DNA of 64,000 bases from a bacterium (GTDB lineage: Bacteria > Campylobacterota > Campylobacteria > Campylobacterales > Arcobacteraceae). The notes beneath the pieces were generated by a model. It saw only the letters and a list, made by a program, of their open reading frames with translations, did not search any database and had not been told where the DNA came from. Location of the stretch: the NCBI GenBank assembly GCA_018816105.1, contig JAHIWE010000113.1, positions 13,340 to 77,339 on the forward strand, given 5' to 3'. Positions 1 through 64,000 of the stretch are shown here, piece by piece; within the stretch, counting starts at the first letter, position 1; each line of letters starts with the position of its first letter. The position numbers and the translations under genes were made by a program.

Positions 1-645
1 AACCCTGACTTAAAACCAGAAAAAAGTAAAAGTTATGAATATAATATTGACTATTTATTAAGTAAAAATGATTTAATATCTTTTGCTATTTATTATTCAA
101 CTATTGAAGATTTGATTTTAATAGAAGAAAAAATGCCTCAACAAACAAATTTTCTTCCTAATACTACAATTATTGATCCAAGAGGCTCAAGAAATGCTGC
201 TAATTCATATATTTATGGAAGTGATATTTCGTATAGTGGCCACTCGTATTTTTCAGGATATGATTTAAATTATTGGTTTAATTATAGTTTTATAGATGGA
301 AAAATAGATTATGAATATGATTATGATTTACCTTTTTTAGCTCAAAATATTTTCAAAGCAGGAACAACTTTTAAACATAAAAACTTAACAATTTCACCAT
401 CAATAAAATGGATTAGTCCAATTACTGCTTCATATTATAAAGATGGTGAATTAGCAAAAGTTGATAGTTATATAACATCTAACATATATAGTAGTTATGC
501 AATTAATAAAAAACAAAAAATATCATTAAAAATTGATAATTTATTTGATAAACACTATTATAGCGTTAGGTATAATACTTCATCAAAGTATGTAAGCCCA
601 CAAAATACAAGAATGGTATTTTTATCATATACCATTAATTTTTAG
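1..645 (+). CDS. TonB-dependent outer-membrane receptor, C-terminal part (5' truncated by window)
   Basis: Frame is open from position 1 (NPDLKPEKSKSYEY..., a typical TBDR motif), has the 'IDNLFDKHY' TBDR C-terminal motif and ends in Phe (YTINF), as outer-membrane beta-barrels do. The track start at 112 is internal. Confidence 0.85.
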   Translation, partial: NPDLKPEKSKSYEYNIDYLLSKNDLISFAIYYSTIEDLILIEEKMPQQTNFLPNTTIIDPRGSRNAANSYIYGSDISYSGHSYFSGYDLNYWFNYSFIDGKIDYEYDYDLPFLAQNIFKAGTTFKHKNLTISPSIKWISPITASYYKDGELAKVDSYITSNIYSSYAINKKQKISLKIDNLFDKHYYSVRYNTSSKYVSPQNTRMVFLSYTINF

Positions 646-651
646 GAAAAA

Positions 652-2199
652 ATGAAAATATTTACTCATTTAATTATTATATTTTTTATTGTTACAACTC
701 TTTATTCAAATGAAACAAACGAAGATCAAGTAAAAGTTGCATATGTTTATAATTTTTTAAAAAATATATCATGGAAAAATGAAGATAAAATAAAAAAATA
801 TCGTTTACTAGTAGCCTCTGAAAACAAAACTTTAAAAAATATGTTCTTAATGCTTGGTTCAAGAAAGCAATTAAAAAATAAAAATTTAGAAATTTTAATT
901 TATGACGATAAAAAAACCTATGAAAATATTCAAGCTATTTATATTGATGACTCTTACGTAGAGATATATGAAAAACTATTTTTTGAATTTGAAAAAAAGA
1001 ATACCTTGTTTATTAGTAATGAATATAAAGATAAAAAACATGTTATGATTAATTTATTAAAAGATGAAACCCAAATTACTTTTGAAATAAATAAAGCAAA
1101 TATATTAAATCGTTCATTGGAAATTTCAGCAAATCTTATACTTTTAGGTGGAACACAAATTGATGTTGCAAAACTTTACAAAAGTTCGCAAGATGCATTA
1201 AAAATACAAAAAGAAACTATCAACTCTTTAAATCAAAGAATTAAAGATAAAAACTTAGAATTAATATCAAAAATAAATTCAATAGAAGAACAAAAATTAG
1301 TTATCACAGCTCAAACAAAAAATATTAAAAACTATGAAGAAAAATTGAATGCACAAACAAAACTTCTTCAAAAACAAACTATTCAACTAGAAGAAGAGAA
1401 AAGACAATTAAAAGAAATTTATAAAAATATAGAATCTCAAAAAGAGAAACTTTTAAATGCTGTTTTAAATGTAAAAGAAAAAGAAGGAGTTGTTACATCA
1501 CTTGTAAATTTACAAAAAGAGAAACAAGAAGAATTTGAAAAAGCAAAAAAAGATTTAGAGTTTTTAAATTCACAGATTCAAGAACAAAAAAATAACTTAT
1601 TAATTAAAGAAAATATTATTTCTGAACAAAAAAATGCAATGGCTGTTTTAGCAGTACTTTTTATTATTATTTTAATATTAGGGATAAATGGAATAAGACA
1701 AAATAAACTTTTAAAGAAATTATCTCAAATTGACTCGTTAAGTGGTTTATATAATCGTCGATTTATAAATCAAAAACTTGAAGAAGAAATTTTAAAATTT
1801 AAAAGATATAAAACTCTATTTTCTATACTCTTGATTGATGTTGATTATTTTAAAAAAATCAATGATAACTATGGACATGATAAAGGTGATTTTGTAATCA
1901 AAAAAATATCTTCATTAATTCAACAAAATACAAGAAATACAGATATAAATGCAAGATGGGGAGGAGAAGAGTTTTTAATTTTAGCTCCAAATAGTGATTC
2001 AATTGGTGCCTTAAAACTTGCAAACAATTTAAAAGAACTTATCGAAACTTATCAATTTGGTGTAGACTACAAAGTAACTATTAGTATTGGAGTTTCTACT
2101 TTTGATGAAAATTCAAATCTAGAAAAACTACTAAAACTTGCGGATGATGCTCTTTATAAAGCAAAAAAAAATGGTCGAAATAGAGTTGAGATGGCTTAA
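652..2199 (+). CDS. Diguanylate cyclase with N-terminal YfiR-like periplasmic domain, long coiled coil, TM helix and GGDEF domain
   Basis: N-terminal hydrophobic segment; 'EDQVKVAYVYNFLKNISW' resembles the YfiR/DUF4154 signature; Q/K/E-rich heptad region; TM AMAVLAVLFIIILILGI; 'DSLSGLYNRR', 'DVDYFKKINDNYGHDKGD', RNTD I-site, 'RWGGEEF'. Confidence 0.85.
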   Translation: MKIFTHLIIIFFIVTTLYSNETNEDQVKVAYVYNFLKNISWKNEDKIKKYRLLVASENKTLKNMFLMLGSRKQLKNKNLEILIYDDKKTYENIQAIYIDDSYVEIYEKLFFEFEKKNTLFISNEYKDKKHVMINLLKDETQITFEINKANILNRSLEISANLILLGGTQIDVAKLYKSSQDALKIQKETINSLNQRIKDKNLELISKINSIEEQKLVITAQTKNIKNYEEKLNAQTKLLQKQTIQLEEEKRQLKEIYKNIESQKEKLLNAVLNVKEKEGVVTSLVNLQKEKQEEFEKAKKDLEFLNSQIQEQKNNLLIKENIISEQKNAMAVLAVLFIIILILGINGIRQNKLLKKLSQIDSLSGLYNRRFINQKLEEEILKFKRYKTLFSILLIDVDYFKKINDNYGHDKGDFVIKKISSLIQQNTRNTDINARWGGEEFLILAPNSDSIGALKLANNLKELIETYQFGVDYKVTISIGVSTFDENSNLEKLLKLADDALYKAKKNGRNRVEMA

Positions 2200-2265
2200 A
2201 TTTATTTATAGTAAAGATTAGTTAGAATAACACCTTTAAAAATAATGTAACCATAGGATAAATTT

Positions 2266-3507
2266 ATGAATAAAAAAGATATTAAAAAAGTAGTTTTAGC
2301 ATATAGTGGAGGTCTTGACACTTCTATTATTTTAAAATGGCTTCAAGATGAGTACAATGCTGAAGTTATTACTTTCACAGCTGATTTAGGTCAAGGTGAA
2401 GAAGTAGAGCCTGCACGAACAAAAGCTATAGCTTGTGGGATTAAACCTGAAAATGTTTTCATTTTAGATATTAAAGAAGAGTTCGTAAAAGATTATGTTT
2501 TCCCTATGTTTAGAGCAAATGCTATTTACGAAGGTGAATATTTATTAGGAACTTCAATTGCTCGTCCTTTAATTGCTAAAAAATTAATTGATATTGCAAA
2601 TCAAACGGGAGCAGAAGCTGTTTCACATGGTGCAACTGGAAAAGGAAATGACCAAGTTAGATTTGAGTTAGGTGCACTTGCACTTAGACCTGATATCAAA
2701 GTTATTGCTCCTTGGAGAGAATGGGATTTAAATTCAAGAGAAAGCTTACTTGACTATGCTAGAAAACATGGTATTGAAATTGCTCAAAAACATCTTGATA
2801 AAGATGGTAATCCTGCTATTAGTCCTTATTCTATGGATGCAAACTTATTACATATTTCTTATGAAGGTTTACATTTAGAAAACCCAAATAATGAGCCAGA
2901 AGAGTCAATGTGGTTATGGACAACATCTCCAGAAAATGCACCTGATGAAGCTGAATATTTAACATTAACATACAAAAATGGTGATCCAATTGCTATTGAT
3001 GGTATTGAAATGTCACCAGCAACATTACTTACTAAATTAAATGAGTATGGAAATAAACATGGTATTGGTAGAGCTGATATTGTTGAAAACAGATATGTTG
3101 GAATGAAGGCTCGTGGTTGTTATGAAACTCCAGGTGGAACTATCATGTTAAAAGCTCATAGAGCAATTGAATCTATTTGTTTAGATAGAGAAGCTGCTCA
3201 CTTAAAAGATGAGTTAATGCCAAGATATGCTAAGTTAATTTACCAAGGATATTGGTTCTCACCTGAGCGAGAAATGTTACAAGCTGCAATTGATGCAACT
3301 CAAAAACATGTTGAAGGAACTGTTAAAGTTAAACTTTATAAAGGTAATGTAACTGTTGTTGGAAGAGATTCTACTAAATCTTTATATAACGATGCTTACT
3401 CTACTTTTGAAAAAGATGAAGTTTATAATCAAAAAGATGCAGAAGGATTTATTAGACTTAATGCATTAAGATTTATCATCGCTGGTAAAAACCAAAACAG
3501 AAACTAA
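2266..3507 (+). CDS. argG: Argininosuccinate synthase
   Basis: '[11 protein letters not shown]', '[14 protein letters not shown]', '[14 protein letters not shown]', 'YETPGGT' motifs. Confidence 0.98.
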
Positions 3508-3510
3508 TAT

Positions 3511-3532
3511 TAAGGTGGATTTTTCCACCTTA
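3511..3532 (+). terminator. Hairpin after argG
   Basis: taaggtgga-tttt-tccacctta, a perfect 9-bp stem just after the argG stop, followed by a T-rich tract. Confidence 0.75.
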
Positions 3533-3575
3533 TATTAAAACTTTTTTCACTTACTTATTTTTTTTCTTTCATTTT

Positions 3576-3613
3576 TAATTGTAACTTAACTGTAATTGTA
3601 ACTTAACTGTAAT
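3576..3613 (+). repeat. Perfect 17-bp tandem duplication (taattgtaacttaactg x2 + taat)
   Basis: Units read directly at 3576-3592 and 3593-3609, plus a partial unit at 3610-3613. Confidence 0.95.
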
Positions 3614-3629
3614 CCTTAATAAATAGAAT
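3579..3629 (+). promoter_or_regulatory. Pho-box-like (OmpR/PhoB-family) direct repeats plus -10 element
   Basis: TTGTAAC-TTAA-CTGTAAT at 3579-3596 and 3596-3613 (11-bp half-site period), then exactly 10 nt, then TAGAAT (3624-3629). The same geometry occurs upstream of phnF. Confidence 0.7.
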
Positions 3630-3654
3630 TGTTCACCTTACTAATGGAACAATC

Positions 3655-4746
3655 ATGTATTTAAACGATTTAGAAAAAATCATTAACATAAACTCATATA
3701 CAAAAAACAAAAAAGGTGTAGATGAAGTTGGTACTATAATGTCTAAATGGATAGAAGAGTTAGGCTTTAAGTTAAAAACTTATAATAAAGAACATATTGG
3801 TAATCATCTCTTATTCTCCTCCTCTAAAAAATCTGGAAAAAAAATCTTACTTTTAGGTCACAATGACACTGTTTTCCCACCAAATAGTTTTGAAGGATTT
3901 TCCCAAGATGAAAAATGGGTTTATGGACCTGGTGTTTGTGATATGAAAGGTGGGAATATTGTTGCACTTCAAGCTCTTAGAAACATTTTCAATCAAAATA
4001 GTGAAATATATAATATAGACTTTTTACTAGTTTCTGATGAAGAAACAGGAAGTGACGACTCAAAAGAGATAACAGCTTTACTTGCACCAAATTATGACTA
4101 CTGTTTTGTATTTGAAGCAGCAGGAATTAATATGGAAGTTGTAACCCAAAGAAAAGGGGTTGGAACTTTTATAATTACAATAGAAGGACTTGCAAGTCAC
4201 GCGGGAAATCATTATGATAAGGGAATTGATGCTAATTTAGAAGCTTCTTATAAACTTCAAGAGTTGGTAAAACTTACAAATCTAAAACTTCAAACAACTG
4301 TTAATGTTGGAAAAATAAATGGGGGAATTGGTGCAAATACAATCTCTCCAAAATGTGAACTACTTTTAGAAATCAGATATACCACTAATGATGAAAAAAT
4401 AAGAGTTCTAACTGCATTAAATAGAATTACAAATACTTCTTACATTACAGGAACTATTTCAACACTTAGTGGCTCAATCCAAAGAGATGTAATGCAAGAA
4501 AATTCAAAACAACTAATACTAATAAAAGAGTTAGAAACTATCACTAACTCTAAAATCTTAAGTGAAAAAAGAGGTGGAGTTAGTGATGCAAATATAGTTG
4601 CAAGTTGTGGAGTAACTACACTTGATGGTTTTGGGCCTTTTGGTGATGGAGATCATACAATAAAAGAGAGAGCCTTAAAAAGTAGTTTTAACTCAAGAAT
4701 AGAGTTAATGACAAAAATCTTAAATCATTTTCAAACAAATTTATAA
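3655..4746 (+). CDS. M20 family metallopeptidase (glutamate carboxypeptidase-like)
   Basis: 'GHNDTVF', 'GPGVCDMKGG', 'DEETGS', 'FEAAG', 'SHAG', 'GGVSDAN', 'DGFGPFGDGDHT'; no signal peptide. Confidence 0.9.
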   Translation: MYLNDLEKIININSYTKNKKGVDEVGTIMSKWIEELGFKLKTYNKEHIGNHLLFSSSKKSGKKILLLGHNDTVFPPNSFEGFSQDEKWVYGPGVCDMKGGNIVALQALRNIFNQNSEIYNIDFLLVSDEETGSDDSKEITALLAPNYDYCFVFEAAGINMEVVTQRKGVGTFIITIEGLASHAGNHYDKGIDANLEASYKLQELVKLTNLKLQTTVNVGKINGGIGANTISPKCELLLEIRYTTNDEKIRVLTALNRITNTSYITGTISTLSGSIQRDVMQENSKQLILIKELETITNSKILSEKRGGVSDANIVASCGVTTLDGFGPFGDGDHTIKERALKSSFNSRIELMTKILNHFQTNL

Positions 4747-4758
4747 AAAGGGGACAAA

Positions 4759-5688
4759 GTGGCAAAAAGAAATATTGGTATGTGGTTATATCAAAATAGT
4801 GGTGGAGAACAAATCCAAAAGAAAATGATTAAGTTGTTAAAAGATAGGGAAATTGATGTTCTTGCAAATGTAAATTTAAAAAATGCTATTGCAAAAAATG
4901 GTCATATTATTTATGAGATGAAAGACAAAAAAGTAAAACTTGATAAATTAGATTTATTCTTCTCTTATAATGCAGGGGAACAAACTCCGTATCAAGTCTA
5001 TTTATATAAAGCCTTAAATAGAATCATTCCAATGATAAACTCTTATGAAGCATTTGAATTAAGTGAAGATAAATTTCATACCTCATTTTATTTACGTAAA
5101 CATGGAATAAGAACAGCTGATTATAAACTTTGTCATAGTGATGACTCTCATAGATTAAATACTATTATGAAACAATGGGAGAAAATGGTTTACAAACCAA
5201 CTGATGGTTGGGGAGGAATGGGAGTTACAAAAATAGACAGTGTTGAAGCTTTAAATATGTTAATTCCTTTTTTAAGTCAAATAAATCTTAAATATTTTTA
5301 TGTGGAAAAATATGTAGATTATGATAACACAGATTATAGAGTAGACATTGTTGATGGACAATATGTTGCTTGTTATGGAAGAAAAGCAGCAACAGGACAT
5401 TGGAAAACAAATGTTACAAGTGGTGGAAGTGTATTTTTAAGAGAAGCAAATGATGAGATAGTTAATCTTGCAATTAAAGCTAGTAAAACTTTAGGATTAG
5501 ATATTGCTGGTGTTGATATTATTTTTGATAGAAAAAAAGAAGAATATATAGTTTTAGAAGTAAATGGAATTCCTGCTTTTGCAACTCCAGATCAAGAAAA
5601 AATGGGCTTAAATTTTAACGATAAGAAAATAGATTTAATCGTTGATTTAATAGATAGAAAAACTATTAAAAAGGAAAATGAAAAATGA
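4759..5688 (+). CDS. RimK/LysX-like ATP-grasp amide ligase
   Basis: GTG start with GGGGA SD; 'EDKFHTSFYL', 'VYKPTDGWGGMGV', 'DYRVDIVDG', 'WKTNVTSGG', 'GVDII', 'LEVNGIPAF'. Confidence 0.88.
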   Translation: MAKRNIGMWLYQNSGGEQIQKKMIKLLKDREIDVLANVNLKNAIAKNGHIIYEMKDKKVKLDKLDLFFSYNAGEQTPYQVYLYKALNRIIPMINSYEAFELSEDKFHTSFYLRKHGIRTADYKLCHSDDSHRLNTIMKQWEKMVYKPTDGWGGMGVTKIDSVEALNMLIPFLSQINLKYFYVEKYVDYDNTDYRVDIVDGQYVACYGRKAATGHWKTNVTSGGSVFLREANDEIVNLAIKASKTLGLDIAGVDIIFDRKKEEYIVLEVNGIPAFATPDQEKMGLNFNDKKIDLIVDLIDRKTIKKENEK

Positions 5689-7181
5689 AAAAATTACCAA
5701 AAATAGGATTCTTATATTTAGATTTTGTATTACAATTCTTTAATAAATCAAACTTCAAAGCTTGGCCTGACAAAATAGAGTCTGTTACATATCATTGGAA
5801 AAATGATAAAGATAGATTCATAAAAGAGGTAAAAAGAAAAAAAATTGAAATTCTAGTTGGAAATATTCCAGCAACTGCCTATGAAACCTTTGTTGAAATA
5901 TCAAAAGAGTTGCCAAATGTAAGATTTGTTCCATCTATTGAAACACAATTTTCAAATAAATCAAAGGAAAATGTAACGCTTTTTTGTAAAAAATTTGATT
6001 TAGCAATTCCAAAAACAAAAATTTTTTATGATAAAGAAAAAGGTTATAAATATTTAAAAGAAAAAGCCTCTTATCCTCAAATCATCAAAAGATCTTATGG
6101 ACCATCAAATTATGGTGGATATTTTGTACATAAAGCTAATAATTTCAAAGAAGCAAAAAAACTTCTTGATGAGAAAAAATATAATCCAATTTATACTCAA
6201 AATGCTATTGATTTAAAAGATTCTGGGGATATTAGAGTAATGTTAATTGGTCATAAACCAATTTGTGCATTTTGGAGATATTCAGGTAAAAACCAATGGA
6301 TTACAAACACTTCACAAGGAGGTTCAATGTCATATGAAAATGTTCCTATGAATGCGTTAGAACTTGCCGTTAAAGCCTCAAAAGCTGCAAAAGCTGAATA
6401 TTGGGCTTGTGATATTGCAATTTGTGCAAAAACTGGAAAAGCTTATATTTTAGAGTGTGCGACTGCCTTTGCTGCATTTCCATATATACGAGATTGGATT
6501 TGTCAATATTTAATGTGGGATTTTTCAAAAGGAAGATTTAGCAAACCTCATATTCCCCTATTCTCTTGGGAAGAGTTAGGAAAAATTGATTCAAATTTAT
6601 TAAGAACTTTAAGACATATTGGCTTTAGTAAATACACAGCTAGTTATGATGGAGAATATTTTATCAATGATAAAAAAGATACCTATGAAATGGAACTAGC
6701 ACTTTTATCAGATGAATCTGATGTTCCTCAAAAACCAGAAGATTGTATCCAATTAGAGGCTAACAAAAATTATACAAAAGAGAAAATATTTGAAATAAAC
6801 AAGATAAATTTAAATACTGCAACACTAACTGATTTAATGTCACTTTATGCAATGGAAGAGGATTTAGCTTTACAAATACAAGAGTATCTTCAAGACAATA
6901 TCATTACAGATAGTTCTGATTTATTAGAACTTGAAGCAATAGATGAACAAATGCTTAAATCTTGGGATAGAAATATTGATGATATGAGAGTAGATATAAA
7001 TAGAATTGATAAAGATAATTTGAGAAAAATAAAAGGTATTGGTAAAAAATTAGCAAAAATAATCTCTGAACACAGAGATGCCAATGGATATTTTAAAAAT
7101 CTAGATGAATTAAAAGATATTGAAGGAATTGGCAAAAATAAATTTGCCCAATTAAAATCCCGATTAAAAATAGGAGAATAA
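5685..7181 (+). CDS. ATP-grasp domain protein fused to two C-terminal ComEA-type helix-hairpin-helix repeats
   Basis: ATGA overlap with the upstream gene; 'IIKRSYGPSNYGG', 'DIRVMLIG', 'WITNTSQGG', 'ACDIA', 'ILECA'; C-terminal 'INLNTAT...' and 'VDINRIDKDNLRKIKGIGKKLAKII...LKDIEGIGKNKF'. Confidence 0.85.
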   Translation: MKKLPKIGFLYLDFVLQFFNKSNFKAWPDKIESVTYHWKNDKDRFIKEVKRKKIEILVGNIPATAYETFVEISKELPNVRFVPSIETQFSNKSKENVTLFCKKFDLAIPKTKIFYDKEKGYKYLKEKASYPQIIKRSYGPSNYGGYFVHKANNFKEAKKLLDEKKYNPIYTQNAIDLKDSGDIRVMLIGHKPICAFWRYSGKNQWITNTSQGGSMSYENVPMNALELAVKASKAAKAEYWACDIAICAKTGKAYILECATAFAAFPYIRDWICQYLMWDFSKGRFSKPHIPLFSWEELGKIDSNLLRTLRHIGFSKYTASYDGEYFINDKKDTYEMELALLSDESDVPQKPEDCIQLEANKNYTKEKIFEINKINLNTATLTDLMSLYAMEEDLALQIQEYLQDNIITDSSDLLELEAIDEQMLKSWDRNIDDMRVDINRIDKDNLRKIKGIGKKLAKIISEHRDANGYFKNLDELKDIEGIGKNKFAQLKSRLKIGE

Positions 7182-7185
7182 GTTC

Positions 7186-9771
7186 TTGAAAAGGTTATAT
7201 AGGTCATATAGTGAATCAACAAACATTTTTAAAGAATTGGAAGCTAAATATCCTAATTATTTCAAAATTGAATCAATAGGTAATACTTGGGAAAATAGAG
7301 AGATAAATTTAATTACAATTTCAAAAGATATTAAAACAGCCGATTCAAGACCAGCTCTATTTTATACAGGAACTATTCATGCAAGAGAGTGGATTGGTCA
7401 TGAATTAGCTATAGAGTTTGCAATATATGTACTAAAAAATCTTGAAACTGACCCTACTTTACAAACTTACTTAAATGAAAGTACAGTTTATATGGTTCCT
7501 TGTGCCAATCCTGATGGTTATGAGTATTCAAGAAAACACTTCTCTTTTTGGAGAAAGAATAGAAGACAAAATGCTGATGGAACTTATGGAGTTGATTTAA
7601 ATAGAAACTTTCCTATAGGTTTTGTAAAATCAACTGCTACTACTTCAAATGTTTATGGAGGACCTGAACCATTTTCTGAACCTGAAACACAAGCTCTTAG
7701 GGATTTTGTTTTAAGTCATTCTAATATTACAATAGCTTTAGATTATCATAGTCAAGGAAATGTATTTTTTCCTGCCCACGATTTTAGACATGAAGATACT
7801 ATTGATACAACTGATATGAACACTTTATGTGCAAATATGACTGAAGAGATTAGAAAAATATCAGGTCGAGAGTATGGAATACATCAAGGTAAACCACCAG
7901 CAAAATTAATAGGAGGAAGTGGAAGAGAATTTTATTATTCAAATAAAATTATCTCATCTGTTGTAGAAGTTGGAACTAGAAATATAAGTGATTATATGGA
8001 AGATATGAACGAAAATATTAGAGAACATATTCCAGCACTTATTTATGCCCTTAAAGAAGCTGATAATTACGCTAAAGACAATATTATGAAAAGGGTTAAC
8101 TCTTTTAATGTTACAGAAATTGGCTCAAACCACGTAAATCTAAAATGGGATTATGAATTAAACGAAAATACATATTTTGAAATTTTTAGAAGTACAAAAG
8201 ATAAACAATTTTGCAATAGTTCAAATTTAATCTCAAAAACTCAAAGTTTAGAGTTTAATGATATTAATCTAGGTTCAAATAAAGATTATTACTACAATAT
8301 AAGAGCTGTAAATAAAAAAACAAACCAAAAATCACCCTTTTATCCACAAATAAAAATACGTACATTAATAGAATATGATGAATATAGTAGAACCTACTAT
8401 GCAAATGCAAAAGGTACTGGATATGTGGCAGAAAATCTAAATAATAATCCTAGTCATTTTGGAGTGAACTCATTGTTTGTAGGAGTTGATGAAAATAAGG
8501 GAATTTCATATGCAGTTATTTCTATTAATGTAAAATCACTTCCATCAAATGCTTTAATAAAATTAGCTTCAATTAATCTATACCCAATAAATAGAGTTTC
8601 AACAACTATTGAAAAATATGGTGAGTGGAATATAGGACTTGTAAATCAAGAAACTATGGGAGATATTACAAACTTTGATGATGTAGCTAATATGCAAATA
8701 ATAAGATATGTTGGACGTCCTACAGAATCACACCAATTAACCCAAGGAATTTGGAGGACTTGGAGTCTGTCTGGTTTGGAATGTAATGATTTAAAAAAAT
8801 CAATTAAAAATGAAGCTATTGTTTTAAGAGTTGAAGGTCCAAAAGAGCTAAGAATTGGAAGAACAAAACAGATGATGCAATGGGATATTGGTTATGGCTC
8901 ATTTGGTTTTGGATTGGCTTATAGACCAAGATTAGAACTAACCTATACAATTGAACCAACCACAACTGCTCTTTATGCTAAATCAATTAAAACAGTTAGT
9001 AAAGCTGAGCTTATAGATGATGTGATTACAGCTGGTTTTGATGTAAAGGGAAATAAGATATATTCAACTTTTCAATTTAATTTATCTTCTCTTCCTCCAT
9101 ACAATGACACCATGATTACTAAAGCCTATTTTGAATTAAACTCTACAAAGATTTATATAAAAGATGATATTAGGTTTCATTTAGAATTTGTGGATGAAAA
9201 TATTGATAAAAACTATGAAGATATTACAAATAGAGAAATAATTCAAAATATCGGTTATGATGTAAGTGCAACAGAATTAAAAAATAATCAAACCCAATAT
9301 TTTATGTTTGATTCTTTTTCTGAAATAATTTTAAATGAAAAACTAAAAAGCAAATCTGATATTTCATTTGTGTTAGAACCCACTTCTGCATTAAAAATTA
9401 TAAAAAATAAAACTGTTTCATGGGAAGTATCAAATAAATCTTTATGTCCAAAACTTATTCTTGAACATATACCAAAAAGAAGATTTCCTATTGAAAAAAT
9501 TACAAATGCAAAATTATCCTTAGAAAATGGGAAAATAAAAATCTCTTGGACAAATCCTAAAAATCCAGATTTTGTAGGAGTAAAAGTAATAAAAAATCCA
9601 TTTAGAAAACCTATTTCAGCACAAGATGGACAAAAACTTTATGCAGGAGTTGATGAGTATACTTTAGATGATTTTGGAGCAAGTGATATAAATAAATACT
9701 ATGCAATATTTACCTACGATGATGTTCCAAATTATTCAAAACCTATAATTTTAGAGTATATTGCTAAATAG
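7186..9771 (+). CDS. M14 zinc carboxypeptidase with FN3-like and beta-sandwich accessory domains
   Basis: TTG start with AGGAG SD; 'HAREW', 'NPDG', 'WRKNR', 'GVDLNRNF', 'DYHSQG', 'VEVG'; FN3-like 'VNLKWDY...YYYNIRAVN'; two 'S(L)P...I..A...' segments resembling DNRLRE/CBM96-type domains; no signal peptide. Confidence 0.85.
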   Translation: MKRLYRSYSESTNIFKELEAKYPNYFKIESIGNTWENREINLITISKDIKTADSRPALFYTGTIHAREWIGHELAIEFAIYVLKNLETDPTLQTYLNESTVYMVPCANPDGYEYSRKHFSFWRKNRRQNADGTYGVDLNRNFPIGFVKSTATTSNVYGGPEPFSEPETQALRDFVLSHSNITIALDYHSQGNVFFPAHDFRHEDTIDTTDMNTLCANMTEEIRKISGREYGIHQGKPPAKLIGGSGREFYYSNKIISSVVEVGTRNISDYMEDMNENIREHIPALIYALKEADNYAKDNIMKRVNSFNVTEIGSNHVNLKWDYELNENTYFEIFRSTKDKQFCNSSNLISKTQSLEFNDINLGSNKDYYYNIRAVNKKTNQKSPFYPQIKIRTLIEYDEYSRTYYANAKGTGYVAENLNNNPSHFGVNSLFVGVDENKGISYAVISINVKSLPSNALIKLASINLYPINRVSTTIEKYGEWNIGLVNQETMGDITNFDDVANMQIIRYVGRPTESHQLTQGIWRTWSLSGLECNDLKKSIKNEAIVLRVEGPKELRIGRTKQMMQWDIGYGSFGFGLAYRPRLELTYTIEPTTTALYAKSIKTVSKAELIDDVITAGFDVKGNKIYSTFQFNLSSLPPYNDTMITKAYFELNSTKIYIKDDIRFHLEFVDENIDKNYEDITNREIIQNIGYDVSATELKNNQTQYFMFDSFSEIILNEKLKSKSDISFVLEPTSALKIIKNKTVSWEVSNKSLCPKLILEHIPKRRFPIEKITNAKLSLENGKIKISWTNPKNPDFVGVKVIKNPFRKPISAQDGQKLYAGVDEYTLDDFGASDINKYYAIFTYDDVPNYSKPIILEYIAK

Positions 9772-9794
9772 ATTTTCGCTATTTAGCAGTTTTT
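9762..9794 (+). terminator. Intrinsic terminator closing the peptidase/ATP-grasp operon
   Basis: tgctaaatag-attttcg-ctatttagca, a 10-bp stem overlapping the stop codon, followed by gttttt. Confidence 0.75.
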
Positions 9795-9841
9795 AAAGCT
9801 CAAAAGCTATAATATTTTAAAAAACTTTACAGGATTAAAAT

Positions 9842-10342
9842 ATGATATTAAAATTTAAAGAGTTTTACCCTCAAATTCACCAAACAGCTTGGATTGCTCC
9901 AAGTGCTGATTTAATTGGAAATATTACTATTGGTGAGGATTCATCTGTTTGGTTCCAATGTGTAATAAGAGCTGATGTAAATAAAATAACAATTGGTAAA
10001 AATACGAATATTCAAGATTTATCTATGATTCATACAGATCATAATACACAAACAATAATAGGTGATAATGTAACTATTGGTCATAAAGTAATGCTTCATG
10101 GCTGTAAAATTGAAGATAATTGTCTAATTGGAATGAGTGCTACTATTTTAGATAATGCTGTAATTGGTGAAGGAAGTATAGTAGGAGCAAATTCTCTTGT
10201 AACATCAGGAAAAGTATTTCCTCCAAGATCTTTAATTATGGGAAGCCCTGCTAAAGTTGTGAAAGAATTAACACAAGAAGATGTGGATAAGTTAATAATT
10301 CATGCAAGCCATTATGTGGATTATAAAAATGATTATAGATAA
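9842..10342 (+). CDS. Gamma carbonic anhydrase family protein (YrdA-like)
   Basis: Hexapeptide repeats, 'IRADVN', 'NIQD', 'IGHKVMLHGC', 'IMGSPAKV'. Confidence 0.92.
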   Translation: MILKFKEFYPQIHQTAWIAPSADLIGNITIGEDSSVWFQCVIRADVNKITIGKNTNIQDLSMIHTDHNTQTIIGDNVTIGHKVMLHGCKIEDNCLIGMSATILDNAVIGEGSIVGANSLVTSGKVFPPRSLIMGSPAKVVKELTQEDVDKLIIHASHYVDYKNDYR

Positions 10343-10356
10343 GAAATATTGTAAAT

Positions 10357-10378
10357 AATAGGTTTAAAAAAACCTATT
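10357..10378. terminator. Bidirectional hairpin between convergent genes
   Basis: aataggttt-aaaa-aaacctatt. Confidence 0.6.
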
Positions 10379-11303
10379 ATTTACATTTACTATATGCTTC
10401 TTGAAGTTTTGAGTATAAGTCATCAAAACCTACATCATCCATTTTTTCAAGTAAATCAACCATTACTACATTGTCTTCATTACCATTCCAAACTTTGATG
10501 TAAGAACCTTCTTTATATCCATTATCTTGTCTAAATTGATTTAAACAGTTTTTACCAATATAAAGTTTTTGTAACCACATAAAAGATAATCCAGAGATTT
10601 TACAACATCTAAAGAATTGATCAATAAATCTTTCAATTCCACTAAATGAAGGCATATTCCCAGTATCAATTGCAAGTGAAATATATGATAGTTTTTCAGC
10701 TTCTTTTACCATTAATTTAACATCTACTTCTTGAAATACTTCATAAATACAGTGTGTATTTACAAGTGAAACTGCTTTTGGTACATTTGTTTCTTGTAAA
10801 ATATAAGACATTAAAAAATGCCAAATATCAACAAGCTCAACGTGGATATTATTCATATCAGGATCTGAGTTAATATTTTTCCAATGTTTCCATGGAGTTG
10901 ATTCAATTAACTCAGCAACTTCCATATGAATACATCTTAACCAGTTTATCTCTTTTCCAAATTTGTTTGAACCTAGTTCCCAATTTTTACCATTTGTAGA
11001 GTCATTTAATTTCTTTTGTAATAAAAACATCTCTTCTAGCTTGTGGGGAAATGATGATACCTCTTCAAGAAGTGAAGCTAAAGGTAAACACTCTTCAATA
11101 ACATTATCTAAAGATGAATTCATAGGTAATAACTCTTTTTCACCTTTTAATAAATGTAAAAGTAATGATACCATATAAGGAACATCATTTTTCTCTTCCC
11201 AATTTAAAACATCATTAGATGTAACACCTGCATAATGCATAAAATCTTCAATACTTAAAAAACCTAGTGATTTAATACTCTCTTTAAAATCTTTATATAA
11301 CAA
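10377..11303 (-). CDS. dut: Dimeric (all-alpha) dUTPase with ~85-aa N-terminal HTH-like extension
   Basis: 'LQKKLNDSTNG', 'MEVAELIESTPWKHWK', 'VELVDIWHF', 'YIGKNCLNQFRQDNGYKEG', 'EDN' are Campylobacter-type dUTPase motifs. Confidence 0.88.
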   Translation of the reverse strand: MLYKDFKESIKSLGFLSIEDFMHYAGVTSNDVLNWEEKNDVPYMVSLLLHLLKGEKELLPMNSSLDNVIEECLPLASLLEEVSSFPHKLEEMFLLQKKLNDSTNGKNWELGSNKFGKEINWLRCIHMEVAELIESTPWKHWKNINSDPDMNNIHVELVDIWHFLMSYILQETNVPKAVSLVNTHCIYEVFQEVDVKLMVKEAEKLSYISLAIDTGNMPSFSGIERFIDQFFRCCKISGLSFMWLQKLYIGKNCLNQFRQDNGYKEGSYIKVWNGNEDNVVMVDLLEKMDDVGFDDLYSKLQEAYSKCK

Positions 11304-11305
11304 AT

Positions 11306-12793
11306 TTAACTCCTATTTAATGGTAATTGAATAACGAACTTTGTACCAGTATTGGTATTATATACATCAATTTTTCCCAAACTATGTTGTTCTATAATTG
11401 TCTTACTCATATATAATCCCAAACCTGTTCCATTTTTGTTTGTTTTTGTTGAGAAATATGGATCAAAAATCTTTTCAATAACCTTATCCTTTATTCCACC
11501 TGCATTATCTTCAAATTCAACAAATAATCTATCATTTTTTTCATATGAAAAAATATTTATTTGTCTATCTTGTGTATTTCTTTCTATCATAGCATCACAA
11601 GAATTTTTTGCTAGATTAATAAAAACTTGAACTATCTCGTTTAAGTAAATCTCTATTTGTGAAGTAGAATCATTTTTGTATTTTACACTTATAGAATTTA
11701 GTTTAAATAAATATGATAAGAAATCTATAGATTTATCTATAACATTTTTAATATAGACCTCTTCTTTTTTCTTATTTGGTTTAAAATAATCTCTAAAATC
11801 ATCAATTGTCTTTGACATATAATCCAATTGTTTTCTAACTTCAAAAACTACATCATCAAGCATTTCATCTGAAACTTCACCTTTTATCATTTTTAATAAA
11901 GGTAATTTTTGAATTAGTATTGACACAGCTTGTAATGGTTGTCTCCATTGATGAGCTATCATTGAAATCATTTCACCTAAAGCTGCTGATTTTGACTGTT
12001 CAACTAGTAAATTTTGTTGACTTACTAACTCTTTTTGTGAAGTAATATCTTCTCTAATAGCATCATATCCAGTGATATTTCCAGCATTATCAAAAGTTGG
12101 ATGGATTGTAGTTTTAACCCAGTAAAACTCATTATTTTTTTTAAGATTTTTAATTTCACCTTGCCACATATTTCCTGATTTTATAGTTTTCCATAAATTC
12201 TCAAATAACTCTTTTGGCATATCTTTATGTCTAATTATATTATGAGATTTTCCGATTAATTCATATGCTTCATAGCCTGAAATTTTACAAAAAGCACTTG
12301 ATACACTAGTAATAATTCCTTTTATATCAGTTCTTGACATAATTACATATTTATCAACAATATCAATAGATTTATTTAAAGCATTTTCAACTTGAACTAT
12401 AGACTTTGCATAAATATCTAAAACACTTGAAAAAATCTTTTCAAAATAGAAATTAATTTTTTCAAATAACTCAAGACTTTGAAGCTCAGTTTTAAAAGCA
12501 AAATCAATTAATGATTCTTTAAAAGCAGAAAAAAGTGTAAAAAGCTCATTTACACGTAAGTTTTGTTTTTTTAAATATTTTAAAAAATCGATAATTACGG
12601 GACAATTTTGAGTTTTTTCATCAACTCTTATAAGTAAGATATAATGTTCAAGAAAACCAAAAGAGTATCTTTTGACAAGCAAATCTTCATTTATTGAGTA
12701 ATTACGTATTATTTTTATAACTCTAGGAGAACTAATCCAAGTTCTAATAATAGCTATTTTATTTTTTTCAATCTTCTCAATAAATTTATCCAA
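11306..12793 (-). CDS. Cytoplasmic sensor histidine kinase (helical N-domain + PAS/PAC + HisKA + HATPase)
   Basis: Aer/NifL-like PAS 'FCKISGYEAYELIGKSHNIIRHKDMP', H-box 'IAHQWRQPL', 'DNAGG', 'GTGLGLY'; no TM segment. Confidence 0.92.
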   Translation of the reverse strand: MDKFIEKIEKNKIAIIRTWISSPRVIKIIRNYSINEDLLVKRYSFGFLEHYILLIRVDEKTQNCPVIIDFLKYLKKQNLRVNELFTLFSAFKESLIDFAFKTELQSLELFEKINFYFEKIFSSVLDIYAKSIVQVENALNKSIDIVDKYVIMSRTDIKGIITSVSSAFCKISGYEAYELIGKSHNIIRHKDMPKELFENLWKTIKSGNMWQGEIKNLKKNNEFYWVKTTIHPTFDNAGNITGYDAIREDITSQKELVSQQNLLVEQSKSAALGEMISMIAHQWRQPLQAVSILIQKLPLLKMIKGEVSDEMLDDVVFEVRKQLDYMSKTIDDFRDYFKPNKKKEEVYIKNVIDKSIDFLSYLFKLNSISVKYKNDSTSQIEIYLNEIVQVFINLAKNSCDAMIERNTQDRQINIFSYEKNDRLFVEFEDNAGGIKDKVIEKIFDPYFSTKTNKNGTGLGLYMSKTIIEQHSLGKIDVYNTNTGTKFVIQLPLNRS

Positions 12794-12809
12794 TTAGATA
12801 TATCCTATA

Positions 12810-12983
12810 CTACTTAAAGTTTTTTAGTGTAAAAAAATTACAATCATCACCACTTGATCTTTTTACTGCAATTGAAGGAATCAATTGAGATTTAAAACCA
12901 TAAGCCTTACAACCATGTGGTTTTCCGGCTTCCCAAGTAACGAAATAGTAAACACACTTTTGACAAATTATTCTTTTTTCCAT
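12810..12983 (-). CDS. Small four-cysteine protein (57 aa), missed by the ORF track
   Basis: Manual translation MEKRIICQKCVYYFVTWEAGKPHGCKAYGFKSQLIPSIAVKRSSGDDCNFFTLKNFK*; fills the gap between recR and the kinase on the same strand. Confidence 0.8.
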   Translation of the reverse strand: MEKRIICQKCVYYFVTWEAGKPHGCKAYGFKSQLIPSIAVKRSSGDDCNFFTLKNFK

Positions 12984-12998
12984 CTTCTTACTTCTATT

Positions 12999-13571
12999 TT
13001 ATATTTCAACTTTACTTTGTATAGCTTTTGAAAGAGATAAAATATCTACATTTTCTAAACTAACACCTGTTGGAACACCTTGTGCTATTTTTGTAAATCT
13101 AATTTGGTGATTTTTTAGTTTATCTTCAATAAATAAAATAAATGCGTCATTAGCAATAGAAGGAGTAATTGCAAATAAAACATTGCTTACTTCATTGTCT
13201 ACTACAAATTTATTTAAAGCATCAATAACTTCTTGATCTAACTCTTCAATAACAAAATATTTCCCATCAAATTGATTTGAATCTTCTATTACAAAAATAT
13301 CTTTTGCACTTTGAACAATACAAAGCTTTGTATTATCCCTTGATTCATCCAAACAAAATTCGCAAATCTCATGCTCACTCATAGAGCCACATCTTGAACA
13401 TTTTGTGATATTTTTTAGGGCATTTTCAATACTATGAGCTATTTTGATTCCGCAATAATTGTCGTTCATAACAATATGATAAGCTAGACGAAGAGCAGAT
13501 TTTTTTCCAATAGTAGGCAACGATTCAAACGCTTCAACAAGTTCGTAAAATTTTTCTAATCCTTTATTCAT
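12999..13571 (-). CDS. recR: Recombination protein RecR
   Basis: 'LPTIGKKSALRLAYH', Cys4 zinc finger 'CSRC...CEFC', Toprim-like C-domain, 'IAQGVPTG'. Start moved to the second Met (13571). Confidence 0.95.
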   Translation of the reverse strand: MNKGLEKFYELVEAFESLPTIGKKSALRLAYHIVMNDNYCGIKIAHSIENALKNITKCSRCGSMSEHEICEFCLDESRDNTKLCIVQSAKDIFVIEDSNQFDGKYFVIEELDQEVIDALNKFVVDNEVSNVLFAITPSIANDAFILFIEDKLKNHQIRFTKIAQGVPTGVSLENVDILSLSKAIQSKVEI

Positions 13572-13829
13572 GTTGGGATTATATCTAAGATTTATCAATT
13601 TTTGCATAAATCTTTTTAAAAGTCTATTAGATAGTTTATTTCAGATTATTATTAATAATATGACAATTTTTCGCGTCAAAACATTAAATTAACTATCAAA
13701 TAAAAGATATAAAAATATTAGTAAAAATTATTAAGTGAATTTAAAAAGAGTTGAATGAGTACAATATCTATAAATATTCACATTTTTATGTACTAAAAAG
13801 TGTTTATATTTAGACTAAATTACTTCAAA

Positions 13830-13847
13830 TGTTGATTGCAATCAACA
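13830..13847. promoter_or_regulatory. FNR/CRP-family box TTGAT-N4-ATCAA
   Basis: Perfect 18-bp palindrome tgTTGATtgcaATCAAca in the recR / LOV-gene intergenic region. Confidence 0.65.
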
Positions 13848-13917
13848 AATCATCTTATTATTCTAAAAAATTAGAATATAATTTTTTAGAATAATTATAT
13901 TTTAATAAACAAAAGGA

Positions 13918-16287
13918 ATGTTTTTGCAGATAATAGAACAATTAAAAATAATGGTCCCATATTTGCCACAAATTATGCAACAAGCTAAATTTGGAATTAC
14001 AATAACAGACCCAAATAAAAAAGACAATCCTTTGGTCTATGTTAATAAATATTTTTGCGAAATGTTTGGTTATGAATATGAAGAAGTTATTGGAATAAAT
14101 TGCAGATTCCTTCACGGTAGTGATAAAAATCAAGATTCTATAAAAGATATTAAAAATGCAATAGATAAAAGAATACCTATTACTAGAATTTTAAGAAATT
14201 ATAAGAAAGATGGTACCTTAATTTATGCAGAACTTAATATTACACCTATAATGGAGAATAATAAATTAAAATTCTTTTTAGGTATTCAAAAAGATTTATC
14301 TTTTGAAAAAAATTTATCAGAAAAGATTAGAAATGCACAAGAGTTATCTAATATTGGATATTGGGAATTAGATTTAATAAAAAATAACCTTTATTGGTCA
14401 GATCAAATATTTGATATTTTTGAAATTAATAAAAATCAATTTGCAGCTTCATATGATTCTTTTTTAGAACTAATACATCCAGATGATAGAGATTTAGTAA
14501 ATGATGCTTATTTAAACTCTTTAAAGACTAAAGAAAAATATTCAATACAACATCGTTTATTAATGGCAGAGGGTAGAATAAAATATGTAGAGGAAAGATG
14601 TGTTACTCATTTTGATAAAGATGAAATAGCAATTAAATCTATTGGAACAGTTCAAGATATTACAAAAATAAAAGAAATTGAGATAGAACTTAAAAAAGCA
14701 TTATCTTTAATGGACTCATACAAATTGGCTATGGATAAATCAAGTATAGTGTCTAAATCTGATTTGAAAGGCATAATAACTTATGTAAATGACAATTTCT
14801 GTGCTATATCAAAATATACAGAAGATGAACTCATTGGAAAACCTCATAGCATAATTAGACATCCAGATAATAAAAAAGAGATCTATGAAGATCTATGGGA
14901 AACTATACAGTCAAAAAAAATATGGAAAAAAATATTAAGAAATATTAATAAATATGGAGAAGAGTATTGGGTTAATACAACTATTTTACCAATTACTGAT
15001 CAAAATGATACTATCATTGAGTATATAGCAATTAGACATGATATTACAAATACTATTGAACAAAAAAACAGATTAGATAATATTGCTAATATAGACTCTC
15101 TAACAGGATTATACAATAGGAACAAGTTATACGATGATATAAATAAAAGTATTGCTCCTGCATTAGCTATAGTTAATATTGACAGATTCTCTGAAATTAA
15201 TGATTTTTATGGACATTCTTTAGGAGATCATTTTATTAAAGAATTTTCTCAGCAATTATCTAATTGTAAAAATTGCAATCATTTAAATATATATCGTCTT
15301 CAAGGTGATGAATTTGTAATATTTAATGATAATGCAAATAGAGATAAATTTCTAGATAAAATTTATGAAATAGATAAAAAACTTAGAAAAGAAAAAATAG
15401 AAATAGATAATGATTATATTTATTTAGATTTTTCAATTGCAATTTCATATGAGTCCAAGGAAGTATTATTAAGAACTGCAGATATGGCTCTAAAAGCAGT
15501 GAAAAAAGATAATAAAAATATTTTAGTTTATAATGATAATATATCTAGAAGTGATGAATATAAAAACAATATTAAATGGTCAAATATTGTAAGAGAAGCT
15601 TTAAGAGAGGATAGAATAGTTTCTTTGTATCAACCTATTATAAATAATAACACAATGAAGTATGAAAAATATGAATCATTAGTAAGAATTAAAGAAAATG
15701 GTAAATATATATCTCCATTTTATTTTTTAAGTATTGCAAAAAAAACAAGACACTATGTTGAAATCACTAAAACAATGATTGAAAAAAGCTTTAAATTATT
15801 TGAAAATAAAAAAGAAGAATTTTCAATAAATTTAACAATTGAAGATATCTTGAATGAAGATACAAAAGAATTCATAATTAACATGCTTAATAAATATAAA
15901 ATAGGAGATAGAGTTGTATTTGAAATTGTTGAGTCTGAATCTATAGAAAACTTTGAAAATATATCTAAATTTATAGTTTTAGTAAAAGCACTAGGTTGCA
16001 AAATTGCAATAGATGATTTTGGAACAGGATACAGTAATTTTGAATATCTTGTAAAATTAAAAGCTGATTATATAAAAATAGATGGTTCTTTAATCAAAGA
16101 TATAGATAAAAATCATATTAGTGAAATTGTTTGTAAGAATATTGTAAATTTTGCAAAAGATCTAAATATGAAAACTATTGCGGAATTTGTAGAAAATGAA
16201 TCAATTTTCAATAAAGTAAAAGAGTTAGGAATAGACTATTCTCAAGGTTATTATTTTGATAAGCCATTAGAAATAAGTAAAGAATAA
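13918..16287 (+). CDS. LOV-PAS-PAS-GGDEF-EAL protein (probable c-di-GMP phosphodiesterase)
   Basis: LOV-type PAS 'ITDPNKKDNPLVYVN...GINCRFLHG...NYKKDG...FLGIQKD'; two further PAS domains; degenerate 'QGDEF'; EAL 'YESLVR', 'EIVES', 'IDDFGTGYS', 'IKIDG', 'SQGYYF'. Confidence 0.9.
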   Translation: MFLQIIEQLKIMVPYLPQIMQQAKFGITITDPNKKDNPLVYVNKYFCEMFGYEYEEVIGINCRFLHGSDKNQDSIKDIKNAIDKRIPITRILRNYKKDGTLIYAELNITPIMENNKLKFFLGIQKDLSFEKNLSEKIRNAQELSNIGYWELDLIKNNLYWSDQIFDIFEINKNQFAASYDSFLELIHPDDRDLVNDAYLNSLKTKEKYSIQHRLLMAEGRIKYVEERCVTHFDKDEIAIKSIGTVQDITKIKEIEIELKKALSLMDSYKLAMDKSSIVSKSDLKGIITYVNDNFCAISKYTEDELIGKPHSIIRHPDNKKEIYEDLWETIQSKKIWKKILRNINKYGEEYWVNTTILPITDQNDTIIEYIAIRHDITNTIEQKNRLDNIANIDSLTGLYNRNKLYDDINKSIAPALAIVNIDRFSEINDFYGHSLGDHFIKEFSQQLSNCKNCNHLNIYRLQGDEFVIFNDNANRDKFLDKIYEIDKKLRKEKIEIDNDYIYLDFSIAISYESKEVLLRTADMALKAVKKDNKNILVYNDNISRSDEYKNNIKWSNIVREALREDRIVSLYQPIINNNTMKYEKYESLVRIKENGKYISPFYFLSIAKKTRHYVEITKTMIEKSFKLFENKKEEFSINLTIEDILNEDTKEFIINMLNKYKIGDRVVFEIVESESIENFENISKFIVLVKALGCKIAIDDFGTGYSNFEYLVKLKADYIKIDGSLIKDIDKNHISEIVCKNIVNFAKDLNMKTIAEFVENESIFNKVKELGIDYSQGYYFDKPLEISKE

Positions 16288-16433
16288 AGTATATGAAAAG
16301 AATACCAAACAATCTAATAAAAGATGAAATATACCTTTGATTTATTGGTATTTCTTGATTCATTTAAGATTTATCAATTTTTAGATAAAATCGCGCCTTA
16401 CAATAATTCAAATATTTTTTAAGGGGATATAAA

Positions 16434-17555
16434 TTGACTGAGATAGATTATTATGAATTACTAGAAGTTAGTAAAAGTTCAGACAAAAGTACAATTAAAA
16501 AAGCTTATAGACAAATGGCTATGAAGTATCATCCTGATAAAAATCCAGGGGATAACGAGGCTGAAGAGAGATTTAAAGCTATAAATGAAGCTTATCAAGT
16601 ATTAAGTGATGAACAAAAAAGAGCTATTTATGATAGACATGGAAAAGCAGGTCTTGAAGGTCATGGTCAAAGAGGTGGTGGATTCTCTGGTGGTTTTGAT
16701 GATTTAAGTTCTGTTTTTGAAGAGATGTTTGGTTTTGCAGGTGGTGGATCACGTGGAAGAAGACAACAAAAAACATATAACTACAATCTTGATGTAACAG
16801 TAGATGTTAAATTAGAATTCAATGAAGCTGTATTTGGTTGTAAAAAAGAGATTAATTACAAATACAAAACAGCTTGTAAACCTTGTAAGGGTACAGGGGC
16901 AAAAGATGGAAAACTTTCTACTTGTACAACATGTAATGGTCAAGGTCAAGTTCATGCAAGACAAGGGTTTATGACTTTTGCACAAACTTGTCCAAAATGT
17001 GGAGGTTCTGGTCAAGCTGCTAGTGCATCATGTAAAACATGTAGTGGAACAGGTTATGATGAAGTTAAAGATAATTTTAAAGTAGATATTCCAGAAGGTG
17101 TAAATGATGGAATGAGAATTAGAGTTTCACACAAAGGAAATATTGCCCCTGATGGAAGTCGTGGTGATTTATACTTACAAGTAAGAGTAAAAGAAGATGC
17201 CCACTTTGTAAGACATGATGATGATATTTACTTTGAAGCTCCAATATTCTTTACACAAGTAGCACTTGGTGGTAAAATAACAGTTCCAGGACTAAGAGGT
17301 AAATTAGAGTTAGAAATTCCAAAAAATGCAAAAGACAAACAACAATTTACTTTCAAAGGTGAAGGTGTAAAATCTGTTCAAGGTTATGGAAAAGGAGATT
17401 TAGTTGTACAAATTAAAATCGAATATCCAAAAGCATTAAATGATGAACAAACAAAACTATTAGAAAAACTTCAAGAGAGTTTTGGAATAGAAAGCAAACC
17501 TCACGAAAAAAACTTTGAAAACATGTTTGACAAAGTTAAGAAATGGTTTAACTAA
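16434..17555 (+). CDS. dnaJ: Chaperone DnaJ
   Basis: J domain with HPD, G/F-rich region, four CxxCxGxG repeats, C-terminal domain. Confidence 0.98.
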   Translation: MTEIDYYELLEVSKSSDKSTIKKAYRQMAMKYHPDKNPGDNEAEERFKAINEAYQVLSDEQKRAIYDRHGKAGLEGHGQRGGGFSGGFDDLSSVFEEMFGFAGGGSRGRRQQKTYNYNLDVTVDVKLEFNEAVFGCKKEINYKYKTACKPCKGTGAKDGKLSTCTTCNGQGQVHARQGFMTFAQTCPKCGGSGQAASASCKTCSGTGYDEVKDNFKVDIPEGVNDGMRIRVSHKGNIAPDGSRGDLYLQVRVKEDAHFVRHDDDIYFEAPIFFTQVALGGKITVPGLRGKLELEIPKNAKDKQQFTFKGEGVKSVQGYGKGDLVVQIKIEYPKALNDEQTKLLEKLQESFGIESKPHEKNFENMFDKVKKWFN

Positions 17556-17616
17556 ATACTTTATAATACTTATCTCAGTATAATCAATAAGAAAATACTG
17601 AGGTAAGGACTCCAAG

Positions 17617-20319
17617 ATGTATAAATTACTCTTATTGCTTTTTTTCTTATCTATATATCTTTTCTCTGATACTACAAATCAAAATATAAATAATAATTTT
17701 ACAATAGAAGAACAAGAATTTATTAATACTCACAAAAAATTAAATTTAGCAAATGAAAATGATTGGATACCTTTAGATTATAATGAAAATAATGAAGCGA
17801 AAGGATATGCTATTGATTATATAAAACTTATTTTCTCAAAAATTGGAATAGAACCTATATTTATCAATGATAATTGGGATAATCTCATATCTAGACTTAA
17901 AAACGGAGAAATTGATGTTTTCCCAATATTAGGATATAGCAAAAAAAGAGAAGAAATTCTTAATTTTACAAACTCTTTTTATACTCAAGAATACTCTATT
18001 GTTACAAAAAAGAATAAATTTGATTTTATAAATATCGATGATTTAGCAGGAAAAAGAGTGGCCATGCCCAAAAATTGGAACACTACTAAACTTTTAAAAG
18101 AAAATTATAAAAAAATAAATATAGTTGAGTTTGATAGCCTTGACGAAATTTTTGAATCTGTTAAAAATAATGAATGTGATGCGACCATACAAAGTTCTTT
18201 AGTTGCTAACTATTACATAAATAAAAAATATAGTGATTCACTAAAAATATTAACTAAAATAAATATTAATAATATTGATAATAAATTATATATTGGTGTA
18301 AAAAAAGAGTTCCCAATTCTTGTTTCTATTATAAATAAAACTATTTATAATCTTTCAGCATCTGAACTTGAAATATTAAATAATAAATGGTTAAAAGATA
18401 AGCAAAATATATCTTTTTCACAAGAAGAGTTAGATTTTATAGAAAATAAGATTGTAAATATAGCTTTTACTGATAATTGGGCTCCCATAAATTTTGTTGA
18501 AAATAATAAAGCCTATGGTTTAGGTTATGATTTTTGGCAATATATTGCAGATAAAGCAAATTTGAAAACAAATATAGTGACAAAAAAATCTTTTGCAGAT
18601 GCTCTTGATAGTTTAAAGGATAAAAGTAGTGATATAATTATAGCAACTTCAAAAACTTCTGATAGGGAAGAATATGCTTTATTTTCAGATATATATTATA
18701 AAGCACCTATTGGAATTGCAACACTACAAGATAAAAACTATATTCCTGAACCTTCTTATCTTCTTGGGAAAAAAATTGGTGTAGGGAAAAACTACACAGC
18801 TTATAAAATATTACAAAAAGAGTATCCTAGTATGGATTTTGTTTTTGTAAATAATATTGAAGAAGGTTTATCTTTATTATCTAATAATGAAATATATGCA
18901 CTTATTGATAATTTGCCTGTTTTAACCCATAATATTCAGAAATATGCATATAGTAATATTAAAATTTCTGGAAGTACAGGAATTGATTTTAATTTACAAA
19001 TGATGATTAGAAATGATTATAAAGTTTTGCAATCAATTGTTAATAAAGTTTTAGAAAGAATGAGTCCAAATGATAAAAGTCTAATTTATAATAAATGGCT
19101 AAAACTTGAATATTCACAAGGCTTTGATTATTCATTATTATGGAAATATATTTTACCTTTAATTTTAATAATATTTTTAGTTCTTTATAAAAACAGACAA
19201 CTCTTAAGCTATCAGAAAAAATTGAAAAATACAAAAGATGAGTTGGAAAATACTCTTAAAACTTTTAGAAGTTTAGTTAATTTAACAATTGAGGGAATAA
19301 TAATAGTAAGTGATAATAAAATTATATATTACAATGATGAAATTTTAAAGATTTTTGATATTGATGAAAAAAAACTTCTAAACAACTCTTTTTATAATCT
19401 ATTTGAAATAAATAATCTTATTTGTATTCCAGATATAATTAAAAACTCAGATTCACAAACTTATGAAACAATTGGATTAAAGAATTTTGAAACAAAATTC
19501 CCAATTCTTATAAAATCAAAAGAAGTAATATTTGAAAATAAACTATCAACAATTTTATTAATAATAGATATAAGTGAAATAAAAAATAAGGAAAATTTAC
19601 TTATTCAACAATCTAAGATGGCAAGTATGGGAGAAATGATAGGCAATATTGCACATCAATGGAGACAACCACTTAGTTTAATATCAACTGCTGCTTCTGG
19701 AATGAAAATACAAAAAGAGTTTAATCAACTTGATGACAACACTTTTAATGATACCCTTACTAGTATTACAAATACTACAATGTTTCTTTCACAAACTATC
19801 GATGACTTTCAAAATTATCTAAAAGAAGATAAAGAAAAAAAAGAGTTTGATATTAATACAAGTATAAATAAAATACTTACCATTATAAAAGGCTCATTTA
19901 TAAATCATTCTATAAATGTAATATTAGATTTAGAAAAAGATTTATTTATAAATAGCTATGAAAATGAGTTAAACCAAGCATTACTTAATATTTTAAACAA
20001 TGCTAAAGATGCATTACAAGAAATAGATAAAGACAACAGATATATTCATATTAAATCATATAAAAATAAATCGGAAATAATTATTGAAATAACCGATAAT
20101 GCAGGTGGGATAAAAGAAACAAATATAAATAAAATATTTGAGCCTTACTTTACTACAAAACATAAAAGTCAAGGGACAGGACTTGGTTTATATATGACTC
20201 ATAAAATTATTACTTTTAGTATGAATGGTGATATAAAAATCACAAATATAAAGCATACATTTAAAGATAAAACATTTGACAAATGTGCTAATGTTAAAAT
20301 AACTTTTCCCCTTTCATAA
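17617..20319 (+). CDS. Sensor histidine kinase with two periplasmic substrate-binding (PBPb) domains, PAS and HK
   Basis: Signal/TM, 'DWIPLDY' and 'NWAPINF' PBPb starts, TM at about aa 510-525, 'IAHQWRQPL', 'DNAGG', 'GTGLGLY'. Confidence 0.92.
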   Translation: MYKLLLLLFFLSIYLFSDTTNQNINNNFTIEEQEFINTHKKLNLANENDWIPLDYNENNEAKGYAIDYIKLIFSKIGIEPIFINDNWDNLISRLKNGEIDVFPILGYSKKREEILNFTNSFYTQEYSIVTKKNKFDFINIDDLAGKRVAMPKNWNTTKLLKENYKKINIVEFDSLDEIFESVKNNECDATIQSSLVANYYINKKYSDSLKILTKININNIDNKLYIGVKKEFPILVSIINKTIYNLSASELEILNNKWLKDKQNISFSQEELDFIENKIVNIAFTDNWAPINFVENNKAYGLGYDFWQYIADKANLKTNIVTKKSFADALDSLKDKSSDIIIATSKTSDREEYALFSDIYYKAPIGIATLQDKNYIPEPSYLLGKKIGVGKNYTAYKILQKEYPSMDFVFVNNIEEGLSLLSNNEIYALIDNLPVLTHNIQKYAYSNIKISGSTGIDFNLQMMIRNDYKVLQSIVNKVLERMSPNDKSLIYNKWLKLEYSQGFDYSLLWKYILPLILIIFLVLYKNRQLLSYQKKLKNTKDELENTLKTFRSLVNLTIEGIIIVSDNKIIYYNDEILKIFDIDEKKLLNNSFYNLFEINNLICIPDIIKNSDSQTYETIGLKNFETKFPILIKSKEVIFENKLSTILLIIDISEIKNKENLLIQQSKMASMGEMIGNIAHQWRQPLSLISTAASGMKIQKEFNQLDDNTFNDTLTSITNTTMFLSQTIDDFQNYLKEDKEKKEFDINTSINKILTIIKGSFINHSINVILDLEKDLFINSYENELNQALLNILNNAKDALQEIDKDNRYIHIKSYKNKSEIIIEITDNAGGIKETNINKIFEPYFTTKHKSQGTGLGLYMTHKIITFSMNGDIKITNIKHTFKDKTFDKCANVKITFPLS

Positions 20320-20395
20320 TAGATTAAAAATCTATTGATTATAATGCTTGATAATTTTAAACTGTAATTTATTATTTTAAACAAGGAAGCAATTT

Positions 20396-21613
20396 ATGAT
20401 AAAGTCTTATTTAGAATCTCATCCTGATGTTAATGGATATTTTGGAAAATTTGGAGGTTCATTTATTCCTCCTGTATTAGAAAGACCATTTGCTGATATT
20501 ACAAAAGCCTATCTTGAATTAAAAAACTCTCCTAAGTTTGTTGAAGAGTTGAAATATGTTAGAAAACATTATCAAGGACGACCTACTCCTATCTCATTTG
20601 CAAAAAATTTGACTGAATTTTGTGGTGGTGCAAAAATCTACTTAAAAAGAGAAGATCTAAATCACACAGGTGCACATAAATTAAATCACTGTATGGCTGA
20701 GGTAATTCTTGCAAAATATCTTGGAAAGAAAAAAGTAATTGCTGAAACTGGAGCTGGTCAACATGGTGTTGCTCTTGCAACTGCTGCAGCGTACTTTGGA
20801 TTAGAGTGCGAGATTCACATGGGTGAAGTTGATATTGCTAAAGAGCATCCAAATGTTGTTAGAATGAAAATCCTTGGAGCAAAAGTTGTTCCTGCAACTC
20901 ATGGTCTTAAAACTTTAAAAGAAGCTGTAGATTCTGCTTTTGAAGCTTATTTAGCAGATACGCAAAATTCTATTTATTGTATTGGTTCTGTTGTTGGTCC
21001 TCATCCATTTCCTATGATGGTAAGAGATTTCCAAAGTATAATTGGACTTGAAGCTCGTGAACAATTTTTAGAGCATGAAAACAAACTTCCTGATGTTGTA
21101 ACTGCATGTGTTGGTGGTGGATCTAATGCTATGGGTATTTTTGCTGGATTCATAGATGAAAAACAAGTTGAACTTTATGGAGTTGAGCCTATGGGGAAAG
21201 GTGATAAAATTGGTGAACATTCTGCTAGTTTAACATATGGAGAAGAAGGAATCATGCATGGCTTTAACTCTATAATGCTAAAAGATAAAAATGGTGAACC
21301 AGCTCCTGTGTATTCTATTGGAAGTGGGATTGACTATCCAAGTGTGGGACCAGAGCATGCATTTTTAAAAGAAAGCGGTAGAACAAAAGTTGGACTTTGT
21401 AATGATATTGAAGCTGTTGATGCTTTTTATAAATTATCACAATTAGAAGGAATTATTCCAGCTTTGGAATCTGCTCATGCAGTTGGATTTGCTATGAAAC
21501 TAGCAAAAACCCTTCCAAAAGACAAAACTATCTTAGTAAATTTAAGTGGTCGTGGTGATAAAGATATTGATTTTGTAATAGAGAATTACCCAATTCCTAA
21601 CGCTAAATTTTAA
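20396..21613 (+). CDS. trpB: Tryptophan synthase beta subunit
   Basis: '[14 protein letters not shown]' (PLP Lys), 'AETGAGQHG', 'CVGGGSNA', '[11 protein letters not shown]', 'NLSGRGDKD'. Confidence 0.96.
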
Positions 21614-21631
21614 ATAAAAAAGGAATTATGT

Positions 21632-22225
21632 ATGAAACTAGAATACTCAGGATTAAAACCAGTTATTAGTGAACACGGAATATCTTTTAAAGATGGGAAA
21701 GAGGATAAATTTATTTATCTAAAATTTGCAATTGATATTTTAAATGCCATAGATCATACCTATGAACAAAAAAGAAAATACTCTCATCAAGTAAATACAA
21801 AACCTTTAACTCCAAATGAGATTATTGATATTTTATTAAAATATCATCCTAATTTGGAACTTAATATGAATAAAGAGATTGAATCTTATTTGCATCATTT
21901 AAATGAAGAAGAAAGAATGGTTGAAAATAGGACTCACTTATTGGACCTTGAGAAAAAAACTTATATTTCAAATTTACAAATTATGAGAAATTACAAAATA
22001 CAAAGAGCTAAAAATAAAATATTTTATTTTCATTGTATTGAAACTATTGTAGAAACTATTTTAAAATATAAAATAAAAGAGCTAGATACTCCTTTTAATG
22101 AAAGATTTTGGCATATTTTACAAACAATAGAAGGAAATTTATCAGAACATAAAATCTCTTCAAATTTAAAAATAATAAATGAAGAAAACTCTTTAAAAGC
22201 TATGCTTACAATTAATATTTTTTAA
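21632..22225 (+). CDS. Hypothetical protein
   Basis: 197-aa ORF with AAGGA SD and normal composition; no motif recognised. Confidence 0.75.
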   Translation: MKLEYSGLKPVISEHGISFKDGKEDKFIYLKFAIDILNAIDHTYEQKRKYSHQVNTKPLTPNEIIDILLKYHPNLELNMNKEIESYLHHLNEEERMVENRTHLLDLEKKTYISNLQIMRNYKIQRAKNKIFYFHCIETIVETILKYKIKELDTPFNERFWHILQTIEGNLSEHKISSNLKIINEENSLKAMLTINIF

Positions 22226-22229
22226 AATA

Positions 22230-22895
22230 TTAAAATTGTTTTATCAAAGTTTTGTTTATATTTTCTAGTTCTTGATACTTATAAACTAACTCTTGATATT
22301 TTAAATTATAATCATTGTATAAAAAAGAGTAATCATTTTTCTCATCTTTATATTTATCATAACCTTTTTTAGAGCTATTTGATAAGGCACTAACAAAATT
22401 AAAAGAGTTAATAGCTGTTAATATTTCATCTAATCTATCTTTGGATATTACATCAGTTGAATTTTCACTTGGGTTATTTATTTTATTTGTAAAAGAACTA
22501 TGTAATAAATCAGCTAATGAGTTGTTCTTTGAAGAGGATAAAAACATATTTTTATCCTCATATCTATCAGTTAAATATGAAAAACCTAAATTAAAAGGTT
22601 GACCTAAAACTGTGTTAAATAAAGCCTTAGATAAATAGTCATCATTTGAAAAAAGAGTTGCAAGTCTTAAATTTTTTGCCATATTTTTATCATCTTCATT
22701 TTTAAATAATGTATCAATCTCTTCTAAGGAAATACCTTTTATATTTTCGTATGTTAAAGCATCAGTTTTAGGTGTAGTTGAGGCTTCTTTGCTTGTTACT
22801 AAATTACTTATAAATGACATTGAGTTATTATTTTGTATATTACTTGCAGAGTTTTGTAAAGCTGCTATTGTTGCATTTATGTTTGAAGTTATCAT
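22230..22895 (-). CDS. Hypothetical protein
   Basis: 221-aa ORF with low-complexity N/S-rich N-terminus; starts 12 nt after the phnP stop. Confidence 0.7.
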   Translation of the reverse strand: MITSNINATIAALQNSASNIQNNNSMSFISNLVTSKEASTTPKTDALTYENIKGISLEEIDTLFKNEDDKNMAKNLRLATLFSNDDYLSKALFNTVLGQPFNLGFSYLTDRYEDKNMFLSSSKNNSLADLLHSSFTNKINNPSENSTDVISKDRLDEILTAINSFNFVSALSNSSKKGYDKYKDEKNDYSFLYNDYNLKYQELVYKYQELENINKTLIKQF

Positions 22896-22907
22896 AATAA
22901 AACCTTT

Positions 22908-23645
22908 TTATAAAGTAAAAGAAAAATCTCCTTTTACATAAGGATATTTTAGTTCTATATTGTTTTGCAAAATATACTCTTGTGTTGTATGAGATATATG
23001 CATCAAATAAGCTTTTTCTACTTTCATTTTATCCAAAATTTCACTTGCTTGTAAATAATTTAGATGATTTCCTAGACTTTTTCTCTCATCATAACAAGCA
23101 TCAATAAAAGCATAATCTATTTTCTTAGTTAATAAAAAATCTAAACTCTCTTTTGAAATTCCACTACAATCAGTTAAATAAGCAATTGTTCTATCTTTAT
23201 ATTCTATTAAATATCCAAAAGTATTTTTTGAGTGTTTTAAAGGAATTGAAGTAAATGAAATATTTTTAATTTTAATAGTTTCAAATTGTTTTATTTCTTT
23301 ATAACATATTGAATGATTATATTTAAATAAATCAGAAAAACCATTTTCATCCTTTGGATGAAAGCAGTTTATTTCATCATTTGAATGTCTAAGTTTCAAA
23401 AGTCCTAAACAATGATCAGCATGGAAATGAGTAAGTAGAACTGTTTCTATTTTATTTCCATCAAATCGTGATGAAATATCTTCTATTCCTGCATCTAATA
23501 GGATTATAGTGTCATCAATTTTTATATATGCACAAGTTGAAAGATTTTGTTTTTTTTCTTCCCTATGATTTTCACAAACTATACAAGGGCAGTTATGAAC
23601 AGGAATTCCTGCACTATCACTGCTACCTAAAAAACTAAATTTCAT
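22908..23645 (-). CDS. phnP: Phosphoribosyl 1,2-cyclic phosphate phosphodiesterase (MBL fold)
   Basis: 'GIPVHNCPCIVC', 'LDAG', 'THFHADH', 'YLTD', 'NHLN', 'HISH'; terminal position in the phn operon. Confidence 0.9.
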   Translation of the reverse strand: MKFSFLGSSDSAGIPVHNCPCIVCENHREEKKQNLSTCAYIKIDDTIILLDAGIEDISSRFDGNKIETVLLTHFHADHCLGLLKLRHSNDEINCFHPKDENGFSDLFKYNHSICYKEIKQFETIKIKNISFTSIPLKHSKNTFGYLIEYKDRTIAYLTDCSGISKESLDFLLTKKIDYAFIDACYDERKSLGNHLNYLQASEILDKMKVEKAYLMHISHTTQEYILQNNIELKYPYVKGDFSFTL

Positions 23646-24165
23646 CTATTTCCTTTAATATATCAATAAAAGCTTTTATACTATCATCAAATGATTTATC
23701 ATTTTGAAATACTATAAGATTTCTAGCATAAATCTTATCATATTTTCTCTCTAATCTTTTTTCAATCTCTTTAATATTTTCTCTTCCTCTTTTGATAAGT
23801 CTTCGTTTTAATTCAACATCATTTAAAGTAATATTTATTACATAAACCTTATCAAAATGCTTTTCAAAATCAGCTATTTTTGATCTTGAAATAGAAATAA
23901 TATTTGTTTTATTTTTTATTGAATCTTTTGAAATTCCATATAAATTATTATGTGCTTCCCAAGAAGAGATAAAAAACTCATTCTCTTTCAAAAGTTTAAA
24001 AGCAGAGTTTTCTAAGAAAAAGTTTTTTTCATTTTTATCTGGTTTTCTTGTAATATAACGTCTTATAAAATTAAACTCTTTCTTTAACTCTTTTTTGGCT
24101 TCTTTTATTAATGTATCTTTTCCAACACCACTTGCACCAACAATTAAAATTATTTTTGTTTGCAT
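23635..24165 (-). CDS. phnN: Ribose 1,5-bisphosphate phosphokinase
   Basis: P-loop 'GASGVGKDT', 'RRYITR', 'WEAHNNLYG', 'RGRE'. Confidence 0.92.
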   Translation of the reverse strand: MQTKIILIVGASGVGKDTLIKEAKKELKKEFNFIRRYITRKPDKNEKNFFLENSAFKLLKENEFFISSWEAHNNLYGISKDSIKNKTNIISISRSKIADFEKHFDKVYVINITLNDVELKRRLIKRGRENIKEIEKRLERKYDKIYARNLIVFQNDKSFDDSIKAFIDILKEIDEI

Positions 24166-24167
24166 TT

Positions 24168-24812
24168 CTACTCTTTTTTTGAATATTTATAAATAAATTC
24201 TCTAATATCTTTTAAATCAGCCAATCTATCTTTGATTTCATTATGGCTCCAATCCCACCAAGCTATTTTTTCAATTGATAGGATAATATCACTTGGAAAT
24301 CTATATTTTAAGATTTTAGCTCCAACACCAGCAACTATAGCAAAAGCTGGTACATTTTTAGTTACGACTGCATTTGAACCTATTATTGCACCATTACCTA
24401 TTTTAATTCCAGGCATAATTACAGCACCATGACCTATCCAAGTATCATGACCAATTAGAACTTGTTGAGTTTTTCTATAATTAAAAAAAGCTTCATCATT
24501 TTCTCCAAATCCATACATTTCACGTCTATAAAGTAAGTGATGTTGACAAGGCATTTCGTAAGGGTGAAATCCTGGGTTTATTCGAACATTACTTGCAATA
24601 TTTGCAAACTTACCTATTTGTGTATTTGCAATTTGTGTGTATTCGCTCACATATGAATAATCACCCAATGAAGAATCACTAATATTTGCATAATTTGCAA
24701 TTTCAGTATACTTTCCGAAATATGAGTTTTTTATAATTGCATTAGGGAAAATGTATGGTTTTTCCCCTAATACTACTTTGGCTTCACTATTAAGACTCTC
24801 TATTTTTGTCAT
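24168..24812 (-). CDS. Phosphonate-metabolism hexapeptide-repeat acetyltransferase
   Basis: 'GDYSYV', 'IGKFANIASNVRINPGFHP', 'IGHDTWIGHGAVIMPG', 'AWWDW'; located within the phn operon. Confidence 0.88.
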   Translation of the reverse strand: MTKIESLNSEAKVVLGEKPYIFPNAIIKNSYFGKYTEIANYANISDSSLGDYSYVSEYTQIANTQIGKFANIASNVRINPGFHPYEMPCQHHLLYRREMYGFGENDEAFFNYRKTQQVLIGHDTWIGHGAVIMPGIKIGNGAIIGSNAVVTKNVPAFAIVAGVGAKILKYRFPSDIILSIEKIAWWDWSHNEIKDRLADLKDIREFIYKYSKKE

Positions 24813-24868
24813 TATATTTTACCTCTATATGCAATATACTTCTAAAAATCGTAACCATATTATTTCCT

Positions 24869-26008
24869 TTATAATTTAAAGCCTCTAATTCCATTATAAA
24901 TTGATTCACCATCTTTGATAGTAAGAACAACTTTTGGAATATTACTATCATCAATTACTATAATATCAGCTCTTTTACCTTCAGCTATCACACCCCTATC
25001 ATCTAAATTTGCATAAGCTGCAGGTGTTGATGTAACCATTGAAAATCCTTTTTCTAAAGGTAAATTTGCATCTTCTTTCATTCTATATACTGCTTGAAGC
25101 ATTGAAGTTGGATGATAATCTGAACACAAGTATTTACAAACTCCTTCACGTACTAACTCAATTGCTGCAATGTTACCACTTTGGCTTCCACCTCTTACAA
25201 TATTTGGAGCTCCCATTCCAGTTGCAATTCCTTTTGAAACTGCAAATTTTGCAACTTCTAAATCTAGTGGAAACTCTGAAATCTTAACTCCAATATCTAA
25301 AAGCCCTTGAAGTTTTTGTATACAATCATCATCATGACTTAAAAGAGTAAGATTATGTTTCTTTGCATGATTGATTAAATCATTTATCTTATCTTCATCT
25401 TTATTTAATTTTTTATTTACTACATCTTGAACTTCATCATCATCTAAACCATAATAATTAGAGTAATAAGTTTTAAATTTTTCAAGTGTTTTAAATTGTC
25501 CTTGACCAGGTGAATGATCCATCAAAGATAATAGTCTAATCATTCCCAAATCAATTAACTCTTTTATTGGTTCAACTGCATCTGTTGCGCTTAATTCAAA
25601 TCTTGCATGAATAAAGTTATCAACTCCTAAATGATTCTTATTTGCTTTATAAATCTCTTCTATTTGATGTTGAGCTAGATATAAACTTCTTTTTTTCTTT
25701 GGATTTTCTTCAAAACCAATAGCGTGAAACATTGTAGTAACTCCTGCCATTGAAAGTTTTTTATCAAGTTCTGCAACTGCTAATTCAACTGGAAATGTAG
25801 CACCATGTCTAGGTTCTATCTCTTTTTCAATAGCATCTGAGTGTAAATCCACAATTCCAGCAACTACTTTTTTATCACCTAAATCAACAGCAATTTCATT
25901 TTTCCCATACTCATCAATTCTTTGAATAAATTCACCTTTGATTACAAGATCTGCACTTATAAACTTTTCATTTATTAAAACATTTTTACTTCTTAAAATT
26001 GTTTCCAT
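24869..26008 (-). CDS. phnM: Alpha-D-ribose 1-methylphosphonate 5-triphosphate diphosphatase
   Basis: 'GIVDLHSDAIEKEIEPR', 'AGVTTMFHA', 'MDHSPGQGQ', 'SHDD', 'MGAPNIVRGGSQSGN', 'LCSDY'. Confidence 0.96.
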   Translation of the reverse strand: METILRSKNVLINEKFISADLVIKGEFIQRIDEYGKNEIAVDLGDKKVVAGIVDLHSDAIEKEIEPRHGATFPVELAVAELDKKLSMAGVTTMFHAIGFEENPKKKRSLYLAQHQIEEIYKANKNHLGVDNFIHARFELSATDAVEPIKELIDLGMIRLLSLMDHSPGQGQFKTLEKFKTYYSNYYGLDDDEVQDVVNKKLNKDEDKINDLINHAKKHNLTLLSHDDDCIQKLQGLLDIGVKISEFPLDLEVAKFAVSKGIATGMGAPNIVRGGSQSGNIAAIELVREGVCKYLCSDYHPTSMLQAVYRMKEDANLPLEKGFSMVTSTPAAYANLDDRGVIAEGKRADIIVIDDSNIPKVVLTIKDGESIYNGIRGFKL

Positions 26009-26010
26009 TT

Positions 26011-26715
26011 TTATTTAACTCTCTGTAATTTATATATTTTATCACTTATAATTTCCATTGCTTCAAGGTCATGAAAAATCCCAACCATTGCAACACCTTG
26101 AGTCTTTAGCTCTTTTAATTTCTCAACAACTTTCATAGTATTTGTTTTATCAAGTGAAGCTGTTGGTTCATCAAGTAAAAGTAAAGATTTTGGAGCAATT
26201 ATTCCTTTTGCAATATTTACTCTTTGTTGCTCCCCACCAGAAAAAGTTAAAGGAGATAAATCAAATAATTCTTCTCTAATTGATAAATAATCTAACATCT
26301 CTTTTGCTTTTTGTCTTGCGACTTCTTGGCTTTCACCTTTGAAAATCAACTGCTCACTTACAACATCAACAGCACTAACTCTTGGAAGAATTTGTAAAAA
26401 CTGTGATACATAACCAATTTCACTCTTTCTAAGATTTAGTATTTCACTCTCACTAGCATTTGCAATATCAATAGTGCTACCATTATCTTTATGAAAGATT
26501 ATATTTCCACTTGTTGTTGTATATGTTCTAAAAAGAGTTTTTAGAATCGATGATTTTCCAGCACCACTTGGTCCATAAAGAGATAAAAACTCCCCTTGTT
26601 TTACACTTAGATTTATATTTTCAAAACCTTTTACTTCAATACTTCCACGAGTATGAATTTTAAAAGTTTTATTCAGGTTTTTAACTTCTAATCTAATTAT
26701 ATTTTTCATAATCAT
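26011..26715 (-). CDS. phnL: C-P lyase system ABC-ATPase subunit PhnL
   Basis: 'GPSGAGKSS', 'IGYVSQFLQILPRV', 'PLTFSGGEQQRVNIA', 'LLLDEPTASLD'. Confidence 0.95.
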   Translation of the reverse strand: MIMKNIIRLEVKNLNKTFKIHTRGSIEVKGFENINLSVKQGEFLSLYGPSGAGKSSILKTLFRTYTTTSGNIIFHKDNGSTIDIANASESEILNLRKSEIGYVSQFLQILPRVSAVDVVSEQLIFKGESQEVARQKAKEMLDYLSIREELFDLSPLTFSGGEQQRVNIAKGIIAPKSLLLLDEPTASLDKTNTMKVVEKLKELKTQGVAMVGIFHDLEAMEIISDKIYKLQRVK

Positions 26716-26720
26716 GCTCC

Positions 26721-27557
26721 TTATAAAATCGATGACACAAGAAGTTGTGTATATGGATGTTGTGGATCTTCTAAAATTTGATCTGTTAGTCCACTTTCTA
26801 CTATTTGACCATTTTTCATAACAACCGTAATATCTGTTAGGTGTTTAATAACGCCTAAATCATGGCTTACAACAACCATTGCAAAACCAATTTCATGCTG
26901 TAACTCTTTTATTAAATCAAGTATTTTTGCCTGAACTGATAAATCAAGTCCAGTTGTAGGCTCATCTAAAAGTAAAATCTTTGGATTAGAAGACAATGCT
27001 TTTGAAATTTGAATTCTTTGTTGTTGTCCACCTGAAAAATACTCAGGATAATCATCAATTCTACTTGTTGGAATCTCCGTTTTATCTAAGAAATACAAAG
27101 CTCTATTTCTAATCTCTTCATACTTTTTATTTCCACTTCCAATAACTTTTTGTGCAATATTTCCGCCTGCTGAAAAATTATAATTAAGTCCTAGTCTTGG
27201 ATTTTGGTAAATCATAGACATCAAAGAGTTTCTCAAAAAAGATAACTCATTTAGGTTTGCATCTAAGATGTTTTTTTTCTCACCTTTTGAATCAATAAAA
27301 TCTTTTACAAAAATCTCTCCAAGACTTGCTTTTTGGTCTTGATAAATAAGCTGTAAAAGTGTTGATTTTCCACTTCCACTCTCACCTACGATTCCTAAAA
27401 CTTCACCTTGATTTAAAGATAAATTTACATTATTCACACCAACTACGCTTTTACAAGTAGGACAAATTGAACTATTAAATGAAGCTCCGGTATGCTCTAG
27501 GCATTTAGGACAAAACTTTCCAAAAACCTTTGATAAATTTTTTATATCTAATATCAT
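26721..27557 (-). CDS. phnK: C-P lyase system ABC-ATPase subunit PhnK
   Basis: 'GIVGESGSGKST', 'FSGGQQQRIQI', 'DEPTTGLDLSVQA', 'EDPQHPYTQLLVSS'. Confidence 0.95.
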   Translation of the reverse strand: MILDIKNLSKVFGKFCPKCLEHTGASFNSSICPTCKSVVGVNNVNLSLNQGEVLGIVGESGSGKSTLLQLIYQDQKASLGEIFVKDFIDSKGEKKNILDANLNELSFLRNSLMSMIYQNPRLGLNYNFSAGGNIAQKVIGSGNKKYEEIRNRALYFLDKTEIPTSRIDDYPEYFSGGQQQRIQISKALSSNPKILLLDEPTTGLDLSVQAKILDLIKELQHEIGFAMVVVSHDLGVIKHLTDITVVMKNGQIVESGLTDQILEDPQHPYTQLLVSSIL

Positions 27558-28378
27558 TTTTTATCCCCACTTTGTTCATCACAATAATCTGTATCATTAC
27601 AATAATATTTTAACTCACCATTATCATCATACACTTCATCTAAAAATGAGTTTGAACTCCCACATCTTTGACAAACTTGCCCTTCGAAGTTTTCAACTTT
27701 AAACTCTCTATCTTCAAATTTAAGTGGTTCAACATTTGTATAAGGTGGAATTGCATAAATCTTCTTTTCACGTCCTGCACCAAAAAGCTGTAAAGCTTTG
27801 TTGTTATTTAGTTTTGGTGTATCATATTTTGGAATGGGACTTGGATCCATGGCATATCTGTTATGTACCATTACTGGATATCTATTTGAAATCCTACTAT
27901 CACCAAACATTGAAGTATCCTCATATAATAAAACCCATAGTTTTGAATAATCAGCATTTGCGTGCATAATTTTTTGTTTTGCTGTATTTGGCTCAACTGT
28001 TTCTAAAATATCAGGCATTGGAACTTGATACACAAGTGTTTGTCCCTCTTCTAACTCAATTTCAGGAATTCTATGTCTTGTTTGAATAATCGAAGCTTCA
28101 GTTGTTTTTGTTGTAGTTTTTACATTTGTAACTGAACTTATAAAATTTCTAATATTTACAGCATTTACACTTCCATCACAACCTTGGTCTATTACTTTTA
28201 AAGTATCACTTTCGTTTATAATTGCAAGTGTTATTTGCAATCCTCCAGTTCCCCAACCACGTGCTACTGGCATCTCTCTACTTGCAAAAGAGACAATATA
28301 TCCAGGAATTGCAATAGCTTTTAAAATAGATCTTCTAATCTCTTTTTTAGCTTCTTCATCTAAAAATGCATATCTCAT
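27554..28378 (-). CDS. phnJ: Alpha-D-ribose 1-methylphosphonate 5-phosphate C-P lyase (radical SAM)
   Basis: 'GWGTGGLQ', 'KVIDQG', 'IQTRHRIPE', 'GAGREKKIYAIPPYT', and the C-terminal Cx2C...Cx5C cluster motif. Confidence 0.97.
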   Translation of the reverse strand: MRYAFLDEEAKKEIRRSILKAIAIPGYIVSFASREMPVARGWGTGGLQITLAIINESDTLKVIDQGCDGSVNAVNIRNFISSVTNVKTTTKTTEASIIQTRHRIPEIELEEGQTLVYQVPMPDILETVEPNTAKQKIMHANADYSKLWVLLYEDTSMFGDSRISNRYPVMVHNRYAMDPSPIPKYDTPKLNNNKALQLFGAGREKKIYAIPPYTNVEPLKFEDREFKVENFEGQVCQRCGSSNSFLDEVYDDNGELKYYCNDTDYCDEQSGDKK

Positions 28379-29445
28379 TTTTTAGCTCCTTTTATATCTT
28401 CTTCTTTTACATATTTACTTGCACTTTTAAATACTTGATAATCAGTTTGAAATGTCACATAGTGTGGTAATTTATAGTGATTTGCAAAACCAAATGACTC
28501 TATTCCATCCACATGGTGCATCATCATTTCAAAATCACTAGCAACTATTTGTTCAGTTCCAACAGTATATGAGTCGTTGTATAAAGTTAAATCAATAATT
28601 GATATTGAAATAGCTTTTGTTTCATTTTTTCCAAAACAAAATCCAAAACCAGTTGTAAGTCTAGTTTGTCCATCACTATCTTTATTAAAAGTTCCAGCAC
28701 TCTCAACTGCTGTTGCTTCAATTGAACCTATTTTTACTTTATTTTTAGTAAAGGGATGGGTAAATACAATATCCAACTCCCCTATTCTTAAATCCCCAAT
28801 TGTAGGGTGAACATCACCATAACCTCTCATAGAGGTATATGCAAATCCAAGTAAACTTCCACTTTCACCTCTGCTCATAACTTGAAGTAAGGCACTTCGT
28901 GGATATGGAGCATTTGGGAATACCCTTGTAATATCCCACGGTTCTTGCTCTTTTGGTAATATTTTTATTAAATTATCTTCTCTTAATGGAGTTAGTGCTG
29001 ATTTAATTACATTATCTTTTGTTGAGTATTCTTCAATATCTACTTTTTCATTTTTTAGATCAACTAAAAGTTTTATTTCATAATCATTTGAAGCTCCTAA
29101 AAGTTGACCACCTTCAATATCTTTAAAAGCTGATGAAATTCTTCTTGTTAATCTCATATCATTTACATCTAACTCTTTACAAATTCCAATTCTTTGACAA
29201 GATGACCTATGCGCTCTTAAAAAAAATGAAGCATTTAATAAATCCCCTGCACTTCTTTTAATAGCACGAGCTGCGAGTTTTTTACTATATAAAGCACCCT
29301 CACTAAGAACTTTATCAATTGAAAAAGTAAAGGCATCTATTAAATCTTCATCATCAATTTTGCTAGATTTTGAAGTAATATCATTATAAAAATTCAAAGA
29401 GTTTCTAATAGCTTCTTCCCCACCTTTTATTGCATAATATGCCAT
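28375..29445 (-). CDS. phnI: C-P lyase complex subunit PhnI
   Basis: 'IKGGEEAI', 'RRISSAFKDIEGGQLLG', 'RGYGDVHP', 'NETKAIS', 'HVDGIESFGFANHYKLPHYVTFQ'. Confidence 0.96.
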   Translation of the reverse strand: MAYYAIKGGEEAIRNSLNFYNDITSKSSKIDDEDLIDAFTFSIDKVLSEGALYSKKLAARAIKRSAGDLLNASFFLRAHRSSCQRIGICKELDVNDMRLTRRISSAFKDIEGGQLLGASNDYEIKLLVDLKNEKVDIEEYSTKDNVIKSALTPLREDNLIKILPKEQEPWDITRVFPNAPYPRSALLQVMSRGESGSLLGFAYTSMRGYGDVHPTIGDLRIGELDIVFTHPFTKNKVKIGSIEATAVESAGTFNKDSDGQTRLTTGFGFCFGKNETKAISISIIDLTLYNDSYTVGTEQIVASDFEMMMHHVDGIESFGFANHYKLPHYVTFQTDYQVFKSASKYVKEEDIKGAKK

Positions 29446-29982
29446 TTAGATAACCTCCACTTTTGTAGTTCTTGATAGTGCAACTATTTGAGCATTTTCA
29501 TCTAAGAAGAAAACTTCATTTCCTAAAGGAAAATATGAATTTTTTTCATTAAAAAACTCGATAAACGACTTATCAACGGGAAGATTTACAATCTTTTCTT
29601 TATTAATTCCAGGACCACTTAGTTTTACTTTTAAACCATTAAAATCCTTACATTTAAAAATCAAAGTTCCTGAAAATTCAGGGTCCTTTGAAGTTCCTAT
29701 TTTTCCTTTAGTAAGTAAATATTCATTTATTTCATCACAAAAAATATAATCAGCTTCACACTCTTTAGTTTTTGATGCATTTGTAATTGCATCAAGTAAA
29801 TCAAACTCTTCAATACCTTCATAAAAATAACTCACTTCTGAATAAAGTAAACAATTTGCAATTGCCAAAAGATTTGATTCAAAAAGTGGTTTTATTTTTT
29901 CTATATTTCCTGGCATTGATAAGGCATTCATTATTGATTTAAAATTTTCTCTATTTAATTTTTCTATATCAACTATATTCAT
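29446..29982 (-). CDS. phnH: C-P lyase subunit PhnH
   Basis: 'MNALSMPG', 'GTSKDPEFSGTL', 'LSGPGI', 'FPLG', 'LSRTT'. Confidence 0.93.
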   Translation of the reverse strand: MNIVDIEKLNRENFKSIMNALSMPGNIEKIKPLFESNLLAIANCLLYSEVSYFYEGIEEFDLLDAITNASKTKECEADYIFCDEINEYLLTKGKIGTSKDPEFSGTLIFKCKDFNGLKVKLSGPGINKEKIVNLPVDKSFIEFFNEKNSYFPLGNEVFFLDENAQIVALSRTTKVEVI

Positions 29983-29994
29983 TTTTTATCCAAT

Positions 29995-30408
29995 TTAAAG
30001 TAAATCAAAAGAAACACGAGTTGAGTTTACTTTTTGATTTATTTTTCTATTTTTTTCTTCATTATCATTTTTTGCATTTTCTAAAATATTTGTTATTTCA
30101 TCTGTATAAATATTTGCCTCAAAACAAGCATCTAGTGATGCTATGTAAAGAGATAATTCTTCGTTACTATCCATTACCATTGCCCAACCTTTTGTATTTT
30201 CAACCTGAACAATAGTTGAAGTTACAAGAACTTCACCTGCATAAAAACTCCCATTTGAAATGGGATCTTTTACAGGAACAAGTAAAGTTTGTTCAGTTGG
30301 TGCTGTTAAAACTTTTACACCATAATTTTCATCAATTTTTTCATATAATTTTTTTAATTCTTCAATTTTTACTAATTGAGCAAAATTGTTAATATCTTCT
30401 CTTTTCAT
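29995..30408 (-). CDS. phnG: C-P lyase subunit PhnG
   Basis: 'FYAGEVLVT', 'VNSTRVSF', position upstream of phnH. Confidence 0.9.
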   Translation of the reverse strand: MKREDINNFAQLVKIEELKKLYEKIDENYGVKVLTAPTEQTLLVPVKDPISNGSFYAGEVLVTSTIVQVENTKGWAMVMDSNEELSLYIASLDACFEANIYTDEITNILENAKNDNEEKNRKINQKVNSTRVSFDLL

Positions 30409-31266
30409 TTATATAAACCTTTTTCTAATTACTGAACTTAACTTATCTAAAGCCCAAACGGTAATCACAATAATTATAATAATCGTACAAACGTCATTGT
30501 TTTCAAATGCTCTCATTTTGTCAAACAGATAAAATCCAATCCCACCAGCTCCTACAAATCCTAAAATAGAGGCACTTCTAACATCTGATTCAAATCTATA
30601 TAAAGCCATTGAAATAAAATGTGGCATAGTTTGAGGAATAACAGCAAATACTAAAACTTTTATAAATCCAGCACCTGTTGTTGTTAAAGCTTCAACAGGA
30701 CCTGGATCAATTGCTTCATTTCCTTCACTAAGTAGCTTACACAATACTCCTGATGTATGAATCCCCAAAGCTAAAATTCCAGCCATTGGTCCAAGACCAA
30801 CTGCACTTACAAAAATTAAGGCCCAAATAATTTCATTAATTGATCTAAAAATATTTGCAACTAAAGTTGCACTTGCATATATTGTTTTTTTAATAAATTC
30901 ATGAAAAGGAGTTTTTCCAGGAATTAAAATATTTAATATATTTCTTGAACACATATATGACAATGGAACTGCGATAATTATAGAAATCACCAAAGCAATT
31001 ATTGCCATTTGAATAGTTTCAAGCATAGCTAGAGAATAATCCATTAAATCACTACTATTTAGATTTGGAGGAAAGAATCCACTATCTTCAATTTCAGGAT
31101 TTCCCATAATATATTCATGCATATATCTTCCACCATCAATTAAAAATGATATATCCATTTGAGTATCGTTCCAACTTTTTACAACTATTAGAACAAGTAT
31201 AAGTATTATCAGTGTCTTATAAAAAGAAAAAGGATTACTCTCTTTTCTTAATTCATTTACATTCAT
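30409..31266 (-). CDS. phnE: Phosphonate ABC transporter permease
   Basis: 'RSINEIIWALIF', 'GLGPMAGILAL', 'YRFESDVRSASILGFVGAGGIG'. Confidence 0.95.
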   Translation of the reverse strand: MNVNELRKESNPFSFYKTLIILILVLIVVKSWNDTQMDISFLIDGGRYMHEYIMGNPEIEDSGFFPPNLNSSDLMDYSLAMLETIQMAIIALVISIIIAVPLSYMCSRNILNILIPGKTPFHEFIKKTIYASATLVANIFRSINEIIWALIFVSAVGLGPMAGILALGIHTSGVLCKLLSEGNEAIDPGPVEALTTTGAGFIKVLVFAVIPQTMPHFISMALYRFESDVRSASILGFVGAGGIGFYLFDKMRAFENNDVCTIIIIIVITVWALDKLSSVIRKRFI

Positions 31267-31281
31267 CTATTTTCCTTGAAA

Positions 31282-31307
31282 TAAAAGAGAAGAAATCTTC
31301 TCTTTTA
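31282..31307 (-). terminator. Stem-loop between phnD and phnE
   Basis: taaaagagaaga-aa-tcttctctttta inverted repeat (about 11-bp stem); on the minus strand it is followed by a T-rich stretch. Confidence 0.7.
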
Positions 31308-31313
31308 AAATAT

Positions 31314-32180
31314 TTATTTTTTAGCTTCTAACTGTTTTTTTACTTCAATTAAATCTCTAACAGGGTTATACATAGAATCATTTGCTTCTACATAACCTTT
31401 AATTTTTAATTTCTCTAAACCATCTTTATCCCTATAAGAAAGAAATGCTTCTTTTAATGCCATTTTTAAAGATACTGGTAAATCACCACGTGCTGCCATT
31501 GGAGAACCAGGAATTAAATCAGAAGTCCAAATAATGTTAAAATCATTTTCATTCCATGCTTTTCCCAATCCTCTGTTATAATCTAAAGTATTTGTTGAAG
31601 CAGCATCAACTTTTCCTGCTTTAATTGATAATATTGAAGCCTCATGCCCACCTGAATATAAAACTTTTGAAAAATATTGTTGAGGATCAATTCCTGATTT
31701 TGAAAACATTACCATTGGAACTAAAGTTCCTGAAGTTGATTGAGATGATGTAAATGCCCAAGTTTTACCTTTGATAGAATCTAAAGTATTTAAACCACTA
31801 TCTTTTTTAGTAATAATAATCCCTTTATAACCTGGTAATCCAGATTCTGCATCAACTTCAACAACTAAAGCTTCTGCATTTGCTCTTTTTTGTGCTTCAA
31901 CATAAGATTTTGGGCCAAAATAAGCCACATCAATATGTTTATGTTGCATACCTGTAATTACACCTGTGTAATCACCTGCAAGTTGTAATTCAACTTTAAT
32001 ACCTAATTTTTTTGCTAAATGATCTGTTAAAGCTGAAAAATTCTCTTTCATTGATGTTGAACCAGCAACTGGAATTACTCCAAAATTGATTTTTTCTGGC
32101 CATTTTTCTTCAGCCATTGTTGTAGTTACACTAAGACCTAATGCAAGAGTTGCAAGTGCGATTTTTTTGATTAGTTTCAT
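31314..32180 (-). CDS. phnD: Phosphonate ABC transporter substrate-binding protein
   Basis: Signal peptide, 'YFGPKSYV', 'STSGTLVP', 'SGGHEASI'. Confidence 0.95.
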   Translation of the reverse strand: MKLIKKIALATLALGLSVTTTMAEEKWPEKINFGVIPVAGSTSMKENFSALTDHLAKKLGIKVELQLAGDYTGVITGMQHKHIDVAYFGPKSYVEAQKRANAEALVVEVDAESGLPGYKGIIITKKDSGLNTLDSIKGKTWAFTSSQSTSGTLVPMVMFSKSGIDPQQYFSKVLYSGGHEASILSIKAGKVDAASTNTLDYNRGLGKAWNENDFNIIWTSDLIPGSPMAARGDLPVSLKMALKEAFLSYRDKDGLEKLKIKGYVEANDSMYNPVRDLIEVKKQLEAKK

Positions 32181-32215
32181 TTTTATTTCCTATTTATAGA
32201 TAATTTATTACACTA

Positions 32216-32947
32216 TTAATTAGCATAAATTTTTTCAACTAACTTTTCAGTTAAGTTTTCACTGTTGTCGTCAAAAACTACTGTTCCATTATTAACTCCG
32301 ATTATTCTGTCACAGTACTCTTTGGCATACTCCAAATGATGAAGGTTTGCAATTACGGTTACCCCATAAGTTTCATTAACCTTCTTCAAAATCTCCATAA
32401 CTTTTCTGGCACTTTTAGGATCAAGTGCAGATACAGGCTCATCAGCTAAGATAATCTTTGGTTCAGCGGCCAAAGCACGCGCAATTGCAACTCGCTGTCT
32501 TTGGCCTCCCGAAAGTTCATCACATCTTTTCATTGAATGTTTAGTAATATCAACAATATCCATATACTCTTTTGCTTTTTTTAGCTCCTTATCTTTATAA
32601 AGTTTAATAATTGCTCTACTTAATGGGATATCTTTTAACATGCCACTAATCACATTGTCTAAAACAGAAAGTCTATCAACAAGATTATAACCTTGAAAAA
32701 TCACACCAATTTGCTCTCTTAATTTAATTAGATTTTTCTTTTTAATATTATGTAAATCAAAATCTAAAACCTCAAATTTTCCATTAAATACTTTTATTCC
32801 ACCAGTAATTGACATCAATAAAGTAGATTTACCAGCACCACTTGGGCCAATGATTCCTATAAACTCACCTTTTTTTACTTTTAAATCTATATCTTTTAAA
32901 ATAATTTCTTTTTTATAACCTAAGGTTAAATTTTTCATTTTTATCAC
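32216..32947 (-). CDS. phnC: Phosphonate ABC transporter ATP-binding protein
   Basis: 'GPSGAGKST', 'IFQGYNLVDRL', 'LSGGQRQRVAIAR', 'ADEPVSALDP', 'NLHH'. Confidence 0.95.
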   Translation of the reverse strand: MIKMKNLTLGYKKEIILKDIDLKVKKGEFIGIIGPSGAGKSTLLMSITGGIKVFNGKFEVLDFDLHNIKKKNLIKLREQIGVIFQGYNLVDRLSVLDNVISGMLKDIPLSRAIIKLYKDKELKKAKEYMDIVDITKHSMKRCDELSGGQRQRVAIARALAAEPKIILADEPVSALDPKSARKVMEILKKVNETYGVTVIANLHHLEYAKEYCDRIIGVNNGTVVFDDNSENLTEKLVEKIYAN

Positions 32948-32960
32948 TATAAACTCCTGT

Positions 32961-33686
32961 TTAAATTAAATCTACTTTTATCTTGCAAATATCACCTCTA
33001 AAATAACTTGTTCCATATTCAACAAAATTTCCATTTTGGTCTTTTGAAATAGTACAAGCTGCTAATAAAGGAGAATTACTTGGCATCATCAAAAGTGTAC
33101 TTTGTTCTTTTGTTGCCATTACAGATTCAAAAATCGTCGAGATTTTTGTAACTTCTAAATTGGGATATGATTTTTCTAAGATTTTGTATAAAGAAAATGG
33201 TTTGCAATCGAGATTATTGATAAGTTCTCTATAAAGATAAGCATCAAAGTATGAATATGAAATAGAAATAGGTAAATCATTTGCAAATCTTAAAAGTCTA
33301 AATTCAATAACTTTTAATTTTGTATTAATACCAAGATTTTTAGCAACATCTTCACTAGCTTCAATAATATCAACACCTAAAAGAGTTGTTTTAGGTTCAT
33401 AACCTAAATCAAGTATTTTAGAGCTATAAGAACTTTTATCACTAATAGAATATGGAACTTTTATATTTGATATATAGGTTCCCTTTCCTAAAATTGTATA
33501 AATAAAACCTTCACTTTTTAATAACTCCAAAGCTTGTCTTATAGTATGTCTATTTACACAAAACTCTTTTGCAAATTCATTTTCAGAAGGTAATTTATCA
33601 TAGTTGTTATATTTTTTATTTTCAATATTATTTAAAATCTTTTCATACAATTTTAAATACATTGGTTTATCAGATTTTTTAAGCAA
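32961..33686 (-). CDS. phnF: GntR/HutC-family phosphonate regulator
   Basis: wHTH 'LPSENEFAKEFCVNRHTIRQAL...GKGTY' plus UTRA domain; first gene of the phn operon. Confidence 0.9.
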   Translation of the reverse strand: MLKKSDKPMYLKLYEKILNNIENKKYNNYDKLPSENEFAKEFCVNRHTIRQALELLKSEGFIYTILGKGTYISNIKVPYSISDKSSYSSKILDLGYEPKTTLLGVDIIEASEDVAKNLGINTKLKVIEFRLLRFANDLPISISYSYFDAYLYRELINNLDCKPFSLYKILEKSYPNLEVTKISTIFESVMATKEQSTLLMMPSNSPLLAACTISKDQNGNFVEYGTSYFRGDICKIKVDLI

Positions 33687-33698
33687 TTTGTTCCTTTA

Positions 33699-33716
33699 TA
33701 CATGTCTATACAAGTT
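33699..33716. promoter_or_regulatory. Putative PhnF operator 2
   Basis: tacatGTCTATACaagtt, 15/18 identical to operator 1; lies between the -10 and the phnF SD. Confidence 0.65.
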
Positions 33717-33727
33717 AAACTCATGAA

Positions 33728-33761
33728 AGTATAAGAAAGGTGAATTACAGATAGATTACAA
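33728..33761 (-). promoter_or_regulatory. Pho-box-like site plus -10 of the phn operon
   Basis: Minus strand: TTGTAAT-CTAT-CTGTAAT (33761-33744), 10 nt, TATACT (33733-33728). Confidence 0.75.
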
Positions 33762-33777
33762 CTTGTATATACAAGTT
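33760..33777. promoter_or_regulatory. Putative PhnF operator 1
   Basis: Perfect 18-bp palindrome aacttGTATATACaagtt with the GTnTAnAC core typical of HutC-subfamily GntR operators. Confidence 0.75.
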
Positions 33778-33800
33778 AAAGCCCTTGTATAGGGCTTTTA
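33778..33800 (-). terminator. Terminator of the DUF455 gene
   Basis: aaagccct-tgtat-agggcttt, an 8-bp stem downstream of the minus-strand gene ending at 33855. Confidence 0.65.
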
Positions 33801-33854
33801 ATAATTAATTTTATAAAGATAAGGTTTGTGGGTATTTATAGTAATTATTTAAGA

Positions 33855-34673
33855 CTAATTACAATCTTCTTTTTTAGATAATTTTTTTAGTTCGTTACAA
33901 GAAAAACCAGCTAATTTTCTAGCATCAAAGTTTAAATCCATTTTTCTACTTGTACTTCCTGGGAAAACTTCTTCAATAATTTGTAAATATGTAGATTCAG
34001 GTTCTAAGTTTAATCTTTCACATTCATATTTAAACCAAGTATCACCTTTTTTTACATGATCAACTTCTTCTTCAAGAATAATTGCTAAAACATCTAATAG
34101 TTTTAAATTAAAAGCATCCCTATTAGATTTTAACTTTTCCATAATTTTTGGATTTTGATCAAGTCCGTTTGCTTCTAAATATCTTGGAACTGCTGCCATT
34201 CTTCGTAAAAACTCAGGAGTTTGCTCCATTGCCTCAAATAAATTCTTATGAACAGCAAAATCACCATACTTACCATCAAGCTCAAATAACAACTCTTCTA
34301 GCATTAAAAAATGTCTAATTTCATCATCTGCTACTTCTAACCAATCTTTATAATATTCAATTGGCATATTTTTATACCTAAGTGCTGCATCTAAAGCTAA
34401 ATCAATAGCTGAATACTCAATATGAAGTATTGTATGTACTAAATATTTTTTACCTTCAATTGTATTAAAATTTTTAATAGGAGGTAAAGCTGTTGGTTTT
34501 ACAATTTGTAAAAATGGAAAATACGAAGGCTTATCTAAAACATAAGGTTCGTAGGAATCATTAAACATAAAATTATTATTTAAAAAATTCTTATAAAAAA
34601 TTTTGAATTTTTGAATTTTATCTTTTGGCTCACTTGTTAGTAAAATTTCCTCAAGTGCATTAAAATAATCCAT
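33855..34673 (-). CDS. Ferritin-like di-iron protein (DUF455 family)
   Basis: 'HIEYSAIDLA', 'DDEIRHF', 'LEANGLD', 'EEEVDHV' carboxylate/His motifs. Confidence 0.85.
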   Translation of the reverse strand: MDYFNALEEILLTSEPKDKIQKFKIFYKNFLNNNFMFNDSYEPYVLDKPSYFPFLQIVKPTALPPIKNFNTIEGKKYLVHTILHIEYSAIDLALDAALRYKNMPIEYYKDWLEVADDEIRHFLMLEELLFELDGKYGDFAVHKNLFEAMEQTPEFLRRMAAVPRYLEANGLDQNPKIMEKLKSNRDAFNLKLLDVLAIILEEEVDHVKKGDTWFKYECERLNLEPESTYLQIIEEVFPGSTSRKMDLNFDARKLAGFSCNELKKLSKKEDCN

Positions 34674-34726
34674 AAATAACCTCTTTTTTGATATAATCTA
34701 GTAATTTTAGCAAAGTAAGGTTTAAA

Positions 34727-35320
34727 ATGGATATAAAAGTACAAGCAATGGGTGATTATCAAACAAATTGTTATATATTTACAATTGATGGTAAAGATAT
34801 TATCATAGATCCAGGGGTAAATGCTCTTAGGTGGATTGATTCAAAAGTAACTAATCCAATTGCAATATTGAATACCCATGGACATTTTGATCATGTATGG
34901 TCAAATCAAGAAGTAAAAGATAAGTATAATCTAAAAATATACACTCCAAAAGATGATAACTTTATGTTAAAAAAAGATCCTTATGGATTAGGGATGCCTC
35001 CTTCAACTGCCGATGTATTAATACAACCAGATGAAGAAATTGAATTAGAAGGAATAAAAATAAAATTCCATCATTTCCCAGGTCATACACCTGGCTGTTC
35101 TGCAATACAGATAAATGAGCATTTATTTACAGGTGATTTTATTTTCAAAGGTACTATTGGAAGATTTGATTTTCCAAACTCAGATGCTATGCTTATGAAA
35201 AAAAGTATAAATAAGATTCTAAAATGGGATCAAGATTTTCATATTTATCCAGGTCATGGTGATAAAACTACACTAAAAAGTGAAATCCAAACACTTAAAC
35301 AATGGGAAAGACATATTTAA
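34727..35320 (+). CDS. MBL-fold metallo-hydrolase (glyoxalase II-like)
   Basis: 'QTNCY', 'IDPG', 'THGHFDH', 'PGHTPG', 'FTGD', 'PGHG'. Confidence 0.92.
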   Translation: MDIKVQAMGDYQTNCYIFTIDGKDIIIDPGVNALRWIDSKVTNPIAILNTHGHFDHVWSNQEVKDKYNLKIYTPKDDNFMLKKDPYGLGMPPSTADVLIQPDEEIELEGIKIKFHHFPGHTPGCSAIQINEHLFTGDFIFKGTIGRFDFPNSDAMLMKKSINKILKWDQDFHIYPGHGDKTTLKSEIQTLKQWERHI

Positions 35321-35335
35321 TAAAGGTTTTGTGAA

Positions 35336-36238
35336 ATGAATTTATCTTTTGAAACGATAATAAAAGAAAATGAAAAACTAAAATTAACAGATTTAGAAAA
35401 AAGTAGCCTTAATGTATATGAATATTTAAAACTACATCATCATATTAATTTTTTAGTTATTGATATTAAAAAAAACAATTTATTAGAAAATATCTTTACA
35501 TATGATGATGGGGATTTTGATTATTTTACAAATACTTTATCTTTTCAACAAAATAGAAATACTGATATAATTTTTAAATTTTTATCAAAAGATGAAAAAG
35601 AGTATGAAATAATTAAAAATGATTTAGCAAATATAAATATGTCTTTACAAATTTTTTCCCAATCATTATTTAACAAATATATGGAAAAAATCCTAAATGA
35701 GATCTCATTAATAGATCAAGTTACAGGCTCATATAATCGTTCATATTTGGATAACTATGTTTCAAATTTACTTAGTTTATCAAATAGAGAACAGAAAAAA
35801 ATTGCATTTATTAAAGTTGGAATAGATCAATTTAAAGCAGTAATTGATGAGTTTGATTATGAAGTTGGAGATAAAGTTTTAAAAACTCTTGCTTCTAGCT
35901 TAAAAGATAGTGTAAGAGAATCAGATATTATTATTAAAATTTCAAGTGATGAATTTTTAGTTATTTTATTAAATATTATTAATGAAAATAATGCCATAAT
36001 AATATCAGAAAAATTAATTAATAATTTCAGTAAACAAAAAGTTGTTGTAAATGAAAATACTAATCAAACTCTTATGAAAACTATTTGTAGTGGTATTTCA
36101 ATATACCCAGATAATGCATCAAGTATAGATGAAATAATAAAAAAATCTGACATAGCTCTATATGAAGCTAGAAACAGAGGTCGAAATCAGATTTTCTTAT
36201 TTAATGAAGAAGATACAAACAAAATAGATTTTTTTTAG
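35336..36238 (+). CDS. Degenerate GGDEF-domain protein (SSDEF, RxxD I-site retained)
   Basis: 'DQVTGSYNR', 'GIDQFKAVIDEFDY', 'RESD-IIIKI-SSDEF', 'ADIAL'-like 'SDIALYEARNRGRN'. Confidence 0.85.
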   Translation: MNLSFETIIKENEKLKLTDLEKSSLNVYEYLKLHHHINFLVIDIKKNNLLENIFTYDDGDFDYFTNTLSFQQNRNTDIIFKFLSKDEKEYEIIKNDLANINMSLQIFSQSLFNKYMEKILNEISLIDQVTGSYNRSYLDNYVSNLLSLSNREQKKIAFIKVGIDQFKAVIDEFDYEVGDKVLKTLASSLKDSVRESDIIIKISSDEFLVILLNIINENNAIIISEKLINNFSKQKVVVNENTNQTLMKTICSGISIYPDNASSIDEIIKKSDIALYEARNRGRNQIFLFNEEDTNKIDFF

Positions 36239-36247
36239 GTAGGTAAT

Positions 36248-37222
36248 ATGAAAAATAAAATTCTTGAATTAATAAAATCATCAGCAACATCAAGCGATGA
36301 TTATGAATCTTTAGTTAGTATTTTTAATTTACATGATCAACTTCAATATGCTACAAATATTAAACAAGCAGCTGAAGATATATATACGTGGCTAAATAAA
36401 GAGTTTAAAGTAGATAATCTAACTTTTTCATTATTTGATGTAAATAAAAATGATAAAGAAGAAATTTTGTCTAAGGGAAAAGAGTTTTATTTAGATGATG
36501 ACTTATCTCATTTTTTTATTATTAATACACATACAAGTTTAAATGCTATTGTATCTTTTTGTGCAACTTCAAAAGTTCATTTTAAAATTATAGAAGAAAA
36601 ATACAATATTATTGAAGCTGCTTTTTTTCAAGTATCACAAATGATTCAAAGCTGTATTTTAAAGAAAAATTTTATTGAATCTTCATCATTGGATTCTGTT
36701 ACGAATGTTTATAATAGAAACTATCTAATTGAAAACTTAACTACACACCTTAGACTTTCTAATAATAAACAAAATGAGATTTATTTTTTAATGATTGGTA
36801 TTGATCATTTTAAAGCTGTTATTGATGAGTTTGATTATGATATTGCTGATAAAGTATTAATTGAACTTGCTAAAGTAATTCACTCAAATATAAATGAATT
36901 TGATATGGTTGGAAGATTAAATGGTGATGAATTTTTAGTTTCGATTCTAAATAATGTTAGTGAATATCAAGTATGTGAACTTGCTAAAAAAATCATCTCT
37001 GATTTTGCTGAAGTTAATATACTAGTTAACAATGAAACAAAACAAACACTCAAAAAAACCATATGTATTGGCTTTGAAGTGTATAAGTTAAATAGTAGTC
37101 ATACAATTACAGATTGTATAAAAAATGCAGATATAGCATTATACGAAGCTAAAAATAAAGGAAGAAGTCAACTTTTTAAATTTAGTGATTTAGAAGAGGA
37201 AGATACTATAGAATTATTCTAA
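36248..37222 (+). CDS. Degenerate GGDEF-domain protein (NGDEF)
   Basis: 'DSVTNVYNR', 'GIDHFKAVIDEFDY', 'RLNGDEF', 'ADIALYEAKNKGRS'; paralogue of the upstream gene. Confidence 0.85.
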   Translation: MKNKILELIKSSATSSDDYESLVSIFNLHDQLQYATNIKQAAEDIYTWLNKEFKVDNLTFSLFDVNKNDKEEILSKGKEFYLDDDLSHFFIINTHTSLNAIVSFCATSKVHFKIIEEKYNIIEAAFFQVSQMIQSCILKKNFIESSSLDSVTNVYNRNYLIENLTTHLRLSNNKQNEIYFLMIGIDHFKAVIDEFDYDIADKVLIELAKVIHSNINEFDMVGRLNGDEFLVSILNNVSEYQVCELAKKIISDFAEVNILVNNETKQTLKKTICIGFEVYKLNSSHTITDCIKNADIALYEAKNKGRSQLFKFSDLEEEDTIELF

Positions 37223-37240
37223 ATTCTATAGTATGTTTTT

Positions 37241-38155
37241 TTATAAAATTTTTCTAGCTTTTACATAAACTCTTTTAGGAGCTGGGTAACCTTCTACTGT
37301 TTTTGTTTTATCGTTTTCATCTAAAAAATCTTCCAAACTTTGATCAAATGACCATGGAGTTTTTCTTTGCTCTTCACTTGTTGTAATAGTAGTAGCTAAA
37401 ACTTCAATATTTTCAAACCCTGCTCTCTCACACCAATTATTAAGAGCTGAAATTGTAGGAATAAAATATATATTTGGAATTTTAGAATATCTTTTATTTG
37501 GTGTTAAACAAATTTCCTCATCTCCATCTATCATAAAAGTATCTATTAAAATTTCACCTTTACTATTAAGTCCACGAGCAAGTGATTTTAAAGTCCCAAC
37601 AGGATCTGCTCTATGATATAAAACACCTAACATAAAAATAAAATCAAATTTATGATTGTAAAATTCTAAATGCTCAACACCTAACATTTCATACACAATA
37701 TCTGATTTAACAAAGTGATTTACAAACTCAAATTGATGTAATGTTAAAGGACTGGGATCAAAACCTACTAATCTTTTTGGTTTATCTTCAAGCATTCTAA
37801 ACATATAATAACCATTATTACAACCAATATCTGCAACTATTTTATCTTTTAGATTAAAATGTGGACGTATTAAATTATATTTAATATTACTTTGCCATTC
37901 ACTATCTATTTCTAAACCAAATATATTAAAAGGCCCTTTTCTCCAAGGAATCAATTTTTTTGCAGCATCTGTAATTAAATCAAACTCTTCTTGAGTTAAA
38001 TCTTCTTTTTTACCTACTGTAAACCAATCACCATAATCAATATCTAAATTTGATTTATCTATTTGTGATAACTTTTGGATTTGCTCATACCAAGGTTGAA
38101 CATTTTTCCATTCTCGGCATTCATTTTTTTTATTTTGTAAGGTTTCTAAATTCAT
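37241..38155 (-). CDS. cmoB: tRNA U34 carboxymethyltransferase
   Basis: 'PWRKGPF', 'IDSEWQS', 'DIGCNNGYY', 'GVLYHR', 'YSKIPNIYFIP', 'EGYPAPKR'. Confidence 0.95.
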   Translation of the reverse strand: MNLETLQNKKNECREWKNVQPWYEQIQKLSQIDKSNLDIDYGDWFTVGKKEDLTQEEFDLITDAAKKLIPWRKGPFNIFGLEIDSEWQSNIKYNLIRPHFNLKDKIVADIGCNNGYYMFRMLEDKPKRLVGFDPSPLTLHQFEFVNHFVKSDIVYEMLGVEHLEFYNHKFDFIFMLGVLYHRADPVGTLKSLARGLNSKGEILIDTFMIDGDEEICLTPNKRYSKIPNIYFIPTISALNNWCERAGFENIEVLATTITTSEEQRKTPWSFDQSLEDFLDENDKTKTVEGYPAPKRVYVKARKIL

Positions 38156-38332
38156 GGCGTAATTATAGATGTTTTAGATAAAATTTTGTCTTAAATCAAT
38201 AAAAAACAAACTTATCTTTAGTTATACTTGCTAAATAAAAAAGAAAATGAACATAAATTAATATTTCGTTAACGTGTTATTAACCTCATATTAATATAAT
38301 TCATTTTAAATTATTAATAAAAAGGATTTTTT

Positions 38333-41074
38333 TTGAAATTTTCAAATGTCTTATTCTCTTTTAAGACAACATTAATTTTACTTGCTATTTTAGCAATTGG
38401 AGCTGGATGCGCCACATTTATTGAAAATGATTTTGGTACATCATCAGCTAGAGTTTTAGTTTATAATACTATTTGGTATGAAAGTGCTCTTGTATTAACA
38501 ACTGTAAACTTAATTGGAATAATTATTAGATTTAAGATGTGGAAAAGTAGAGCTAAATTTATTTTCCATTCTTCTTTTGTAATTATTCTAATTGGTGCAG
38601 GAGTTACTAGATATGTTGGATATGAAGGTATTATGCAAATACCTGAAGGTGCAACTGAAAATAAAATGATTTCAGGAGAGCCATATTTACAAGTAACAAT
38701 TCAAGACGGAGACAAAGTATATTATCAAGAATATCAAAAAGAATTTACTTCTTTTATTACAAATGTAAATGATTTTTCTCATAAGATATTATTTGGTAAT
38801 AAATCAGTAGATATTAACTATAAAAATTTTATTTTTGCAAAAAAAGATACAGCAAAAATGGGTCTTTTAGTTGTTGATGTTACACTTGATGGAAAAACGC
38901 AAGAAATAAAACTTCCAGGACTAAGAGGTCAAAAAGGAGTTGAAAGAGATTTAATATTTGATAATGTTATCGTAAAATTAGAGTATGGTTCAAAAATCGT
39001 TTCTCTTCCTTTTTCTATTAAATTAAATGACTTCCAATTAGATAGATATCCAGGAAGTATGTCACCTTCTTCATATGCATCTGAAGTTACAGTAATAAAA
39101 GAAAATGGACAATCATATGATTATAGAATTTTTATGAACAGAACATTAAGTGAAGGAAACTTTTTGTTTTTCCAAAGTTCATATTTTCCTGATGAAACAG
39201 GAACAGTTTTATCTGTAAATAATGATCCAGGGAAATGGCCTACATATTTAGGATATTTCTTATTAACGTTAGGTTTATTATTAAATTTCTTTGATAAAAA
39301 ATCAAGATTTAGAAAATTAAGTAATTTTGTTGCTAGTAAAAATATAGCTTCAATTGCTTTGGTTTTATCATTAGCATTTGCTTCAACTTCATTACAAGCA
39401 GCTGATGAAAAAGCTATTGAAGATAATTCAAAGCAAACAGTTGAATACTTAAATAAGTTAAAAAATGAATCATTACAAACTGCACATAATTTTGGGAAAT
39501 TAGTTGTTCAAAGTAATGGTGGAAGAATGAAACCACTTTCTACTTTAAATAGAGAAATCGTTCAAAAATTAAGTGGTAAAGCTTCAATGTTAGGAATGAC
39601 TTCTGATCAATTAGTTCTAGGAATGCTAACTACTCCTGATGTTTGGAAAGATGTTAAGATGATTAAAATCCAAACTCCTAAATTAAAACAATTTTTAGGA
39701 ATTAATGAAAAAGAAAAATATATTGCTTTTTCTGAAGTTTTTAAAGATGGTGAATATTTACTTGCAGGTGAAGCTGAAAAAGCACTTCAGACAAAACCAA
39801 TTGAAAGAGGAACTTACGAAAGAGATATTATTAAAATTGATGAAAGATTAAATATTATGTATTCTGTATTTAATGGATCATTATTGAATATCTATCCAAA
39901 AGTAAAAGAAGCAGGAAGTCCAGATGATAATAGTAAATGGTTTTCTCCACTTGATGCAATACAAAACTTTACAGGACAAAATAAAACAGCTATTGAAACA
40001 ATAACAAGAGGTTTTATCAATGCTATTGTTGAAAATAAATGGGAAGATGCAAATAACTTTATTAGCATGATTTCAGTTTATCAACAAAGAGTTGGTGCTG
40101 ATGTAATGTTATCACCTTCAAAAATTGAAGCAGAGATATTTTTTAATGATTTAGATATTTTCTTTAAATTAACACTTGCATATATGTTACTTGGATTAGT
40201 TATGCTAATTGTTGCATTTGTAGTGATATTTAAACCTGATTTCAAACCAAAAAAAATAACAACACTATTTTTTATAATATTAGCTACACTATTTTCTATA
40301 CACACATTTGGTATGGGATATAGATGGTTTTTATCAGGACATGCTCCATGGTCAAATATTTATGAAACATTATTATATATCTCATGGTCAGCTGTATTTG
40401 CAGGTGTTATTTTCTTTAGAAGATCATTACTTGCTTTAAGTGCTGCTGTTATTATTGCTGGGATTTTTATGTTTACAGCCCACTTAACAGATGTTGATCC
40501 TCAAATCACAAACTTAGTACCTGTACTTAAATCATATTGGTTAACTATCCACGTTTCTATTCTAACAGCATCTTATGGATTCTTTGGACTTGGAGCAATA
40601 TTAGGTTATCTAACACTAATTATGTTTATTTTTAGAAAAAATAGACCACATGTTGATGAGATTATCAAACATGTGAGTGCTATTACTGAAATTACATTAA
40701 TTATTGGTTTATCTGCTGTTACTGTTGGAAATTTCCTTGGTGGAGTTTGGGCAAATGAATCATGGGGAAGATACTGGGGTTGGGATCCAAAAGAGACTTG
40801 GGCTTATGTATCAATCGTAATTTATGCAATTGTTATTCATTTAAGATTTATAAAATCTTTTAATAATCCATTTGTTTTTGCAACTGCTGCTTTATTAGCA
40901 TTCTCTTCAATTTTAATGACATATTTAGGAGTAAACTTCTACTTATCAGGAATGCATTCATATGCAACAGGAGATCCTGTTCCAATTCCTACATGGGCAT
41001 ATGTAACTTTTAGTATTGTAATCATTACAATTTTACTTGCCATTAGAAACAGAAATTTAAAAGAAACATTATAA
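38333..41074 (+). CDS. ccsBA: System II cytochrome c biogenesis protein, CcsB-CcsA fusion
   Basis: ResB-like N-region plus CcsA 'GHAPWS', 'LKSYWLTIHV', WWD domain 'WANESWGRYWGWDPKETW', 'GMHSYA'; TTG start. Confidence 0.93.
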   Translation: MKFSNVLFSFKTTLILLAILAIGAGCATFIENDFGTSSARVLVYNTIWYESALVLTTVNLIGIIIRFKMWKSRAKFIFHSSFVIILIGAGVTRYVGYEGIMQIPEGATENKMISGEPYLQVTIQDGDKVYYQEYQKEFTSFITNVNDFSHKILFGNKSVDINYKNFIFAKKDTAKMGLLVVDVTLDGKTQEIKLPGLRGQKGVERDLIFDNVIVKLEYGSKIVSLPFSIKLNDFQLDRYPGSMSPSSYASEVTVIKENGQSYDYRIFMNRTLSEGNFLFFQSSYFPDETGTVLSVNNDPGKWPTYLGYFLLTLGLLLNFFDKKSRFRKLSNFVASKNIASIALVLSLAFASTSLQAADEKAIEDNSKQTVEYLNKLKNESLQTAHNFGKLVVQSNGGRMKPLSTLNREIVQKLSGKASMLGMTSDQLVLGMLTTPDVWKDVKMIKIQTPKLKQFLGINEKEKYIAFSEVFKDGEYLLAGEAEKALQTKPIERGTYERDIIKIDERLNIMYSVFNGSLLNIYPKVKEAGSPDDNSKWFSPLDAIQNFTGQNKTAIETITRGFINAIVENKWEDANNFISMISVYQQRVGADVMLSPSKIEAEIFFNDLDIFFKLTLAYMLLGLVMLIVAFVVIFKPDFKPKKITTLFFIILATLFSIHTFGMGYRWFLSGHAPWSNIYETLLYISWSAVFAGVIFFRRSLLALSAAVIIAGIFMFTAHLTDVDPQITNLVPVLKSYWLTIHVSILTASYGFFGLGAILGYLTLIMFIFRKNRPHVDEIIKHVSAITEITLIIGLSAVTVGNFLGGVWANESWGRYWGWDPKETWAYVSIVIYAIVIHLRFIKSFNNPFVFATAALLAFSSILMTYLGVNFYLSGMHSYATGDPVPIPTWAYVTFSIVIITILLAIRNRNLKETL

Positions 41075-41078
41075 AACT

Positions 41079-41108
41079 TTAGAAGAACTAATTATTTAGT
41101 TCTTCTAA
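41079..41108 (+). terminator. Terminator after ccsBA
   Basis: ttagaagaactaa-ttat-ttagttcttctaa, a perfect 13-bp stem with downstream T-rich tract. Confidence 0.8.
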
Positions 41109-41205
41109 CAGTTATTTTTTCCTCTTTCTTCCTTAATTTAAATTTATTTTAAAACTTTTATGACTATTATACATATGTAAGAATTTTTATTGGTAGGATT
41201 GGCAT

Positions 41206-41925
41206 ATGACACCTGGTAAATTAGAACATGTTATTAAATGTACAAAAAACCTAAATGTGTTGTATATTGAAGATAATATATTCGTACAAAAACAAACAAC
41301 TAAAATGTTAGAATCATTTTTTAACAAAATCTATCTTGCAAATAATGGTAAAGAAGCCTTAGAATTATTTGAAAAAGAAAACCTATACAACTTAGTTATT
41401 ACAGATATTGAAATGCCTCTACTTGATGGAATTTCATTTATTGAAACAATAAGAGAATATAATAAAAAAATACCAATTATAATTTTATCAGCTCATGATA
41501 ATAAAAGTTATTTTCTAAAAACTATAAATGCAGGAATAGATGGATATATTTTAAAACCATATACCCTTGAACAAATAGTAGAAACCCTTGAATATATCAT
41601 TGAAAAGTATGACTTACAAAAAACATTTGACAATATGATAAAACTAGAGTTTAACTTTATTTGGGATAAAGATAAACGTTTGTTATATAAAGATGATTTT
41701 CAAATAAAACTATCAAAAAATGAAACAAAACTTTTTGAACTATTTATAGAAACTAATAGCATGATAAAAACTTATGAAGAGATTGAGTATTATTTATTTG
41801 ATGATTGTGATGATAATACAAAAAAAATACGAAATCTTATTAGAAGATTGAAAATTAAACTTCAATATGATTTATTTGATACTATTTATTCATATGGATA
41901 TTCACTAAAATATAGACAGGTTTAA
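41206..41925 (+). CDS. OmpR-family response regulator
   Basis: 'YIEDN', 'ITDIEMP', 'LSAH', 'ILKP', C-terminal wHTH 'TIYSYGY'. Confidence 0.92.
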   Translation: MTPGKLEHVIKCTKNLNVLYIEDNIFVQKQTTKMLESFFNKIYLANNGKEALELFEKENLYNLVITDIEMPLLDGISFIETIREYNKKIPIIILSAHDNKSYFLKTINAGIDGYILKPYTLEQIVETLEYIIEKYDLQKTFDNMIKLEFNFIWDKDKRLLYKDDFQIKLSKNETKLFELFIETNSMIKTYEEIEYYLFDDCDDNTKKIRNLIRRLKIKLQYDLFDTIYSYGYSLKYRQV

Positions 41926-44738
41926 TGAAATTTATTTTTATACTCATTTTTTTACTATTAAACATTTCTCTCTTAAATGCAAAAGATTCAAATATTAAAC
42001 TAACATCAGAAGAATTAATCTTTTTACAAAATAATCAGCCATTAAAGCTACATAACGAGGAATATTGGCCACCTTACAACTTCAATGAAAAAGGTGTTCC
42101 CAAAGGCTTTGTAATTGATTATATGAACTTACTTGCAAGTAAACTTGGAATCCAAGTTGAGTATGTTTCAGGTTATAGTTGGAATCAATTTATGGAAATG
42201 CTAAAAATAGATAAAATTGATGCAATTATAAATATTTCTAAAAATAAAAAAAGAGAAGAATTTTTTGATTTTACAAATGTTTACCATACAGCTGCAAATG
42301 CTATTTATGTAAAAAAAGGTAATGAATATATAGACTCACTGGAAAAACTAGAGGGAAAAACTATTGTAATGCCAAAAGGTTTTTTTGCTCAACAATTAAT
42401 AGAAGAACACTATCCTAAAATTAAACAAATCCTTGTAAATGACTCTCTTGAAGCATTAAGATTATTATCACTTGGAAAAGCAGATGCCACAATTGATAAA
42501 AAAAATGTTTTAGACTATTTAATATCAACAAAAAATATTTCTGAAGTTGTTCCTACTAACTATGTAGATGATGATAGATTAATAAGTTATGTAAGTATCG
42601 CTGTTTCAAAAAATAAACCTATTTTAAAAACTATTTTAAATAAAGCTCAAGATTCAGTATCAGATGAAGAATTATTAAATTTAAAAAGAAAATGGTTTGG
42701 AACAAATGAAATATTAAATAAAAAGAACTATCTAACAAAAGAAGAAAAAAGATATATATCAAATAAAAATACCATTAAAATGTGTAATATTATAAATCTA
42801 AAACCTATTGAATTTTATGAAGAAAATAAAACTCAAGGAATTAATATTGACTTATTAAATCTTATGGCAAAAAAACTTGAAATAAGATTTGAGAATATAA
42901 GAGTTAACAATTATGAAATAGCAAAACAATATTTAAAAGATGGTCTTTGTGATATATTACCAACTATAGACGAGCAGGATTTAAAAGATAATGTAATTTT
43001 CACAAATCCTATTTTAAGTTATAAATTAGCTATTATTACTCAAAAAAATAAAACTGTAGTTCAAGATATAAATGAAGTTTTAAATAAAACAATGGCTAAA
43101 AAAACAACATCTGAAAGCTTGAGTTTATTAAAAAACAAATATCCAAATATAAATATTTTTGAAACAAAAGATGATTATGAAACCTTTGAAGCGGTAAATA
43201 ACAATAGAGTATACTATGCAATTGAGCCACTTCCTGTGGTTGCTTATTATACTTCTAAGTATGCTTTTAATAATATTTTTATATCAAGATATACAGATAT
43301 TATACTAACTTCAAAAATAGCTATTTCAAAAGAAAATACTTTACTTCAAATAATTTTAAATAAAACAATAGAACAAATTAATGAAAATGAACATAGAGAG
43401 ATTTTTAATAAATGGACAAATTTTTCCATAAAAATGCCATTTGATTATAATACTCTATGGAAAATCTTAATAATGATTTTCTTAATAATAGGTATTGTTG
43501 CATATAGACAAATTATTTTAAATAAACATAATAAAAAATTAAAACTTGCTAATAATGAAATTGAGAAAAAAAATAGGCAAATAGCAAAACAAAAAGAGCT
43601 TTTTGAAAAACTTTATAATAAATCAGCAGATGGTGTTTTATTATTAAAAGATAAAAAAATTATTGATTGTAATGAAGCCGCATCTTTAATACTTAAATAT
43701 CCAAAGGAAGAGTTATTAGATAAATATTTTTATGAAATTGCACCTAAATTACAAGCTGATGGAGAAAGTTCAAATTTAAAATCAATAAAAAAAATAGATG
43801 AAGCTTTAAAAAATGGAGTTTGTAGTTTTGAATGGATGCATAAAAATAAAGATCATGAAAAATTATGGATTGAAGTTCTTTTAACATCTATTGAAATAAA
43901 TAATAACCTTGTGATTCATACTGTAATTAGAGATATAAACAAAAGAAAACAAATGGAAAAAGAGCTTGAGATTTTAACATTTTCTTTAGAAGAAAAAATC
44001 AAAGAAGAAGTTAAAAAAAATGAAGAGAAAACAGCTCAATTAATACAACAATCAAGATATGTTCAAATGGGTGAAATGATTTCAATGATAGCTCACCAAT
44101 GGAGACAACCACTAACTGCAATTACAGCAACTGCTAATAATTTATTATTAAAAAATATTTTAAATCAAGAAATTAGAAAAGAAAATCTATCTGAAGAACT
44201 AACATTAATCATAGATTATACCCAACACTTATCTTTTACAATTGATGATTTTAGAAACTTTTTTAAAACAGATAAAAAGAAAATTGAAGTAAATCTAGAA
44301 GAGACAATACAAAAAGCTATAAGTATAATAAAAACATCTTTTGAATCAAAAGAGATAGATTTAATTACAAATTACAAATACAAGGGTACAATTATTACTT
44401 ATCCTACTGAAATACAACAAGTAATTTTAGTTATGCTAAAAAATGCAGAAGAAGCATTAATAGAAAATAATTATTCATATAAAAGAATAGAAATCACAAC
44501 CTATAAAGAGGATGATTTTATAGTAATTGAAATTGAAGATAATGCTGGAGGAATTTCAGCTGATATTATCTATAAAATCTTCAATCCATATTTTTCTACA
44601 AAGAAATCAAAAGAAGGAACAGGGATTGGTCTTTATATGAGTAAAATAATAATAAATGAGCATTGTAAGGGTAAAATAACTGTTTCAAATAGCAATAATG
44701 GTGCAATTTTTAAAATAAAATTACCAATCTGCTTATAA
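41925..44738 (+). CDS. Sensor histidine kinase with two PBPb domains, PAS and HK (likely partner of 41206-41925)
   Basis: 1-nt overlap with the regulator; 'YWPPYNF', TM near aa 515-530, 'IAHQWRQPL', 'DNAGG', 'GTGIGLY'. Confidence 0.92.
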   Translation: MKFIFILIFLLLNISLLNAKDSNIKLTSEELIFLQNNQPLKLHNEEYWPPYNFNEKGVPKGFVIDYMNLLASKLGIQVEYVSGYSWNQFMEMLKIDKIDAIINISKNKKREEFFDFTNVYHTAANAIYVKKGNEYIDSLEKLEGKTIVMPKGFFAQQLIEEHYPKIKQILVNDSLEALRLLSLGKADATIDKKNVLDYLISTKNISEVVPTNYVDDDRLISYVSIAVSKNKPILKTILNKAQDSVSDEELLNLKRKWFGTNEILNKKNYLTKEEKRYISNKNTIKMCNIINLKPIEFYEENKTQGINIDLLNLMAKKLEIRFENIRVNNYEIAKQYLKDGLCDILPTIDEQDLKDNVIFTNPILSYKLAIITQKNKTVVQDINEVLNKTMAKKTTSESLSLLKNKYPNINIFETKDDYETFEAVNNNRVYYAIEPLPVVAYYTSKYAFNNIFISRYTDIILTSKIAISKENTLLQIILNKTIEQINENEHREIFNKWTNFSIKMPFDYNTLWKILIMIFLIIGIVAYRQIILNKHNKKLKLANNEIEKKNRQIAKQKELFEKLYNKSADGVLLLKDKKIIDCNEAASLILKYPKEELLDKYFYEIAPKLQADGESSNLKSIKKIDEALKNGVCSFEWMHKNKDHEKLWIEVLLTSIEINNNLVIHTVIRDINKRKQMEKELEILTFSLEEKIKEEVKKNEEKTAQLIQQSRYVQMGEMISMIAHQWRQPLTAITATANNLLLKNILNQEIRKENLSEELTLIIDYTQHLSFTIDDFRNFFKTDKKKIEVNLEETIQKAISIIKTSFESKEIDLITNYKYKGTIITYPTEIQQVILVMLKNAEEALIENNYSYKRIEITTYKEDDFIVIEIEDNAGGISADIIYKIFNPYFSTKKSKEGTGIGLYMSKIIINEHCKGKITVSNSNNGAIFKIKLPICL

Positions 44739-44771
44739 AAAGGTATAATGCAGAAAAATAAAAGGATTTTA

Positions 44772-46067
44772 ATGGAAAATAATATAATAGAAATTTTTAA
44801 AGAAATTACTTCCATTCCAAGATGCTCAAATACACATCAACCATTTATTCACTATATGAAGCAACTAGCACAAGAACTTAATTATTTATGTTTAGTAGAT
44901 GAATACAATAATATTTTATGTAAAAAAGTAAACTCAAAAGCTAAAATAGCTTTCCAATCTCATTATGATATTGTTTGTTTAAGTGATGATTGCGTACCTG
45001 AAATTGTTCAAAATGAAGATATTTTAACAGCTCTTGATTCTACACTTGGAAGTGACAATGGAATTGGCTGTTCATATATGATTGCTTTAATGTGTGAAAA
45101 ATATGATGGAGAATTTTTATTTACATCAGATGAAGAGATTGGATTAATTGGAGCAAATAATCTTGATTTACCACTAAATGCTACATATATGCTAAATCTT
45201 GATAGTGAAGAAGAAGGTGAAATTTGTATAGGTTGTGCAGGTGGAGTTGATATATTTGCAACAAATACAAATAAAAAAATTATTCCAAATGTTGATAATC
45301 TTGATTTATATGAAATTTCAATATCAAAACTTCAAGGTGGACACAGTGGTGTTGATATTGATAAAGATATTCCAAATGCAATAAAACTAATAGCAAAAAC
45401 TATTAAAGAGTGTAATGGAAAATTACTAGATATAAACGGTGGGGAAAGAATTAACTCAATTCCAGTAAATGTAAAAGCAATAATAGCAAGTGCAATAACA
45501 CCAATTGCAAGTCATGAAAATATGCTAATAGAAAAAATAGAAGCTAAAAGTGAACATTTAAATGTATTTGATGATAAAGTAATTGATTGTATTTGTGATT
45601 TCCAAAATGGTGTGAGAGCTATGAATGAAGAGTTAAAAGTAGTTCAAACTTCAATAAATATTGCAATTATCAAAACAGACATAAATGGGATAAAAATAGA
45701 ATTAAGTGCGAGATCTATGGATAATGAAGATTTAAAAGATCTAAAATTTGAAACAATAAAAGAACTTAGAAATTATAATTTTGATGTTACAACAAAAGGA
45801 AAATATCCAGCATGGAAACCTGATATTAATGAATTTACTTCAAAAATATTAGAAGTTTATAAAGAATTTAATCCAAATGCATCACTTGAAGCAATTCATG
45901 CAGGACTTGAATGTGCAATTTTCAAAGACAAATATCCACATATAAAAATAGCCTCAATTGGCCCAACAATTAAATTCCCACACTCTAGAAAAGAGCAAGT
46001 ATCTATAACTTCAGTTAAAAATGTATACAAAGTAATAAAACAAATACTTGTAGAAATGGAAAAATAA
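44772..46067 (+). CDS. pepD: Aminoacyl-histidine dipeptidase (M20C)
   Basis: 'QSHYDIV', 'LGSDNGIG', 'DEEIGL', 'NLDSEE', 'GGHSGVDI', 'IHAGLEC', 'HSRKE'. Start set at the Met after the AAAGGA SD. Confidence 0.85.
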   Translation: MENNIIEIFKEITSIPRCSNTHQPFIHYMKQLAQELNYLCLVDEYNNILCKKVNSKAKIAFQSHYDIVCLSDDCVPEIVQNEDILTALDSTLGSDNGIGCSYMIALMCEKYDGEFLFTSDEEIGLIGANNLDLPLNATYMLNLDSEEEGEICIGCAGGVDIFATNTNKKIIPNVDNLDLYEISISKLQGGHSGVDIDKDIPNAIKLIAKTIKECNGKLLDINGGERINSIPVNVKAIIASAITPIASHENMLIEKIEAKSEHLNVFDDKVIDCICDFQNGVRAMNEELKVVQTSINIAIIKTDINGIKIELSARSMDNEDLKDLKFETIKELRNYNFDVTTKGKYPAWKPDINEFTSKILEVYKEFNPNASLEAIHAGLECAIFKDKYPHIKIASIGPTIKFPHSRKEQVSITSVKNVYKVIKQILVEMEK

Positions 46068-46092
46068 AAAGATAAAAAAGAGCTTTTCTTTT

Positions 46093-46443
46093 TTATCTTG
46101 AAGTGCTACTTTTAGCCTTTTGAATATCCGAACTATATTTAAAAACCATATAATCAAACATCTTAGCTTCTTTGTTTTTTTGGAAGAAAAAAAACATTTC
46201 TACTAATCTAAAACTCATTCTAAAAAATGCTGTAAAAGGTATCATATATGTAATAAGTGTAGTGATTGTTCTATTTGGATAATACTGTTCTAGTTCTTCT
46301 TTTAACTCTTTTAAAACCAAACTCTCTTCTTGAAGTTTACTTCTATCTTGTGTTGAAATCACTCTAATTGCAATTAAAAAATTAACAACAAACATTAAAG
46401 CATTTAAATTCCAACCAATAATACAAATATCTAAATAACTCAT
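46093..46443 (-). CDS. Hypothetical membrane protein
   Basis: 116-aa ORF with two hydrophobic segments. Confidence 0.7.
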   Translation of the reverse strand: MSYLDICIIGWNLNALMFVVNFLIAIRVISTQDRSKLQEESLVLKELKEELEQYYPNRTITTLITYMIPFTAFFRMSFRLVEMFFFFQKNKEAKMFDYMVFKYSSDIQKAKSSTSR

Positions 46444-46545
46444 TAACGCTCTTTATCTTAAAATTTAAAAAAATGATTATAACCTATTTATCTTTTATAC
46501 TAAATCTATTGAGTATAATTTCATCTAAAAAAACTTTATTAATGA

Positions 46546-48498
<1,953 letters not shown>

Positions 48499-48511
48499 AT
48501 TTAAAATTTAA

Positions 48512-48543
48512 AGTACTTAGACAGAAATCTCTAAGTATTTTTA
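48512..48543 (+). terminator. Terminator after ligA
   Basis: agtacttaga-cagaaatc-tctaagtatt followed by a T-run. Confidence 0.6.
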
Positions 48544-48653
48544 TATAAATAATTATATTTAAACTAAAATTATATAAATAAAGCTAATATGCTTTTAAAA
48601 TAAAAATAATTTTGCTATTATTTCAAAAGTTAAAATATTGGAAAAAATTATTT

Positions 48654-50837
48654 ATGTTGAAAATCCTTGCCTTACTCTTTTTTTTAAGTTTATATTCCCT
48701 CTTAGCAAAAGAACAAAATTTATCTAAAGTATCTTTACAGTTACACTGGAAATATCAATTTGAATTTGCAGGATTCATAGCAGCAAAAGAAAAAGGTTAT
48801 TATAGAGATGTTGGCTTAGATGTTGAGTTAAAAGAGTATGATTTTGGTCAAAATATTATAAAAGATGTAAGTAGCGGAAAAGTTAATTATGGAATTTATA
48901 ACTCCAATATTTTAGTTGAATATATAAAAGATGAACCTTTAAAACTAATATCTTCTTATTTCAAAAGATCAGCACTTGTATTAATAACAAAACCTGAAAT
49001 AAAATATCCGAAAGATTTAATTAACAAAAAAATCATGGCTGCTGGTATTGAGGATTTTGATTTAAATTTTAACTATCTTTTTTCTTTAGAAAAACTACAA
49101 ATTAAAGATTTAAATTTTGTTCCCCATACTTTTGATGTACAAGATTTTGCAGATAATAAAGTTGATGCAATGACAGCTTTTATTTCAGATCAACCATTTA
49201 AACTAGATAAATTAAATGTGAAATATAATATCATTGATCCTAGTAATTTTGGAGTATTTAACTTACAATTAGAACTTTTCACTTCAAACAATGAAGCCCA
49301 AAATAACACAGCTAGAACTGAAGCTTTTAGAAATGCAAGTTTAAAAGGTTGGGAATATGCTTTGAATAATCCAGCAGAGATTATTGAAATCATTTTAGAA
49401 AAGTACAATACTCAAAATCTAACAAAAGATTTTTTAGAAAATGAAGCTTTACATACAGATCGATTAATACTTCCAAAAATGTATCAAATAGGTTCTATTG
49501 ATAAAATGTTTTTATTTAGACAAATAGATATTTTATATAATCAATCAAAATTTACTTTTGAAAAAAAAGAAGAACTAATTGATAATTTTATTTTCTATAC
49601 ACAAAAAGAGTTAGAAGATAAAAGAGTAGATTTAAATTATACCTTACTTAAAAAATCTATTCCTTTTTTGATAATTATACTTTTAATTATTTTTTATAGA
49701 CAATGGCTTTTAAATAAATATAATAAAAATCTAAAAATTGAAGTTGAAGAAAAAACAGAAGAATATAAAAAGAAAAATGAAGAACTTTTAATCTCAAATC
49801 AAAACTTTAGTGATTTATTAGATACTGCAATTGAGGCAATAGCAATATTTGATGAAAAAAACAACCTAGTAAAATTAAATAACTCTGGTGAAATAATGTT
49901 TAATTACTATTTCAAAGAAAATCTGGATGTTAAAAAAGTTTATGATTTTATCCCTAAAAGCTCAATAGCACAAATTAAAGAAAAACTCAAATATGATATT
50001 ATAGAACCTTTTGAAATAGATTTATTAAGAAGTGATAAAAGCGTATTTCCAGCTTTAATTTCAGGAAAAATCATAAAAAAAGAGAATAGATTTTTCAATA
50101 TTATTACTGTTGTTGATTTAACTCAAATTAAACTAAGAGATGAATTTATTCAACAACAAGCAAAACTTGCCCAAATGGGGGAACTTCTAAGTATGATTGC
50201 CCATCAATGGAGACAACCACTAACAGCAATTAGTGCTGCTAGTGAATCTTTGAAATTAAAAGCTCTTTTAAATGATCTAAATAATGAAACAGTACAAATA
50301 GCAGCTGATGATATCTATAAATATGTGAATCACTTAAGTTGCACCATCAATGATTTTAAAAACTTTTACAAAACTAATAAATCTATTGAAACAACAACTT
50401 TAAATGATTTAGTTAAAAAATCCCTAAACATTATCGAAGATTCTATTTATTTTCATAATATTCAAATTATTAAAAATCTAGATTCTACAAGTGAAATAAA
50501 AACTTATATAAATGAAGTTACACAAGTTATTTTAAGTCTTTTACAAAATGCAGAAGATGCACACTTAGATAAAGAGATTAAAAATGCATATATTAAAATC
50601 AAAACATATGAAAATGACACATCTTTATATCTTGAAATAATTGATAATGCAGGAGGTATTGATGCTGGTATTATTGATAAAATATTTGAGCCCTACTTCT
50701 CAACTAAACTTGAAAAAAATGGAACAGGATTAGGTTTATATTTTGCAAAAAGAATTATTGATAATAATTGTGATGGATTACTAACTGTAGAAAATAATGA
50801 AAATGAAACTATTTTTAGAATCACTTTTTATAAATAA
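48654..50837 (+). CDS. Sensor histidine kinase with NMT1/THI5-like periplasmic binding domain, PAS and HK
   Basis: 'VSLQLHWKYQFEFAGFIAAKEKGYY' (NMT1/THI5-type), TM, PAS, 'IAHQWRQPL', 'GTGLGLY'. Start set at ATG 48654 (MLKILALL). Confidence 0.9.
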   Translation: MLKILALLFFLSLYSLLAKEQNLSKVSLQLHWKYQFEFAGFIAAKEKGYYRDVGLDVELKEYDFGQNIIKDVSSGKVNYGIYNSNILVEYIKDEPLKLISSYFKRSALVLITKPEIKYPKDLINKKIMAAGIEDFDLNFNYLFSLEKLQIKDLNFVPHTFDVQDFADNKVDAMTAFISDQPFKLDKLNVKYNIIDPSNFGVFNLQLELFTSNNEAQNNTARTEAFRNASLKGWEYALNNPAEIIEIILEKYNTQNLTKDFLENEALHTDRLILPKMYQIGSIDKMFLFRQIDILYNQSKFTFEKKEELIDNFIFYTQKELEDKRVDLNYTLLKKSIPFLIIILLIIFYRQWLLNKYNKNLKIEVEEKTEEYKKKNEELLISNQNFSDLLDTAIEAIAIFDEKNNLVKLNNSGEIMFNYYFKENLDVKKVYDFIPKSSIAQIKEKLKYDIIEPFEIDLLRSDKSVFPALISGKIIKKENRFFNIITVVDLTQIKLRDEFIQQQAKLAQMGELLSMIAHQWRQPLTAISAASESLKLKALLNDLNNETVQIAADDIYKYVNHLSCTINDFKNFYKTNKSIETTTLNDLVKKSLNIIEDSIYFHNIQIIKNLDSTSEIKTYINEVTQVILSLLQNAEDAHLDKEIKNAYIKIKTYENDTSLYLEIIDNAGGIDAGIIDKIFEPYFSTKLEKNGTGLGLYFAKRIIDNNCDGLLTVENNENETIFRITFYK

Positions 50838-50852
50838 GAGGTAAAAAAATCT

Positions 50853-51117
50853 AGCTTATTTGATTTCTTTGTTGTGGCTAGTTTATTGTTTCCAACTAGT
50901 TCAGGTTTTAAGATATTAAGACCTTTGATTTAAGTATACCCTTATGTAAGGTACCATTGTTATAATGATAAATCTAGTTGTAGCAATAATTATCAATGCA
51001 CTGGCAATTTTAAATCAAAAAGAAGAAGAGCATATTTTAAAAGAAGCTCATCCAAATGAAATACATATAAATGAAAAGATAAATAAACTATTGTTTTATT
51101 TAATCTATTTTCTTTAA
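50853..51117 (+). pseudogene. Deleted relic of a NavAb-like bacterial voltage-gated sodium channel gene
   Basis: Frame A (50853-50951) reads [31 protein letters not shown]; frame B (50965-51117) reads [42 protein letters not shown]. These match, from memory of NavAb, [33 protein letters not shown] and [42 protein letters not shown]. Confidence 0.85.
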
Positions 51118-51151
51118 TGGACAAGTTTTTTTATTTTGGATAAAATCTCTT

Positions 51152-51760
51152 ATGAAAAAAATTATCCTAATCTTATTTTTAATTAATCTACAAATTTTAA
51201 ATGCAAGTACAAATACTAACACTATTCTTTTCTTAGGAGATTCCCTAACAGAAGGACTAGGTGTTAGTAAAGAAGAAGCATTCCCTAATCTAGTACAATC
51301 TTATATTCAAAATGAACTCAAAAAAGATATTACAGTTATAAATGGTGGCGTTAGTGGCTCAACTACAAGTGATGCTCTAGCTAGACTTAAATGGTATATG
51401 AAGAAAAAACCATATATAGTTTTTGTAGCTCTAGGTGCTAATGATGGATTAAGAGGTCTTAATCTTGAAGAGAGTCAAAAAAACTTAGAAGAGATTATCA
51501 AATATGCTCAAGAATCCAATGCAAAAGTTTTATTAGCAGGAATGCTAATACCACCAAACTATGGACCTGAATACTCAAATCGTTTCAAAGAGATGTATGA
51601 GCAAATAAAAAACAAATATAATCTAAAAAGTATGCCTTTTTTACTAGATGGAGTTGCTGGCGAAAAAGAACTCAATCAAAATGATGGAATTCATCCAAAT
51701 GTTGAAGGTCATAAATATATTGCAAAAAAAGTTTTTGAATTTATAAAGGAAGATTTATAA
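51152..51760 (+). CDS. tesA: Periplasmic SGNH/GDSL arylesterase (TesA-like)
   Basis: Signal peptide; blocks 'GDSLT', 'NGGVSG', 'LGAND', 'DGIHP'. Confidence 0.88.
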   Translation: MKKIILILFLINLQILNASTNTNTILFLGDSLTEGLGVSKEEAFPNLVQSYIQNELKKDITVINGGVSGSTTSDALARLKWYMKKKPYIVFVALGANDGLRGLNLEESQKNLEEIIKYAQESNAKVLLAGMLIPPNYGPEYSNRFKEMYEQIKNKYNLKSMPFLLDGVAGEKELNQNDGIHPNVEGHKYIAKKVFEFIKEDL

Positions 51761-52422
51761 TGTTACAATTAAAATCACTAAAAAAAGCCTATTTACAAGG
51801 TTCACAAAAAATTGAAATATTTGAAGATTTGAATTTTCATATAGAAAAAGGCCAAACAGTTGCAATAATGGGAAAATCAGGAAGCGGTAAATCTACCCTA
51901 CTTTCACTAATTTCAGGAATTATAAAACCAGATTTGGGTGATATATCTTTAGATTCAATTTTTTACAAAGATTTAAAAGAGAGTGAATTAAATGATTTTA
52001 GAGCTACAAACATAGGCTTTATTTTTCAAAATTTTCATTTGGTTTCTTATTTAAATGCCCTTGAAAATGTAATGCTTCCTGCAAAAGTTTGTAATATTTC
52101 AAATCCTAAAGAAAAAGCCATAGAGCTTCTAAAAAGTGTAGGTTTATCACATAGATTAGATCATCTTCCATCACAATTAAGTGGTGGTGAAAAACAGCGT
52201 GTTGCAATAGCAAGAGCACTAATTCATAATCCTAAAATAATATTAGCTGATGAACCAAGTGGAAATTTAGATGAAGAAACAGGCATAGCAGTTATGGATA
52301 TACTTTTTGAGCTAATAAAAGCAAATAACACTACTTTGATACTTGTAACTCACTCAAAAGACGTTGCTATGCGTTGCGAAAAAACCTATGAACTAATCTT
52401 AGGAAAATTAACTCAATGTTAG
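51760..52422 (+). CDS. ABC transporter ATP-binding protein (YbbA-like)
   Basis: 'GKSGSGKST', 'LSGGEKQRVAIAR', 'ADEPSGNLD'; tesA-ybbA-ybbP arrangement. Confidence 0.9.
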   Translation: MLQLKSLKKAYLQGSQKIEIFEDLNFHIEKGQTVAIMGKSGSGKSTLLSLISGIIKPDLGDISLDSIFYKDLKESELNDFRATNIGFIFQNFHLVSYLNALENVMLPAKVCNISNPKEKAIELLKSVGLSHRLDHLPSQLSGGEKQRVAIARALIHNPKIILADEPSGNLDEETGIAVMDILFELIKANNTTLILVTHSKDVAMRCEKTYELILGKLTQC

Positions 52423-54920
52423 TTTTAGAACTTGTTTACAAGGCATTAGCTCGATCAAAATCTTTTAGTTTAATATTCATACTAAATTTTTGTTTAGCAA
52501 TTGCCTCACTTTCTTATTTACAATTTTTTAAAGGTAGTATGGAAAGCTCCCTTGATTCAAAAGCAAAGATTCTTCTTGGCTCTGACTTAAGTATAAGCTC
52601 TAGATTTCCCATAAATCAAGAGCAAATTGAAGAGATTAAAAATAAACTTCCTAAAATAAAAGATTTTTCCCAAGGTGTTTCAACTATTAGTATGATAGCT
52701 AGCCAAAAAAGAGCAAGACTAATGGAAGTAGTTAAAATAAATAAAGGATATCCTTATTATGGTGGATTAATTTTTAATGACAAAACAATCTATCCAAAAG
52801 GTGAAGCCTTACCTTTAGCAAATGAAGTTTGGGTTTATAAAGAAGTTTTAGATTTGCTTGATTTGAAAATAGAAAGCCAAATAAAAATTGGGAAAGCAAA
52901 CTTTATTATTAAAAAAATAATTGAAGATGACACACTAAAAACTATTAGTTTCAGCGGTTTCATGCCTAAAATTTATATAAGTGAAGAGGGTTTAACAAAG
53001 ACCGAATTATTGCAGTTTGGATCAACTGCTTCTTATAAATTAAACTATCTCTTTGAAGAAAATCTAGACAATGATAAATTAGAAAAAATTGAAAATGACT
53101 TAGAAAAAAGTATCGATCAAGATATGAGAGTTCTTTCTCCAAATGATGGAAGAGATAGATTACTAAGGGTTTTAAACTTTGTTACAAACTTCTTATCTTT
53201 AGTTTCACTTATTTCATTTTTCTTAGGTTTAGTAGGACTCATTTATTTATATTCAGGATTTTTACTAAAACATCAAAAAGATATCACAGTTTTAAGTGAC
53301 CTTGGTTTGAGTAAAAAAACTTTAGGAATTACATATATTTTACACCTATTTGTACTTATTTCTATTTCAACTATTATTGTTTTTTCACTTATGACAATAT
53401 CAGCACAATTTATAACACCAATAATTGAAAAGCTTATTGATTTTAATTTTGATTTAGCTTTAGATTATAGTTTTTTCTTTAAATCAGCACTTGTATTATT
53501 GCTTCTGAGTTTAAGTATTGGAATTCCTTTGATATTGCCTTTACTTCAAAGAGAAAAACGACCATTTTATAAGGTGATTTTAGGATTTATTCCTTTTATT
53601 GTTCTTTTGTTACTTATATCTCATTTTGTTACACCAAATAAAAATGTAGGGCTTTTCTTTGCAAGTGCTGTGTTGATATTAATCATTTTATTTTTTACAA
53701 TAGGTTCTATAATTTTAAAGAAACTTGATTTTGCAGGACATTTAGAAAATCTATCTTTATCTTTGGCTTTTAAAAATATAATTAGACAAAAGAAAACCTC
53801 TCTTACTTTATTTACAGCCATTGTTTTATGTACGACTTTCTTTAGTCTTATTCCACAAGTTGGCTCATCACTAGGGGCTTCATTAACTCAAAGTATTGAA
53901 AATAGACCAAGATTTTTTGTAGTTGATGCTAAAGAAGAACAACTAAAAGATATACAAACTCAAGTTAATAGTATGGGTGCACAATTAGAAAATATAGCTC
54001 CAATGATTCGAGGACGAATAATAAAAGTAAATGATATTGATTTTACAACACACTCAATAAAAAATGCAGATGAAGAGCTAAAAGCTGAAAAAAATGAACT
54101 AAAAAACAGAGCAGTTAATCTCTCATATAGAAGTAAATTAAAGCAAAGTGAAGAGATAATCCAAGGACGAGAGTTCAGCGGTGTGTATGACTCAAAAGAC
54201 TTTTCAAAGCCTATTGAAGTTAGTGTTGAAAAAAGATTTGCTAGCCAAAGAGGAATAAAACTAAATGATACCCTTGTATTTGATATTTTAGGTTTAGAAC
54301 TAAAAGCAATTGTTGTAAATATAAGAGCAGTAAAATGGACTGAGTTTGTACCAAATTTCTTTTTAATCTTACAAGAAGGCGCTTTAAATGATGCACCAAA
54401 AACTATTTTAGCAACCATTTCTTCAGGAAATTATGATGCAACTTCAATGCTTATAAAATTATCAGAACTTTTTCCTACATTAACAGTAATTGATGTTAAA
54501 AATCTATTTGAATCTTTTGCTAAATTAGTAGAAAGTGTAACTAATATAACTGATAAAATGAGCATCTACTCGATAGTTATTGGACTTTTGATGAGTTTTA
54601 TTATTATTCAATATCAAATGAACTTACAAAAAAACAACATCCTAAGATTGAAAATGATTGGTATAAAAAATAAAACAATCAGAAACTCTTTTTTAATAGA
54701 GTTTGGATTAATATCATTTACAGCAAGTAGTTTTGGAATAGCTTTTGGAAGTATTGGTTCATATATTATAAGTGGCATACTTTTTGATTCGTATTGGGAT
54801 TTTAGACCTGATGTTCTTTTAGCTTATCTTTTTTTTATACCAATATTAACTATCTTGATTGTGAGTTTATTTACTTCTAAAATGATTCACCAAAAAGAGA
54901 ATGTTCTTTTTGGTGAGTAG
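52416..54920 (+). CDS. ABC transporter permease (YbbP/FtsX-like)
   Basis: Two periplasmic plus TM-cluster halves, 'YPYYG', 'GRII', 'VKWTEFVPNFF'. Confidence 0.88.
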   Translation: MLVLELVYKALARSKSFSLIFILNFCLAIASLSYLQFFKGSMESSLDSKAKILLGSDLSISSRFPINQEQIEEIKNKLPKIKDFSQGVSTISMIASQKRARLMEVVKINKGYPYYGGLIFNDKTIYPKGEALPLANEVWVYKEVLDLLDLKIESQIKIGKANFIIKKIIEDDTLKTISFSGFMPKIYISEEGLTKTELLQFGSTASYKLNYLFEENLDNDKLEKIENDLEKSIDQDMRVLSPNDGRDRLLRVLNFVTNFLSLVSLISFFLGLVGLIYLYSGFLLKHQKDITVLSDLGLSKKTLGITYILHLFVLISISTIIVFSLMTISAQFITPIIEKLIDFNFDLALDYSFFFKSALVLLLLSLSIGIPLILPLLQREKRPFYKVILGFIPFIVLLLLISHFVTPNKNVGLFFASAVLILIILFFTIGSIILKKLDFAGHLENLSLSLAFKNIIRQKKTSLTLFTAIVLCTTFFSLIPQVGSSLGASLTQSIENRPRFFVVDAKEEQLKDIQTQVNSMGAQLENIAPMIRGRIIKVNDIDFTTHSIKNADEELKAEKNELKNRAVNLSYRSKLKQSEEIIQGREFSGVYDSKDFSKPIEVSVEKRFASQRGIKLNDTLVFDILGLELKAIVVNIRAVKWTEFVPNFFLILQEGALNDAPKTILATISSGNYDATSMLIKLSELFPTLTVIDVKNLFESFAKLVESVTNITDKMSIYSIVIGLLMSFIIIQYQMNLQKNNILRLKMIGIKNKTIRNSFLIEFGLISFTASSFGIAFGSIGSYIISGILFDSYWDFRPDVLLAYLFFIPILTILIVSLFTSKMIHQKENVLFGE

Positions 54921-54944
54921 GATAAATAAACTATTGCAAAGAAA

Positions 54945-54962
54945 AATAGTCTTTTGACTATT
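54945..54962. terminator. Hairpin between convergent genes
   Basis: aatagtc-tttt-gactatt. Confidence 0.5.
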
Positions 54963-56049
54963 AATTCTTTGAATCCAAAATAAATTCTTTGTTTTTATAT
55001 ATAGAATGAATAAAAGCCAATATTATTGGAACTAATGCAAAGGTAGTAATTAGCATCGCAGGTAAATGATAAAATATTTGGATTAACATTGAAAATGATA
55101 AAAGTCCAATAGACCACATAGCACCATGTTCAAGGTATATATATTTTGAAATCACTTCTCTTTCAACCATAAAAATAGTAAGTGATCTAACAGCCATTGC
55201 TCCAATTCCAAGTCCAAGCATAATGATAACTATATTTTGAGTAACAGCAAATGCACCCAAAACCCCATCTAAAGAGAAAGACATATCAATCATTTCAAGA
55301 TATAAAAATGACACAAATCCACCACTTAATTGAGTTATTTTTGTATCTGTTTGTTCACTATCTGCTTCACTTATAATGCTTTTAGTTTCAATAAAACCTT
55401 TAAAAAATTCAATTAAATAAAATGCAATTACACCAATCAACATAGGTGCTAATATTTCTATTTTATTGATTTTTACCATTTCATCTCCCATAACAACGTA
55501 ATCTGGAGCTAAATATGTGATTCCTATCATAGAAGAAAGAATAAATAAAATCTTTATATCGCCTATTTTAGATAATTTAACAGCAAAATCTTCTATCATT
55601 CTAATCCAATGTAAATCTTTGTTTTCATCAAAAATAAACTTTAAAAATAGCATAAGTAAAAACATTCCACCAAAAGACATAATTATATGATGTGAGCCTT
55701 CAATTACTCTTTCATATTCATCTGGATTTGTAATAGCTAAATTGAAAGAGTCAATAAAGCCCATTGATGTTGAAAAATACACAATTAATATAGGAAAAAT
55801 AAATCTCACTCCAAATACCGCTATCATCATTCCCCAAAGTAGAAATCTTTTTCTCCATACAATTCCCATTGTTGCCAGTATTGTTGCATTTACAATAGCA
55901 TTGTCAAATGATAATGATAGTTCTAAAACAGAAAGAATTGTTCCTTGATAAACAGCAAAGAAACCACCATAGAGGAATAACAAAATAGTTGCAACAAACC
56001 AAACACCAAAAAAGCCATAAAAATACGTAATAATTGACTTTTGTTTCAA
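54961..56049 (-). CDS. DUF475 family (TerC-like) membrane protein
   Basis: 'LELSLSFDNAIVNA', 'WGMMIAVFGVRF', 'YLEMIDMSFSLDGVLGAFA', 'YLEHGAMWSI'. Start moved to TTG 56049 behind an AAGGG SD. Confidence 0.85.
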   Translation of the reverse strand: MKQKSIITYFYGFFGVWFVATILLFLYGGFFAVYQGTILSVLELSLSFDNAIVNATILATMGIVWRKRFLLWGMMIAVFGVRFIFPILIVYFSTSMGFIDSFNLAITNPDEYERVIEGSHHIIMSFGGMFLLMLFLKFIFDENKDLHWIRMIEDFAVKLSKIGDIKILFILSSMIGITYLAPDYVVMGDEMVKINKIEILAPMLIGVIAFYLIEFFKGFIETKSIISEADSEQTDTKITQLSGGFVSFLYLEMIDMSFSLDGVLGAFAVTQNIVIIMLGLGIGAMAVRSLTIFMVEREVISKYIYLEHGAMWSIGLLSFSMLIQIFYHLPAMLITTFALVPIILAFIHSIYKNKEFILDSKN

Positions 56050-56118
56050 ATTAAACCCTTTTAATAAATTTTCGCGATTATATCTAAACAACTGAACATT
56101 TGGCATTTTTTGATTTAA

Positions 56119-57003
56119 TTAAAACTCAAATACATCTATATAAATATCTAATTTATGTTGGTAAAAAGTTTTTTGAATTTTATTTTTTAATTCTTTTATA
56201 TCTTGTTCTATTTCATGACCTGTCTTATCATCTTTAACATTCATAGAGATAATTAATAAAACTTCATCTGAACCTATAAACATACTTCTAATTGAGTTGA
56301 TATGTACTAATACATTAGACTCTTCTTTTACTAAATTTCTAATTTTTTTTATAGTTTCTCTATCTAAACTTTCACCAATAATTAATTTTTTTAATTCTAC
56401 AAATAAAACTGTAGATAAAGAAAGAAGTAATAATCCTATCATTAAAGCTGCAATTCCATCAAAAATAGGATGTACAAATATAGATACTAGACCAATTGCT
56501 AGAATAAATAGACCTACTAATGCACCTGAGTCTTCTATTAGAACTACTAAAATATGAGAAGAAGAACTCTTTTCAATAGTTTTAAATATATCTTTTAATT
56601 TAGAGTTACTCTCTTTTAAAGCAACACGCAAGGCTCCACCTTCTAAAATAATTGCAAAAACTATAATTCCTACAATAAGCCAAGGATACTGAACTTCTTG
56701 AGGATTCATTATTTTATGAATTCCTTCATTAATAGAAAATAATCCTCCTAATAAAAATAACACAACGGCAACAACAAAAGACCAAAAAAAGTTTGCTTTT
56801 CCTTGTCCAAATGCATGAGCTTCAGATTTTCCTCTTTTTGATTGATGTTGACCTATTAAAACTAAAACTTGATTTCCACAATCTGCTGTACTATGAATTG
56901 CTTCTGCCATCATAGATGCAGATCCTGTAAAAAAGGCTGCAATACCTTTTGCTATAGCGATAAGACCATTTGCAACTAATGCAGCTTTAACGCTTTTTGA
57001 CAT
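56119..57003 (-). CDS. Cation diffusion facilitator (CDF) family transporter
   Basis: 'SASMMAEAIHSTADCGNQ', 'HAFGQGK', 'EGIHK', 'EDSGAL', 'FDG', cytoplasmic dimerisation domain. Confidence 0.92.
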   Translation of the reverse strand: MSKSVKAALVANGLIAIAKGIAAFFTGSASMMAEAIHSTADCGNQVLVLIGQHQSKRGKSEAHAFGQGKANFFWSFVVAVVLFLLGGLFSINEGIHKIMNPQEVQYPWLIVGIIVFAIILEGGALRVALKESNSKLKDIFKTIEKSSSSHILVVLIEDSGALVGLFILAIGLVSIFVHPIFDGIAALMIGLLLLSLSTVLFVELKKLIIGESLDRETIKKIRNLVKEESNVLVHINSIRSMFIGSDEVLLIISMNVKDDKTGHEIEQDIKELKNKIQKTFYQHKLDIYIDVFEF

Positions 57004-57024
57004 TTATTACCTTTAATTAAATTA

Positions 57025-57246
57025 TTAACTGATTTTTTCATTTGATATTTTAACTTCATTATTAATAGGATTTTGAATATTCTCAGATTTAGCTGTTTCT
57101 TCTTCAGCACCCTCGTTTAAAGCCTTTTTAAAATTCTTAATACCACTTCCTAATTCCTTTGCAAGTTCAGGGATTTTTTTACCAAAAAGTAAAAGTATTA
57201 CTATAAAAATCACTGCTAATTCCATACCACTTGGTGCACTAAACAT
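57025..57246 (-). CDS. tatA: TatA/TatE-family twin-arginine translocase subunit
   Basis: MFSAPSGMELAVIFIVILLLFGKKIPELAKELGSGIKNFKKAL; AGGAG SD before ATG 57246. Confidence 0.85.
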   Translation of the reverse strand: MFSAPSGMELAVIFIVILLLFGKKIPELAKELGSGIKNFKKALNEGAEEETAKSENIQNPINNEVKISNEKIS

Positions 57247-57415
57247 TTCTATACTCCTATTGAGTTTTTGAAAGTATAACTTTTTTCTTGAACAATTGAT
57301 CAATTGTGTCAATAAATAGCTTTTTTTATTTTTTTAAAGTATTTTTTAACAAAATATTTAATAGCATGCCACTTAATATACTACCTAAGAAGTATTAATT
57401 TATACAGTGGAAATA

Positions 57416-57780
57416 ATGAGCTCATATAAAAATTCTTCAGCTATAATTTTTTTAATTATAACGCTCTTCTCAATACACTGGGTCACAACTAAAGATACAA
57501 ATAAAAAATTTGTATTTAAAGAAATATCAAACAATAAACAAACTTATTATTCAAAAAATACAAAAATTGATTTATTATTCGAACAAATCAATAATTCCAC
57601 CACTGTTAAAATAAAAAAAGAAAATTTATTATTACAGATGTTATAAACTCAAAAAATTATTTATTAATACAAAATAATATATTTAAAGAAAAAGTTACAT
57701 CTAGTTTGTACTTTTTATTTAATACTCATTTATCAAGCTCTTTAAATACAAGAGCTCCTCCTTCATCTTTATCCATATAA
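57416..57780 (+). other. Leader-like ORF split by one frameshift; N-terminal hydrophobic segment and C-terminal RAPP motif
   Basis: Frame 1 (57416-57646) ends ...VKIKKENLLLQML*. The -1 frame is open from 57610 to 57780 and ends ...SLNTRAPPSSLSI*. The frames overlap at an A7 run (57613-57619). Confidence 0.5.
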
Positions 57781-57897
57781 CTTTTATTTATTAAAAATAC
57801 TTCAATACTAGAAATAGCTAAAATTAAATCTATATATTTTTAAAATATTATTTAAATTTAATAGCTATTTAAAATAACAAATTAACAAAGGTTTATA

Positions 57898-58056
57898 ATG
57901 CCCTTTTCAAACTCGATAATATTAGGATTCATAGAATTCTTAGCAATATCTTTAAGCGGATATTTTGTACTTATAAATAAGTTTTTAAGACTTGAACAAA
58001 CAAACTTAAATAAAAGAATTTCAATGTTTTATTATAAAAATATAAATTCAAAATGA
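57898..58056 (+). CDS. Small single-TM membrane protein (52 aa), missed by the ORF track
   Basis: MPFSNSIILGFIEFLAISLSGYFVLINKFLRLEQTNLNKRISMFYYKNINSK*; AAAGG SD; the stop overlaps the next ATG (ATGA). Confidence 0.55.
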   Translation: MPFSNSIILGFIEFLAISLSGYFVLINKFLRLEQTNLNKRISMFYYKNINSK

Positions 58057-59933
58057 AAAAAATATTTTTAATTTTTTTTTCTATAATTATTACTATATTA
58101 ATTATAGTTTATAGTGTTTTATTTACAAACATTGGGAATAAAATATTAAGTAGCTATATTGAAAAAGTAATTAATCATAAACAAGATGAACTTCATTTTA
58201 AAATTGAAGAATTTAATTTAACAACAAAATATTTGAATTTGATTGCATATACAAATGATGGTTCAGAAATTAAAATATCAGGAAAATTTTCAATATGGAA
58301 AAGAGATTTTAATTTAAATTATTCTATGAATATATTCGATTTATCTATAATAAAAAATTTATTACACTTCGAGCCTAAAGGTTCATTATGCATTAATGGT
58401 ATTTTTGCTGGAAATTACCAGAATGCAACTATTAAAGGCGTTTCAAATATTGTAAAAAGTCAAACAAAATATAATATCAGTTTAAAAGATTTTGAACTTG
58501 AAAGTTTAAATATTCAAATTAAAGAAGCAAAAATAAATGAACTATTAATGCTAATGGATAAACCTGCTTATTTAAATGGTAAGTTAAATGTGATTGCTGA
58601 TATTAAAAACATTAATAACTTAAATTTAGAAGGAATAATAAAGTCAAACATAATCAATGGAAAAGTTGATAATGATATAATCAATGAAGAATTAGAATTA
58701 GGAATAACAAATTTAATTAATTTCAAATCTGATTTTAACGCTTTAATCTCACATAATAATATAAAAATAAAAACTATTTTTGATAGTTCAATAGGAGATT
58801 TATTAATAGATAAAATGATTATTGATTTATCTACAAGAAAAGTTAATTCTGATTATACCATTAATGTTTCAAATATGAATGCATTATCAGGATTTATTGA
58901 TAGAAAATTAGTTGGCAATTTTACAACAAAAGGCGAGTTGAAAAAATTAAAAGATACTATTAAAATAGAAGGAGTTTCTGATATATTTGAAAGTGAAACA
59001 AAATATAAAGCATATTTTAACAACTTTAATTTATCTTCTATTTTATTTTCTATAGAAAAGGCTAAAATAGAAAATTTATTAAAAATGATAAGTGAACCTA
59101 TATATGCAACTGGCGATTTACATATAAATGGTGATGTAAAAAATGCTGACATTAATAAACTAGATGGCTTTATAAATTCTGATTTTTCCAATATTTCAAT
59201 AGTAAATGAAGTTGCAAACACTGTATTTGATCAAAATATAAAAGATGATATAACAGCTGATTTAACAATAAATAGTATTTTAGTTCCAAATCAAGTAGTT
59301 TCTAAAATTGATCTTGAAACAAATATTGCAGATCTAAAAACAGAAAATAGTATATATTATATTGAAGAAAAATTCTTTTCAAGTGATTATTTATTAAATA
59401 TTTCTTCTTTAGAAAAAATAGATAATTTTATTCCAATTAAACTGCTAGGTAAAATTGATATATCAGGTAATATAAATATAGAAGATAATATGTTTTTATT
59501 ATATGGAAAATCTAATTTTTCCAATGAAATCTTTGATTTTAATTTAATAAATAACAATCTAGAATTAAATCTATCTGATACAAATACAAAAAACTTATCA
59601 ACCATCTTAAGATATCCTCAAATATTTGATGCTTCAAATACTAATTTAAATATTACTTATGATTTAAATACAAAAAAAGGTGAATTAATTGGTAGTTTAA
59701 AAAATGGTCATTTTTTACCTAACTCTTTTAGCCCTTTTCTTAATCCTATATTGAAAAGAGATTCAACAAAAGAATTTTATGAAACAGTAAATATAAATGG
59801 CAAAATAAAAGATCAATTTCTAATTTCTAATATAACCTTTAAAAATAAAAATACTAATTTTGAAATAAATAATTTAATTTTAGATTATGAAAAAAATTTA
59901 ATAAATAGCAAAATTGATATTAAAATGGAATAA
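58053..59933 (+). CDS. N-anchored beta-rich repeat protein (AsmA-like)
   Basis: N-terminal TM anchor, alternating hydrophobic beta pattern, internal repeat of about 178 aa. Confidence 0.7.
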   Translation: MKKIFLIFFSIIITILIIVYSVLFTNIGNKILSSYIEKVINHKQDELHFKIEEFNLTTKYLNLIAYTNDGSEIKISGKFSIWKRDFNLNYSMNIFDLSIIKNLLHFEPKGSLCINGIFAGNYQNATIKGVSNIVKSQTKYNISLKDFELESLNIQIKEAKINELLMLMDKPAYLNGKLNVIADIKNINNLNLEGIIKSNIINGKVDNDIINEELELGITNLINFKSDFNALISHNNIKIKTIFDSSIGDLLIDKMIIDLSTRKVNSDYTINVSNMNALSGFIDRKLVGNFTTKGELKKLKDTIKIEGVSDIFESETKYKAYFNNFNLSSILFSIEKAKIENLLKMISEPIYATGDLHINGDVKNADINKLDGFINSDFSNISIVNEVANTVFDQNIKDDITADLTINSILVPNQVVSKIDLETNIADLKTENSIYYIEEKFFSSDYLLNISSLEKIDNFIPIKLLGKIDISGNINIEDNMFLLYGKSNFSNEIFDFNLINNNLELNLSDTNTKNLSTILRYPQIFDASNTNLNITYDLNTKKGELIGSLKNGHFLPNSFSPFLNPILKRDSTKEFYETVNINGKIKDQFLISNITFKNKNTNFEINNLILDYEKNLINSKIDIKME

Positions 59934-59966
59934 GAGTTAAATTGTATAATTTTGTGAGTATTTTAG

Positions 59967-60290
59967 TTAGGTAAACCAATAAGCCGCGTTTTGTTTTTAA
60001 GACAATAATTTATCTAGCTACTAAATTACTTTAGTAGTCTTGCGAAGACCAATTTCGTGAAGTAAATACCTAGTCTTCTTGCTGCAGGTTGGGTTTACAA
60101 AGCACTTAAGATTACTCAAAAGTCTGGTAGGCTCTTACCCCACCGTTTCACCATCACCGAAAAATCGGCTGTCTATTCTCTGTTGCACTATCCCTTAGGT
60201 TACCCCAGCCATCATTTAGATGGAACCTTACTTCACAGCAGCCCGGACTTTCCTCTTGATTTTACTCAAGCTATTGTCTGGTTTACCTAA
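59967..60290 (-). ncRNA. rnpB: RNase P RNA
   Basis: Minus strand has GAGGAAAGUCCGGGC near the 5' end and ACAAAACGCGGCUUAU near the 3' end; the termini pair (ttaggtaaacca / tggtttacctaa) as P1. Confidence 0.96.
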
Positions 60291-60320
60291 ATGGAATTAT
60301 AGCTTTTAATTCTTAAAAAT

Positions 60321-60854
60321 CTATTTTCTTATAATATCGTAGTAATCAGGAATAGTGAATTTAAAAATATCATCTGATATTTCACCATTTTGGACTACAT
60401 TTGAGAATTTTATTTCTACTTTATTTTCAAGTTTATCTTTATAATTTATAAACTCAATTTTATCATCTGATTTTGATGTTTTGATCATATAATCAGTATC
60501 TTCAATATTTGTTGTATAACTATTATTATCTATTTTTTTTGAGCTATTTAGAAGTTTAATAATATTTATTTCACTTTCAAGTTGAGTAAATATTGCTTGT
60601 TCTAACTCTGGTTCATCAACCACTGCAAAGTTATCATTTATATATACATTTTTAACTACTGGAGTTTTGTACTTCCATAGAATTTTTCCACTTTTTTTAA
60701 TGAAAACTTCACCTTTATATTCAATTACATTATCAGAACCTGATGTAATTACTTGTAAAAAACTTGCTTTAAAAGAGTCTAAATTTTTAATATCATTTGA
60801 TGCAAAACAAGAGATACAAAATAGTGTTGTAGAGATTATTAGTTTATAAAACAT
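60321..60854 (-). CDS. lolA: Outer-membrane lipoprotein chaperone LolA
   Basis: Signal peptide, 'FKASFLQ', 'YKGEVFIKK', 'WKYKTP', 'EPELEQ', 'IFKFTIP'; divergent from secA. Confidence 0.9.
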   Translation of the reverse strand: MFYKLIISTTLFCISCFASNDIKNLDSFKASFLQVITSGSDNVIEYKGEVFIKKSGKILWKYKTPVVKNVYINDNFAVVDEPELEQAIFTQLESEINIIKLLNSSKKIDNNSYTTNIEDTDYMIKTSKSDDKIEFINYKDKLENKVEIKFSNVVQNGEISDDIFKFTIPDYYDIIRK

Positions 60855-60911
60855 ACTTTAACCTTTTTTTTTATATAATCTTCGGGATTATAACGAAAAG
60901 GAACTAATTTT

Positions 60912-63530
60912 ATGTTAAATGTTTTTTCAAAAATTTTTGGTACAAGAAACGATAGAGAAGTAAAGCAATATAGAAAAAGAGCGCAAGAGATTACGGCTCT
61001 TGAGAGTAAATATGAGAATTTGAGTGATGAAGAGTTACAAAGTGAATTTAATAAGCTAAGAGAGCTTGTACAAAAAGAAGAAAAATCATTAAATGATATT
61101 TTAAATGAATCTTTTGCAATAACTAGAGAAGCTAGTAAGAGAGCTCTAAATATGAGACCTTATGATGTACAGTTAGTTGGTGCTATGGTTTTACATGATG
61201 GAAGAATTGCTGAGATGAAAACAGGTGAAGGTAAAACTTTAGTTGGATCTTTAGCAGTTGCTTTAAATGCTCTTACAGGTAATGGAGTTCATGTTGTAAC
61301 TGTAAATGACTATCTAGCAAGTAGAGATGCAAATGAATTAAGACCTTTATACAACTTTTTAGGATTTAGTGTTGGAGCTGTTGTTGGTGGATTAAGAAAT
61401 GATGAAGAAAGACGAGAGCAATATGCTTGCGATATTACTTATGGAACTAACAATGAATTTGGATTTGATTATTTAAGAGATAATATGAATTATGATATTA
61501 GTGAAAAAGTTCAAAGAGCTCATAACTTTGTTATTGTTGATGAAGTTGACTCTATTTTAATTGATGAAGCTAGAACTCCTTTAATTATTTCTGGACCTAC
61601 AAATAAAAAAAGTTCTGATTATGCAAGAGCAAATCAAATTGCACTTAAATTAGAAAAAGGTGAATTAATTGAGCCTAAAAACTCTTCTGAAAAACCAACT
61701 ACAACTGGTGACTTTATAGTTGATGAAAAAAATAAATCAGTTATGCTAACAGAGCAAGGCCATGAAAATGCTGAAAAATTATTTGATGTAGATAATTTAT
61801 ATTCTATTGAAAATGCTATGTTATCGCACAGTTTAGATCAAGCATTAAAAGCAAATTATATTTTTGAAAAAGATGTTGATTATGTTGTAAAAGATAGCTC
61901 AGTTATTATAGTAGATGAATTTACAGGAAGATTAAGTGAAGGTAGAAGATTTTCTGAAGGTTTACACCAAGCTTTAGAAGCTAAAGAAGGTGTTTCTATT
62001 CAAGATGAATCACAAACATTAGCAGATATTACTTTCCAAAATTACTTTAGAATGTATAACAAACTAGCTGGTATGACAGGAACTGCTCAAACAGAAGCTA
62101 CTGAATTTGCAGAAATTTATAAACTAGATGTTGTTTCAATTCCTACAAATGTACCTGTTCAAAGAAATGATAAAAACGATTTAATTTATAAAAGTGAAAA
62201 AGAAAAATTCGAAGCTGTTTGTAATAAAATCAAAGAGCTACATGAAAAAGGGCAACCTGTTTTAGTAGGAACTGCTTCAATTGAGAAATCTGAAAAATTA
62301 CATGAAATATTAGTTAAGAAAAAAATTCCTCATACAGTTTTAAATGCAAAACAACATGAAAAAGAGGGGAAAATTATTGCTGATGCTGGTCAAAAAGGCG
62401 CAGTTACAATTGCTACAAATATGGCTGGACGTGGAGTTGATATTAAATTAACACCTGAAATTTTAGAGCTTGGTGGATTAGCAATCATTGGAACAGAAAG
62501 ACATGAGTCTAGAAGAATTGATAATCAGTTAAGAGGAAGAGCTGGACGTCAAGGGGATAAAGGTGAATCTCAATTTTATCTATCTTTAGAAGATAATCTT
62601 TTAAGAATTTTTGGAAGTGATAAAATCAAAGGTATTATGGAAAGATTAGGAATAGAAGAAGGCGAACATATCGAATCAAGAATGGTTACACGTGCTGTTG
62701 AAAATGCTCAGAAAAAAGTTGAAGCAATGCACTTTGAAAGTAGAAAACATTTACTTGAATATGATGATGTTGCAAATCAACAAAGAAAAGTAATTTATTC
62801 ATTTAGAAATGACTTGTTAAAACCTGATTATAATATTGATTCAAAACTTGAAGAAAATAGATTTGAATATGTTCAAAATTTATTATCAAACGCTCATATT
62901 ATAAAAGGTATGCCTTCTGAAGATTTCGATTTAGCTTTAATAAAAACAAAACTAGAAGAAGAGTTAAGATTAGTTGTTACTATTGAAGATTTAAAAACTG
63001 ATTCTTATGAAGATTTAGAAGAGAAATTAGTAACTATGCTAAGAGAAGTTTATAACTCAAAAATGGCAATGGCAGCAAGTGAACAAAAAAGTGAAATTGA
63101 AAGAATTTTATATTTACAAATTTTAGATACTGCATGGAGAGAGCATTTATACTCAATGGACACACTAAAAGCTGGAATTGGACTTAGAGGTTATAACCAA
63201 AAAGATCCACTAGTTGAGTATAAAAAAGAGTCTTATAATATGTTTATAGAATTAATTTCAAATATCAAACATGAAATTATAAAAATTCTATTTACTATTC
63301 AACTTCAATCAAATGAAGATAGAGAAAAAGAGCAAGCAGCAATTGCTAGAATGAAAGAACAAATGGAACAATCAACAGAAAATATCACTACAAATGTAGC
63401 TCAAGAAGCTGTAAAAAATAGTGATAGAAAAATTGCTAGAAATGAAGATTGTCCTTGTGGCAGTGGTTTAAAATATAAACACTGTTGTGGAAAAAGTGGT
63501 CCAAAAATTGGTTTAGCTGCAGGAAACTAA
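60912..63530 (+). CDS. secA: Preprotein translocase ATPase SecA
   Basis: 'MKTGEGKT', '[20 protein letters not shown]', 'GMTGTA', 'ATNMAGRG', SEC-C '[13 protein letters not shown]'. Confidence 0.99.
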
Positions 63531-63531
63531 T

Positions 63532-64000
63532 TTGAATAAAAAATTAGTTAATTTTATCGTAAAGAAATATTTACGATTTGACAAAAAAAATCCTTTTATA
63601 TCTATAAGTGCTATTTTAGCATTTGTAGGTGTTTCTATTGGTGTTATGGTTTTGATTTTATCTATGTCTATTATGAATGGGACAGCCAAAGAGTTTGAAA
63701 GAAAACTTTTCACTATGAATTATCCACTAACTATTTATCCAAAAATGGATAACTCTTTAAACGAAGATTTATTAGTAAAATTACAAAACGAATACCCAAA
63801 ATTAAAGTTTTCTCCATTTATCTCATCTCAAGCTATTATACAAAGTGGTGATGCTATGAGTGGAGGTATGATTTTTGGTGTAATCCCCCAAAAAGAAGCT
63901 TTAATAAACCCTATTTATAAAGAAGCTTTAGGTGATTTAAAACCTGAGAAATATGACATTATTACAGGTTCTGGAATCACTGATAAACTTCTTTTAAATG
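63532..64000 (+). CDS. Lipoprotein-releasing ABC transporter permease LolC/E (3' truncated by window)
   Basis: Manual translation from TTG 63532: MNKKLVNFIVKKYLRFDKKNPFISISAILAFVGVSIGVMVLILSMSIMNG...; follows secA. Confidence 0.88.
   Translation, partial: MNKKLVNFIVKKYLRFDKKNPFISISAILAFVGVSIGVMVLILSMSIMNGTAKEFERKLFTMNYPLTIYPKMDNSLNEDLLVKLQNEYPKLKFSPFISSQAIIQSGDAMSGGMIFGVIPQKEALINPIYKEALGDLKPEKYDIITGSGITDKLLLN

Follow-up and report, generated by a model that had tools for sequence, protein, structure and literature searches.

The DNA analysed here, referred to as the window, is a 64-kb stretch of an 89.7-kb metagenome contig. It has a G+C content of about 26%, and its proteins are closest to those of the Arcobacteraceae (Poseidonibacter, Malaciobacter, Halarcobacter and "Arcobacter" species). 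Two operons on opposite strands are the subject of this analysis:

3655..9771, + strand: four-gene operon of M20, two ATP-grasp and M14 genes
3655-4746, + strand: M20 peptidase
4759-5688, + strand: RimK-type ATP-grasp ligase
5685-7181, + strand: ATP-grasp ligase with ComEA-type HhH
7186-9771, + strand: M14 carboxypeptidase with a long C-terminal extension
22908..33686, - strand: phnF-phnCDE-phnGHIJKLM-acetyltransferase-phnN-phnP operon, the complete set for the C-P lyase pathway

The M14 protein is 861 residues long, its M14 (carboxypeptidase A/T-like) domain being N-terminal. In the second ATP-grasp ligase, the C-terminal ComEA-type HhH occupies residues ~431-495 and is a DNA-binding fold, which is odd for a peptide ligase; the Photobacterium homologue of this ligase has no HhH domain in Pfam. 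The four-gene module stays together across Arcobacteraceae, other Campylobacterota and Photobacterium, where the M20 member is divergent, and was found as such in the window and in loci L329, L330 and L331 (5718-12098). Within the family, copies of its ATP-grasp protein share 70-77% identity. The order of the phn genes is identical in L084-L088, L327, L328 and L332. Against the PhnF model, the phnF product scores 133.9 bits, below the cut-off of 156.8.

The 64-kb window contains none of the pst, phoB, phoR, phoU and phosphatase genes, and queries with E. coli PstS, PstC, PstA, PstB and PhoU gave no match in the window or in 90-odd Arcobacteraceae loci. An OmpR-like regulator is encoded at 41206-41925 and reaches 68.8 bits, against a PhoB cut-off of 296. 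Several sensor kinases with periplasmic amino-acid-binding domains are also encoded in the window, and GGDEF/EAL (cyclic-di-GMP) genes are unusually dense (652-2199, 13918-16287 and 35336-37222). Downstream of the M14 gene, no terminator separates it from a hexapeptide-repeat gene, which has a TATAAT of its own at 9808-9813. Between the convergent hexapeptide-repeat and dUTPase genes lies a perfect 16-pair AT-rich hairpin (10350-10385) with T-runs on both strands, likely a bidirectional terminator.

Direct reading of the region between argG and the M20 gene shows the following features:

3511..3532, + strand: G+C-rich hairpin after argG
3579-3585, + strand: TTGTAAC, followed by TTAA
3590-3596, + strand: CTGTAAT
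3596-3602, + strand: TTGTAAC, sharing T3596 with the preceding CTGTAAT and followed by TTAA
3607-3613, + strand: CTGTAAT
3580..3596, + strand: distal box with an 11-bp period, hexamers H1 (TGTAAC, 3580-3585) and H2 (TGTAAT, 3591-3596)
3597..3613, + strand: proximal box, hexamers H3 (TGTAAC, 3597-3602) and H4 (TGTAAT, 3608-3613)
3624-3629, + strand: -10 hexamer TAGAAT, exactly 10 nt (CCTTAATAAA) past H4, with the M20 ATG at 3655

The pair is an exact 17-bp tandem within 3579-3613, and H3 begins 6 bp past the start of H2. With hexamer starts at 3580, 3591, 3597 and 3608, the spacing is therefore 11-6-11, and the four do not share a single 11-bp phase. A search of 3300-3800 for a promoter of the -35/-10 type found none; transcription of the operon would be expected to start near 3636. 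The hairpin behind argG has a 9-pair stem (0.0 expected) and is conserved in relatives. It is likely the argG terminator, so that the downstream M20 operon would form a transcription unit of its own.

The promoter of the phn operon, read on the opposite strand, is organised as follows:

33777-33760, - strand: candidate operator O1, a perfect 18-bp palindrome (AACTTGTATATACAAGTT) that abuts the phnF box
33761-33744, - strand: phnF box, TTGTAAT (33761-33755), CTAT and CTGTAAT (33750-33744), by direct reading
33733-33728, - strand: -10 hexamer TATACT, 10 nt (TCACCTTTCT) past the phnF box
33716-33700, - strand: candidate operator O2, a palindrome (AACTTGTATAGACATGT) just past the expected phn transcription start
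33686, - strand: TTG start codon of phnF, by direct reading

The phnF intergenic region was likewise searched for a promoter of the -35/-10 type and yielded none, and the putative transcription start lies near 33721. The palindromes O1 and O2 (ACTTGTATAnACAAGT) flank the phn promoter and are probably operators of PhnF, a GntR/HutC regulator. They resemble the GT-N-TA-N-AC cores that are usual for HutC-type operators.

These readings bear out the sequences and coordinates that a preliminary description had given for both promoters. Its comparison of the two is likewise correct, since 13 of the 14 half-site positions match and the two promoters have the same spacing. The same description held that the M20-side motif occurs twice. 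Both copies are indeed present, but as a 17-bp tandem they fall out of one 11-bp phase.

The exact pattern TGTAAY-N4-CTGTAAT has three matches in the 64 kb, against 0.00 expected (100 shuffles), and all three lie in the two intergenic regions and point toward the downstream operon. Allowing up to two mismatches gives nine matches against 8.1 expected, which is chance level, so that the window shows no sites beyond these three; the half-site YTGTAAY by itself is present 101 times. When 665 kb of Arcobacteraceae loci were searched with a relaxed form of the pattern, the matches fell almost exclusively in these two promoter types, apart from three other places, which by our own estimate is about what chance would give. 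We discarded an additional TGTAAT-N5-TGTAAT between argG and the S4-domain gene of L009 as a chance match, since no -10 follows it at 10 nt and the close relative L329 lacks it.

For the M20 promoter, we aligned the regions 5' of the M20 gene from 80 metagenome loci with relatives of the ATP-grasp gene. The nine distinct promoters with an M20 protein of 83% identity or more all have one layout: H1 (t.TAA.), N5, H2 (TGTAA.), immediately H3 (TGTc.C), N5 and H4 (TGTAAT), followed by 10 nt, TA[G/A]AAT and 25-26 nt to the ATG. The 10-nt gap is constant among the nine, and the same four-hexamer layout recurs in a further relative on a 1.78-Mb contig (L329). In the nine promoters, 20 of the 24 positions in H2, H3, H4 and the -10 hexamer are invariant, compared with 12 of 38 in flanks and spacers; H4 is invariant throughout and H2 at five of its six positions. 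H1 is degenerate (TATAAC or CATAAC) in three of the nine, and H3 reads TGTCAC, TGTCTC, TGTTTC or TGTCGC in the relatives. The exact 17-bp tandem was found in the window lineage only. As the relatives keep the four-hexamer layout but vary in H3, the layout is ancestral in the clade, and the perfect duplication recent in the window lineage.

Beyond this clade the repeats disappear. They are not present in the M20 orthologues of at most 73% identity (~35 loci, many from hydrothermal metagenomes), which have a strong -10 of the TGnTATAAT type instead. A locus of the Poseidonibacter ostreae type, whose genes follow the same order as here (S4, trpD, argG, M20, ligases, M14), lacks them too, and Photobacterium sp. 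DA100, which has the same four-gene module, shows no Pho-box-like sequence. Site-based control of the four-gene operon, as predicted from these promoters, is thus specific to one clade.

The phn promoter has a far wider distribution. Its layout consists of an operator (ACTTGTnTAnACAAG), TGTAAY-N5-TGTAAT, 10 nt, TATACT, 12-16 nt and a second operator (CTTGTATAGACAAG), and is present in Poseidonibacter lekithochrous (GCA_003049765.1), Arcobacter roscoffensis (CP100595.1) and Halarcobacter anaerophilus (CP041070.1). The spacer varies among the seven aligned phnF promoters, but TGTAAY-N5-TGTAAT and TATACT are kept in all of them: of the 18 hexamer and -10 positions 17 do not change, whereas only 2 of the 15 in spacer and gap are constant. 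The O1 core (ACTTGTnTAnACAA) is likewise kept in seven of seven and occurs in a Malaciobacter mytili-like locus (L332) as well, the O2 motif is kept in all relatives, and both operators are conserved in eight loci. L332 has the same layout with TGTAAT-N5-TGTAAC and then TAAAAT. A differently organised phn locus of 59% identity (L333) has a degenerate copy of the box only. The putative phn site is therefore family-wide, while the M20-side site is confined to near relatives.

We also scanned 185,579 species genomes for four TGTAAY-type hexamers at an 11-bp period, one of them relaxed to TGTNNY, and at least 120 loci were listed. The matches listed include TGTAAY arrays directly ahead of pstS (L251) and of pstCAB-phoU (L257, L266), as well as ahead of an OmpR-type regulator that follows pstCAB-phoU (L282) and of a Na/Pi cotransporter with a PhoU domain (L314). 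These five loci come from Bacteroidales, Nitrospirae-type and unclassified MAGs. From their placement, TGTAAY repeats are predicted to serve phosphate genes in Gram-negative lineages, and the five arrays look like a TGTAA-type Pho box of those phyla.

Most of the matches listed are arrays of low-GC Clostridia ahead of mreB and of unrelated genes. In uncultured members (L210, L325, L222, L252, L315 and others) the arrays precede mreB and a function-unknown family of ~360-375 residues, and they are consistent with multi-site WalR boxes. The matches listed also contain 11-bp satellites and a Prolixibacteraceae repeat, in which TGTAAC/TGTAAT arrays are followed by an inverted copy and which has many copies in MAGs of that family (L228, L250, L255, L259, L278, L289, L292, L308, L317). 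No Arcobacteraceae locus is among the matches listed, which says nothing on absence from that family.

Two listed loci are from Campylobacterota (L306 1093-1131 and L316 747-785) and have four in-phase hexamers, 10 nt and then TAAAGT or TATGAT. One array precedes a lipoprotein that matches no Pfam family, the other an 80-residue ORF. The genes next to them, an LpxH-like metallophosphoesterase, a glycosyltransferase and PIN-PhoH, look like housekeeping genes. We considered and rejected phosphate-starvation lipid remodelling for these loci, as the phosphoesterase, with 71-80% conservation throughout the phylum, bears the annotation LpxH and lies beside dnaE in A. roscoffensis. In the latter species, TGTTAT-N5-TGTAAT, 10 nt and TAAAAT (L326 9962-9994) are found 6 nt before an LpxH-like phosphoesterase/patatin pair. 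It may be either a weak site for the regulator of the two window promoters or a chance match, ~1 of which is expected in the stretch searched.

Four wastewater RNA data sets (X25-X28) contain contigs 88-99% identical to the window. In X25 and X26, mean depth is ~140-500 at argG, 16-36 in the intergenic bin 3570-3843 and ~16-150, mostly 50-100, along the M20 operon. It is mostly 0-15 along the phn operon and 80-170 in the genes that flank it. The pattern in X27 and X28 is the same, phn being ~20-25-fold lower than the M20 operon. Taking the four sets together (2200-10400 and 22200-38200), phn lies ~20-fold below both its flanking genes and the M20 operon, and the depth of the latter is near that of neighbouring genes. 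RNA depth dips in the bin 3570-3843; the contigs report no transcript ends. The M20 operon is thus a separate unit that is transcribed where phn is nearly off, which weakens strict co-regulation of the two. These data are not decisive, since contig depth is crude, strains are mixed, the phosphate status is not given and PhnF alone could repress phn.

Taken together, the two promoters very probably carry direct-repeat sites for a regulator of the OmpR/PhoB family, a reading well supported by their sequence and conservation. We further consider it somewhat probable that one such regulator acts at both sites, that it responds most probably to phosphate starvation and that both promoters depend on it as an activator. 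What we observed directly are the sequences with their statistics, conservation and geometry, the lack of a -35 and the nature of the target genes; from these we infer binding by a response regulator, activation, a phosphate signal and the transcription starts.

According to this model, the regulator would bind TGTAAY repeats that stand head-to-tail at 11 bp, with the final hexamer 10 bp before a weak -10 and without a -35. Once bound, it would substitute for the contact at the -35 and bring in RNA polymerase, in the manner of E. coli PhoB. At the M20-side promoter, with two boxes 17 bp apart (hexamers at 0, 11, 17 and 28), only the proximal box would be placed correctly for the -10, and the distal box might help to load the regulator or give an alternative register. 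At phn, the box would sit between two PhnF operators, one abutting it and the other over the expected +6 to +22. The combination of an activator box with two such operators suggests an AND gate, in which firing of the operon would require both the activator and the release of PhnF.

The most serious alternative, which we regard as possible but distinctly less probable, is that a different OmpR-family regulator with another signal (organophosphonate, amino-acid/peptide or envelope) recognises these sites, and that phn and the M20 operon form a small non-phosphate regulon. The hexamer repeat is common to regulators with other roles, as the WalR consensus (PMC9210968) and the Clostridia mreB arrays illustrate, and the window and its relatives are rich in two-component systems, including the OmpR-like regulator noted above. 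Transcription of the M20 operon where phn is nearly off would also agree with another signal, as does the lack of a phosphate gene with the motif among the fetched Arcobacteraceae loci, which hold no pst/pho genes. On the other hand, WalRK belongs to the Firmicutes, and phn is a textbook Pho target. The PhoB-promoter geometry and the TGTCAC variants also argue for a Pho regulator, as do the TGTAAY arrays ahead of pst genes among the matches listed from other Gram-negative phyla.

Repression by the regulator, rather than activation, is improbable. A protein over the -35 region would here block the polymerase, and its release would switch the operons on. The site does cover the place where polymerase touches upstream DNA, promoters of Campylobacterota commonly work without a -35, and wastewater RNA shows appreciable expression of the M20 operon, all of which would suit a repressor. 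Yet the clade with the site has a weak -10 (TAGAAT, TAAAAT, TATACT) without a TG extension, while the orthologues without it have a strong TGnTATAAT, and such a contrast from weak to strong is the pattern expected when an activator compensates for a poor promoter. It is for this contrast that we favour activation over repression. Moreover, phn is already provided with a repressor of its own and two probable operators for it, and a constant spacing of 10 bp to the -10 is characteristic of PhoB-type activation. The last reading, a chance likeness or a recent slippage duplication without function, is very improbable: an AT-rich genome with 101 copies of YTGTAAY and a 17-bp tandem restricted to the window lineage would lend themselves to it, but against 0.00 expected exact matches stand hexamers kept in nine M20 and eight phnF promoters of several genera and an identical position relative to the -10 at two unrelated operons, and the conservation already contradicts it.

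Returning to a phosphate-responsive activator, the proposal of the preliminary description that an Arcobacteraceae Pho box drives the four-gene operon is overstated and holds only in part. The sites are real, conserved and similar to PhoB promoters, but the M20-side site is restricted to near relatives. We tentatively suggest that this clade rewired the module, with an unusual double Pho box of overlapping 11-6-11 layout taking the place of a strong, constitutive promoter, which would put the module under phosphate-starvation control. The unit perhaps rewired in this way would comprise the M20 peptidase, two RimK-type ligases (one with HhH) and a large cytosolic M14 carboxypeptidase. If true, this would point to a phosphorus-sparing or phosphorus-scavenging role of the module, for example in the assembly or shortening of an acidic peptide tail or polymer.

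If confirmed, the sites would also provide a Pho-box model for the Arcobacteraceae, YTGTAAY-N4-YTGTAAT, 10 bp and -10, unlike that of C. jejuni, in a family that is common in seawater, sediment and wastewater. For the C-P lyase operon they would describe a two-input promoter that combines a starvation activator with a substrate-released repressor, and for the conserved four-gene ligase/peptidase module, whose role is uncharacterised, they would give a first clue to regulation. As the mechanism as such is textbook knowledge, the gain would be modest; two features are nevertheless of some interest, namely the conserved 11-6-11 double box with its overlap and the position of the activator site between two PhnF operators.

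Comparing the two promoters with known regulatory systems separates two layers of control. Conserved palindromes near the promoter of a phnF-headed operon, as expected of PhnF/HutC operators, are found at the phn promoter only. Repression by PhnF would thus form a second, separate layer at phn, distinct from the TGTAAY repeat.

Within the phylum of the host, the relevant comparison is PhosS/PhosR of C. jejuni, whose response regulator is phosphate-responsive and of the OmpR family, and which to our knowledge is the only Campylobacterota Pho regulator studied. The repeat that Wosten et al. reportedly described for it in 2006 is based on GTTTC and unrelated to TGTAAY. Neither promoter in the window has a GTTTC repeat of this reported form, in agreement with the earlier view that the site here differs from that of C. 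jejuni. A literature search for a Pho box of the Arcobacteraceae, or for a link between Arcobacter and a Pho box, found none.

The closest match in sequence is the WalR (YycF/VicR) box. The WalR consensus of Firmicutes, TGTWAH-N5-TGTWAH (PMC9210968), is literally identical in hexamer and spacing to the sites described here, and WalR belongs to the same OmpR/PhoB subfamily. WalRK, however, is an essential cell-wall system of Firmicutes, whereas the host here is an Arcobacteraceae bacterium and the targets are phn and peptidase/ligase genes; neither a Firmicute with WalRK nor cell-wall targets are found. Since the TGTAAY repeat is also the WalR consensus, the sequence identifies the family of the regulator and leaves its signal unspecified.

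The E. coli Pho box, known from PhoB-dependent promoters such as those of pstS and phnC, shares the architecture: 7-bp direct repeats, an 11-bp period, 10 bp to the -10 and no -35. The E. coli pstS promoter, which we read as a control, has CTGTCAC, 10 nt and TATTTT, and so agrees with the spacing originally claimed for the window. The core half-site CTGTCAT (PMC4415409) is identical to YTGTAAY at six of seven positions, with A in place of C at position 5, and a TGTCAC half-site is literally present as H3 in relatives of the window. The phosphonate operon is a target common to both systems: phn is a member of the Pho regulon in E. coli (PMC4415409), and the gene calls confirm that the phnF-side site heads a C-P lyase operon of this classic kind. 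The M20-side boxes differ in that they overlap at a 17-bp offset (11-6-11) instead of following each other at 22 bp in phase, and the step of 6 bp from H2 to H3 departs from the classical PhoB array, in which repeats follow head-to-tail at 11 bp. Both promoters have at least two direct repeats of ~7 bp with an 11-bp period, the M20 promoter two such pairs. In both, and in all relatives, the proximal repeat lies ~10 bp from the -10 in place of a -35, and one of the two operons, phn, is Pho-regulated elsewhere. By analogy with E. coli and from the identity of this target, a Pho box is the most likely identity of the sites, an assignment we make with moderate confidence.

Follow-up and report, generated by a model that had tools for sequence, protein, structure and literature searches.

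Operon architecture and boundaries

The window, a 64,000-nt stretch of an Arcobacteraceae contig, contains four open reading frames (ORFs) on one strand between positions 3655 and 9771, encoding an M20 metallopeptidase, two ATP-grasp ligases (AG1 and AG2), and an M14 carboxypeptidase (Table 1). The ORF coordinates yield intergenic gaps of 12, −4, and 4 nt, reproducing the spacing and shared orientation from which an earlier note on this DNA had proposed a four-gene operon. Inspection by eye detected no N-terminal signal peptide in any of the four proteins, and the M14 ORF is not extendable upstream because the ORF list takes each frame from the earliest start codon that follows a stop.

The upstream limit of the operon is the hairpin terminator of the preceding gene, argG. 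The segment from 3500 to 3555 has a folding energy of −15.6 kcal/mol (z = −6.1), equalled by none of 200 shuffles, and a terminator scan also picked the core stem at 3511–3532. An intrinsic terminator follows gene 4, with a 12-bp stem (hairpin 9760–9790) overlapping the stop codon, a 7-nt loop, and then UUUUU; the fold of 9750–9805 reaches −14.8 kcal/mol (z = −3.8, again 0/200). Contigs from wastewater metatranscriptomes span both the AG1/AG2 and the AG2/M14 junctions.

Table 1. Coordinates of the operon genes, their flanking signals, and the comparison promoter
Feature	Position	Strand	Length	Basis
Hairpin terminator of argG, gene upstream of operon	3505..3537	+		fold statistics, terminator scan
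Two tandem 17-nt units, TGTAACTTAACTGTAAT twice	3580..3613	+		sequence, exact matches
Putative −10 hexamer TAGAAT	3624..3629	+		sequence, pattern match; inferred
Gene 1, M20 metallopeptidase	3655..4746	+	363 aa	
Gene 2 (AG1), RimK-superfamily ATP-grasp ligase	4759..5688	+	309 aa	
Gene 3 (AG2), divergent ATP-grasp ligase with HhH tail	5685..7181	+	498 aa	
Gene 4, M14 carboxypeptidase	7186..9771	+	861 aa	
Intrinsic terminator after gene 4	9760..9795	+		fold statistics, sequence
Comparison site outside operon, TGTAATCTATCTGTAAT-N10-TATACT	33728..33760	−		sequence, phn gene identities, pattern statistics

Conservation of the four genes

Synteny was counted over 80 genomic loci anchored on AG2, which fall in the Campylobacterota and the Desulfuromonadales. 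All four genes are present in the same order and on the same strand at 74 of them; five of the others are cut at contig ends, leaving a single exception, and this adjacency is far beyond chance. Median gaps across the loci are 8, 6, and 3 nt. A Photobacterium (Vibrionaceae) replicon carries the same four genes with M20 in divergent orientation, the operon flanks differ between lineages while the four genes remain together, and at one locus (L006) M20 and AG1 are fused in one in-frame ORF. The synteny, the tiny gaps, the changing flanks, the Photobacterium copy, and the fusion support the four genes as one functional unit, bearing out the conserved neighborhood to which the earlier note had looked as a check. 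With their tight packing, they constitute a real operon that is strongly conserved in three bacterial phyla and still uncharacterised. The impression that no operon of this composition had been described also stands, as a literature search found no such paper.

At least two ATP-grasp ligases accompanied by peptidases are typical of clusters for bioactive peptides (graspetides/RiPPs, Trojan-horse peptides, or the products of L-amino-acid ligases), in which the peptidases would serve in maturation or self-protection, and the structural matches to AG2 include, among the weaker ones, the graspetide ligases PsnB and MdnB. The genomic setting makes such a role improbable. The operon has no conserved neighbor that encodes a precursor, an exporter, or an immunity protein, and it is located among the housekeeping genes argG, rplS, pheA, and aroA; its proteins are 49–96% identical across families, unlike those of fast-evolving secondary-metabolite clusters, and AG1 aligns with RimK rather than with macrocyclases. 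A search of the 80 loci and the window likewise found no carrier, substrate gene, or acidic-tailed ORF linked to the operon.

Two dissimilar ATP-grasp proteins

AG1 is assigned by its sequence to the canonical RimK-superfamily ATP-grasp ligases, as a member that is not a RimK ortholog. It matches the Pfam RimK ATP-grasp domain at 73.3 bits, and alignment with E. coli RimK (5zct/4iwx) reveals that all of the RimK catalytic motifs are kept (Lys, Gly-rich loop, D-x-R, N-x-x-x-GG, GVD, and L-E-V-N). Among 76 sequences, 83 of the 309 residues are invariant, the catalytic residues included. The best family matches are the α-L-glutamate ligases MptN, the RimK family, and CofF. AG1 nevertheless falls below the curated cutoffs of RimK, MptN, LysX, and CofF (138.9 against 143.4 for TIGR00768, 145 against 350 for MptN, 63 against 331 for the RimK equivalog), so that homology leaves its amino acid and acceptor undefined, a point that weighs against an assignment to glutamate.

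AG2 is far more divergent, sharing just 26% identity with AG1 over 85 aa. Its ATP-grasp region (aa 1–330, net charge +19; Pfam RimK ATP-grasp, 50.2 bits) is followed by an acidic linker and two ComEA-like HhH repeats (aa 373–498, nt 6801–7178; HHH_3, 88.8 bits in two stretches). The family is narrow (a search of 1.84 billion proteins yields 24 representatives at E < 1e-30), and almost all of its 172 invariant residues (of 498) lie within aa 1–330. ArgX, LysX, and RimK are its nearest relatives in sequence and also in fold, the latter judged from a poor structural model. In 79/79 sequences, and also in Photobacterium, the E-x-N metal motif is replaced by E257-C-A259; without the Asn of this Mg2+ site, AG2 may not be a ligase at all, which counts against the reading preferred below. 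The HhH tail is variable, occurring in short 440–449-aa forms, reduced in Sulfurimonadaceae-type loci, and undetected in Photobacterium. It is not a core feature, and its inclusion in the system by the earlier note was overstated.

The likeness of both proteins to LysX and ArgX in sequence and fold, together with a weak match of the M20 protein to [LysW]-lysine hydrolase (E = 1.3e-8), recalls the LysX/ArgX-LysW-LysK pathway, in which a RimK-family ligase likewise works alongside an M20 hydrolase. In a LysW/AmCP-type module, a LysX/ArgX-like ligase would load a carrier and the LysK-like hydrolase would release the product. This is the least probable of the explanations considered here. LysX equivalog scores of 103.5 and 65 compare with a cutoff of 275.6, a LysW-like ORF is absent from the window and from the operon surroundings in the 80 loci, and the operon lacks linked genes for a kinase, reductase, or aminotransferase of the LysZ, LysY, or LysJ type; it has an extra ligase, and its M14 gene is without a place in the LysW pathway. 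The separation from LysX/LysW-type biosynthesis envisaged in the earlier note thus holds.

The M20 and M14 peptidases

Gene 1 contains the Pfam domains Peptidase_M20 and M20_dimer and matches two NCBIfam models without reaching their cutoffs, PRK07338 at 193.6 bits and PRK06133 (glutamate carboxypeptidase) at 181 bits. Its best structural relative is the M20 enzyme CPG2 of Pseudomonas sp. RS-16 (PDB 1cg2, E = 1.3e-22), with which it shares the dimerisation domain and metal ligands. The motifs GHxDTV, CDMKGG, SDEExGS, FEAAG, and GDGDH are at least 97% conserved in 74 sequences, with metal ligands intact and catalytic residues invariant. The protein is accordingly a predicted cytoplasmic M20 metallopeptidase of the carboxypeptidase G2/glutamate carboxypeptidase type. 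CPG2 liberates C-terminal glutamate; it is periplasmic and acts on folates, whereas gene 1 lacks a signal peptide, reaches 181 against a family-model cutoff of 349, and lies in a ligase operon. M20 enzymes mostly use small molecules, and for this member a metabolite fits at least as well as a protein, contrary to the reading preferred below.

Gene 4 matches Peptidase_M14 at 201 bits and the PDB carboxypeptidases A4 and T at E = 1e-29 to 1e-27. The catalytic domain (aa 1–297, nt 7186–8076) has no pro-domain and is followed by a 560-aa extension (nt 8077–9768) composed of an FN3 domain, two β-sandwich domains, and a second FN3 domain; domain searches match it weakly to fn3 and identify aa 613–736 as DNRLRE-like (32.8 bits against a cutoff of 34). 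An AlphaFold2 model (mean pLDDT 78) delimits these domains at 306–392, 399–590, 592–765, and 773–858. The extension is well folded in the model and contains many residues invariant across orthologs; the prediction is poor, however, around the M14 active-site loops. H65, E68, R123, N139, R140, H188, and E261 are invariant, as is R247, the counterpart of CPA4 Ile255 in the alignment. The specificity of the S1′ pocket depends on a small set of residues to which Ile255 belongs, and in a bacterial M14 enzyme a basic side chain at S1′ has been interpreted as specificity for acidic substrates (PMC3940198). The invariant Arg therefore leads to the prediction that gene 4 removes acidic C-terminal residues. 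The register used also puts Tyr248 correctly, although gene 4 itself has a non-conserved Lys opposite CPA Tyr248, which, like the poorly modelled active-site loops, detracts from this assignment.

The M14 enzymes MpaA, Csd4, and Pgp1 trim muropeptides in the cytoplasm or periplasm of other bacteria, and the weak ATP-grasp matches include D-Ala-D-Ala ligases, so that an MpaA-like or γ-D-Glu-mDAP-peptidase-like M14 protein might act with peptide ligases in recycling or remodelling of cell-wall peptides. That role is very improbable, given that the M14 domain is of carboxypeptidase A/T type with no M14C or Csd4 structure among 54 PDB matches, that the ligases are of RimK rather than Ddl or Mur type, and that no murein genes are linked to the operon.

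A phosphate-starvation-like promoter

The two 17-nt units upstream of gene 1, each comprising two TGTAAY half-sites at 11-bp spacing, stop 10 nt before the −10 box and form a putative PhoB-type (Pho-box-like) direct-repeat activator site. No −35 hexamer is found at normal spacing from the putative TAGAAT, where the repeat units sit instead. Within the window, the pattern TGTAAY-N5-TGTAAT-N10-TAnnnT has just two occurrences, this one and another upstream of phnF, with which the C-P lyase operon phnFCDEGH... begins; it is absent from 200 simulated windows (0/200; ~0.008 expected per window). This architecture is also present in 23/73 orthologous promoters, compared with 1.3% of shuffles. The operon promoter thus appears to resemble a phosphate-starvation promoter, and because it shares PhoB-type direct repeats with the phosphonate operon, the four genes are probably induced by phosphate limitation in this lineage. 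Weighing against this suggestion, the phn promoter is the one independent comparison site. The phosphate link drawn in the earlier note gains support from the shared repeats and the orthologous promoters but does not extend to the Photobacterium copy, where no E. coli-type Pho box is found. Operon genes also occur in contigs of wastewater metatranscriptomes, an environment assumed not to be phosphate-poor, which counts against induction by phosphate limitation, with the caveat that contig depth measures expression poorly and that DNA carry-over may contribute.

A candidate pathway for adding and trimming acidic residues

The RimK motifs of AG1, the S1′ Arg of the M14 protein, and the intact metal ligands of the CPG2-like M20 protein fit a glutamate writer/eraser logic of the kind that the earlier note had suggested; the missing E-x-N Asn of AG2 was not noticed there. 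The observation made in that note is confirmed, and its interpretation is partly supported. Our preferred reading, held tentatively and at somewhat less than an even chance, is that this operon serves the ATP-driven cytoplasmic addition and trimming of acidic residues, most likely α-linked L-glutamate. Glutamate is suggested because AG1 matches glutamate ligases, the M20 protein is nearest to CPG2, and Arg247 of the M14 protein is invariant. A macromolecular substrate is suggested because the M14 extension is folded and conserved and the relatives of AG2 act on protein C-termini. The sequences directly show how the operon is built and conserved, which domains it encodes, that active sites are intact, that Arg occupies the specificity position, and that the promoter architecture is shared; we infer the identity of glutamate, the division of labor, the macromolecular substrate, and phosphate control.

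In the proposed scheme, AG1 would convert a terminal carboxylate to an acyl-phosphate, to which the amino acid is then added. AG2, a strongly basic, very highly conserved RimK/LysX-like protein with an E-x-A site, might be either a substrate-selecting subunit or a second ligase, priming the substrate or attaching another kind of residue; its HhH tail would be an optional tether. The M14 protein, whose S1′ pocket has Arg at its base, would cut C-terminal acidic residues from a large substrate held by its FN3/β-sandwich extension, and the CPG2-like M20 protein would hydrolyse small glutamyl by-products or the X-Glu amide that is left. The most likely target would be a protein (or else a peptide or polymer) whose gene lies in another part of the genome, and the operon would probably be switched on under phosphate limitation.

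A less likely, though appreciable, alternative is that no protein is tagged and the ligases make a free small product that the peptidases degrade or size: an acidic oligopeptide, poly-α-glutamate, or a glutamyl-conjugated metabolite or cofactor. M20/CPG2-type enzymes use small N-acyl-glutamates and peptides, MptN and CofF, both cofactor glutamate ligases, are among the best matches of AG1, and Kino and co-workers reportedly obtained free poly-α-glutamate in vitro with E. coli RimK in 2011. The lack of a linked substrate gene points the same way, as do additional AG1 paralogs adjoining the operon at loci L036, L039, L069, and L073, which would be expected for stepwise peptide assembly. Such a product might be a storage compound, an osmolyte, or a polyanion free of phosphorus; the Pho-box-like promoter would suit a substitute for phosphate-rich polyanions, although the phosphorus-free polyanion, an idea already raised in the earlier note, is speculation. 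Against a free product, the conserved multi-domain M14 extension is hard to explain with a small soluble substrate (a polymer would fit), the structures closest to AG2 act on proteins, and no transporter or further biosynthetic gene is linked to the operon.

Relation to known writer/eraser systems

The preferred reading, addition and trimming of acidic residues on a macromolecule, has a close conceptual counterpart in the RimK/RimB (+RimA) system for glutamylation of ribosomal protein S6 in E. coli and Pseudomonas, in which a cytoplasmic α-Glu-tail ligase of the RimK superfamily, with the same catalytic motifs, is paired in one operon with a protease, RimB, that removes the glutamate tails. 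PMC4741518 describes the RimK/RimA/RimB pathway of Pseudomonas. The present operon differs in that AG1 is not the RimK ortholog, two very different ligases are encoded, and the erasers are M14 and M20 metallopeptidases whereas RimB is retropepsin-like; no link of the operon to S6 or c-di-GMP was found. The eukaryotic TTLL/CCP cycle of tubulin glutamylation likewise pairs ATP-grasp writers with M14 zinc carboxypeptidase erasers (M14D) specific for acidic C termini, several of each sharing the work. Its M14D enzymes have an HPGE motif and an N-terminal β-sandwich (PMC3940198), unlike gene 4, a carboxypeptidase of A/T type whose zinc motif is HAREW and whose additional domains are C-terminal, and the ligases here are RimK-like, not TTL-like.

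The proposed specificity of gene 4 has a parallel in human carboxypeptidase O (CPO), which is specific for acidic C termini and likewise carries a basic residue, Arg275, at the CPA Ile255 position. Both have an M14A-type catalytic domain without a pro-domain, an absence that renders CPO constitutively active (PMC6214572). CPO, an animal enzyme, is located outside the cell or on lipid droplets and lacks the FN3/β-sandwich extension, whereas gene 4 is predicted to be cytoplasmic and shares its operon with ligases.

Conservation and organization of the operon

The four-gene operon, which encodes an M20 peptidase, a RimK-like ATP-grasp ligase (AG1), a divergent ATP-grasp protein with a helix-hairpin-helix (HhH) tail (AG2), and an M14 carboxypeptidase, is a self-contained and vertically inherited module present in three phyla. 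A scan for AG2 across one genome per GTDB species returned 296 relatives, from which the best 80 loci were retained. The complete set is found in the same order and on the same strand in 74 of these 80 loci, with median intergenic gaps of 8, 6, and 3 nt; five of the remaining loci are cut by contig ends and one (L076) contains AG2 alone. The four genes, for whose order the earlier note had proposed a search, also occur together in Photobacterium sp. DA100 (L081, NZ_CP119424.1 1686843-1705814), with M20 divergent from AG1-AG2-M14; the replicon, of 2.1 Mb, is recorded as a plasmid. The hosts of the 80 loci comprise Arcobacteraceae, Sulfurospirillum, Hydrogenimonas, Nitratifractor, Sulfurimonas/Helicobacteraceae-labelled MAGs, Desulfuromusa, and Desulfuromonadales and Geobacteraceae MAGs. 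Cultured carriers include Arcobacter nitrofigilis DSM 7299, Malaciobacter spp., Poseidonibacter spp., Sulfurospirillum arcachonense, and Photobacterium sp. DA100, and their availability makes the operon a tractable case.

The flanks of the operon vary by lineage. Arcobacteraceae loci place it between argG and a γ-carbonic anhydrase gene, Sulfurimonadaceae-type loci have ffh-rpsP-rimM-trmD-rplS upstream, and Desulfuromonadales loci are flanked either by pheA/tyrA/aroA or by DUF423 and an acyl-CoA ligase. Clustering of all ORFs of at least 40 aa within 4 kb of the set in the 80 loci yielded lineage-specific housekeeping neighbors only, with no conserved linked substrate, carrier, or precursor, and no acidic-tailed ORF is found in the window. 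In Arcobacter sp. LRMN1-1 (L006, 6486-8501), M20 and AG1 form a single in-frame ORF of 671 aa, either a true fusion via stop-codon loss or an assembly error. The AG2 of L076 (7992-10944), the sole lone copy among the best 80 loci, has a very lysine-rich linker ahead of its HhH repeat, and the ORF after it, of 476 aa, resembles, by eye, SelO/YdiU-type protein adenylyltransferases.

The window is AT-rich, with a G+C content of about 28% around the operon, and the genomes closest to it, about 96% identical at the protein level, belong to uncultured Aliarcobacter. ORF calls reproduce exactly the gaps of 12, -4, and 4 nt that the earlier note had described; the boundaries of the operon are listed in the table. 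A generic promoter and terminator scan gave 44 promoter-like sites against 49 expected and is uninformative, given AT-rich DNA and fewer sites than expected. Contigs of four wastewater metatranscriptomes cover the whole operon, and some cross the AG1/AG2 and AG2/M14 junctions, an observation that is consistent with co-transcription and stops short of proof because the contigs are unstranded and may derive in part from DNA. The depth of the operon contigs equals that of argG to within a few-fold, from which no conclusion on induction is drawn, given contig depth as the measure and possible DNA carry-over.

Features of the operon and of the surrounding window
Feature	Position	Strand	Remark
GGDEF, EAL, and PAS signalling proteins	652-2199; 13918-16287; 35336-37222		
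argG		 	directly upstream of the operon; argininosuccinate synthase, NCBIfam, 634 bits
Strong hairpin	about 3505-3537		at the end of argG; from folding
17-nt unit TGTAACTTAACTGTAAT, twice in tandem	3580-3613	+	upstream of gene 1 (M20); units 3580-3596 and 3597-3613
TGTAAC-N5-TGTAAT-N10-TAGAAT	3597-3629		second unit stops 10 nt short of TAGAAT
Operon ORFs (M20, AG1, AG2, M14)	3655-9771	+	363, 309, 498, and 861 codons
12-bp hairpin, then UUUUU	9760-9795		M14, the last operon gene, terminates inside the hairpin
γ-Carbonic-anhydrase-like gene	start 9842		next gene after the operon
16-bp perfect hairpin	10350-10385		between dUTPase and the convergent γ-carbonic-anhydrase-like gene
dUTPase, dimeric type (dUTPase_2)	10377-11303	-	NCBIfam dUTPaseEpsil 210 bits, below the cutoff of 300
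C-P lyase cluster	22174-33855		complete; phnF, C, D, E, G, H, and downstream genes
phn operon	33686 down to about 22230	-	
Imperfect palindrome AACTTGTATAGACATGT	33700-33725	-	second copy, closer to the phnF start codon
Second strict Pho-box-like copy	33728-33760	-	upstream of phnF, first gene of the phnFCDEGH... C-P lyase operon
Perfect 16-nt palindrome ACTTGTATATACAAGT	33760-33790	-	just upstream of the Pho-box-like repeats of phnF
Second M20-family enzyme	44748-46067		PepD-like; 288 bits, below the cutoff of 344

The two ATP-grasp proteins

In an alignment with E. coli RimK (5zct/4iwx), AG1 retains the Lys that binds ATP, the Gly-rich loop, and the Mg2+ ligands (D / E-x-N), including L-E-V-N, and these catalytic motifs are conserved across 76 sequences. 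The protein scores below the RimK equivalog cutoff (NF007764, 63.2 bits vs 331), narrowly below the RimK-family cutoff (TIGR00768, 138.9 vs 143.4), and also under the curated cutoffs of MptN, LysX, and CofF. AG1 is a canonical RimK-superfamily ATP-grasp enzyme; because the motifs are kept yet the curated cutoffs are missed, it is placed as kin of the α-L-glutamate ligases and ortholog of no characterized one. No rpsF gene is found in the window or in the loci. Additional AG1 paralogs occur at loci L036, L039, L069, and L073. In the Arcobacter locus L036 (12232-13598), a second AG1-like ligase of 305 aa, 58% identical, lies downstream of M14, and the gene after it encodes a separate 145-aa protein with homology to the AG2 HhH tail, a recurrence of the association of HhH with a ligase.

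AG2 shares only 26% identity with AG1 over 85 residues and is the one apparently new protein family within the operon. The family is small: a library of 1.84 billion representative proteins contains 24 matches better than 1e-30, and beyond these AG2 fragments and orthologs the matches listed cover the HhH tail alone. Its ATP-grasp module (aa 1-330), strongly basic with a net charge of +19, is extraordinarily conserved, and nearly all of the positions that are invariant across 79 sequences (172 of 498) fall within it. The metal triad is incomplete. D243 and E257 are present, and Ala259 takes the position of the Asn (E257-C-A259) in Photobacterium and in 79 of 79 sequences; the remaining motifs (K135, GPSNYGG, D182-x-R184, TNTSQGG) are invariant. 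With Ala in place of the E-x-N Asn in every ortholog, AG2 would be an atypical ligase or else a partner that lacks catalytic activity. The AlphaFold2 model is poor (pLDDT 61) and the fold match is therefore used at the family level only; on this weak model, the nearest structural relatives are ArgX, LysX, and RimK.

In the C-terminal part of AG2, two HhH repeats of the ComEA type come after an acidic linker. This part scores 88.8 bits for HHH_3 against a Pfam cutoff of 27, in two stretches with G-I-G hairpins, and matches ComEA and Tex structures, as expected of a ComEA-like HhH module, a predicted DNA-binding element. The tail is variable, being shortened in 440-449-aa forms from Sulfurimonadaceae-type genomes and undetected by Pfam in two orthologs (P0124 and P0125) and in Photobacterium, and its first HhH repeat is acidic. 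DNA binding by the tail was accordingly downgraded as the center of a mechanism. The C-terminus of AG2 itself (...KIGE) was also considered as a self-substrate and rejected as a core feature, since E is the last residue in just 41 of 79 orthologs.

The two peptidases

The catalytic domain of gene 4 is of the carboxypeptidase A/T type, with CPA4, CPT, CPA2, and CPB as its best PDB matches. The M14A subfamily is defined by HxxE...H zinc ligands and equivalents of Arg127, Asn144-Arg145, and Glu270, and the corresponding residues (H65, E68, H188, R123, N139, R140, E261) are all invariant. Neither the signal peptide nor the pro-domain of a secreted zymogen is present in gene 4; in the alignment the ORF starts opposite residue 9 of CPT, and upstream extension is impossible. 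Alignment with human CPA4 places CPA Tyr248 and Ile255 in correct register, and the residue facing Ile255 is an invariant Arg247. Carboxypeptidase O, the acid-specific human enzyme, also has an Arg at this position. Ile255 is among the few residues that fix S1' specificity in carboxypeptidase A, and a basic residue in the S1' pocket of a bacterial M14 enzyme has been read as a sign of an acidic substrate (PMC3940198).

A prediction of good confidence divides the remaining 560 residues of gene 4 into FN3, β-sandwich, β-sandwich, and FN3 domains. Many residues of this extension are invariant across orthologs, and it contains a DNRLRE-like stretch just below cutoff. Pfam searches of the isolated C-terminal segments gave nothing significant, and a Foldseek search for the C-terminal domains returned M14-domain matches only. 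Members of M14D, the CCP subfamily, are defined by an N-terminal β-sandwich domain and an H-P-G-E zinc motif (PMC3940198). Gene 4 differs in both respects, with an H-A-R-E-W zinc motif and additional domains that are C-terminal, and no CCP structure is found among its 54 PDB sequence matches.

Gene 1 is an M20 peptidase that includes the dimerization domain. Its nearest relatives are carboxypeptidase G2 (CPG2; PDB 1cg2, E = 1.3e-22), the NCBIfam 'glutamate carboxypeptidase', and PRK07338, and it scores below both NCBIfam cutoffs (PRK06133, 181 vs 349; PRK07338, 193.6 vs 357). Metal-ligand and catalytic motifs are kept at 97% or more across 74 sequences. The second M20-family enzyme of the window, a relative of PepD-like β-Ala-His/cytosol dipeptidases, is unlinked to the operon.

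A candidate Pho box at the operon promoter

In E. coli, the Pho box takes the place of the -35 element: it is a pair of 7-bp direct repeats with a spacing of 11 bp (CTGTCAT-N4-CTGTCAY), located 10 bp upstream of the -10. Each 17-nt unit upstream of gene 1 contains two TGTAAY half-sites 11 bp apart, arranged as in a PhoB-type Pho box, and 6 of the 7 positions of the half-site CTGTAAT agree with E. coli CTGTCAT. By the E. coli definition, the operon promoter therefore has Pho box architecture and is a candidate PhoB-type site. Within the 64-kb window, just two sites carry the strict pattern TGTAAY-N5-TGTAAY-N10-TAnnnT, one at the operon promoter and one at phnF. For this motif, which was defined from the operon promoter, about 0.008 copies are expected, and none is present in 200 simulated windows. 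Phosphonate operons are classical members of the Pho regulon. Among orthologous promoters, 23 of 73 have half-sites scoring at least 10/12 with equal spacing to a -10-like hexamer, compared with 1.3% of shuffled controls, in a comparison of phylogenetically related loci with a motif taken from the operon promoter itself. These high-scoring promoters include Sulfurimonadaceae-type loci with otherwise unrelated intergenic sequence. The window contains no phoB, phoR, or pst gene on which the box could be tested independently, and an E. coli-type Pho box was looked for in the Photobacterium copy and not found.

Candidate function and relation to known systems

Taken together, a RimK-type ligase, a RimK/LysX-like AG2, a carboxypeptidase with an S1' Arg, and a putative CPG2-type enzyme that would release terminal glutamate point consistently to the addition and removal of acidic residues. 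The size of the substrate is argued from both sides. A macromolecule would suit the large conserved M14 extension, and the nearest structural relatives of AG2, assigned from a weak model, act on protein C-termini; these points count against a free acidic peptide or glutamyl metabolite as the product. Such a small product is in turn favored by the type of the M20 enzyme and by the absence of any linked substrate gene. Weighing these opposing arguments, a cycle that tags a protein or polymer with glutamyl residues is ranked first, as a tentative preference that falls short of an even chance, and the small product is ranked second, as a less probable alternative.

The tag cycle can be drawn more specifically as a bacterial system of reversible C-terminal polyglutamylation, a proposal that in this full form is rather unlikely. 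AG1 and AG2 would be the writers and M14 and M20 the erasers, with expression induced by phosphate limitation. The target would be a macromolecule, e.g. a ribosomal or nucleoid-associated protein, that is re-tuned by the modification; alternatively, the output would be a poly-glutamate polyanion free of phosphorus. The AG2 family would then represent a new kind of ATP-grasp enzyme, or a pseudo-enzyme, that selects the target.

Pathways of the LysX/ArgX type link the ligase to LysZ/Y/J and to LysW, a small zinc-ribbon protein ending in EDWGE. No LysW-like C-terminus is found in any frame of the window, and no conserved small ORF or LysX-pathway gene flanks the set in the 80 loci. Scores for the LysX equivalog (TIGR02144) are 103.5 for AG1 and 65.1 for AG2, against a cutoff of 275.6. 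A LysW carrier pathway, which the earlier note had named as the assignment that would overturn its proposal, is thus ruled out to the extent that linkage and family scores can show. A graspetide or other RiPP cluster is improbable, with no precursor gene linked and no conserved small ORF beside the set, and so is a cell-wall reading, whose defining partners are absent.

Among known systems, RimK/RimB of Pseudomonas and TTLL/CCP of eukaryotes come closest in operating principle. The operon differs from the former in that AG1 falls under the RimK cutoffs and its erasers are unrelated to RimB, and from the latter in that its M14 enzyme is of the A/T type rather than a CCP. No paper describing the operon was found in the literature covered, which did not extend to the 2009 amidoligase survey by Iyer and colleagues, where such neighborhoods may be mentioned. 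Reversible glutamylation is well studied on eukaryotic tubulin; in bacteria, to our knowledge, little is established beyond the action of RimK on ribosomal protein S6. If true, a second bacterial glutamylation system would widen this picture with a self-contained set of two ligases and two erasers, possibly tied to phosphate stress and conserved in free-living Campylobacterota, Desulfuromonadales, and one member of the Vibrionaceae. It would supply a new ATP-grasp family (AG2) and a cytoplasmic carboxypeptidase A-type enzyme with a predicted acidic preference. Were the product instead free poly-α-glutamate or a glutamyl metabolite, the pathway would still be an unreported one.

Other features of the window

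The phn cluster behaves as a strain-variable island. Wastewater metatranscriptome contigs contain a joint (22173->33856) that omits 11,682 nt, indicating related strains without the whole cluster, and its depth is 10- to 100-fold below that of its flanks. Comparison of phn and operon expression is confounded because the island is missing from some strains. The two palindromes near phnF look like putative operators of the GntR/HutC-type PhnF repressor. Downstream of the operon, the dUTPase has an additional N-terminal segment of about 85 aa without a family match, and the adjacent hairpin could serve as a shared terminator for this gene and the γ-carbonic-anhydrase-like gene. GGDEF, EAL, and PAS signalling proteins are unusually dense around the operon. 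One GGDEF protein, encoded some 1.5 kb upstream of argG, is conserved in position in many Arcobacteraceae loci, and in the Photobacterium locus a response-regulator-GGDEF gene adjoins M20.

Follow-up and report, generated by a model that had tools for sequence, protein, structure and literature searches.

The question raised by this locus is what an ATP-grasp enzyme may gain from two helix-hairpin-helix (HhH) repeats of the ComEA type at its C-terminal end, one acidic and the other basic, and whether such a fusion is a genuine protein or an accident of one strain. The gene lies in a stretch of 64,000 nucleotides from a member of the Arcobacteraceae (contig JAHIWE010000113.1), referred to here as the window. 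The original prediction, made from the DNA letters, had described this composition, and the Pfam and NCBIfam matches, together with the charges of the domains, confirmed it.

Layout of the fusion protein and its family

The protein, named here grasp2, is encoded by an intact frame and is organized as follows.

5685..7181, + strand: open reading frame of the atypical ATP-grasp protein grasp2 (498 aa), bearing a tether and two HhH domains at its C-terminal end
5685..6566, + strand: ATP-grasp body (aa 1-294), RimK/LysX/ArgX-like fold, net charge +20, very strongly conserved
6447..6470, + strand: 'ILECATAF' (aa 255-262; E257-C258-A259), at the position of the ATP-grasp E-x-N magnesium-binding motif
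6567..6803, + strand: tether, a conserved segment (aa 295-325) followed by a variable acidic linker (aa 326-373)
6804..6983, + strand: rep1, degenerate acidic (HhH)2 / HHH_3 domain (aa 374-433)
6990..7178, + strand: rep2, canonical Lys-rich ComEA-type (HhH)2 / HHH_3 domain (aa 436-498)

Residues 104-256 match the Pfam RimK ATP-grasp profile (E 3.2e-13), Pfam HHH_3 matches in two stretches (E 2.5e-25), the best of which is aa 435-494, and residues 431-495 match the HhH region of NCBIfam comEA. The peptides originally quoted for the two repeats are present in the translation, rep1 at nt 6804-6983 and rep2 at nt 6990-7178. The repeats do come after the body, as had been proposed, but they do not directly adjoin it, the conserved segment (which reads 'WEELGK..LLRTLRHIGFSKY') and the acidic linker being placed between them. 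In the predicted model residues 295-370 have pLDDT values below 50 and the linker is probably disordered, while residues 295-323 are kept even in the Thiothrix forms. The charge of the linker ranges from -1 to -18 among orthologues, and the summed charge of linker and rep1 is near -18 to -20 in long and short forms alike. The full-length model is of only moderate confidence (pLDDT 69.6, pTM 0.53) and does not place the HhH unit on the body with any certainty.

The same fusion of ATP-grasp and HhH domains recurs in Campylobacterota, Desulfuromonadales and Thiothrix, with more than 300 related proteins in all; a collection with one genome per species (185,579 bacterial and archaeal species) yielded roughly 300 relatives. 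The family is tight, with only 24 matches below 1e-30 among 1.84 billion cluster representatives, and its hosts are marine or sulfidic-habitat bacteria. This recurrence across three phyla shows that the fusion is genuine and ancient and contradicts its being a strain-specific read-through of a separate comEA gene; the gene is a member of a conserved, uncharacterised family and not a one-off fusion. Three architectures could be distinguished: body with rep1 and rep2, body with rep1 (the Sulfurimonas type, 128 of the 330 relatives fetched) and body with rep2 (the Thiothrix type, 16 relatives). No separate rep2 was found near the Sulfurimonas-type short forms in the 8 kb of flanking sequence retrieved to either side. 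These forms represent natural domain-deletion experiments. In addition, at seven loci (L036 and six metagenome contigs) a stand-alone rep1-rep2 protein is encoded directly after an extra paralogue of the neighbouring ligase grasp1 (see below), which ties the HhH unit functionally to a RimK-type ligase. The C-termini of grasp2 and of these stand-alone proteins are unconserved and give no clue to a modification site.

Databases name grasp2 in vague or conflicting terms ('competence ComEA-like', 'glutathione synthase/RimK-type', 'hypothetical'). The JGI name, 'competence ComEA-like helix-hairpin-helix protein', would assign it to the ComEA family, with a role in competence or DNA uptake, and TIGR01259 (comEA) indeed matches residues 431-495; however, the score (65.8 bits) is far under the cut-off of 152.35 and covers the HhH domain only. 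Rep2 is a canonical ComEA-type (HhH)2 domain with G-I-G hairpins, whereas rep1 lacks both hairpins, and unlike ComEA the 498-aa protein is fused to an enzyme, has no export signal or membrane anchor and sits beside ligases and peptidases rather than comEC or comF. A ComEA-like competence role is thus effectively refuted by domain architecture and gene context, and we give it hardly any weight. No signal peptide is evident at the N-terminus of grasp2, in agreement with what had been noted; the hydrophobic N-terminus, which does not vary among family members, was modelled as the first β-strand of the fold. The anomaly that had been seen in this absence did not hold, since HHH_3 domains are also found in Tex and EEPD1, which are not known to be exported.

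A four-gene cassette and an altered metal site

The gene is the third of a cassette in the order M20 metallopeptidase, canonical RimK-like ligase (grasp1), grasp2 and M14 carboxypeptidase.

3511..3532, no strand: palindromic hairpin between argG and the cassette, from a terminator-like scan
3655..4746, + strand: cassette gene 1, M20 metallopeptidase, carboxypeptidase-G2-like (Pfam Peptidase_M20 and M20_dimer; no signal peptide)
4759..5688, + strand: cassette gene 2, grasp1, canonical RimK-family ATP-grasp ligase (E-V-N magnesium motif intact; Pfam RimK 2.6e-20)
7186..9771, + strand: cassette gene 4, 861-aa M14A-like zinc carboxypeptidase (Pfam Peptidase_M14 3.9e-59; peptidase at aa 14-264)

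When the ORFs of at least 80 aa were clustered over 80 related loci, these four genes were the only ones in common (77, 73, 72 and 68 of the 80), and no substrate or acceptor gene could be identified among those ORFs in or near the cassette. The M20 gene is directly upstream of the ligases in 73 and the M14 gene directly downstream in 68 of the 80; order and strand are constant, and the flanking genes vary by lineage. The genes are tightly packed, the stop of grasp1 overlapping the ATG of grasp2 as ATGA in the window, an overlap that is not kept at other loci. The same cassette is present in Thiothrix (CP094685) and in unrelated metagenome contigs; it is found in sulfur-cycle bacteria, and we conclude that the module spread horizontally. 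The view of grasp2 as a subunit-like protein is borne out by its membership of this conserved gene set, in which it shows the highest conservation of all. No N-terminal signal sequence was seen in any of the four products, which indicates a cytoplasmic location.

Among solved structures the M20 protein comes nearest to carboxypeptidase G2 (1cg2, E 1e-22), a glutamate-releasing enzyme that acts on small glutamyl conjugates. The M14 protein is related to carboxypeptidase A4 (1e-29) and carboxypeptidase T (6e-27) and contains the strings HAREW, WRKNRR, NRNF, DYHSQ and VVEVG, which we take to sit at the expected positions of the M14A zinc and catalytic motifs; it bears a long β-rich C-terminal extension (fn3-like and DNRLRE-like), and no signal peptide or pro-domain was found in it. 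Grasp1 aligns to E. coli RimK (5zct) through 'vmEvN' and scores 138.9 bits against NCBIfam rimK_fam, slightly below the cut-off of 143.4, and 145 bits against MptN, its best NCBIfam match, remaining below the trusted cut-offs for all named equivalogs.

Judging from these similarities, the reading that we tentatively favour is that grasp2 may be an atypical targeting subunit of a cytoplasmic module that adds and trims C-terminal amino acids, most likely glutamate. The module would add these residues, at the expense of ATP, to the carboxyl end of an acceptor, and the M20 and M14 carboxypeptidases would trim them off again. Grasp1, with all canonical catalytic residues present, would be the obvious catalyst, and grasp2, with which it might form a heteromer, a specialised or weakened ligase that contributes above all by targeting. 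The choice of glutamate comes from family resemblance, as grasp1 resembles RimK and MptN, both of them alpha-L-glutamate ligases.

A small-molecule product would fit the cassette enzymes equally well. The ligases could make a dipeptide or oligopeptide containing glutamyl residues, the tail of a cofactor, or a poly-amino acid for storage or osmoprotection; the carboxypeptidases would degrade or recycle this product, and the HhH domains would merely scaffold or localise the enzymes. The RimK-family enzymes MptN and CofF glutamylate small molecules, and the match of grasp1 to the former, the kinship of the M20 protein to carboxypeptidase G2, the absence of an acceptor protein gene from the cassette and the marine or sulfidic habitats of the hosts, where compatible solutes are common, are all consistent with such a pathway. 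We nevertheless consider it unlikely, as a DNA-type binding domain and an acidic HhH of protein-binding type are hard to rationalise for soluble metabolites, the ATP-grasp enzymes nearest in structure, LysX/ArgX and RimK, modify proteins, and β-rich domains as large as those of the M14 protein would be expected for the recognition of macromolecules.

A closer look at the body of grasp2 places it in the RimK family of the ATP-grasp superfamily by fold and sequence similarity. Its best Foldseek matches are LysX/ArgX (5k2m, 3vpb) and RimK (5zk6), with E values of about 1e-10 and TM scores to the target of 0.6-0.7, and phmmer aligns it to LysX (1uc9, 6e-8); it falls below the cut-offs of TIGR00768 (67 against 143.4 bits) and of TIGR02144, LysX (65 against 275.6 bits). 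The Lys, Gly-rich and substrate-loop motifs align with those of grasp1, RimK and LysX, and K135 with its Gly loop (IIK135RSYGPSNYGGY), the substrate loop WITN208TSQGG (RimK-type 'N-x-x-x-G-G'), D243 and E257 hardly vary across the family. The magnesium triad is incomplete. Alignment of 'ILECATAF' with 'VLEVNG' of grasp1 located the E-x-N site, in which D243 and E257 are accompanied by Ala259 in place of the Asn that serves as a magnesium ligand in characterised ATP-grasp enzymes. The ECA triplet is invariant in the family alignment (A2), and over 340 family proteins this position is Ala in 339, Ser in one and Asn in none.

The loss of the Asn could mean that catalysis by grasp2 is absent altogether. 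Grasp2 would then be catalytically dead and would serve only in regulation or targeting, guiding grasp1 and the peptidases to the place where they act, a reading that agrees with the nearly universal E-C-A and with the constant presence of a fully canonical grasp1 next to it. The stand-alone rep1-rep2 proteins, paired with a grasp1 paralogue and devoid of a grasp2 body, point in the same direction, since they show that the HhH unit is able to work with grasp1-type enzymes alone. On the other hand, near-invariance of the nucleotide-binding Lys, the Gly-rich loop, WITNTSQGG, D243 and E257 over three phyla, in the most conserved protein of the cassette, would be unusual in a dead enzyme, and the near-perfect conservation of the flexible catalytic loops argues with equal weight that grasp2 is catalytic. 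A fully inactive body is rather unlikely in our estimation. The targeting subunit that we favour is instead pictured as a specialised or weakened ligase because an invariant Ala replaces the third metal ligand while the fold and the other residues are kept.

Two repeats of opposite charge

Rep1 contains 2 K/R against 15 D/E residues (net charge -13, pI 4.05; family mean -11), and both GIG hairpins are replaced by acidic stretches, YAMEED (aa 388-393) and EAIDEQ (aa 417-422). In spite of this divergence it is a genuine HHH_3 domain and no chance resemblance: the isolated repeat matches HHH_3 with 27.7 bits (E 2.9e-6), as do 19 of 25 orthologous segments, its profile aligns with that of rep2 (hhalign probability 94.7%, E 6e-8), and the AlphaFold model (pLDDT above 90) has the four-helix pattern of rep2. 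The motif TLT-LM-L-GMEE--A is conserved in long and short forms. Residues 391-393 of grasp2, numbered E20, E21 and D22 in the alignment of rep1, pair with G, K and K of the rep2 'GIGKK', and the conservation of E21 (aa 392) reaches at least 90%.

Rep2 (16 K/R against 10 D/E, net charge +6, pI 9.8) retains the signature of ComEA, Tex and EEPD1, with two G-I-G hairpins each followed by Lys (KGIGKK and EGIGKN). Its profile finds EEPD1 (6e-27), ComEA 8dfk (8e-18) and Tex (7e-10) in the PDB, and it superposes on ComEA 8dss in Foldseek with an rmsd of 1.5 Å over 64 columns. A nucleic-acid tether through rep2 is a reasonable inference from these matches; in Arcobacter-type proteins the repeat would probably bind double-stranded nucleic acid without sequence preference. 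Tethering to the nucleoid had been proposed for the ligase, and as a requirement of the core function it is contradicted by the relatives that have no rep2.

EEPD1 (9yi2) is the best solved match of both repeats, that of rep1 being to the second EEPD1 domain (4.8e-8). It likewise carries tandem HHH_3 domains, the second partly degenerate, but joined to an endonuclease/exonuclease/phosphatase domain, whereas the partner in grasp2 is ATP-grasp. By analogy, rep1 looks more like the protein-binding HhH domains of NusA, whose AR1 and AR2 are tandem C-terminal acidic dual helix-hairpin-helix domains that bind proteins and not nucleic acid and can autoinhibit (PMC6614801). Rep1 shares with them the acidity, the lack of nucleic-acid-binding hairpins and a predicted HhH fold. 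The similarity in sequence is marginal (residues 441-470 of NusA 6j9e, E 0.021), the Foldseek probabilities for 1wcn and 1u9l are low (0.25-0.47), rep1 is clearly nearer to the HHH_3 of ComEA/EEPD1 type, and unlike the NusA pair only one of the two repeats of grasp2 is acidic.

The original prediction had proposed that the acidic repeat may act as an intramolecular DNA mimic or autoinhibitor. On this model it would mask the basic repeat until a signal releases it, and the protein would be a switchable nucleoid-tethered ligase. The prediction of repeat packing that it had suggested gave a single rigid two-domain unit (pLDDT 92, pTM 0.80). In the alignment of the two repeats the acidic residues of rep1 fall exactly at the DNA-contacting Gly/Lys positions of rep2, and a precedent is offered by NusA AR2, an acidic dual HhH through which NusA inhibits its own RNA binding (PMC6614801, with reference 38 therein). 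However, the existence of rep1-only and rep2-only forms means that autoinhibition of the basic repeat cannot be the main role of the acidic one, and no separate rep2 gene near the short forms makes up for the missing domain. Moreover, the charges of rep1 and rep2 are not compensated across orthologues (Spearman +0.26), rep2 of the Desulfuromusa forms is itself neutral to acidic, and a rigid constitutive packing is alone ill-suited to a releasable mask. The switch is thus improbable, although a softer version of autoinhibition survives, with the modelled rigid unit and the NusA analogy behind it. Under the targeting reading, a flexible acidic tether of about 80 residues would carry the HhH domains, and rep1, a charge-reversed HhH that would bind no DNA, probably grips a basic protein surface, as the acidic dual-HhH domain of NusA does with its partners.

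Candidate function and known systems

RimK-family ligases are among the few bacterial enzymes that write peptide tails onto proteins or cofactors, and to our knowledge very few such systems have been characterised. The module described here unites two differing ligases, two erasing carboxypeptidases and a tethered binding module of nucleic-acid type. It resembles RimK and the Pseudomonas RimABK system in the RimK-family ATP-grasp fold, in the full set of RimK catalytic motifs retained by grasp1 and in the teaming of a ligase that adds C-terminal glutamates with a remover enzyme. Unlike RimK, which is one homotetramer, the cassette has two distinct ligase paralogues, one of them without the E-x-N Asn and with an HhH-bearing tether; its trimming enzymes are M20 and M14 metallopeptidases, it shows no link to rpsF, and both ligases stay below the RimK equivalog cut-off of 331 bits (63 bits for grasp1, 17 for grasp2).

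The solved folds nearest to the grasp2 body (5k2m, 3vpb, 3vpd) are those of LysX/ArgX, enzymes that, like RimK, modify protein C-termini and that belong, with the carrier protein LysW and the hydrolase LysK, to the amino-group carrier protein pathway. There, too, a RimK-family ligase works together with a hydrolase of the M20 type. In the LysW system an acidic protein domain docks on a basic ligase surface. In grasp2 the acidic domain instead has an HhH fold, forms part of the ligase chain itself and lacks a conserved glutamate at the C-terminus, and the conserved cassette contains neither a LysW-like zinc-ribbon gene nor other genes of the lysine or arginine pathways. No LysW-type gene occurs among the ORFs of at least 80 aa in the 80 loci, a survey that a protein of the size of LysW (about 55-60 aa) would escape beyond the short gaps of the cassette; the intergenic gaps of the window are too short for one.

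A further analogy is the TTLL/CCP cycle, a reversible C-terminal or side-chain glutamate tailing of macromolecules that likewise combines an ATP-grasp ligase with an M14 carboxypeptidase, although TTLL belongs to a different ATP-grasp family and the cassette M14 is nearest to the A/T type (M14A) and not to the cytosolic CCP type. It is conceivable, but quite improbable, that a DNA-tethered complex of the two ligases glutamate-tails a basic DNA-, RNA- or ribosome-associated protein recruited by the acidic HhH, and that M14 and M20 erase the tails. If true, sulfur-cycle bacteria would have a means of reversibly switching the charge of chromatin-like or translation proteins, a bacterial counterpart, at the nucleoid, of the eukaryotic 'tubulin code' logic. 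Whether protein or other molecule, the acceptor would bring to light either a novel modification of proteins that can be reversed or a novel glutamyl metabolite, and would explain the near-perfect conservation of an ATP-grasp site that misses a canonical metal ligand.

The cassette is probably expressed. Wastewater metatranscriptome contigs, 90-99% identical, span it entirely and cross the grasp1/grasp2 and grasp2/M14 junctions, DNA carry-over being possible; their depth, a poor measure of expression, falls at the hairpin at 3511..3532. This hairpin is likely, on slight evidence, to mark the end of the argG transcript and the upstream limit of the cassette operon. argG adjoins the cassette in Arcobacteraceae only.

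Layout and distribution of the grasp2 protein

The window is AT-rich (22–30% G+C) and its proteins are 96% identical to those of Aliarcobacter metagenome-assembled genomes; one groundwater metagenome run contains its DNA almost entire. The gene under study, grasp2, encodes an ATP-grasp body followed by two helix-hairpin-helix (HhH) domains, here called rep1 and rep2. Pfam placed a RimK-type ATP-grasp domain at residues 104–256 (E = 3e-13) and HHH_3 in two stretches (E = 2.5e-25, best at residues 435–494), and a ComEA HhH region was recognized by NCBIfam at residues 431–495 with a score far under the ComEA family cut-off. The original prediction of an ATP-grasp/HhH protein was thus confirmed, the peptides quoted in its support being found in place, and the net charges listed below bear out its distinction between one acidic and one basic repeat. 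The repeats do not follow directly on the body as had been proposed, since residues 295–373 intervene, and the pLDDT of the AlphaFold model is below 50 across all of residues 295–370.

Features of grasp2
5685–7181 (+): grasp2 open reading frame, intact, 498 aa; start overlaps the upstream stop as ATGA
aa 1–294: ATP-grasp body
aa 295–325: conserved segment between body and rep1
aa 326–373: acidic linker between conserved segment and rep1
aa 374–433, nt 6804–6983 (+): rep1, 2 K/R and 15 D/E, net −13
aa 436–498, nt 6990–7178 (+): rep2, 16 K/R and 10 D/E, net +6

A search of 5.8 billion proteins gave 1,287 matches to grasp2, the best 120 of which are all full-length, 70–100% identical and of the same ATP-grasp plus HHH_3 architecture in Pfam; their hosts are Aliarcobacter, Arcobacter, Malaciobacter, Poseidonibacter, Halarcobacter and Sulfurospirillum. 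A scan of one genome per species (185,579 bacterial and archaeal species) revealed 296 stretches encoding grasp2, and the best 80 of these add Hydrogenimonas, Nitratifractor, Sulfurimonas, Helicobacteraceae MAGs, Desulfuromusa and Geobacteraceae. Only 24 matches below 1e-30, with about five full-length clusters, were seen among 1.84 billion representatives at 50% clustering, and grasp2 therefore belongs to a tight and distinct family rather than being a generic RimK. The fusion is genuine: its conservation in hundreds of proteins rules out that it is a read-through of a separate comEA peculiar to one strain.

When 330 fetched proteins with a near-complete body were classified by competing rep1 and rep2 profiles, three architectures were recurrent, although the counts are biased by the choice of queries.

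Architectures among 330 grasp2-family proteins, with typical hosts
Body + rep1 + rep2: 179/330; Arcobacteraceae, Sulfurospirillum, Hydrogenimonas, Nitratifractor, Desulfuromusa
Body + rep1 only: 128/330; Sulfurimonas and Helicobacteraceae type, about 441 aa
Body + rep2 only: 16/330; Thiothrix type, long low-complexity linkers, 515–650 aa
Body only: 7/330; fragments in part

At the level of genome loci, rep2 is absent in 22 of the 78 with scorable C-terminal regions. No separate rep2 was detected near these loci by six-frame profile searches covering 8 kb on each side, nor in the intergenic gaps of the short-form loci. Self-modification at the C-terminal '...KIGE' was rejected, the C-terminus being conserved only in Arcobacter and Sulfurospirillum.

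A grasp2 paralogue at L076:7992–9452, outside any cassette of the kind described below, retains the canonical HhH domain and carries a Lys/Ser-rich low-complexity stretch (KKSKKSKADKKSSKKEDKSKKKKSKKEKK) in place of rep1, a charge solution opposite to that of the window protein.

The atypical catalytic site of the ATP-grasp body

The fold of the body is nearest to LysX/ArgX, solved with the LysW carrier, and to RimK. Across 45 aligned, diverse relatives the body is very strongly conserved. Among the conserved elements are the lysine that binds nucleotide and its Gly-rich loop (IIK135RSYGPSNYGGY), Asp182 and Arg184, Arg198, a loop of the RimK type (WITN208TSQGG) and two metal ligands, Asp243 and Glu257. 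The remaining, third metal ligand is the E-x-N asparagine, which binds magnesium in RimK, Ddl, glutathione synthetase, biotin carboxylase and TTL. In grasp2 this position is occupied by Ala259 within 'ILECATAF' (E-C-A; residues 255–262, window 6447–6470), and the upstream ligase gene of the same cassette, grasp1, reads 'VLEVNG' at the aligned position. Among the family proteins fetched, the residue is Ala in 339 of 340 and Ser in one, with Asn in none (0/340). That this Asn is invariably lost, and that the mobile catalytic loops are almost perfectly conserved, leaves two options: either the chemistry of grasp2 would be altered or weakened, or the protein would bind its ligand without catalysis.

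Homology, charge and packing of the two HhH domains

The rep1 repeat, whose hairpins are degenerate, is a true, diverged HHH_3 domain: it scores 27.7 bits to HHH_3 by itself, 19 of 25 orthologous rep1 segments match the same model, its profile aligns with that of rep2 (94.7% probability, E = 6e-8), and AlphaFold gives both domains the same four-helix pattern (pLDDT > 90). The motif TLT-LM-L-GMEE--A ... W of rep1 is conserved in long and short forms alike. A-M-E-E-D of rep1 aligns on G-I-G-K-K of rep2, so that the hairpin glycine and the lysines that follow it are exchanged for acidic residues; Glu21 of the rep1 alignment, residue 392 of grasp2, is at least 90% conserved. As the hairpin lysines of ComEA presumably contact DNA, the canonical DNA-binding face is, as read from this alignment, charge-reversed in rep1.

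Across orthologues the charge of rep1 averages −11 (range −18 to +6) and that of rep2 +4.7 (range −4 to +11), the latter domain being neutral or acidic in Desulfuromusa forms. No support was found across orthologues for charge compensation between rep1 and rep2 (rho = +0.26), and no supporting correlation between body and rep1. The sole strong trade-off is that of linker against rep1 (rho = −0.62), mostly a two-clade contrast, and the summed charge of linker and rep1 is alike in long (−19.5) and short forms (−17.7).

Modeling of the tandem alone (residues 365–498, 38 sequences) yielded a pLDDT of 92 and a pTM of 0.80, which implies a defined arrangement of the two domains, predicted as a rigid unit. 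Foldseek returned only single-domain matches for this model, with ComEA (8dss) at an rmsd of 1.5 Å over 64 columns, followed by 2duy, KIF22, TEFM and PsbU, and the NusA acidic repeats at low probability. No two-domain counterpart of the tandem was found in the PDB by Foldseek, alignments spanning both domains having an rmsd above 10 Å. Against PDB sequences, the rep2 profile matched EEPD1 (6e-27), ComEA (8e-18) and Tex (7e-10). Tex and EEPD1 are not known to be exported; a ComEA-type HhH domain devoid of a signal peptide, as noted in the original prediction, is then no anomaly. The rep1 profile matched the second, partly degenerate HhH domain of EEPD1 (4.8e-8) and, weakly, residues 441–470 of NusA (0.021). 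The AR1 and AR2 domains of NusA are acidic, protein-binding dual-HhH domains, and AR2 autoinhibits RNA binding (PMC6614801); they offer an established parallel for a possible role of rep1.

The proposals that grasp2 is tethered to the nucleoid and that rep1 acts as a DNA mimic or autoinhibitor survive in part. Since either repeat is found without the other, neither DNA mimicry nor autoinhibition can be the main role of rep1, and a weaker version stays alive with the predicted rigid rep1–rep2 unit. Likewise, a nucleoid tether is plausible for rep2 but cannot be essential to the core function.

The four-gene cassette and its proposed role

A tblastn search with the window proteins at 80 related loci revealed a constant order of M20 peptidase, grasp1, grasp2 and M14 carboxypeptidase, closely spaced on one strand. 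Unsupervised clustering of all open reading frames of at least 80 aa at these loci showed that these four genes alone are common to them (77, 73, 72 and 68 of 80); the shortfalls examined correspond to contig ends, save L076. No conserved substrate gene was seen in or beside the cassette in this clustering.

Other genes of the cassette in the window
3655–4746: M20 peptidase, nearest carboxypeptidase G2 (1cg2, 1e-22)
4759–5688: grasp1, aligns to E. coli RimK through the canonical '...EvN' motif
7186–9771: M14 carboxypeptidase, nearest carboxypeptidases A4 (1e-29) and T (6e-27)

The best NCBIfam models for grasp1 are the alpha-L-glutamate ligases MptN and rimK_fam. The M14 protein carries strings where we would expect the M14A metal and catalytic motifs, together with about 590 additional beta-rich residues. 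No signal peptide is evident in any of the four proteins. An anti-phage defence system was rejected as a reading, none of the four matching the PADLOC models.

The remaining neighbours differ by lineage. An argG gene upstream and a gamma-carbonic-anhydrase-like gene downstream are seen only in Arcobacteraceae; the cassette keeps its order in Candidatus Thiothrix sulfatifontis (CP094685) and on unrelated JGI and Logan contigs. The neighbouring argG, together with the LysX-like fold and the M20 peptidase, hinted at a lysine/arginine carrier-protein pathway; membership was rejected because argG is adjacent only in Arcobacteraceae and neither LysW nor further pathway genes are conserved.

Contigs of wastewater metatranscriptome libraries, 90–99% identical, cover the whole cassette, with pieces spanning the grasp1/grasp2 (5427–5692) and grasp2/M14 (7165–7355) junctions. 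Their depth is some 3–8 times lower than that of argG, and it dips immediately before the M20 gene. These contigs fit co-transcription, though the evidence is weak, since contig depth measures expression poorly and carried-over DNA may contribute. Promoter-scan matches were no more numerous than in shuffled sequence.

All named cassette hosts (L001–L083) are bacteria that take part in the sulfur cycle and come from sulfidic, marine or groundwater settings: Arcobacteraceae, Sulfurimonas, Sulfurospirillum, Hydrogenimonas, Nitratifractor, Thiothrix and Desulfuromusa. A common gene pool might account for this range, as might a link to function.

In Arcobacter sp. 31_11_sub10_T18 (L036) an additional grasp1 paralogue, its LEVN motif canonical, comes after the cassette, and directly behind this paralogue lies a stand-alone 145-aa protein composed of rep1-like and rep2-like domains. 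A metagenome scan with an alignment of such stand-alone proteins gave six more loci with the order M14, grasp1 paralogue, HhH tandem. On the evidence of these seven loci, the tandem accompanies RimK-type ligases as a unit, be it in cis or in trans.

Accessory pair
L036:12232–13598, also L084–L089: canonical RimK-like ligase paralogue and protein made solely of the HhH tandem (acidic degenerate plus canonical), directly after the M14 gene in some Arcobacter-type genomes

On the best-supported reading, the cassette would act in the cytoplasm as an add-and-trim module, with C-terminal amino acids, probably glutamate, being attached and removed. Grasp1 would be its canonical catalyst and grasp2 an atypical subunit of the ligase type; the flexible acidic tether of grasp2 bears a putative protein-binding acidic HhH domain and, in the Arcobacter type, adds a putative nucleic-acid-binding one (rep2). 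Considering the enzymes alone, a small-molecule or poly-amino-acid product instead of a tailed protein is equally compatible. The add-and-trim module would be of high interest if the acceptor were a nucleoid or ribosomal protein.

Database names for the grasp2 family vary ('helix-hairpin-helix domain-containing protein', 'RimK domain protein ATP-grasp', 'alpha-L-glutamate ligase', 'competence ComEA-like'). A full-text literature search returned no paper on the cassette or the architecture; the Iyer/Aravind 2009 amidoligase survey lay outside its scope, and an earlier computational mention is possible. What marks out the cassette as a RimK-family system is the unusual catalytic motif, the tethered HhH module and the two dedicated carboxypeptidases.

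Elsewhere in the window, the only Rfam match is a bacterial class A RNase P RNA (59964–60289, −; 250.8 bits), and no tRNA gene occurs anywhere in the 64 kb. A perfect hairpin with a 16-bp stem (10350–10385), likely a bidirectional terminator, lies between the convergent gamma-carbonic-anhydrase-like and dUTPase genes; the latter (10377–11303, −) encodes a dimeric-type enzyme (dUTPase_2, residues 88–263) with an N-terminal extension of about 85 aa that has no Pfam match. A TonB-dependent receptor is represented at 112–645 (+) by its C-terminal, beta-barrel part; the gene probably begins upstream of the window. One protein, encoded at 652–2199 (+), has a YfiR/HmsC-like periplasmic domain (DUF4154) at its N-terminus and also contains a long coiled coil, a membrane-spanning segment and a GGDEF (diguanylate cyclase) domain; Pseudomonas encodes YfiR separately, as a repressor of the cyclase YfiN. 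A PAS-histidine kinase (11306–12793, −) and a triple-PAS GGDEF-EAL protein (13918–16287, +) flank recR (12999–13607, −), which brings the signalling proteins to three in 16 kb, two of them with cyclic-di-GMP domains.

Follow-up and report, generated by a model that had tools for sequence, protein, structure and literature searches.

A putative LOV- and PAS-regulated c-di-GMP phosphodiesterase with an atypical flavin pocket, encoded by a single-gene insertion between recR and dnaJ in an Arcobacteraceae genome

The combination of a LOV domain with a GGDEF-EAL pair is already known, and by its sequence the protein described here belongs to a fairly ordinary kind of putative light switch. In SL2 of Synechococcus elongatus PCC 7942, a LOV domain of the FMN type, adduct Cys included, stands at the N terminus ahead of GGDEF-EAL, the output is c-di-GMP hydrolysis, and phosphodiesterase activity is turned on by blue light (PMC8846402). 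RmcA of Pseudomonas aeruginosa (PA0575) places an EAL phosphodiesterase under the control of several PAS domains, among them one that binds flavin and another that is LOV-like, and a part in the control of c-di-GMP by light as well as by redox state (phenazines) has been attributed to it (PMC8846402). Within the c-di-GMP field the closest LOV domain is that of the LOV-activated diguanylate cyclase 8C05 (E=1.4e-28, 47% identity in Foldseek), a dimeric LOV whose A′α and Jα helices feed the GGDEF domain via a coiled-coil linker (Sci Adv 2023, PMC10396304). The best PDB sequence match is the LOV domain of Bacillus subtilis YtvA (2PR5; 41% identity over 121 columns and TM 0.75-0.85 in Foldseek), which has a canonical pocket and a STAS output domain.

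The window, by which we mean the whole 64-kb stretch of DNA analysed (64,000 nucleotides of contig JAHIWE010000113.1), contains a 789-aa gene with the domain order LOV-PAS-PAS(FAD type)-GGDEF(degenerate)-EAL at 13918-16287 on the + strand, as defined by its open reading frame and domain search; all of its domains and motifs given below are on the same strand. An AGGA at 13914-13917 abuts the ATG at 13918 and orthologue DNA begins at an equivalent TTG, so the true start is probably TTG 13924, giving 787 aa. Residue numbers are counted here from ATG 13918, which makes them identical to those of YtvA up to residue 108. We predict that the protein is a soluble, probably dimeric, multi-sensor c-di-GMP phosphodiesterase, and the full-length model has helical linkers at residues 128-143, 249-272, and 377-392. 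SL2, compared by its published description, shares the order of LOV upstream of GGDEF-EAL. The present protein departs from SL2 in having two further PAS domains after LOV and ahead of GGDEF-EAL, one of them of the Aer/NifL FAD type, as well as a degenerate GGDEF and the pocket residues His66, Lys79, and Ala104; it also comes from a non-phototrophic bacterium of the phylum Campylobacterota. RmcA is tethered to the membrane and has a periplasmic domain, and its LOV-like PASd lacks the adduct Cys, whereas here the protein appears soluble and the Cys is kept. In 8C05 an active cyclase is joined straight to the LOV domain, whereas here the GGDEF is probably dead, the output is EAL, and two PAS domains lie between.

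The first-pass annotation had proposed a LOV photoreceptor domain at the N terminus, and sequence and predicted fold together indicate that the domain is a bona fide LOV, with similarity far above what chance would give. The core spans residues 20-128 (13975-14301), as delimited by profile, PDB-sequence, alignment, and AlphaFold2 with Foldseek evidence; it is preceded by an A′α helix (residues 2-22) and followed by a Jα-like helical linker to the next PAS domain (14299-14388; helix at 128-143/144 in both AlphaFold2 models). A phmmer search against PDB sequences gave 153 hits, mostly LOV proteins, with YtvA-LOV (2pr5) matched at E=3.4e-30; the NCBIfam YtvA-family model covers residues 18-141 (E=6e-50), and NCBIfam blue-light histidine kinase LOV models match as well. 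Residues 43-62 fit the LOV search pattern [NS]-x2-[FPGHSA]-x4-[GEQR]-x(9,11)-C (PMC4844311), and GINCRFLH retains seven of the eight positions of the GXNCRFLQ motif, with Cys62 as the predicted adduct-forming residue. The AlphaFold2 model of the domain (pLDDT 89.8) has a PAS fold with flanking A′α and Jα helices and is nearest to solved LOV structures; the top 50 Foldseek hits in the PDB are LOV photoreceptors throughout, the leading ones with TM 0.75-0.86. The motifs listed in the annotation are all present, with GINCRFLHG containing Cys62 (TGC, 14101-14103), NYKKDG at residues 94-99, and FLGIQ ending in the signalling Gln124 (14287-14289), and the alignment places Asn61, Cys62, Arg63, Asn94 (14197-14199), and Gln124 in the flavin pocket.

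This pocket departs from the canonical form at three positions. Two of these had been noticed before and are evident in the sequence, with NCRFLQ changed to NCRFLH (His66, 14113-14115) and 'FWN' to 'IYA' at residues 102-104 (Ala104, 14227-14229); the third is Arg79 to Lys (AAA, 14152-14154). The canonical isoalloxazine hydrogen-bonding set (Gln66, Asn94, Asn104, and Gln123 in YtvA numbering) is incomplete, with Asn94 and Gln124 kept and Gln66 and Asn104 replaced by His and Ala, and the FMN-phosphate Arg pair retains Arg63 with Lys at position 79. Among 181 bacterial LOV domains with N-C-[RK], position 66 is Gln in 96% and His in 1%, and position 104 is Asn in 94% and another residue in about 5%, so that His66 and Ala104 are both truly atypical; Asn94 is present in 100% of the same sample, and Asn104 in 211 of the 212 members of a phototropin-rich set. 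At position 79, Arg accounts for only 61% of the 181, and Lys79 is common among Arcobacteraceae LOV domains. NCRFLH occurs in seven of the 14 Campylobacterota LOV domains compared and is a recurrent variant of the phylum, not a peculiarity of this protein.

Point mutants of YtvA, Q66H and N104A, reproduce exactly the two atypical residues, and as single mutants both are photoactive, with dark recovery in 753 s and 620 s, respectively, compared with 2100 s for the wild type (PMC4161478, Table 1). EL222, a working LOV protein, naturally has Ala at position 66 (PMC4161478), and AsLOV2 mutants at the equivalent Asn residues were poorly expressed and unstable (PMC4161478, discussion). Because the YtvA mutants keep their photocycle, the missing canonical hydrogen-bonding residues reduce confidence in canonical behaviour and not in LOV membership. 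We take the LOV domain to be, in all probability, a functional photosensor that recovers more quickly in the dark. The altered photocycle suggested in the annotation is plausible given the roughly threefold faster recovery of Q66H and N104A, a precedent drawn from single mutants where the present pocket combines Q66H, R79K, and N104A. His66, Lys79, and Ala104 would make the network of hydrogen bonds and phosphate contacts at the flavin looser, most likely shortening the lifetime of the lit state without abolishing photochemistry.

Orthologues bear on whether the domain has kept this function. Orthologues are P0001-P0012, and 18 orthologues were included in the residue alignment; a Sulfurimonadaceae protein (L061) was discarded as an orthologue, since its similarity is confined to the PAS-PAS-GGDEF-EAL core and its N terminus is of another, non-LOV kind. 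Cys62 is kept in 17 of the 18, and Asn104 is ancestral and has been replaced by Ile, Cys, Thr, Ser, Val, or Ala within the family, with 13 of the 18 carrying a residue other than Asn. We considered it unlikely, though deserving of some weight, that LOV photochemistry has been lost in this sub-clade, such that the domain has little or no affinity for flavin and persists as a module for dimerisation or linkage, or else senses redox through flavin in the dark, leaving the FAD-type PAS domain as the main control. Replacement of so conserved an Asn in most of the family favours such a loss, as do the occurrence of relatives in sewage metagenomes and the pocket variants of close relatives, in which Cys62 is lost in one (Cys62Tyr/Arg63Lys in P0003, a single contig) and Arg63 or Asn94 in others (Arg63Ser in the P0007 cluster, Asn94Ser in P0122). 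Pocket positions are also at least as variable as the rest of the LOV domain in close relatives: in the five-sequence clade that includes this protein, nine of 21 flavin-pocket positions vary, compared with 20 of 88 other LOV positions (odds ratio 2.55, p=0.096), and the pocket looks relaxed. Against this, Cys62, Asn61, Asn94, and Gln124 are retained in nearly all members, the corresponding YtvA mutants still respond to light (PMC4161478), and the LOV domain has dN/dS of 0.14-0.25, the same as the two PAS domains and the GGDEF and EAL domains, in three pairs centred on the gene in the window; two Halarcobacter pairs agree, with LOV values of 0.12 and 0.20. Signalling by flavin photoreduction is reported for LOV variants that lack the Cys (PMC5645311), so that Cys loss in one relative is no proof of lost sensing. 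A decaying LOV domain is likewise not supported by per-domain identity, which is 0.62 for LOV, 0.62-0.75 for the other folded domains, and 0.54 for the Jα linker.

The two PAS domains that follow differ in what can be predicted for them. The first, PAS2 (14389-14703; Pfam PAS_3 at residues 158-245), has no recognisable cofactor signature; its best PDB match is 3nja (1.4e-9), and it also matches the PAS domain that follows LOV in the Brucella LOV-HK. The second, PAS3 (residues about 278-386; 14749-15075), is predicted from PDB-sequence matches to be a FAD-binding redox PAS of the Aer/MmoS/NifL type, matching MmoS (3EWK, E=1.4e-34), the Aer PAS (8DIK, 1.1e-23), and NifL (2GJ3, 1.4e-11), and the NCBIfam nifL model covers residues 268-388. 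Its GKPHSIIRHPD motif aligns with the GxPHxxxRHPD...W...YW signature of Aer, and RHPD (14857-14868) lines up with the RHPD of Aer, in which we take Arg57, His58, and Asp60 to be important for FAD binding; homology to the FAD-PAS group is well supported on this basis. The FAD-PAS domains of Aer (E. coli), MmoS (Methylococcus), and NifL (Azotobacter) are alike in this respect but act on different outputs, namely chemotaxis, a histidine kinase, and NifA, and none is combined with a LOV domain. Because PAS3 is of this type, the protein probably senses both light and redox state. The annotation had not recognised PAS3 and had offered light or redox regulation of the EAL enzyme; the redox role belongs more probably to PAS3.

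The output domains are a GGDEF domain at 15085-15519 (Pfam GGDEF at residues 390-534, E=1e-22) and an EAL domain at 15586-16266 (Pfam EAL, E=1.2e-60). The degeneracy of the former, read in the annotation as QGDEF, is borne out: QGDEF stands in place of GGDEF at residue 462 (15301-15315), and there is no RxxD I-site five residues upstream. The motif is degenerate in 18 of 18 orthologues (QGDEF, QSDEF, SGDEY, QADEY, or HSDEF), and since the first Gly has gone in every one of them, cyclase activity is unlikely; the domain is probably non-catalytic, possibly a GTP-binding regulatory domain, and with neither an intact active site nor an I-site the protein should not be classed as a diguanylate cyclase. 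Catalytically active EAL domains share a catalytic and metal-binding set consisting of ExLxR, Asn, ExxE, the DDFG(T/A)GYS loop 6, Lys, Glu, and Gln, several of which are missing from degenerate EAL receptors. Here the set is complete (ESLVR, N638 in FSINLT, EIVESE, DDFGTGYSNF, KIDGS, AEFVEN, and SQG), as expected for the EAL enzyme named in the annotation, and it is invariant in the 18 orthologues; relatives in the PDB include RbdA (5XGB), DosP, MorA, and RmcA, the last through its GGDEF-EAL structure (5M3C). It seems highly improbable that the protein serves to bind c-di-GMP as a receptor or scaffold in the manner of FimX or LapD, or that it combines cyclase and phosphodiesterase activities; FimX and LapD do turn up as weaker hits in the PDB and NCBIfam searches, and NCBI names the Poseidonibacter orthologue a 'bifunctional diguanylate cyclase/phosphodiesterase', but the unbroken EAL motif set and the family-wide loss of the first GGDEF Gly are at odds with either role. 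Given the intact EAL motifs, the protein is best read as a c-di-GMP phosphodiesterase under LOV control.

From these features we infer flavin binding, a photocycle, redox sensing, phosphodiesterase activity, and its regulation. As a first input, the LOV domain would bind FMN and form a Cys62-flavin C4a adduct in blue light, with Gln124 passing the change on to the A′α and Jα helices; as a second, PAS3 would bind FAD and report redox state. Both signals would run via the helical linkers through the catalytically dead GGDEF, perhaps a GTP-binding domain with an allosteric role, to the intact EAL domain, which would hydrolyse c-di-GMP, with light turning this either on or off. Control of the EAL phosphodiesterase by LOV (light) and PAS3 (redox) via the dead GGDEF, in a recently inserted gene, is our best explanation overall and one that we hold to be reasonably probable.

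The gene was acquired recently by this lineage as a single-gene insertion. An 18-bp direct repeat, TAAGATTTATCAATTTTT, is present at 13586-13603 (+), within the 5′ end of recR, where it forms the left border of the insert, and again at 16365-16382 (+), forming the right border. The repeat occurs exactly twice in the window and not once in 100 shuffles, the empty site of a congener (G029) has one copy, and the sequence after the right repeat is collinear with the ancestral recR-dnaJ spacer. The insert is 2.78 kb with a single, accessory gene, which is missing from nine of nine congeners, including one whose RecR is 97.5% identical. Its upstream non-coding part (13604-13917, +), the presumed promoter region, is absent from the recR-dnaJ spacer of the congeners and includes a perfect 18-bp palindrome, TGTTGATTGCAATCAACA, at 13830-13847. 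In this AT-rich DNA a promoter scan was uninformative (26 sites versus 28 expected), and no terminator was found. Conserved partner genes or an operon were also sought and rejected, the neighbours of P0002 (thiamine salvage genes and endonuclease III) being wholly unlike the recR and dnaJ found here. A single-gene insertion with 23.3% GC (versus 26.6% for the window) that all nine congeners lack might be a neutral passenger heading for loss, although we give this very little credence: the 2.37-kb frame is unbroken, several independent assemblies encode proteins that are identical or 99% identical (cluster 1, from JGI, ENA, and NCBI/Logan), and dN/dS is 0.16 against a 99%-identical copy and 0.16-0.23 against more distant orthologues.

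Returning to the LOV- and PAS3-controlled phosphodiesterase, we speculate that it is a natural two-flavin logic gate, in which LOV/FMN and an Aer-type PAS/FAD would act on c-di-GMP hydrolysis in microaerophilic, non-phototrophic Campylobacterota, a combination seen only in this family in our sample. The LOV pocket (positions 66, 79, 104, and others) might then be actively retuned between relatives for different lit-state lifetimes, and not decaying, and the sensor might move among the Arcobacteraceae as a single-gene cassette with short direct repeats; we put this forward tentatively, as possible and rather doubtful. The orthologue family is in any case a natural mutant series at the near-invariant flavin Asn (N, A, V, T, S, I, and C) and at Gln66 (Q or H), which could help to explain and to engineer the lifetimes of LOV photocycles. 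At position 104, the P0009 type has Asn, Halarcobacter Cys, Poseidonibacter Ser, and the sewage clade Val. Practical value is moderate overall.

If photoactive, the protein would be the first photoreceptor to be characterised in the Arcobacter family and, so far as our searches showed, in the Campylobacterota, and would tie blue light, itself a cause of oxidative stress, together with redox state to c-di-GMP, a messenger for motility and biofilm formation. The Campylobacterota include microaerophiles of sewage, of the sea, and of animals, and light is not usually counted among the signals to which these respond. Searches of the literature on LOV or blue light in Arcobacter, Epsilonproteobacteria, Campylobacterota, and Sulfurimonas returned no relevant experimental study, in keeping with the annotation's remark that photoreceptors are not well described in the phylum; the genes themselves are not rare, and a 2014 census had listed four epsilonproteobacterial LOV proteins, including those of Sulfuricurvum and Sulfurovum (PMC4844311, suppl. 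S1). A survey of distribution, which the annotation had recommended among strains, gave a LOV-like hit in 40 of 184 Arcobacteraceae species genomes, with the Cys present at 22 of 29 loci checked, and found this particular gene in none of the nine congeners; some 12-20% of Arcobacteraceae species have a LOV domain, and such domains were also found in further Campylobacterales families. No BLUF domain was found in the same genome. Close relatives of the protein come, judged by their contig names, from sewage metagenomes, where light is scarce. Photolyase genes are present in 41 of the 44 genomes of the genus, which speaks for light exposure yet does not single out this genome.

The 789-aa open reading frame at 13918-16287 (+) in the window (LOV-PDE) contains five Pfam domains, PAS_9 (residues 26-128), PAS_3 (158-245), PAS (281-376), GGDEF (390-534), and EAL (557-783). 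Among PDB sequences, nearly all matches to residues 1-141 are solved LOV photoreceptors, including YtvA-LOV (2PR5, E=3.4e-30) and a LOV-activated diguanylate cyclase (8C05, E=1.4e-28), with further matches to PpSB1/2, Brucella LOV-HK, phototropins, aureochromes, and EL222; the NCBIfam YtvA-family model matches residues 18-141 and the blue-light histidine kinase LOV model residues 20-133. An AlphaFold2 model of residues 1-145 (mean pLDDT 89.8) has an A'alpha helix (2-22), a PAS core, and a J-alpha helix (128-144), and the top 50 Foldseek PDB matches to the LOV model are all LOV structures (50/50; TM 0.75-0.86 for the leading hits). Residues 43-62 fit the published LOV search pattern (Losi and co-workers), the last residue of which is the adduct Cys; its codon is TGC at 14101-14103, and all of the motifs quoted in the first-pass annotation are found in the sequence.

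Numbering from the ATG at 13918 coincides with that of YtvA as far as residue 108, and the pocket residues are T30, N37, N61, C62, R63, F64, L65, H66, K79, N94, A104, L106, and Q124. Alignment to YtvA numbering bears out the two substitutions described in the first-pass annotation, Gln66 to His and Asn104 to Ala, and adds a third deviation, Arg79 to Lys. Searching the LOV domain against 1.84 billion representative proteins, and tabulating every matched domain with N-C-[RK] at 61-63, yielded 181 bacterial LOV domains, in which position 66 is Gln in 96% (His in 1%), position 79 is Arg in 61%, position 94 is Asn in 100%, position 104 is Asn in 94%, and position 123 is Gln in 81%. Gln66 and Asn104 are also essentially invariant among 212 LOV domains in a separate, phototropin-rich protein set; because they dominate both samples, His66 and Ala104 are truly atypical, as had been proposed. 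Lys79 is unremarkable.

The YtvA point mutants Q66H and N104A are both still photoactive; measured in E. coli cells (25 °C), their lit states have lifetimes of 753 s and 620 s, respectively, compared with 2100 s for the wild type, and according to the authors substitutions at N104 leave YtvA stable and are moderate in effect (PMC4161478). EL222 is a functional LOV with a natural Ala at the Gln66 position (PMC4161478). The effect of mutating the pocket Asn is context-dependent, however, as AsLOV2 mutants at the equivalent Asn expressed poorly (PMC4161478), and the YtvA precedents are single mutants, whereas the LOV-PDE domain combines His66, Lys79, and Ala104. LOV-PDE most likely has a working photosensor whose flavin pocket is loosened and whose dark recovery is faster. 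The proposal of a light- or redox-regulated EAL enzyme with an altered photocycle is partly supported: LOV identity and the intact EAL domain favour it, and the photocycle change is plausible, with a precedent in the YtvA mutants.

The third PAS domain (PAS3, residues ~278-386; motif GKPHSIIRHPD...LW...YW) matches MmoS (3EWK, E=1.4e-34), the E. coli Aer PAS (8DIK, 1.1e-23, with the RHPD segments aligned), and NifL (2GJ3, 1.4e-11), and is by homology a putative FAD-binding PAS of the Aer/MmoS/NifL type. Regulation is thus probably by light and redox, rather than by one or the other as first proposed, with LOV and PAS3 as two distinct flavin domains. Among 207 LOV-motif proteins drawn from our own searches and lying outside the orthologue group, the Aer-type motif is present in only two, both of which turned out to be distant members of the LOV-PDE family, and within this sample the LOV and FAD-PAS pairing is specific to the family; the pairing is of experimental interest. 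Comparison with PDB sequences identified no cofactor signature in the PAS domain between LOV and PAS3. A PAS-histidine kinase adjoining recR, at 11306-12793 (-), also has an Aer-type PAS (GKSHNIIRHKDMP...), which is 49% identical to PAS3.

The GGDEF motif reads QGDEF and, as originally noted, is degenerate; this holds for all 18 orthologues (18/18), with QSDEF, SGDEY, QADEY, or HSDEF elsewhere, and an RxxD site looked for in the domain is absent. The EAL catalytic motifs are all invariant across the 18 orthologues, and the domain is most likely an active phosphodiesterase. RbdA, DosP, MorA, and RmcA are the closest solved enzyme modules to the GGDEF-EAL part. In the full-length model (pLDDT 78.8, pTM 0.40), the domains are well folded, and long helices (128-143, 249-272, and 377-392) connect them, which may be the signal conduit usual in dimeric PAS-GGDEF-EAL enzymes. 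The LOV photosensor is fused, via the putative redox-sensing PAS of FAD type, to an EAL phosphodiesterase that is probably active; LOV-PDE is SL2-like (SL2 being a known LOV-regulated c-di-GMP enzyme) and appears to be an uncharacterised addition to this class. Overall, the original observation is confirmed and extended, and its interpretation supported in part. An 860-aa open frame in a Sulfurimonadaceae MAG (JAPHSI010000051.1) has a 57% identical PAS-FAD-PAS-degenerate GGDEF-EAL core with a different, probably membrane-associated, sensor region in the LOV position, which suggests that sensor domains have been swapped onto a conserved core.

The orthologue family is coherent, with the five domains common to all members; P0001-P0012 show 45-99% identity in the LOV part, and two more distant members are P0195 (55% identity) and P0220 (42%). 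Poseidonibacter and Halarcobacter are among the named hosts of the family. A maximum-likelihood tree combined with a per-orthologue residue table shows Asn104 to be ancestral; it is retained in P0009, P0010, P0011, P0195, and P0220, and replaced elsewhere by Ile, Cys (Halarcobacter clade), Thr, Ser (Poseidonibacter clade), Val, or Ala (this genome). His66 has at least three separate origins, and NCRFLH is present in 7/14 other Campylobacterales LOV proteins, so His66 is a lineage habit rather than peculiar to LOV-PDE. This natural series of Asn104 and Gln66 replacements is of experimental interest. In the Halarcobacter clade (L056-L058), Cys104 gives the flavin pocket a second cysteine, across from the adduct Cys62, and residue 103 is Tyr in L056 and His in L057 and L058.

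Purifying selection on the LOV domain is as strong as on the rest of the protein, with dN/dS of 0.14-0.25 versus 0.13-0.31 in other folded domains (three window-centred pairs), and 0.12 and 0.20 for LOV in two Halarcobacter orthologue pairs; its mean pairwise identity (0.62) equals that of the GGDEF domain. Against this, the flavin pocket is unusually plastic in the query's five-sequence clade, as 9/21 pocket positions vary versus 20/88 other LOV positions (odds ratio 2.55, p=0.096), with changes including Cys62Tyr/Arg63Lys in P0003 (one contig only), Arg63Ser in the P0007 cluster (three sequences), and Asn94Ser in P0122. This plasticity is compatible with either photocycle retuning or partial relaxation.

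The host, a 2.78-Mb, 92%-complete genome of the Arcobacter family, has one true LOV. In 9/9 congeners sampled, one with RecR 97.5% and DnaJ 93% identical to the host's, recR and dnaJ are divergent neighbours separated by 50-110 bp; the LOV gene lies between them only in the host. An exact 18-bp direct repeat, TAAGATTTATCAATTTTT, flanks the insert (copies at 13586-13603 and 16365-16382), and none of the window shuffles contained it twice; the repeat is the recR 5' end, and is single-copy in the empty site of a congener (L067, G029). The inserted unit is 2779 bp with 23.3% GC (26.6% for the window), lacks a recombinase gene, and gives recR a new ATG start, the closest congener's recR beginning at a downstream TTG. 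Because the site is empty in all nine congeners and the insert is repeat-bounded, we conclude that the gene is a recent single-gene acquisition, and this manner of arrival is of experimental interest. The same or nearly the same proteins are present in several independent assemblies, and the gene is therefore stably carried by the host species.

A perfect 18-bp palindrome, TGTTGATTGCAATCAACA, at 13830-13847, ~75 bp upstream of LOV-PDE, could be an operator; it was not seen upstream of the orthologue P0002. The order histidine kinase-recR-dnaJ is kept in 7/9 same-genus genomes sampled, with no kinase match at L071 and L072. Just downstream of dnaJ, 17617-20319 (+) codes for a 900-aa protein that combines a pair of periplasmic SBP_bac_3 domains with a PAS and a histidine kinase core.

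LOV-like domains are present in 40/184 Arcobacteraceae species genomes (E<=1e-15), with the adduct Cys in 22/29 loci checked across the positive genomes, and architectures include short LOV, LOV-histidine kinase, LOV-HK-receiver, wHTH-LOV, and LOV-PDE. Phylum-wide, 16/401 genomes in 8/63 genera matched at E<=1e-20 (even sample). In a 2014 census, the epsilonproteobacterial LOV proteins numbered only four (Sulfuricurvum kujiense, three; Sulfurovum sp. NBC37-1, one), and GGDEF or GGDEF+EAL was found in ~18% of bacterial LOV proteins (PMC4844311); our literature search found no report of a LOV protein or blue-light response for Arcobacter or Sulfurimonas.

Proteins of ~240 aa with an OmpR-type winged helix (Trans_reg_C) and a C-terminal LOV (L012, L023, L027, L038-L040, L042-L046, L048, L049) are widespread in Campylobacterales, and are likely one-component light-regulated DNA binders; one was labelled 'RR+LOV' in the 2014 census (PMC4844311). 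Many have NCRFLH, and some have Glu/Asp at 104 and Tyr/His replacing the signalling Gln. Seven Arcobacteraceae loci (L025, L026, L029, L034-L037) code for natural Cys-less LOV-like PAS domains, in which the adduct Cys is replaced by Leu, Ser, Phe, Ala, or Pro and Asn94 and Gln123 are kept.
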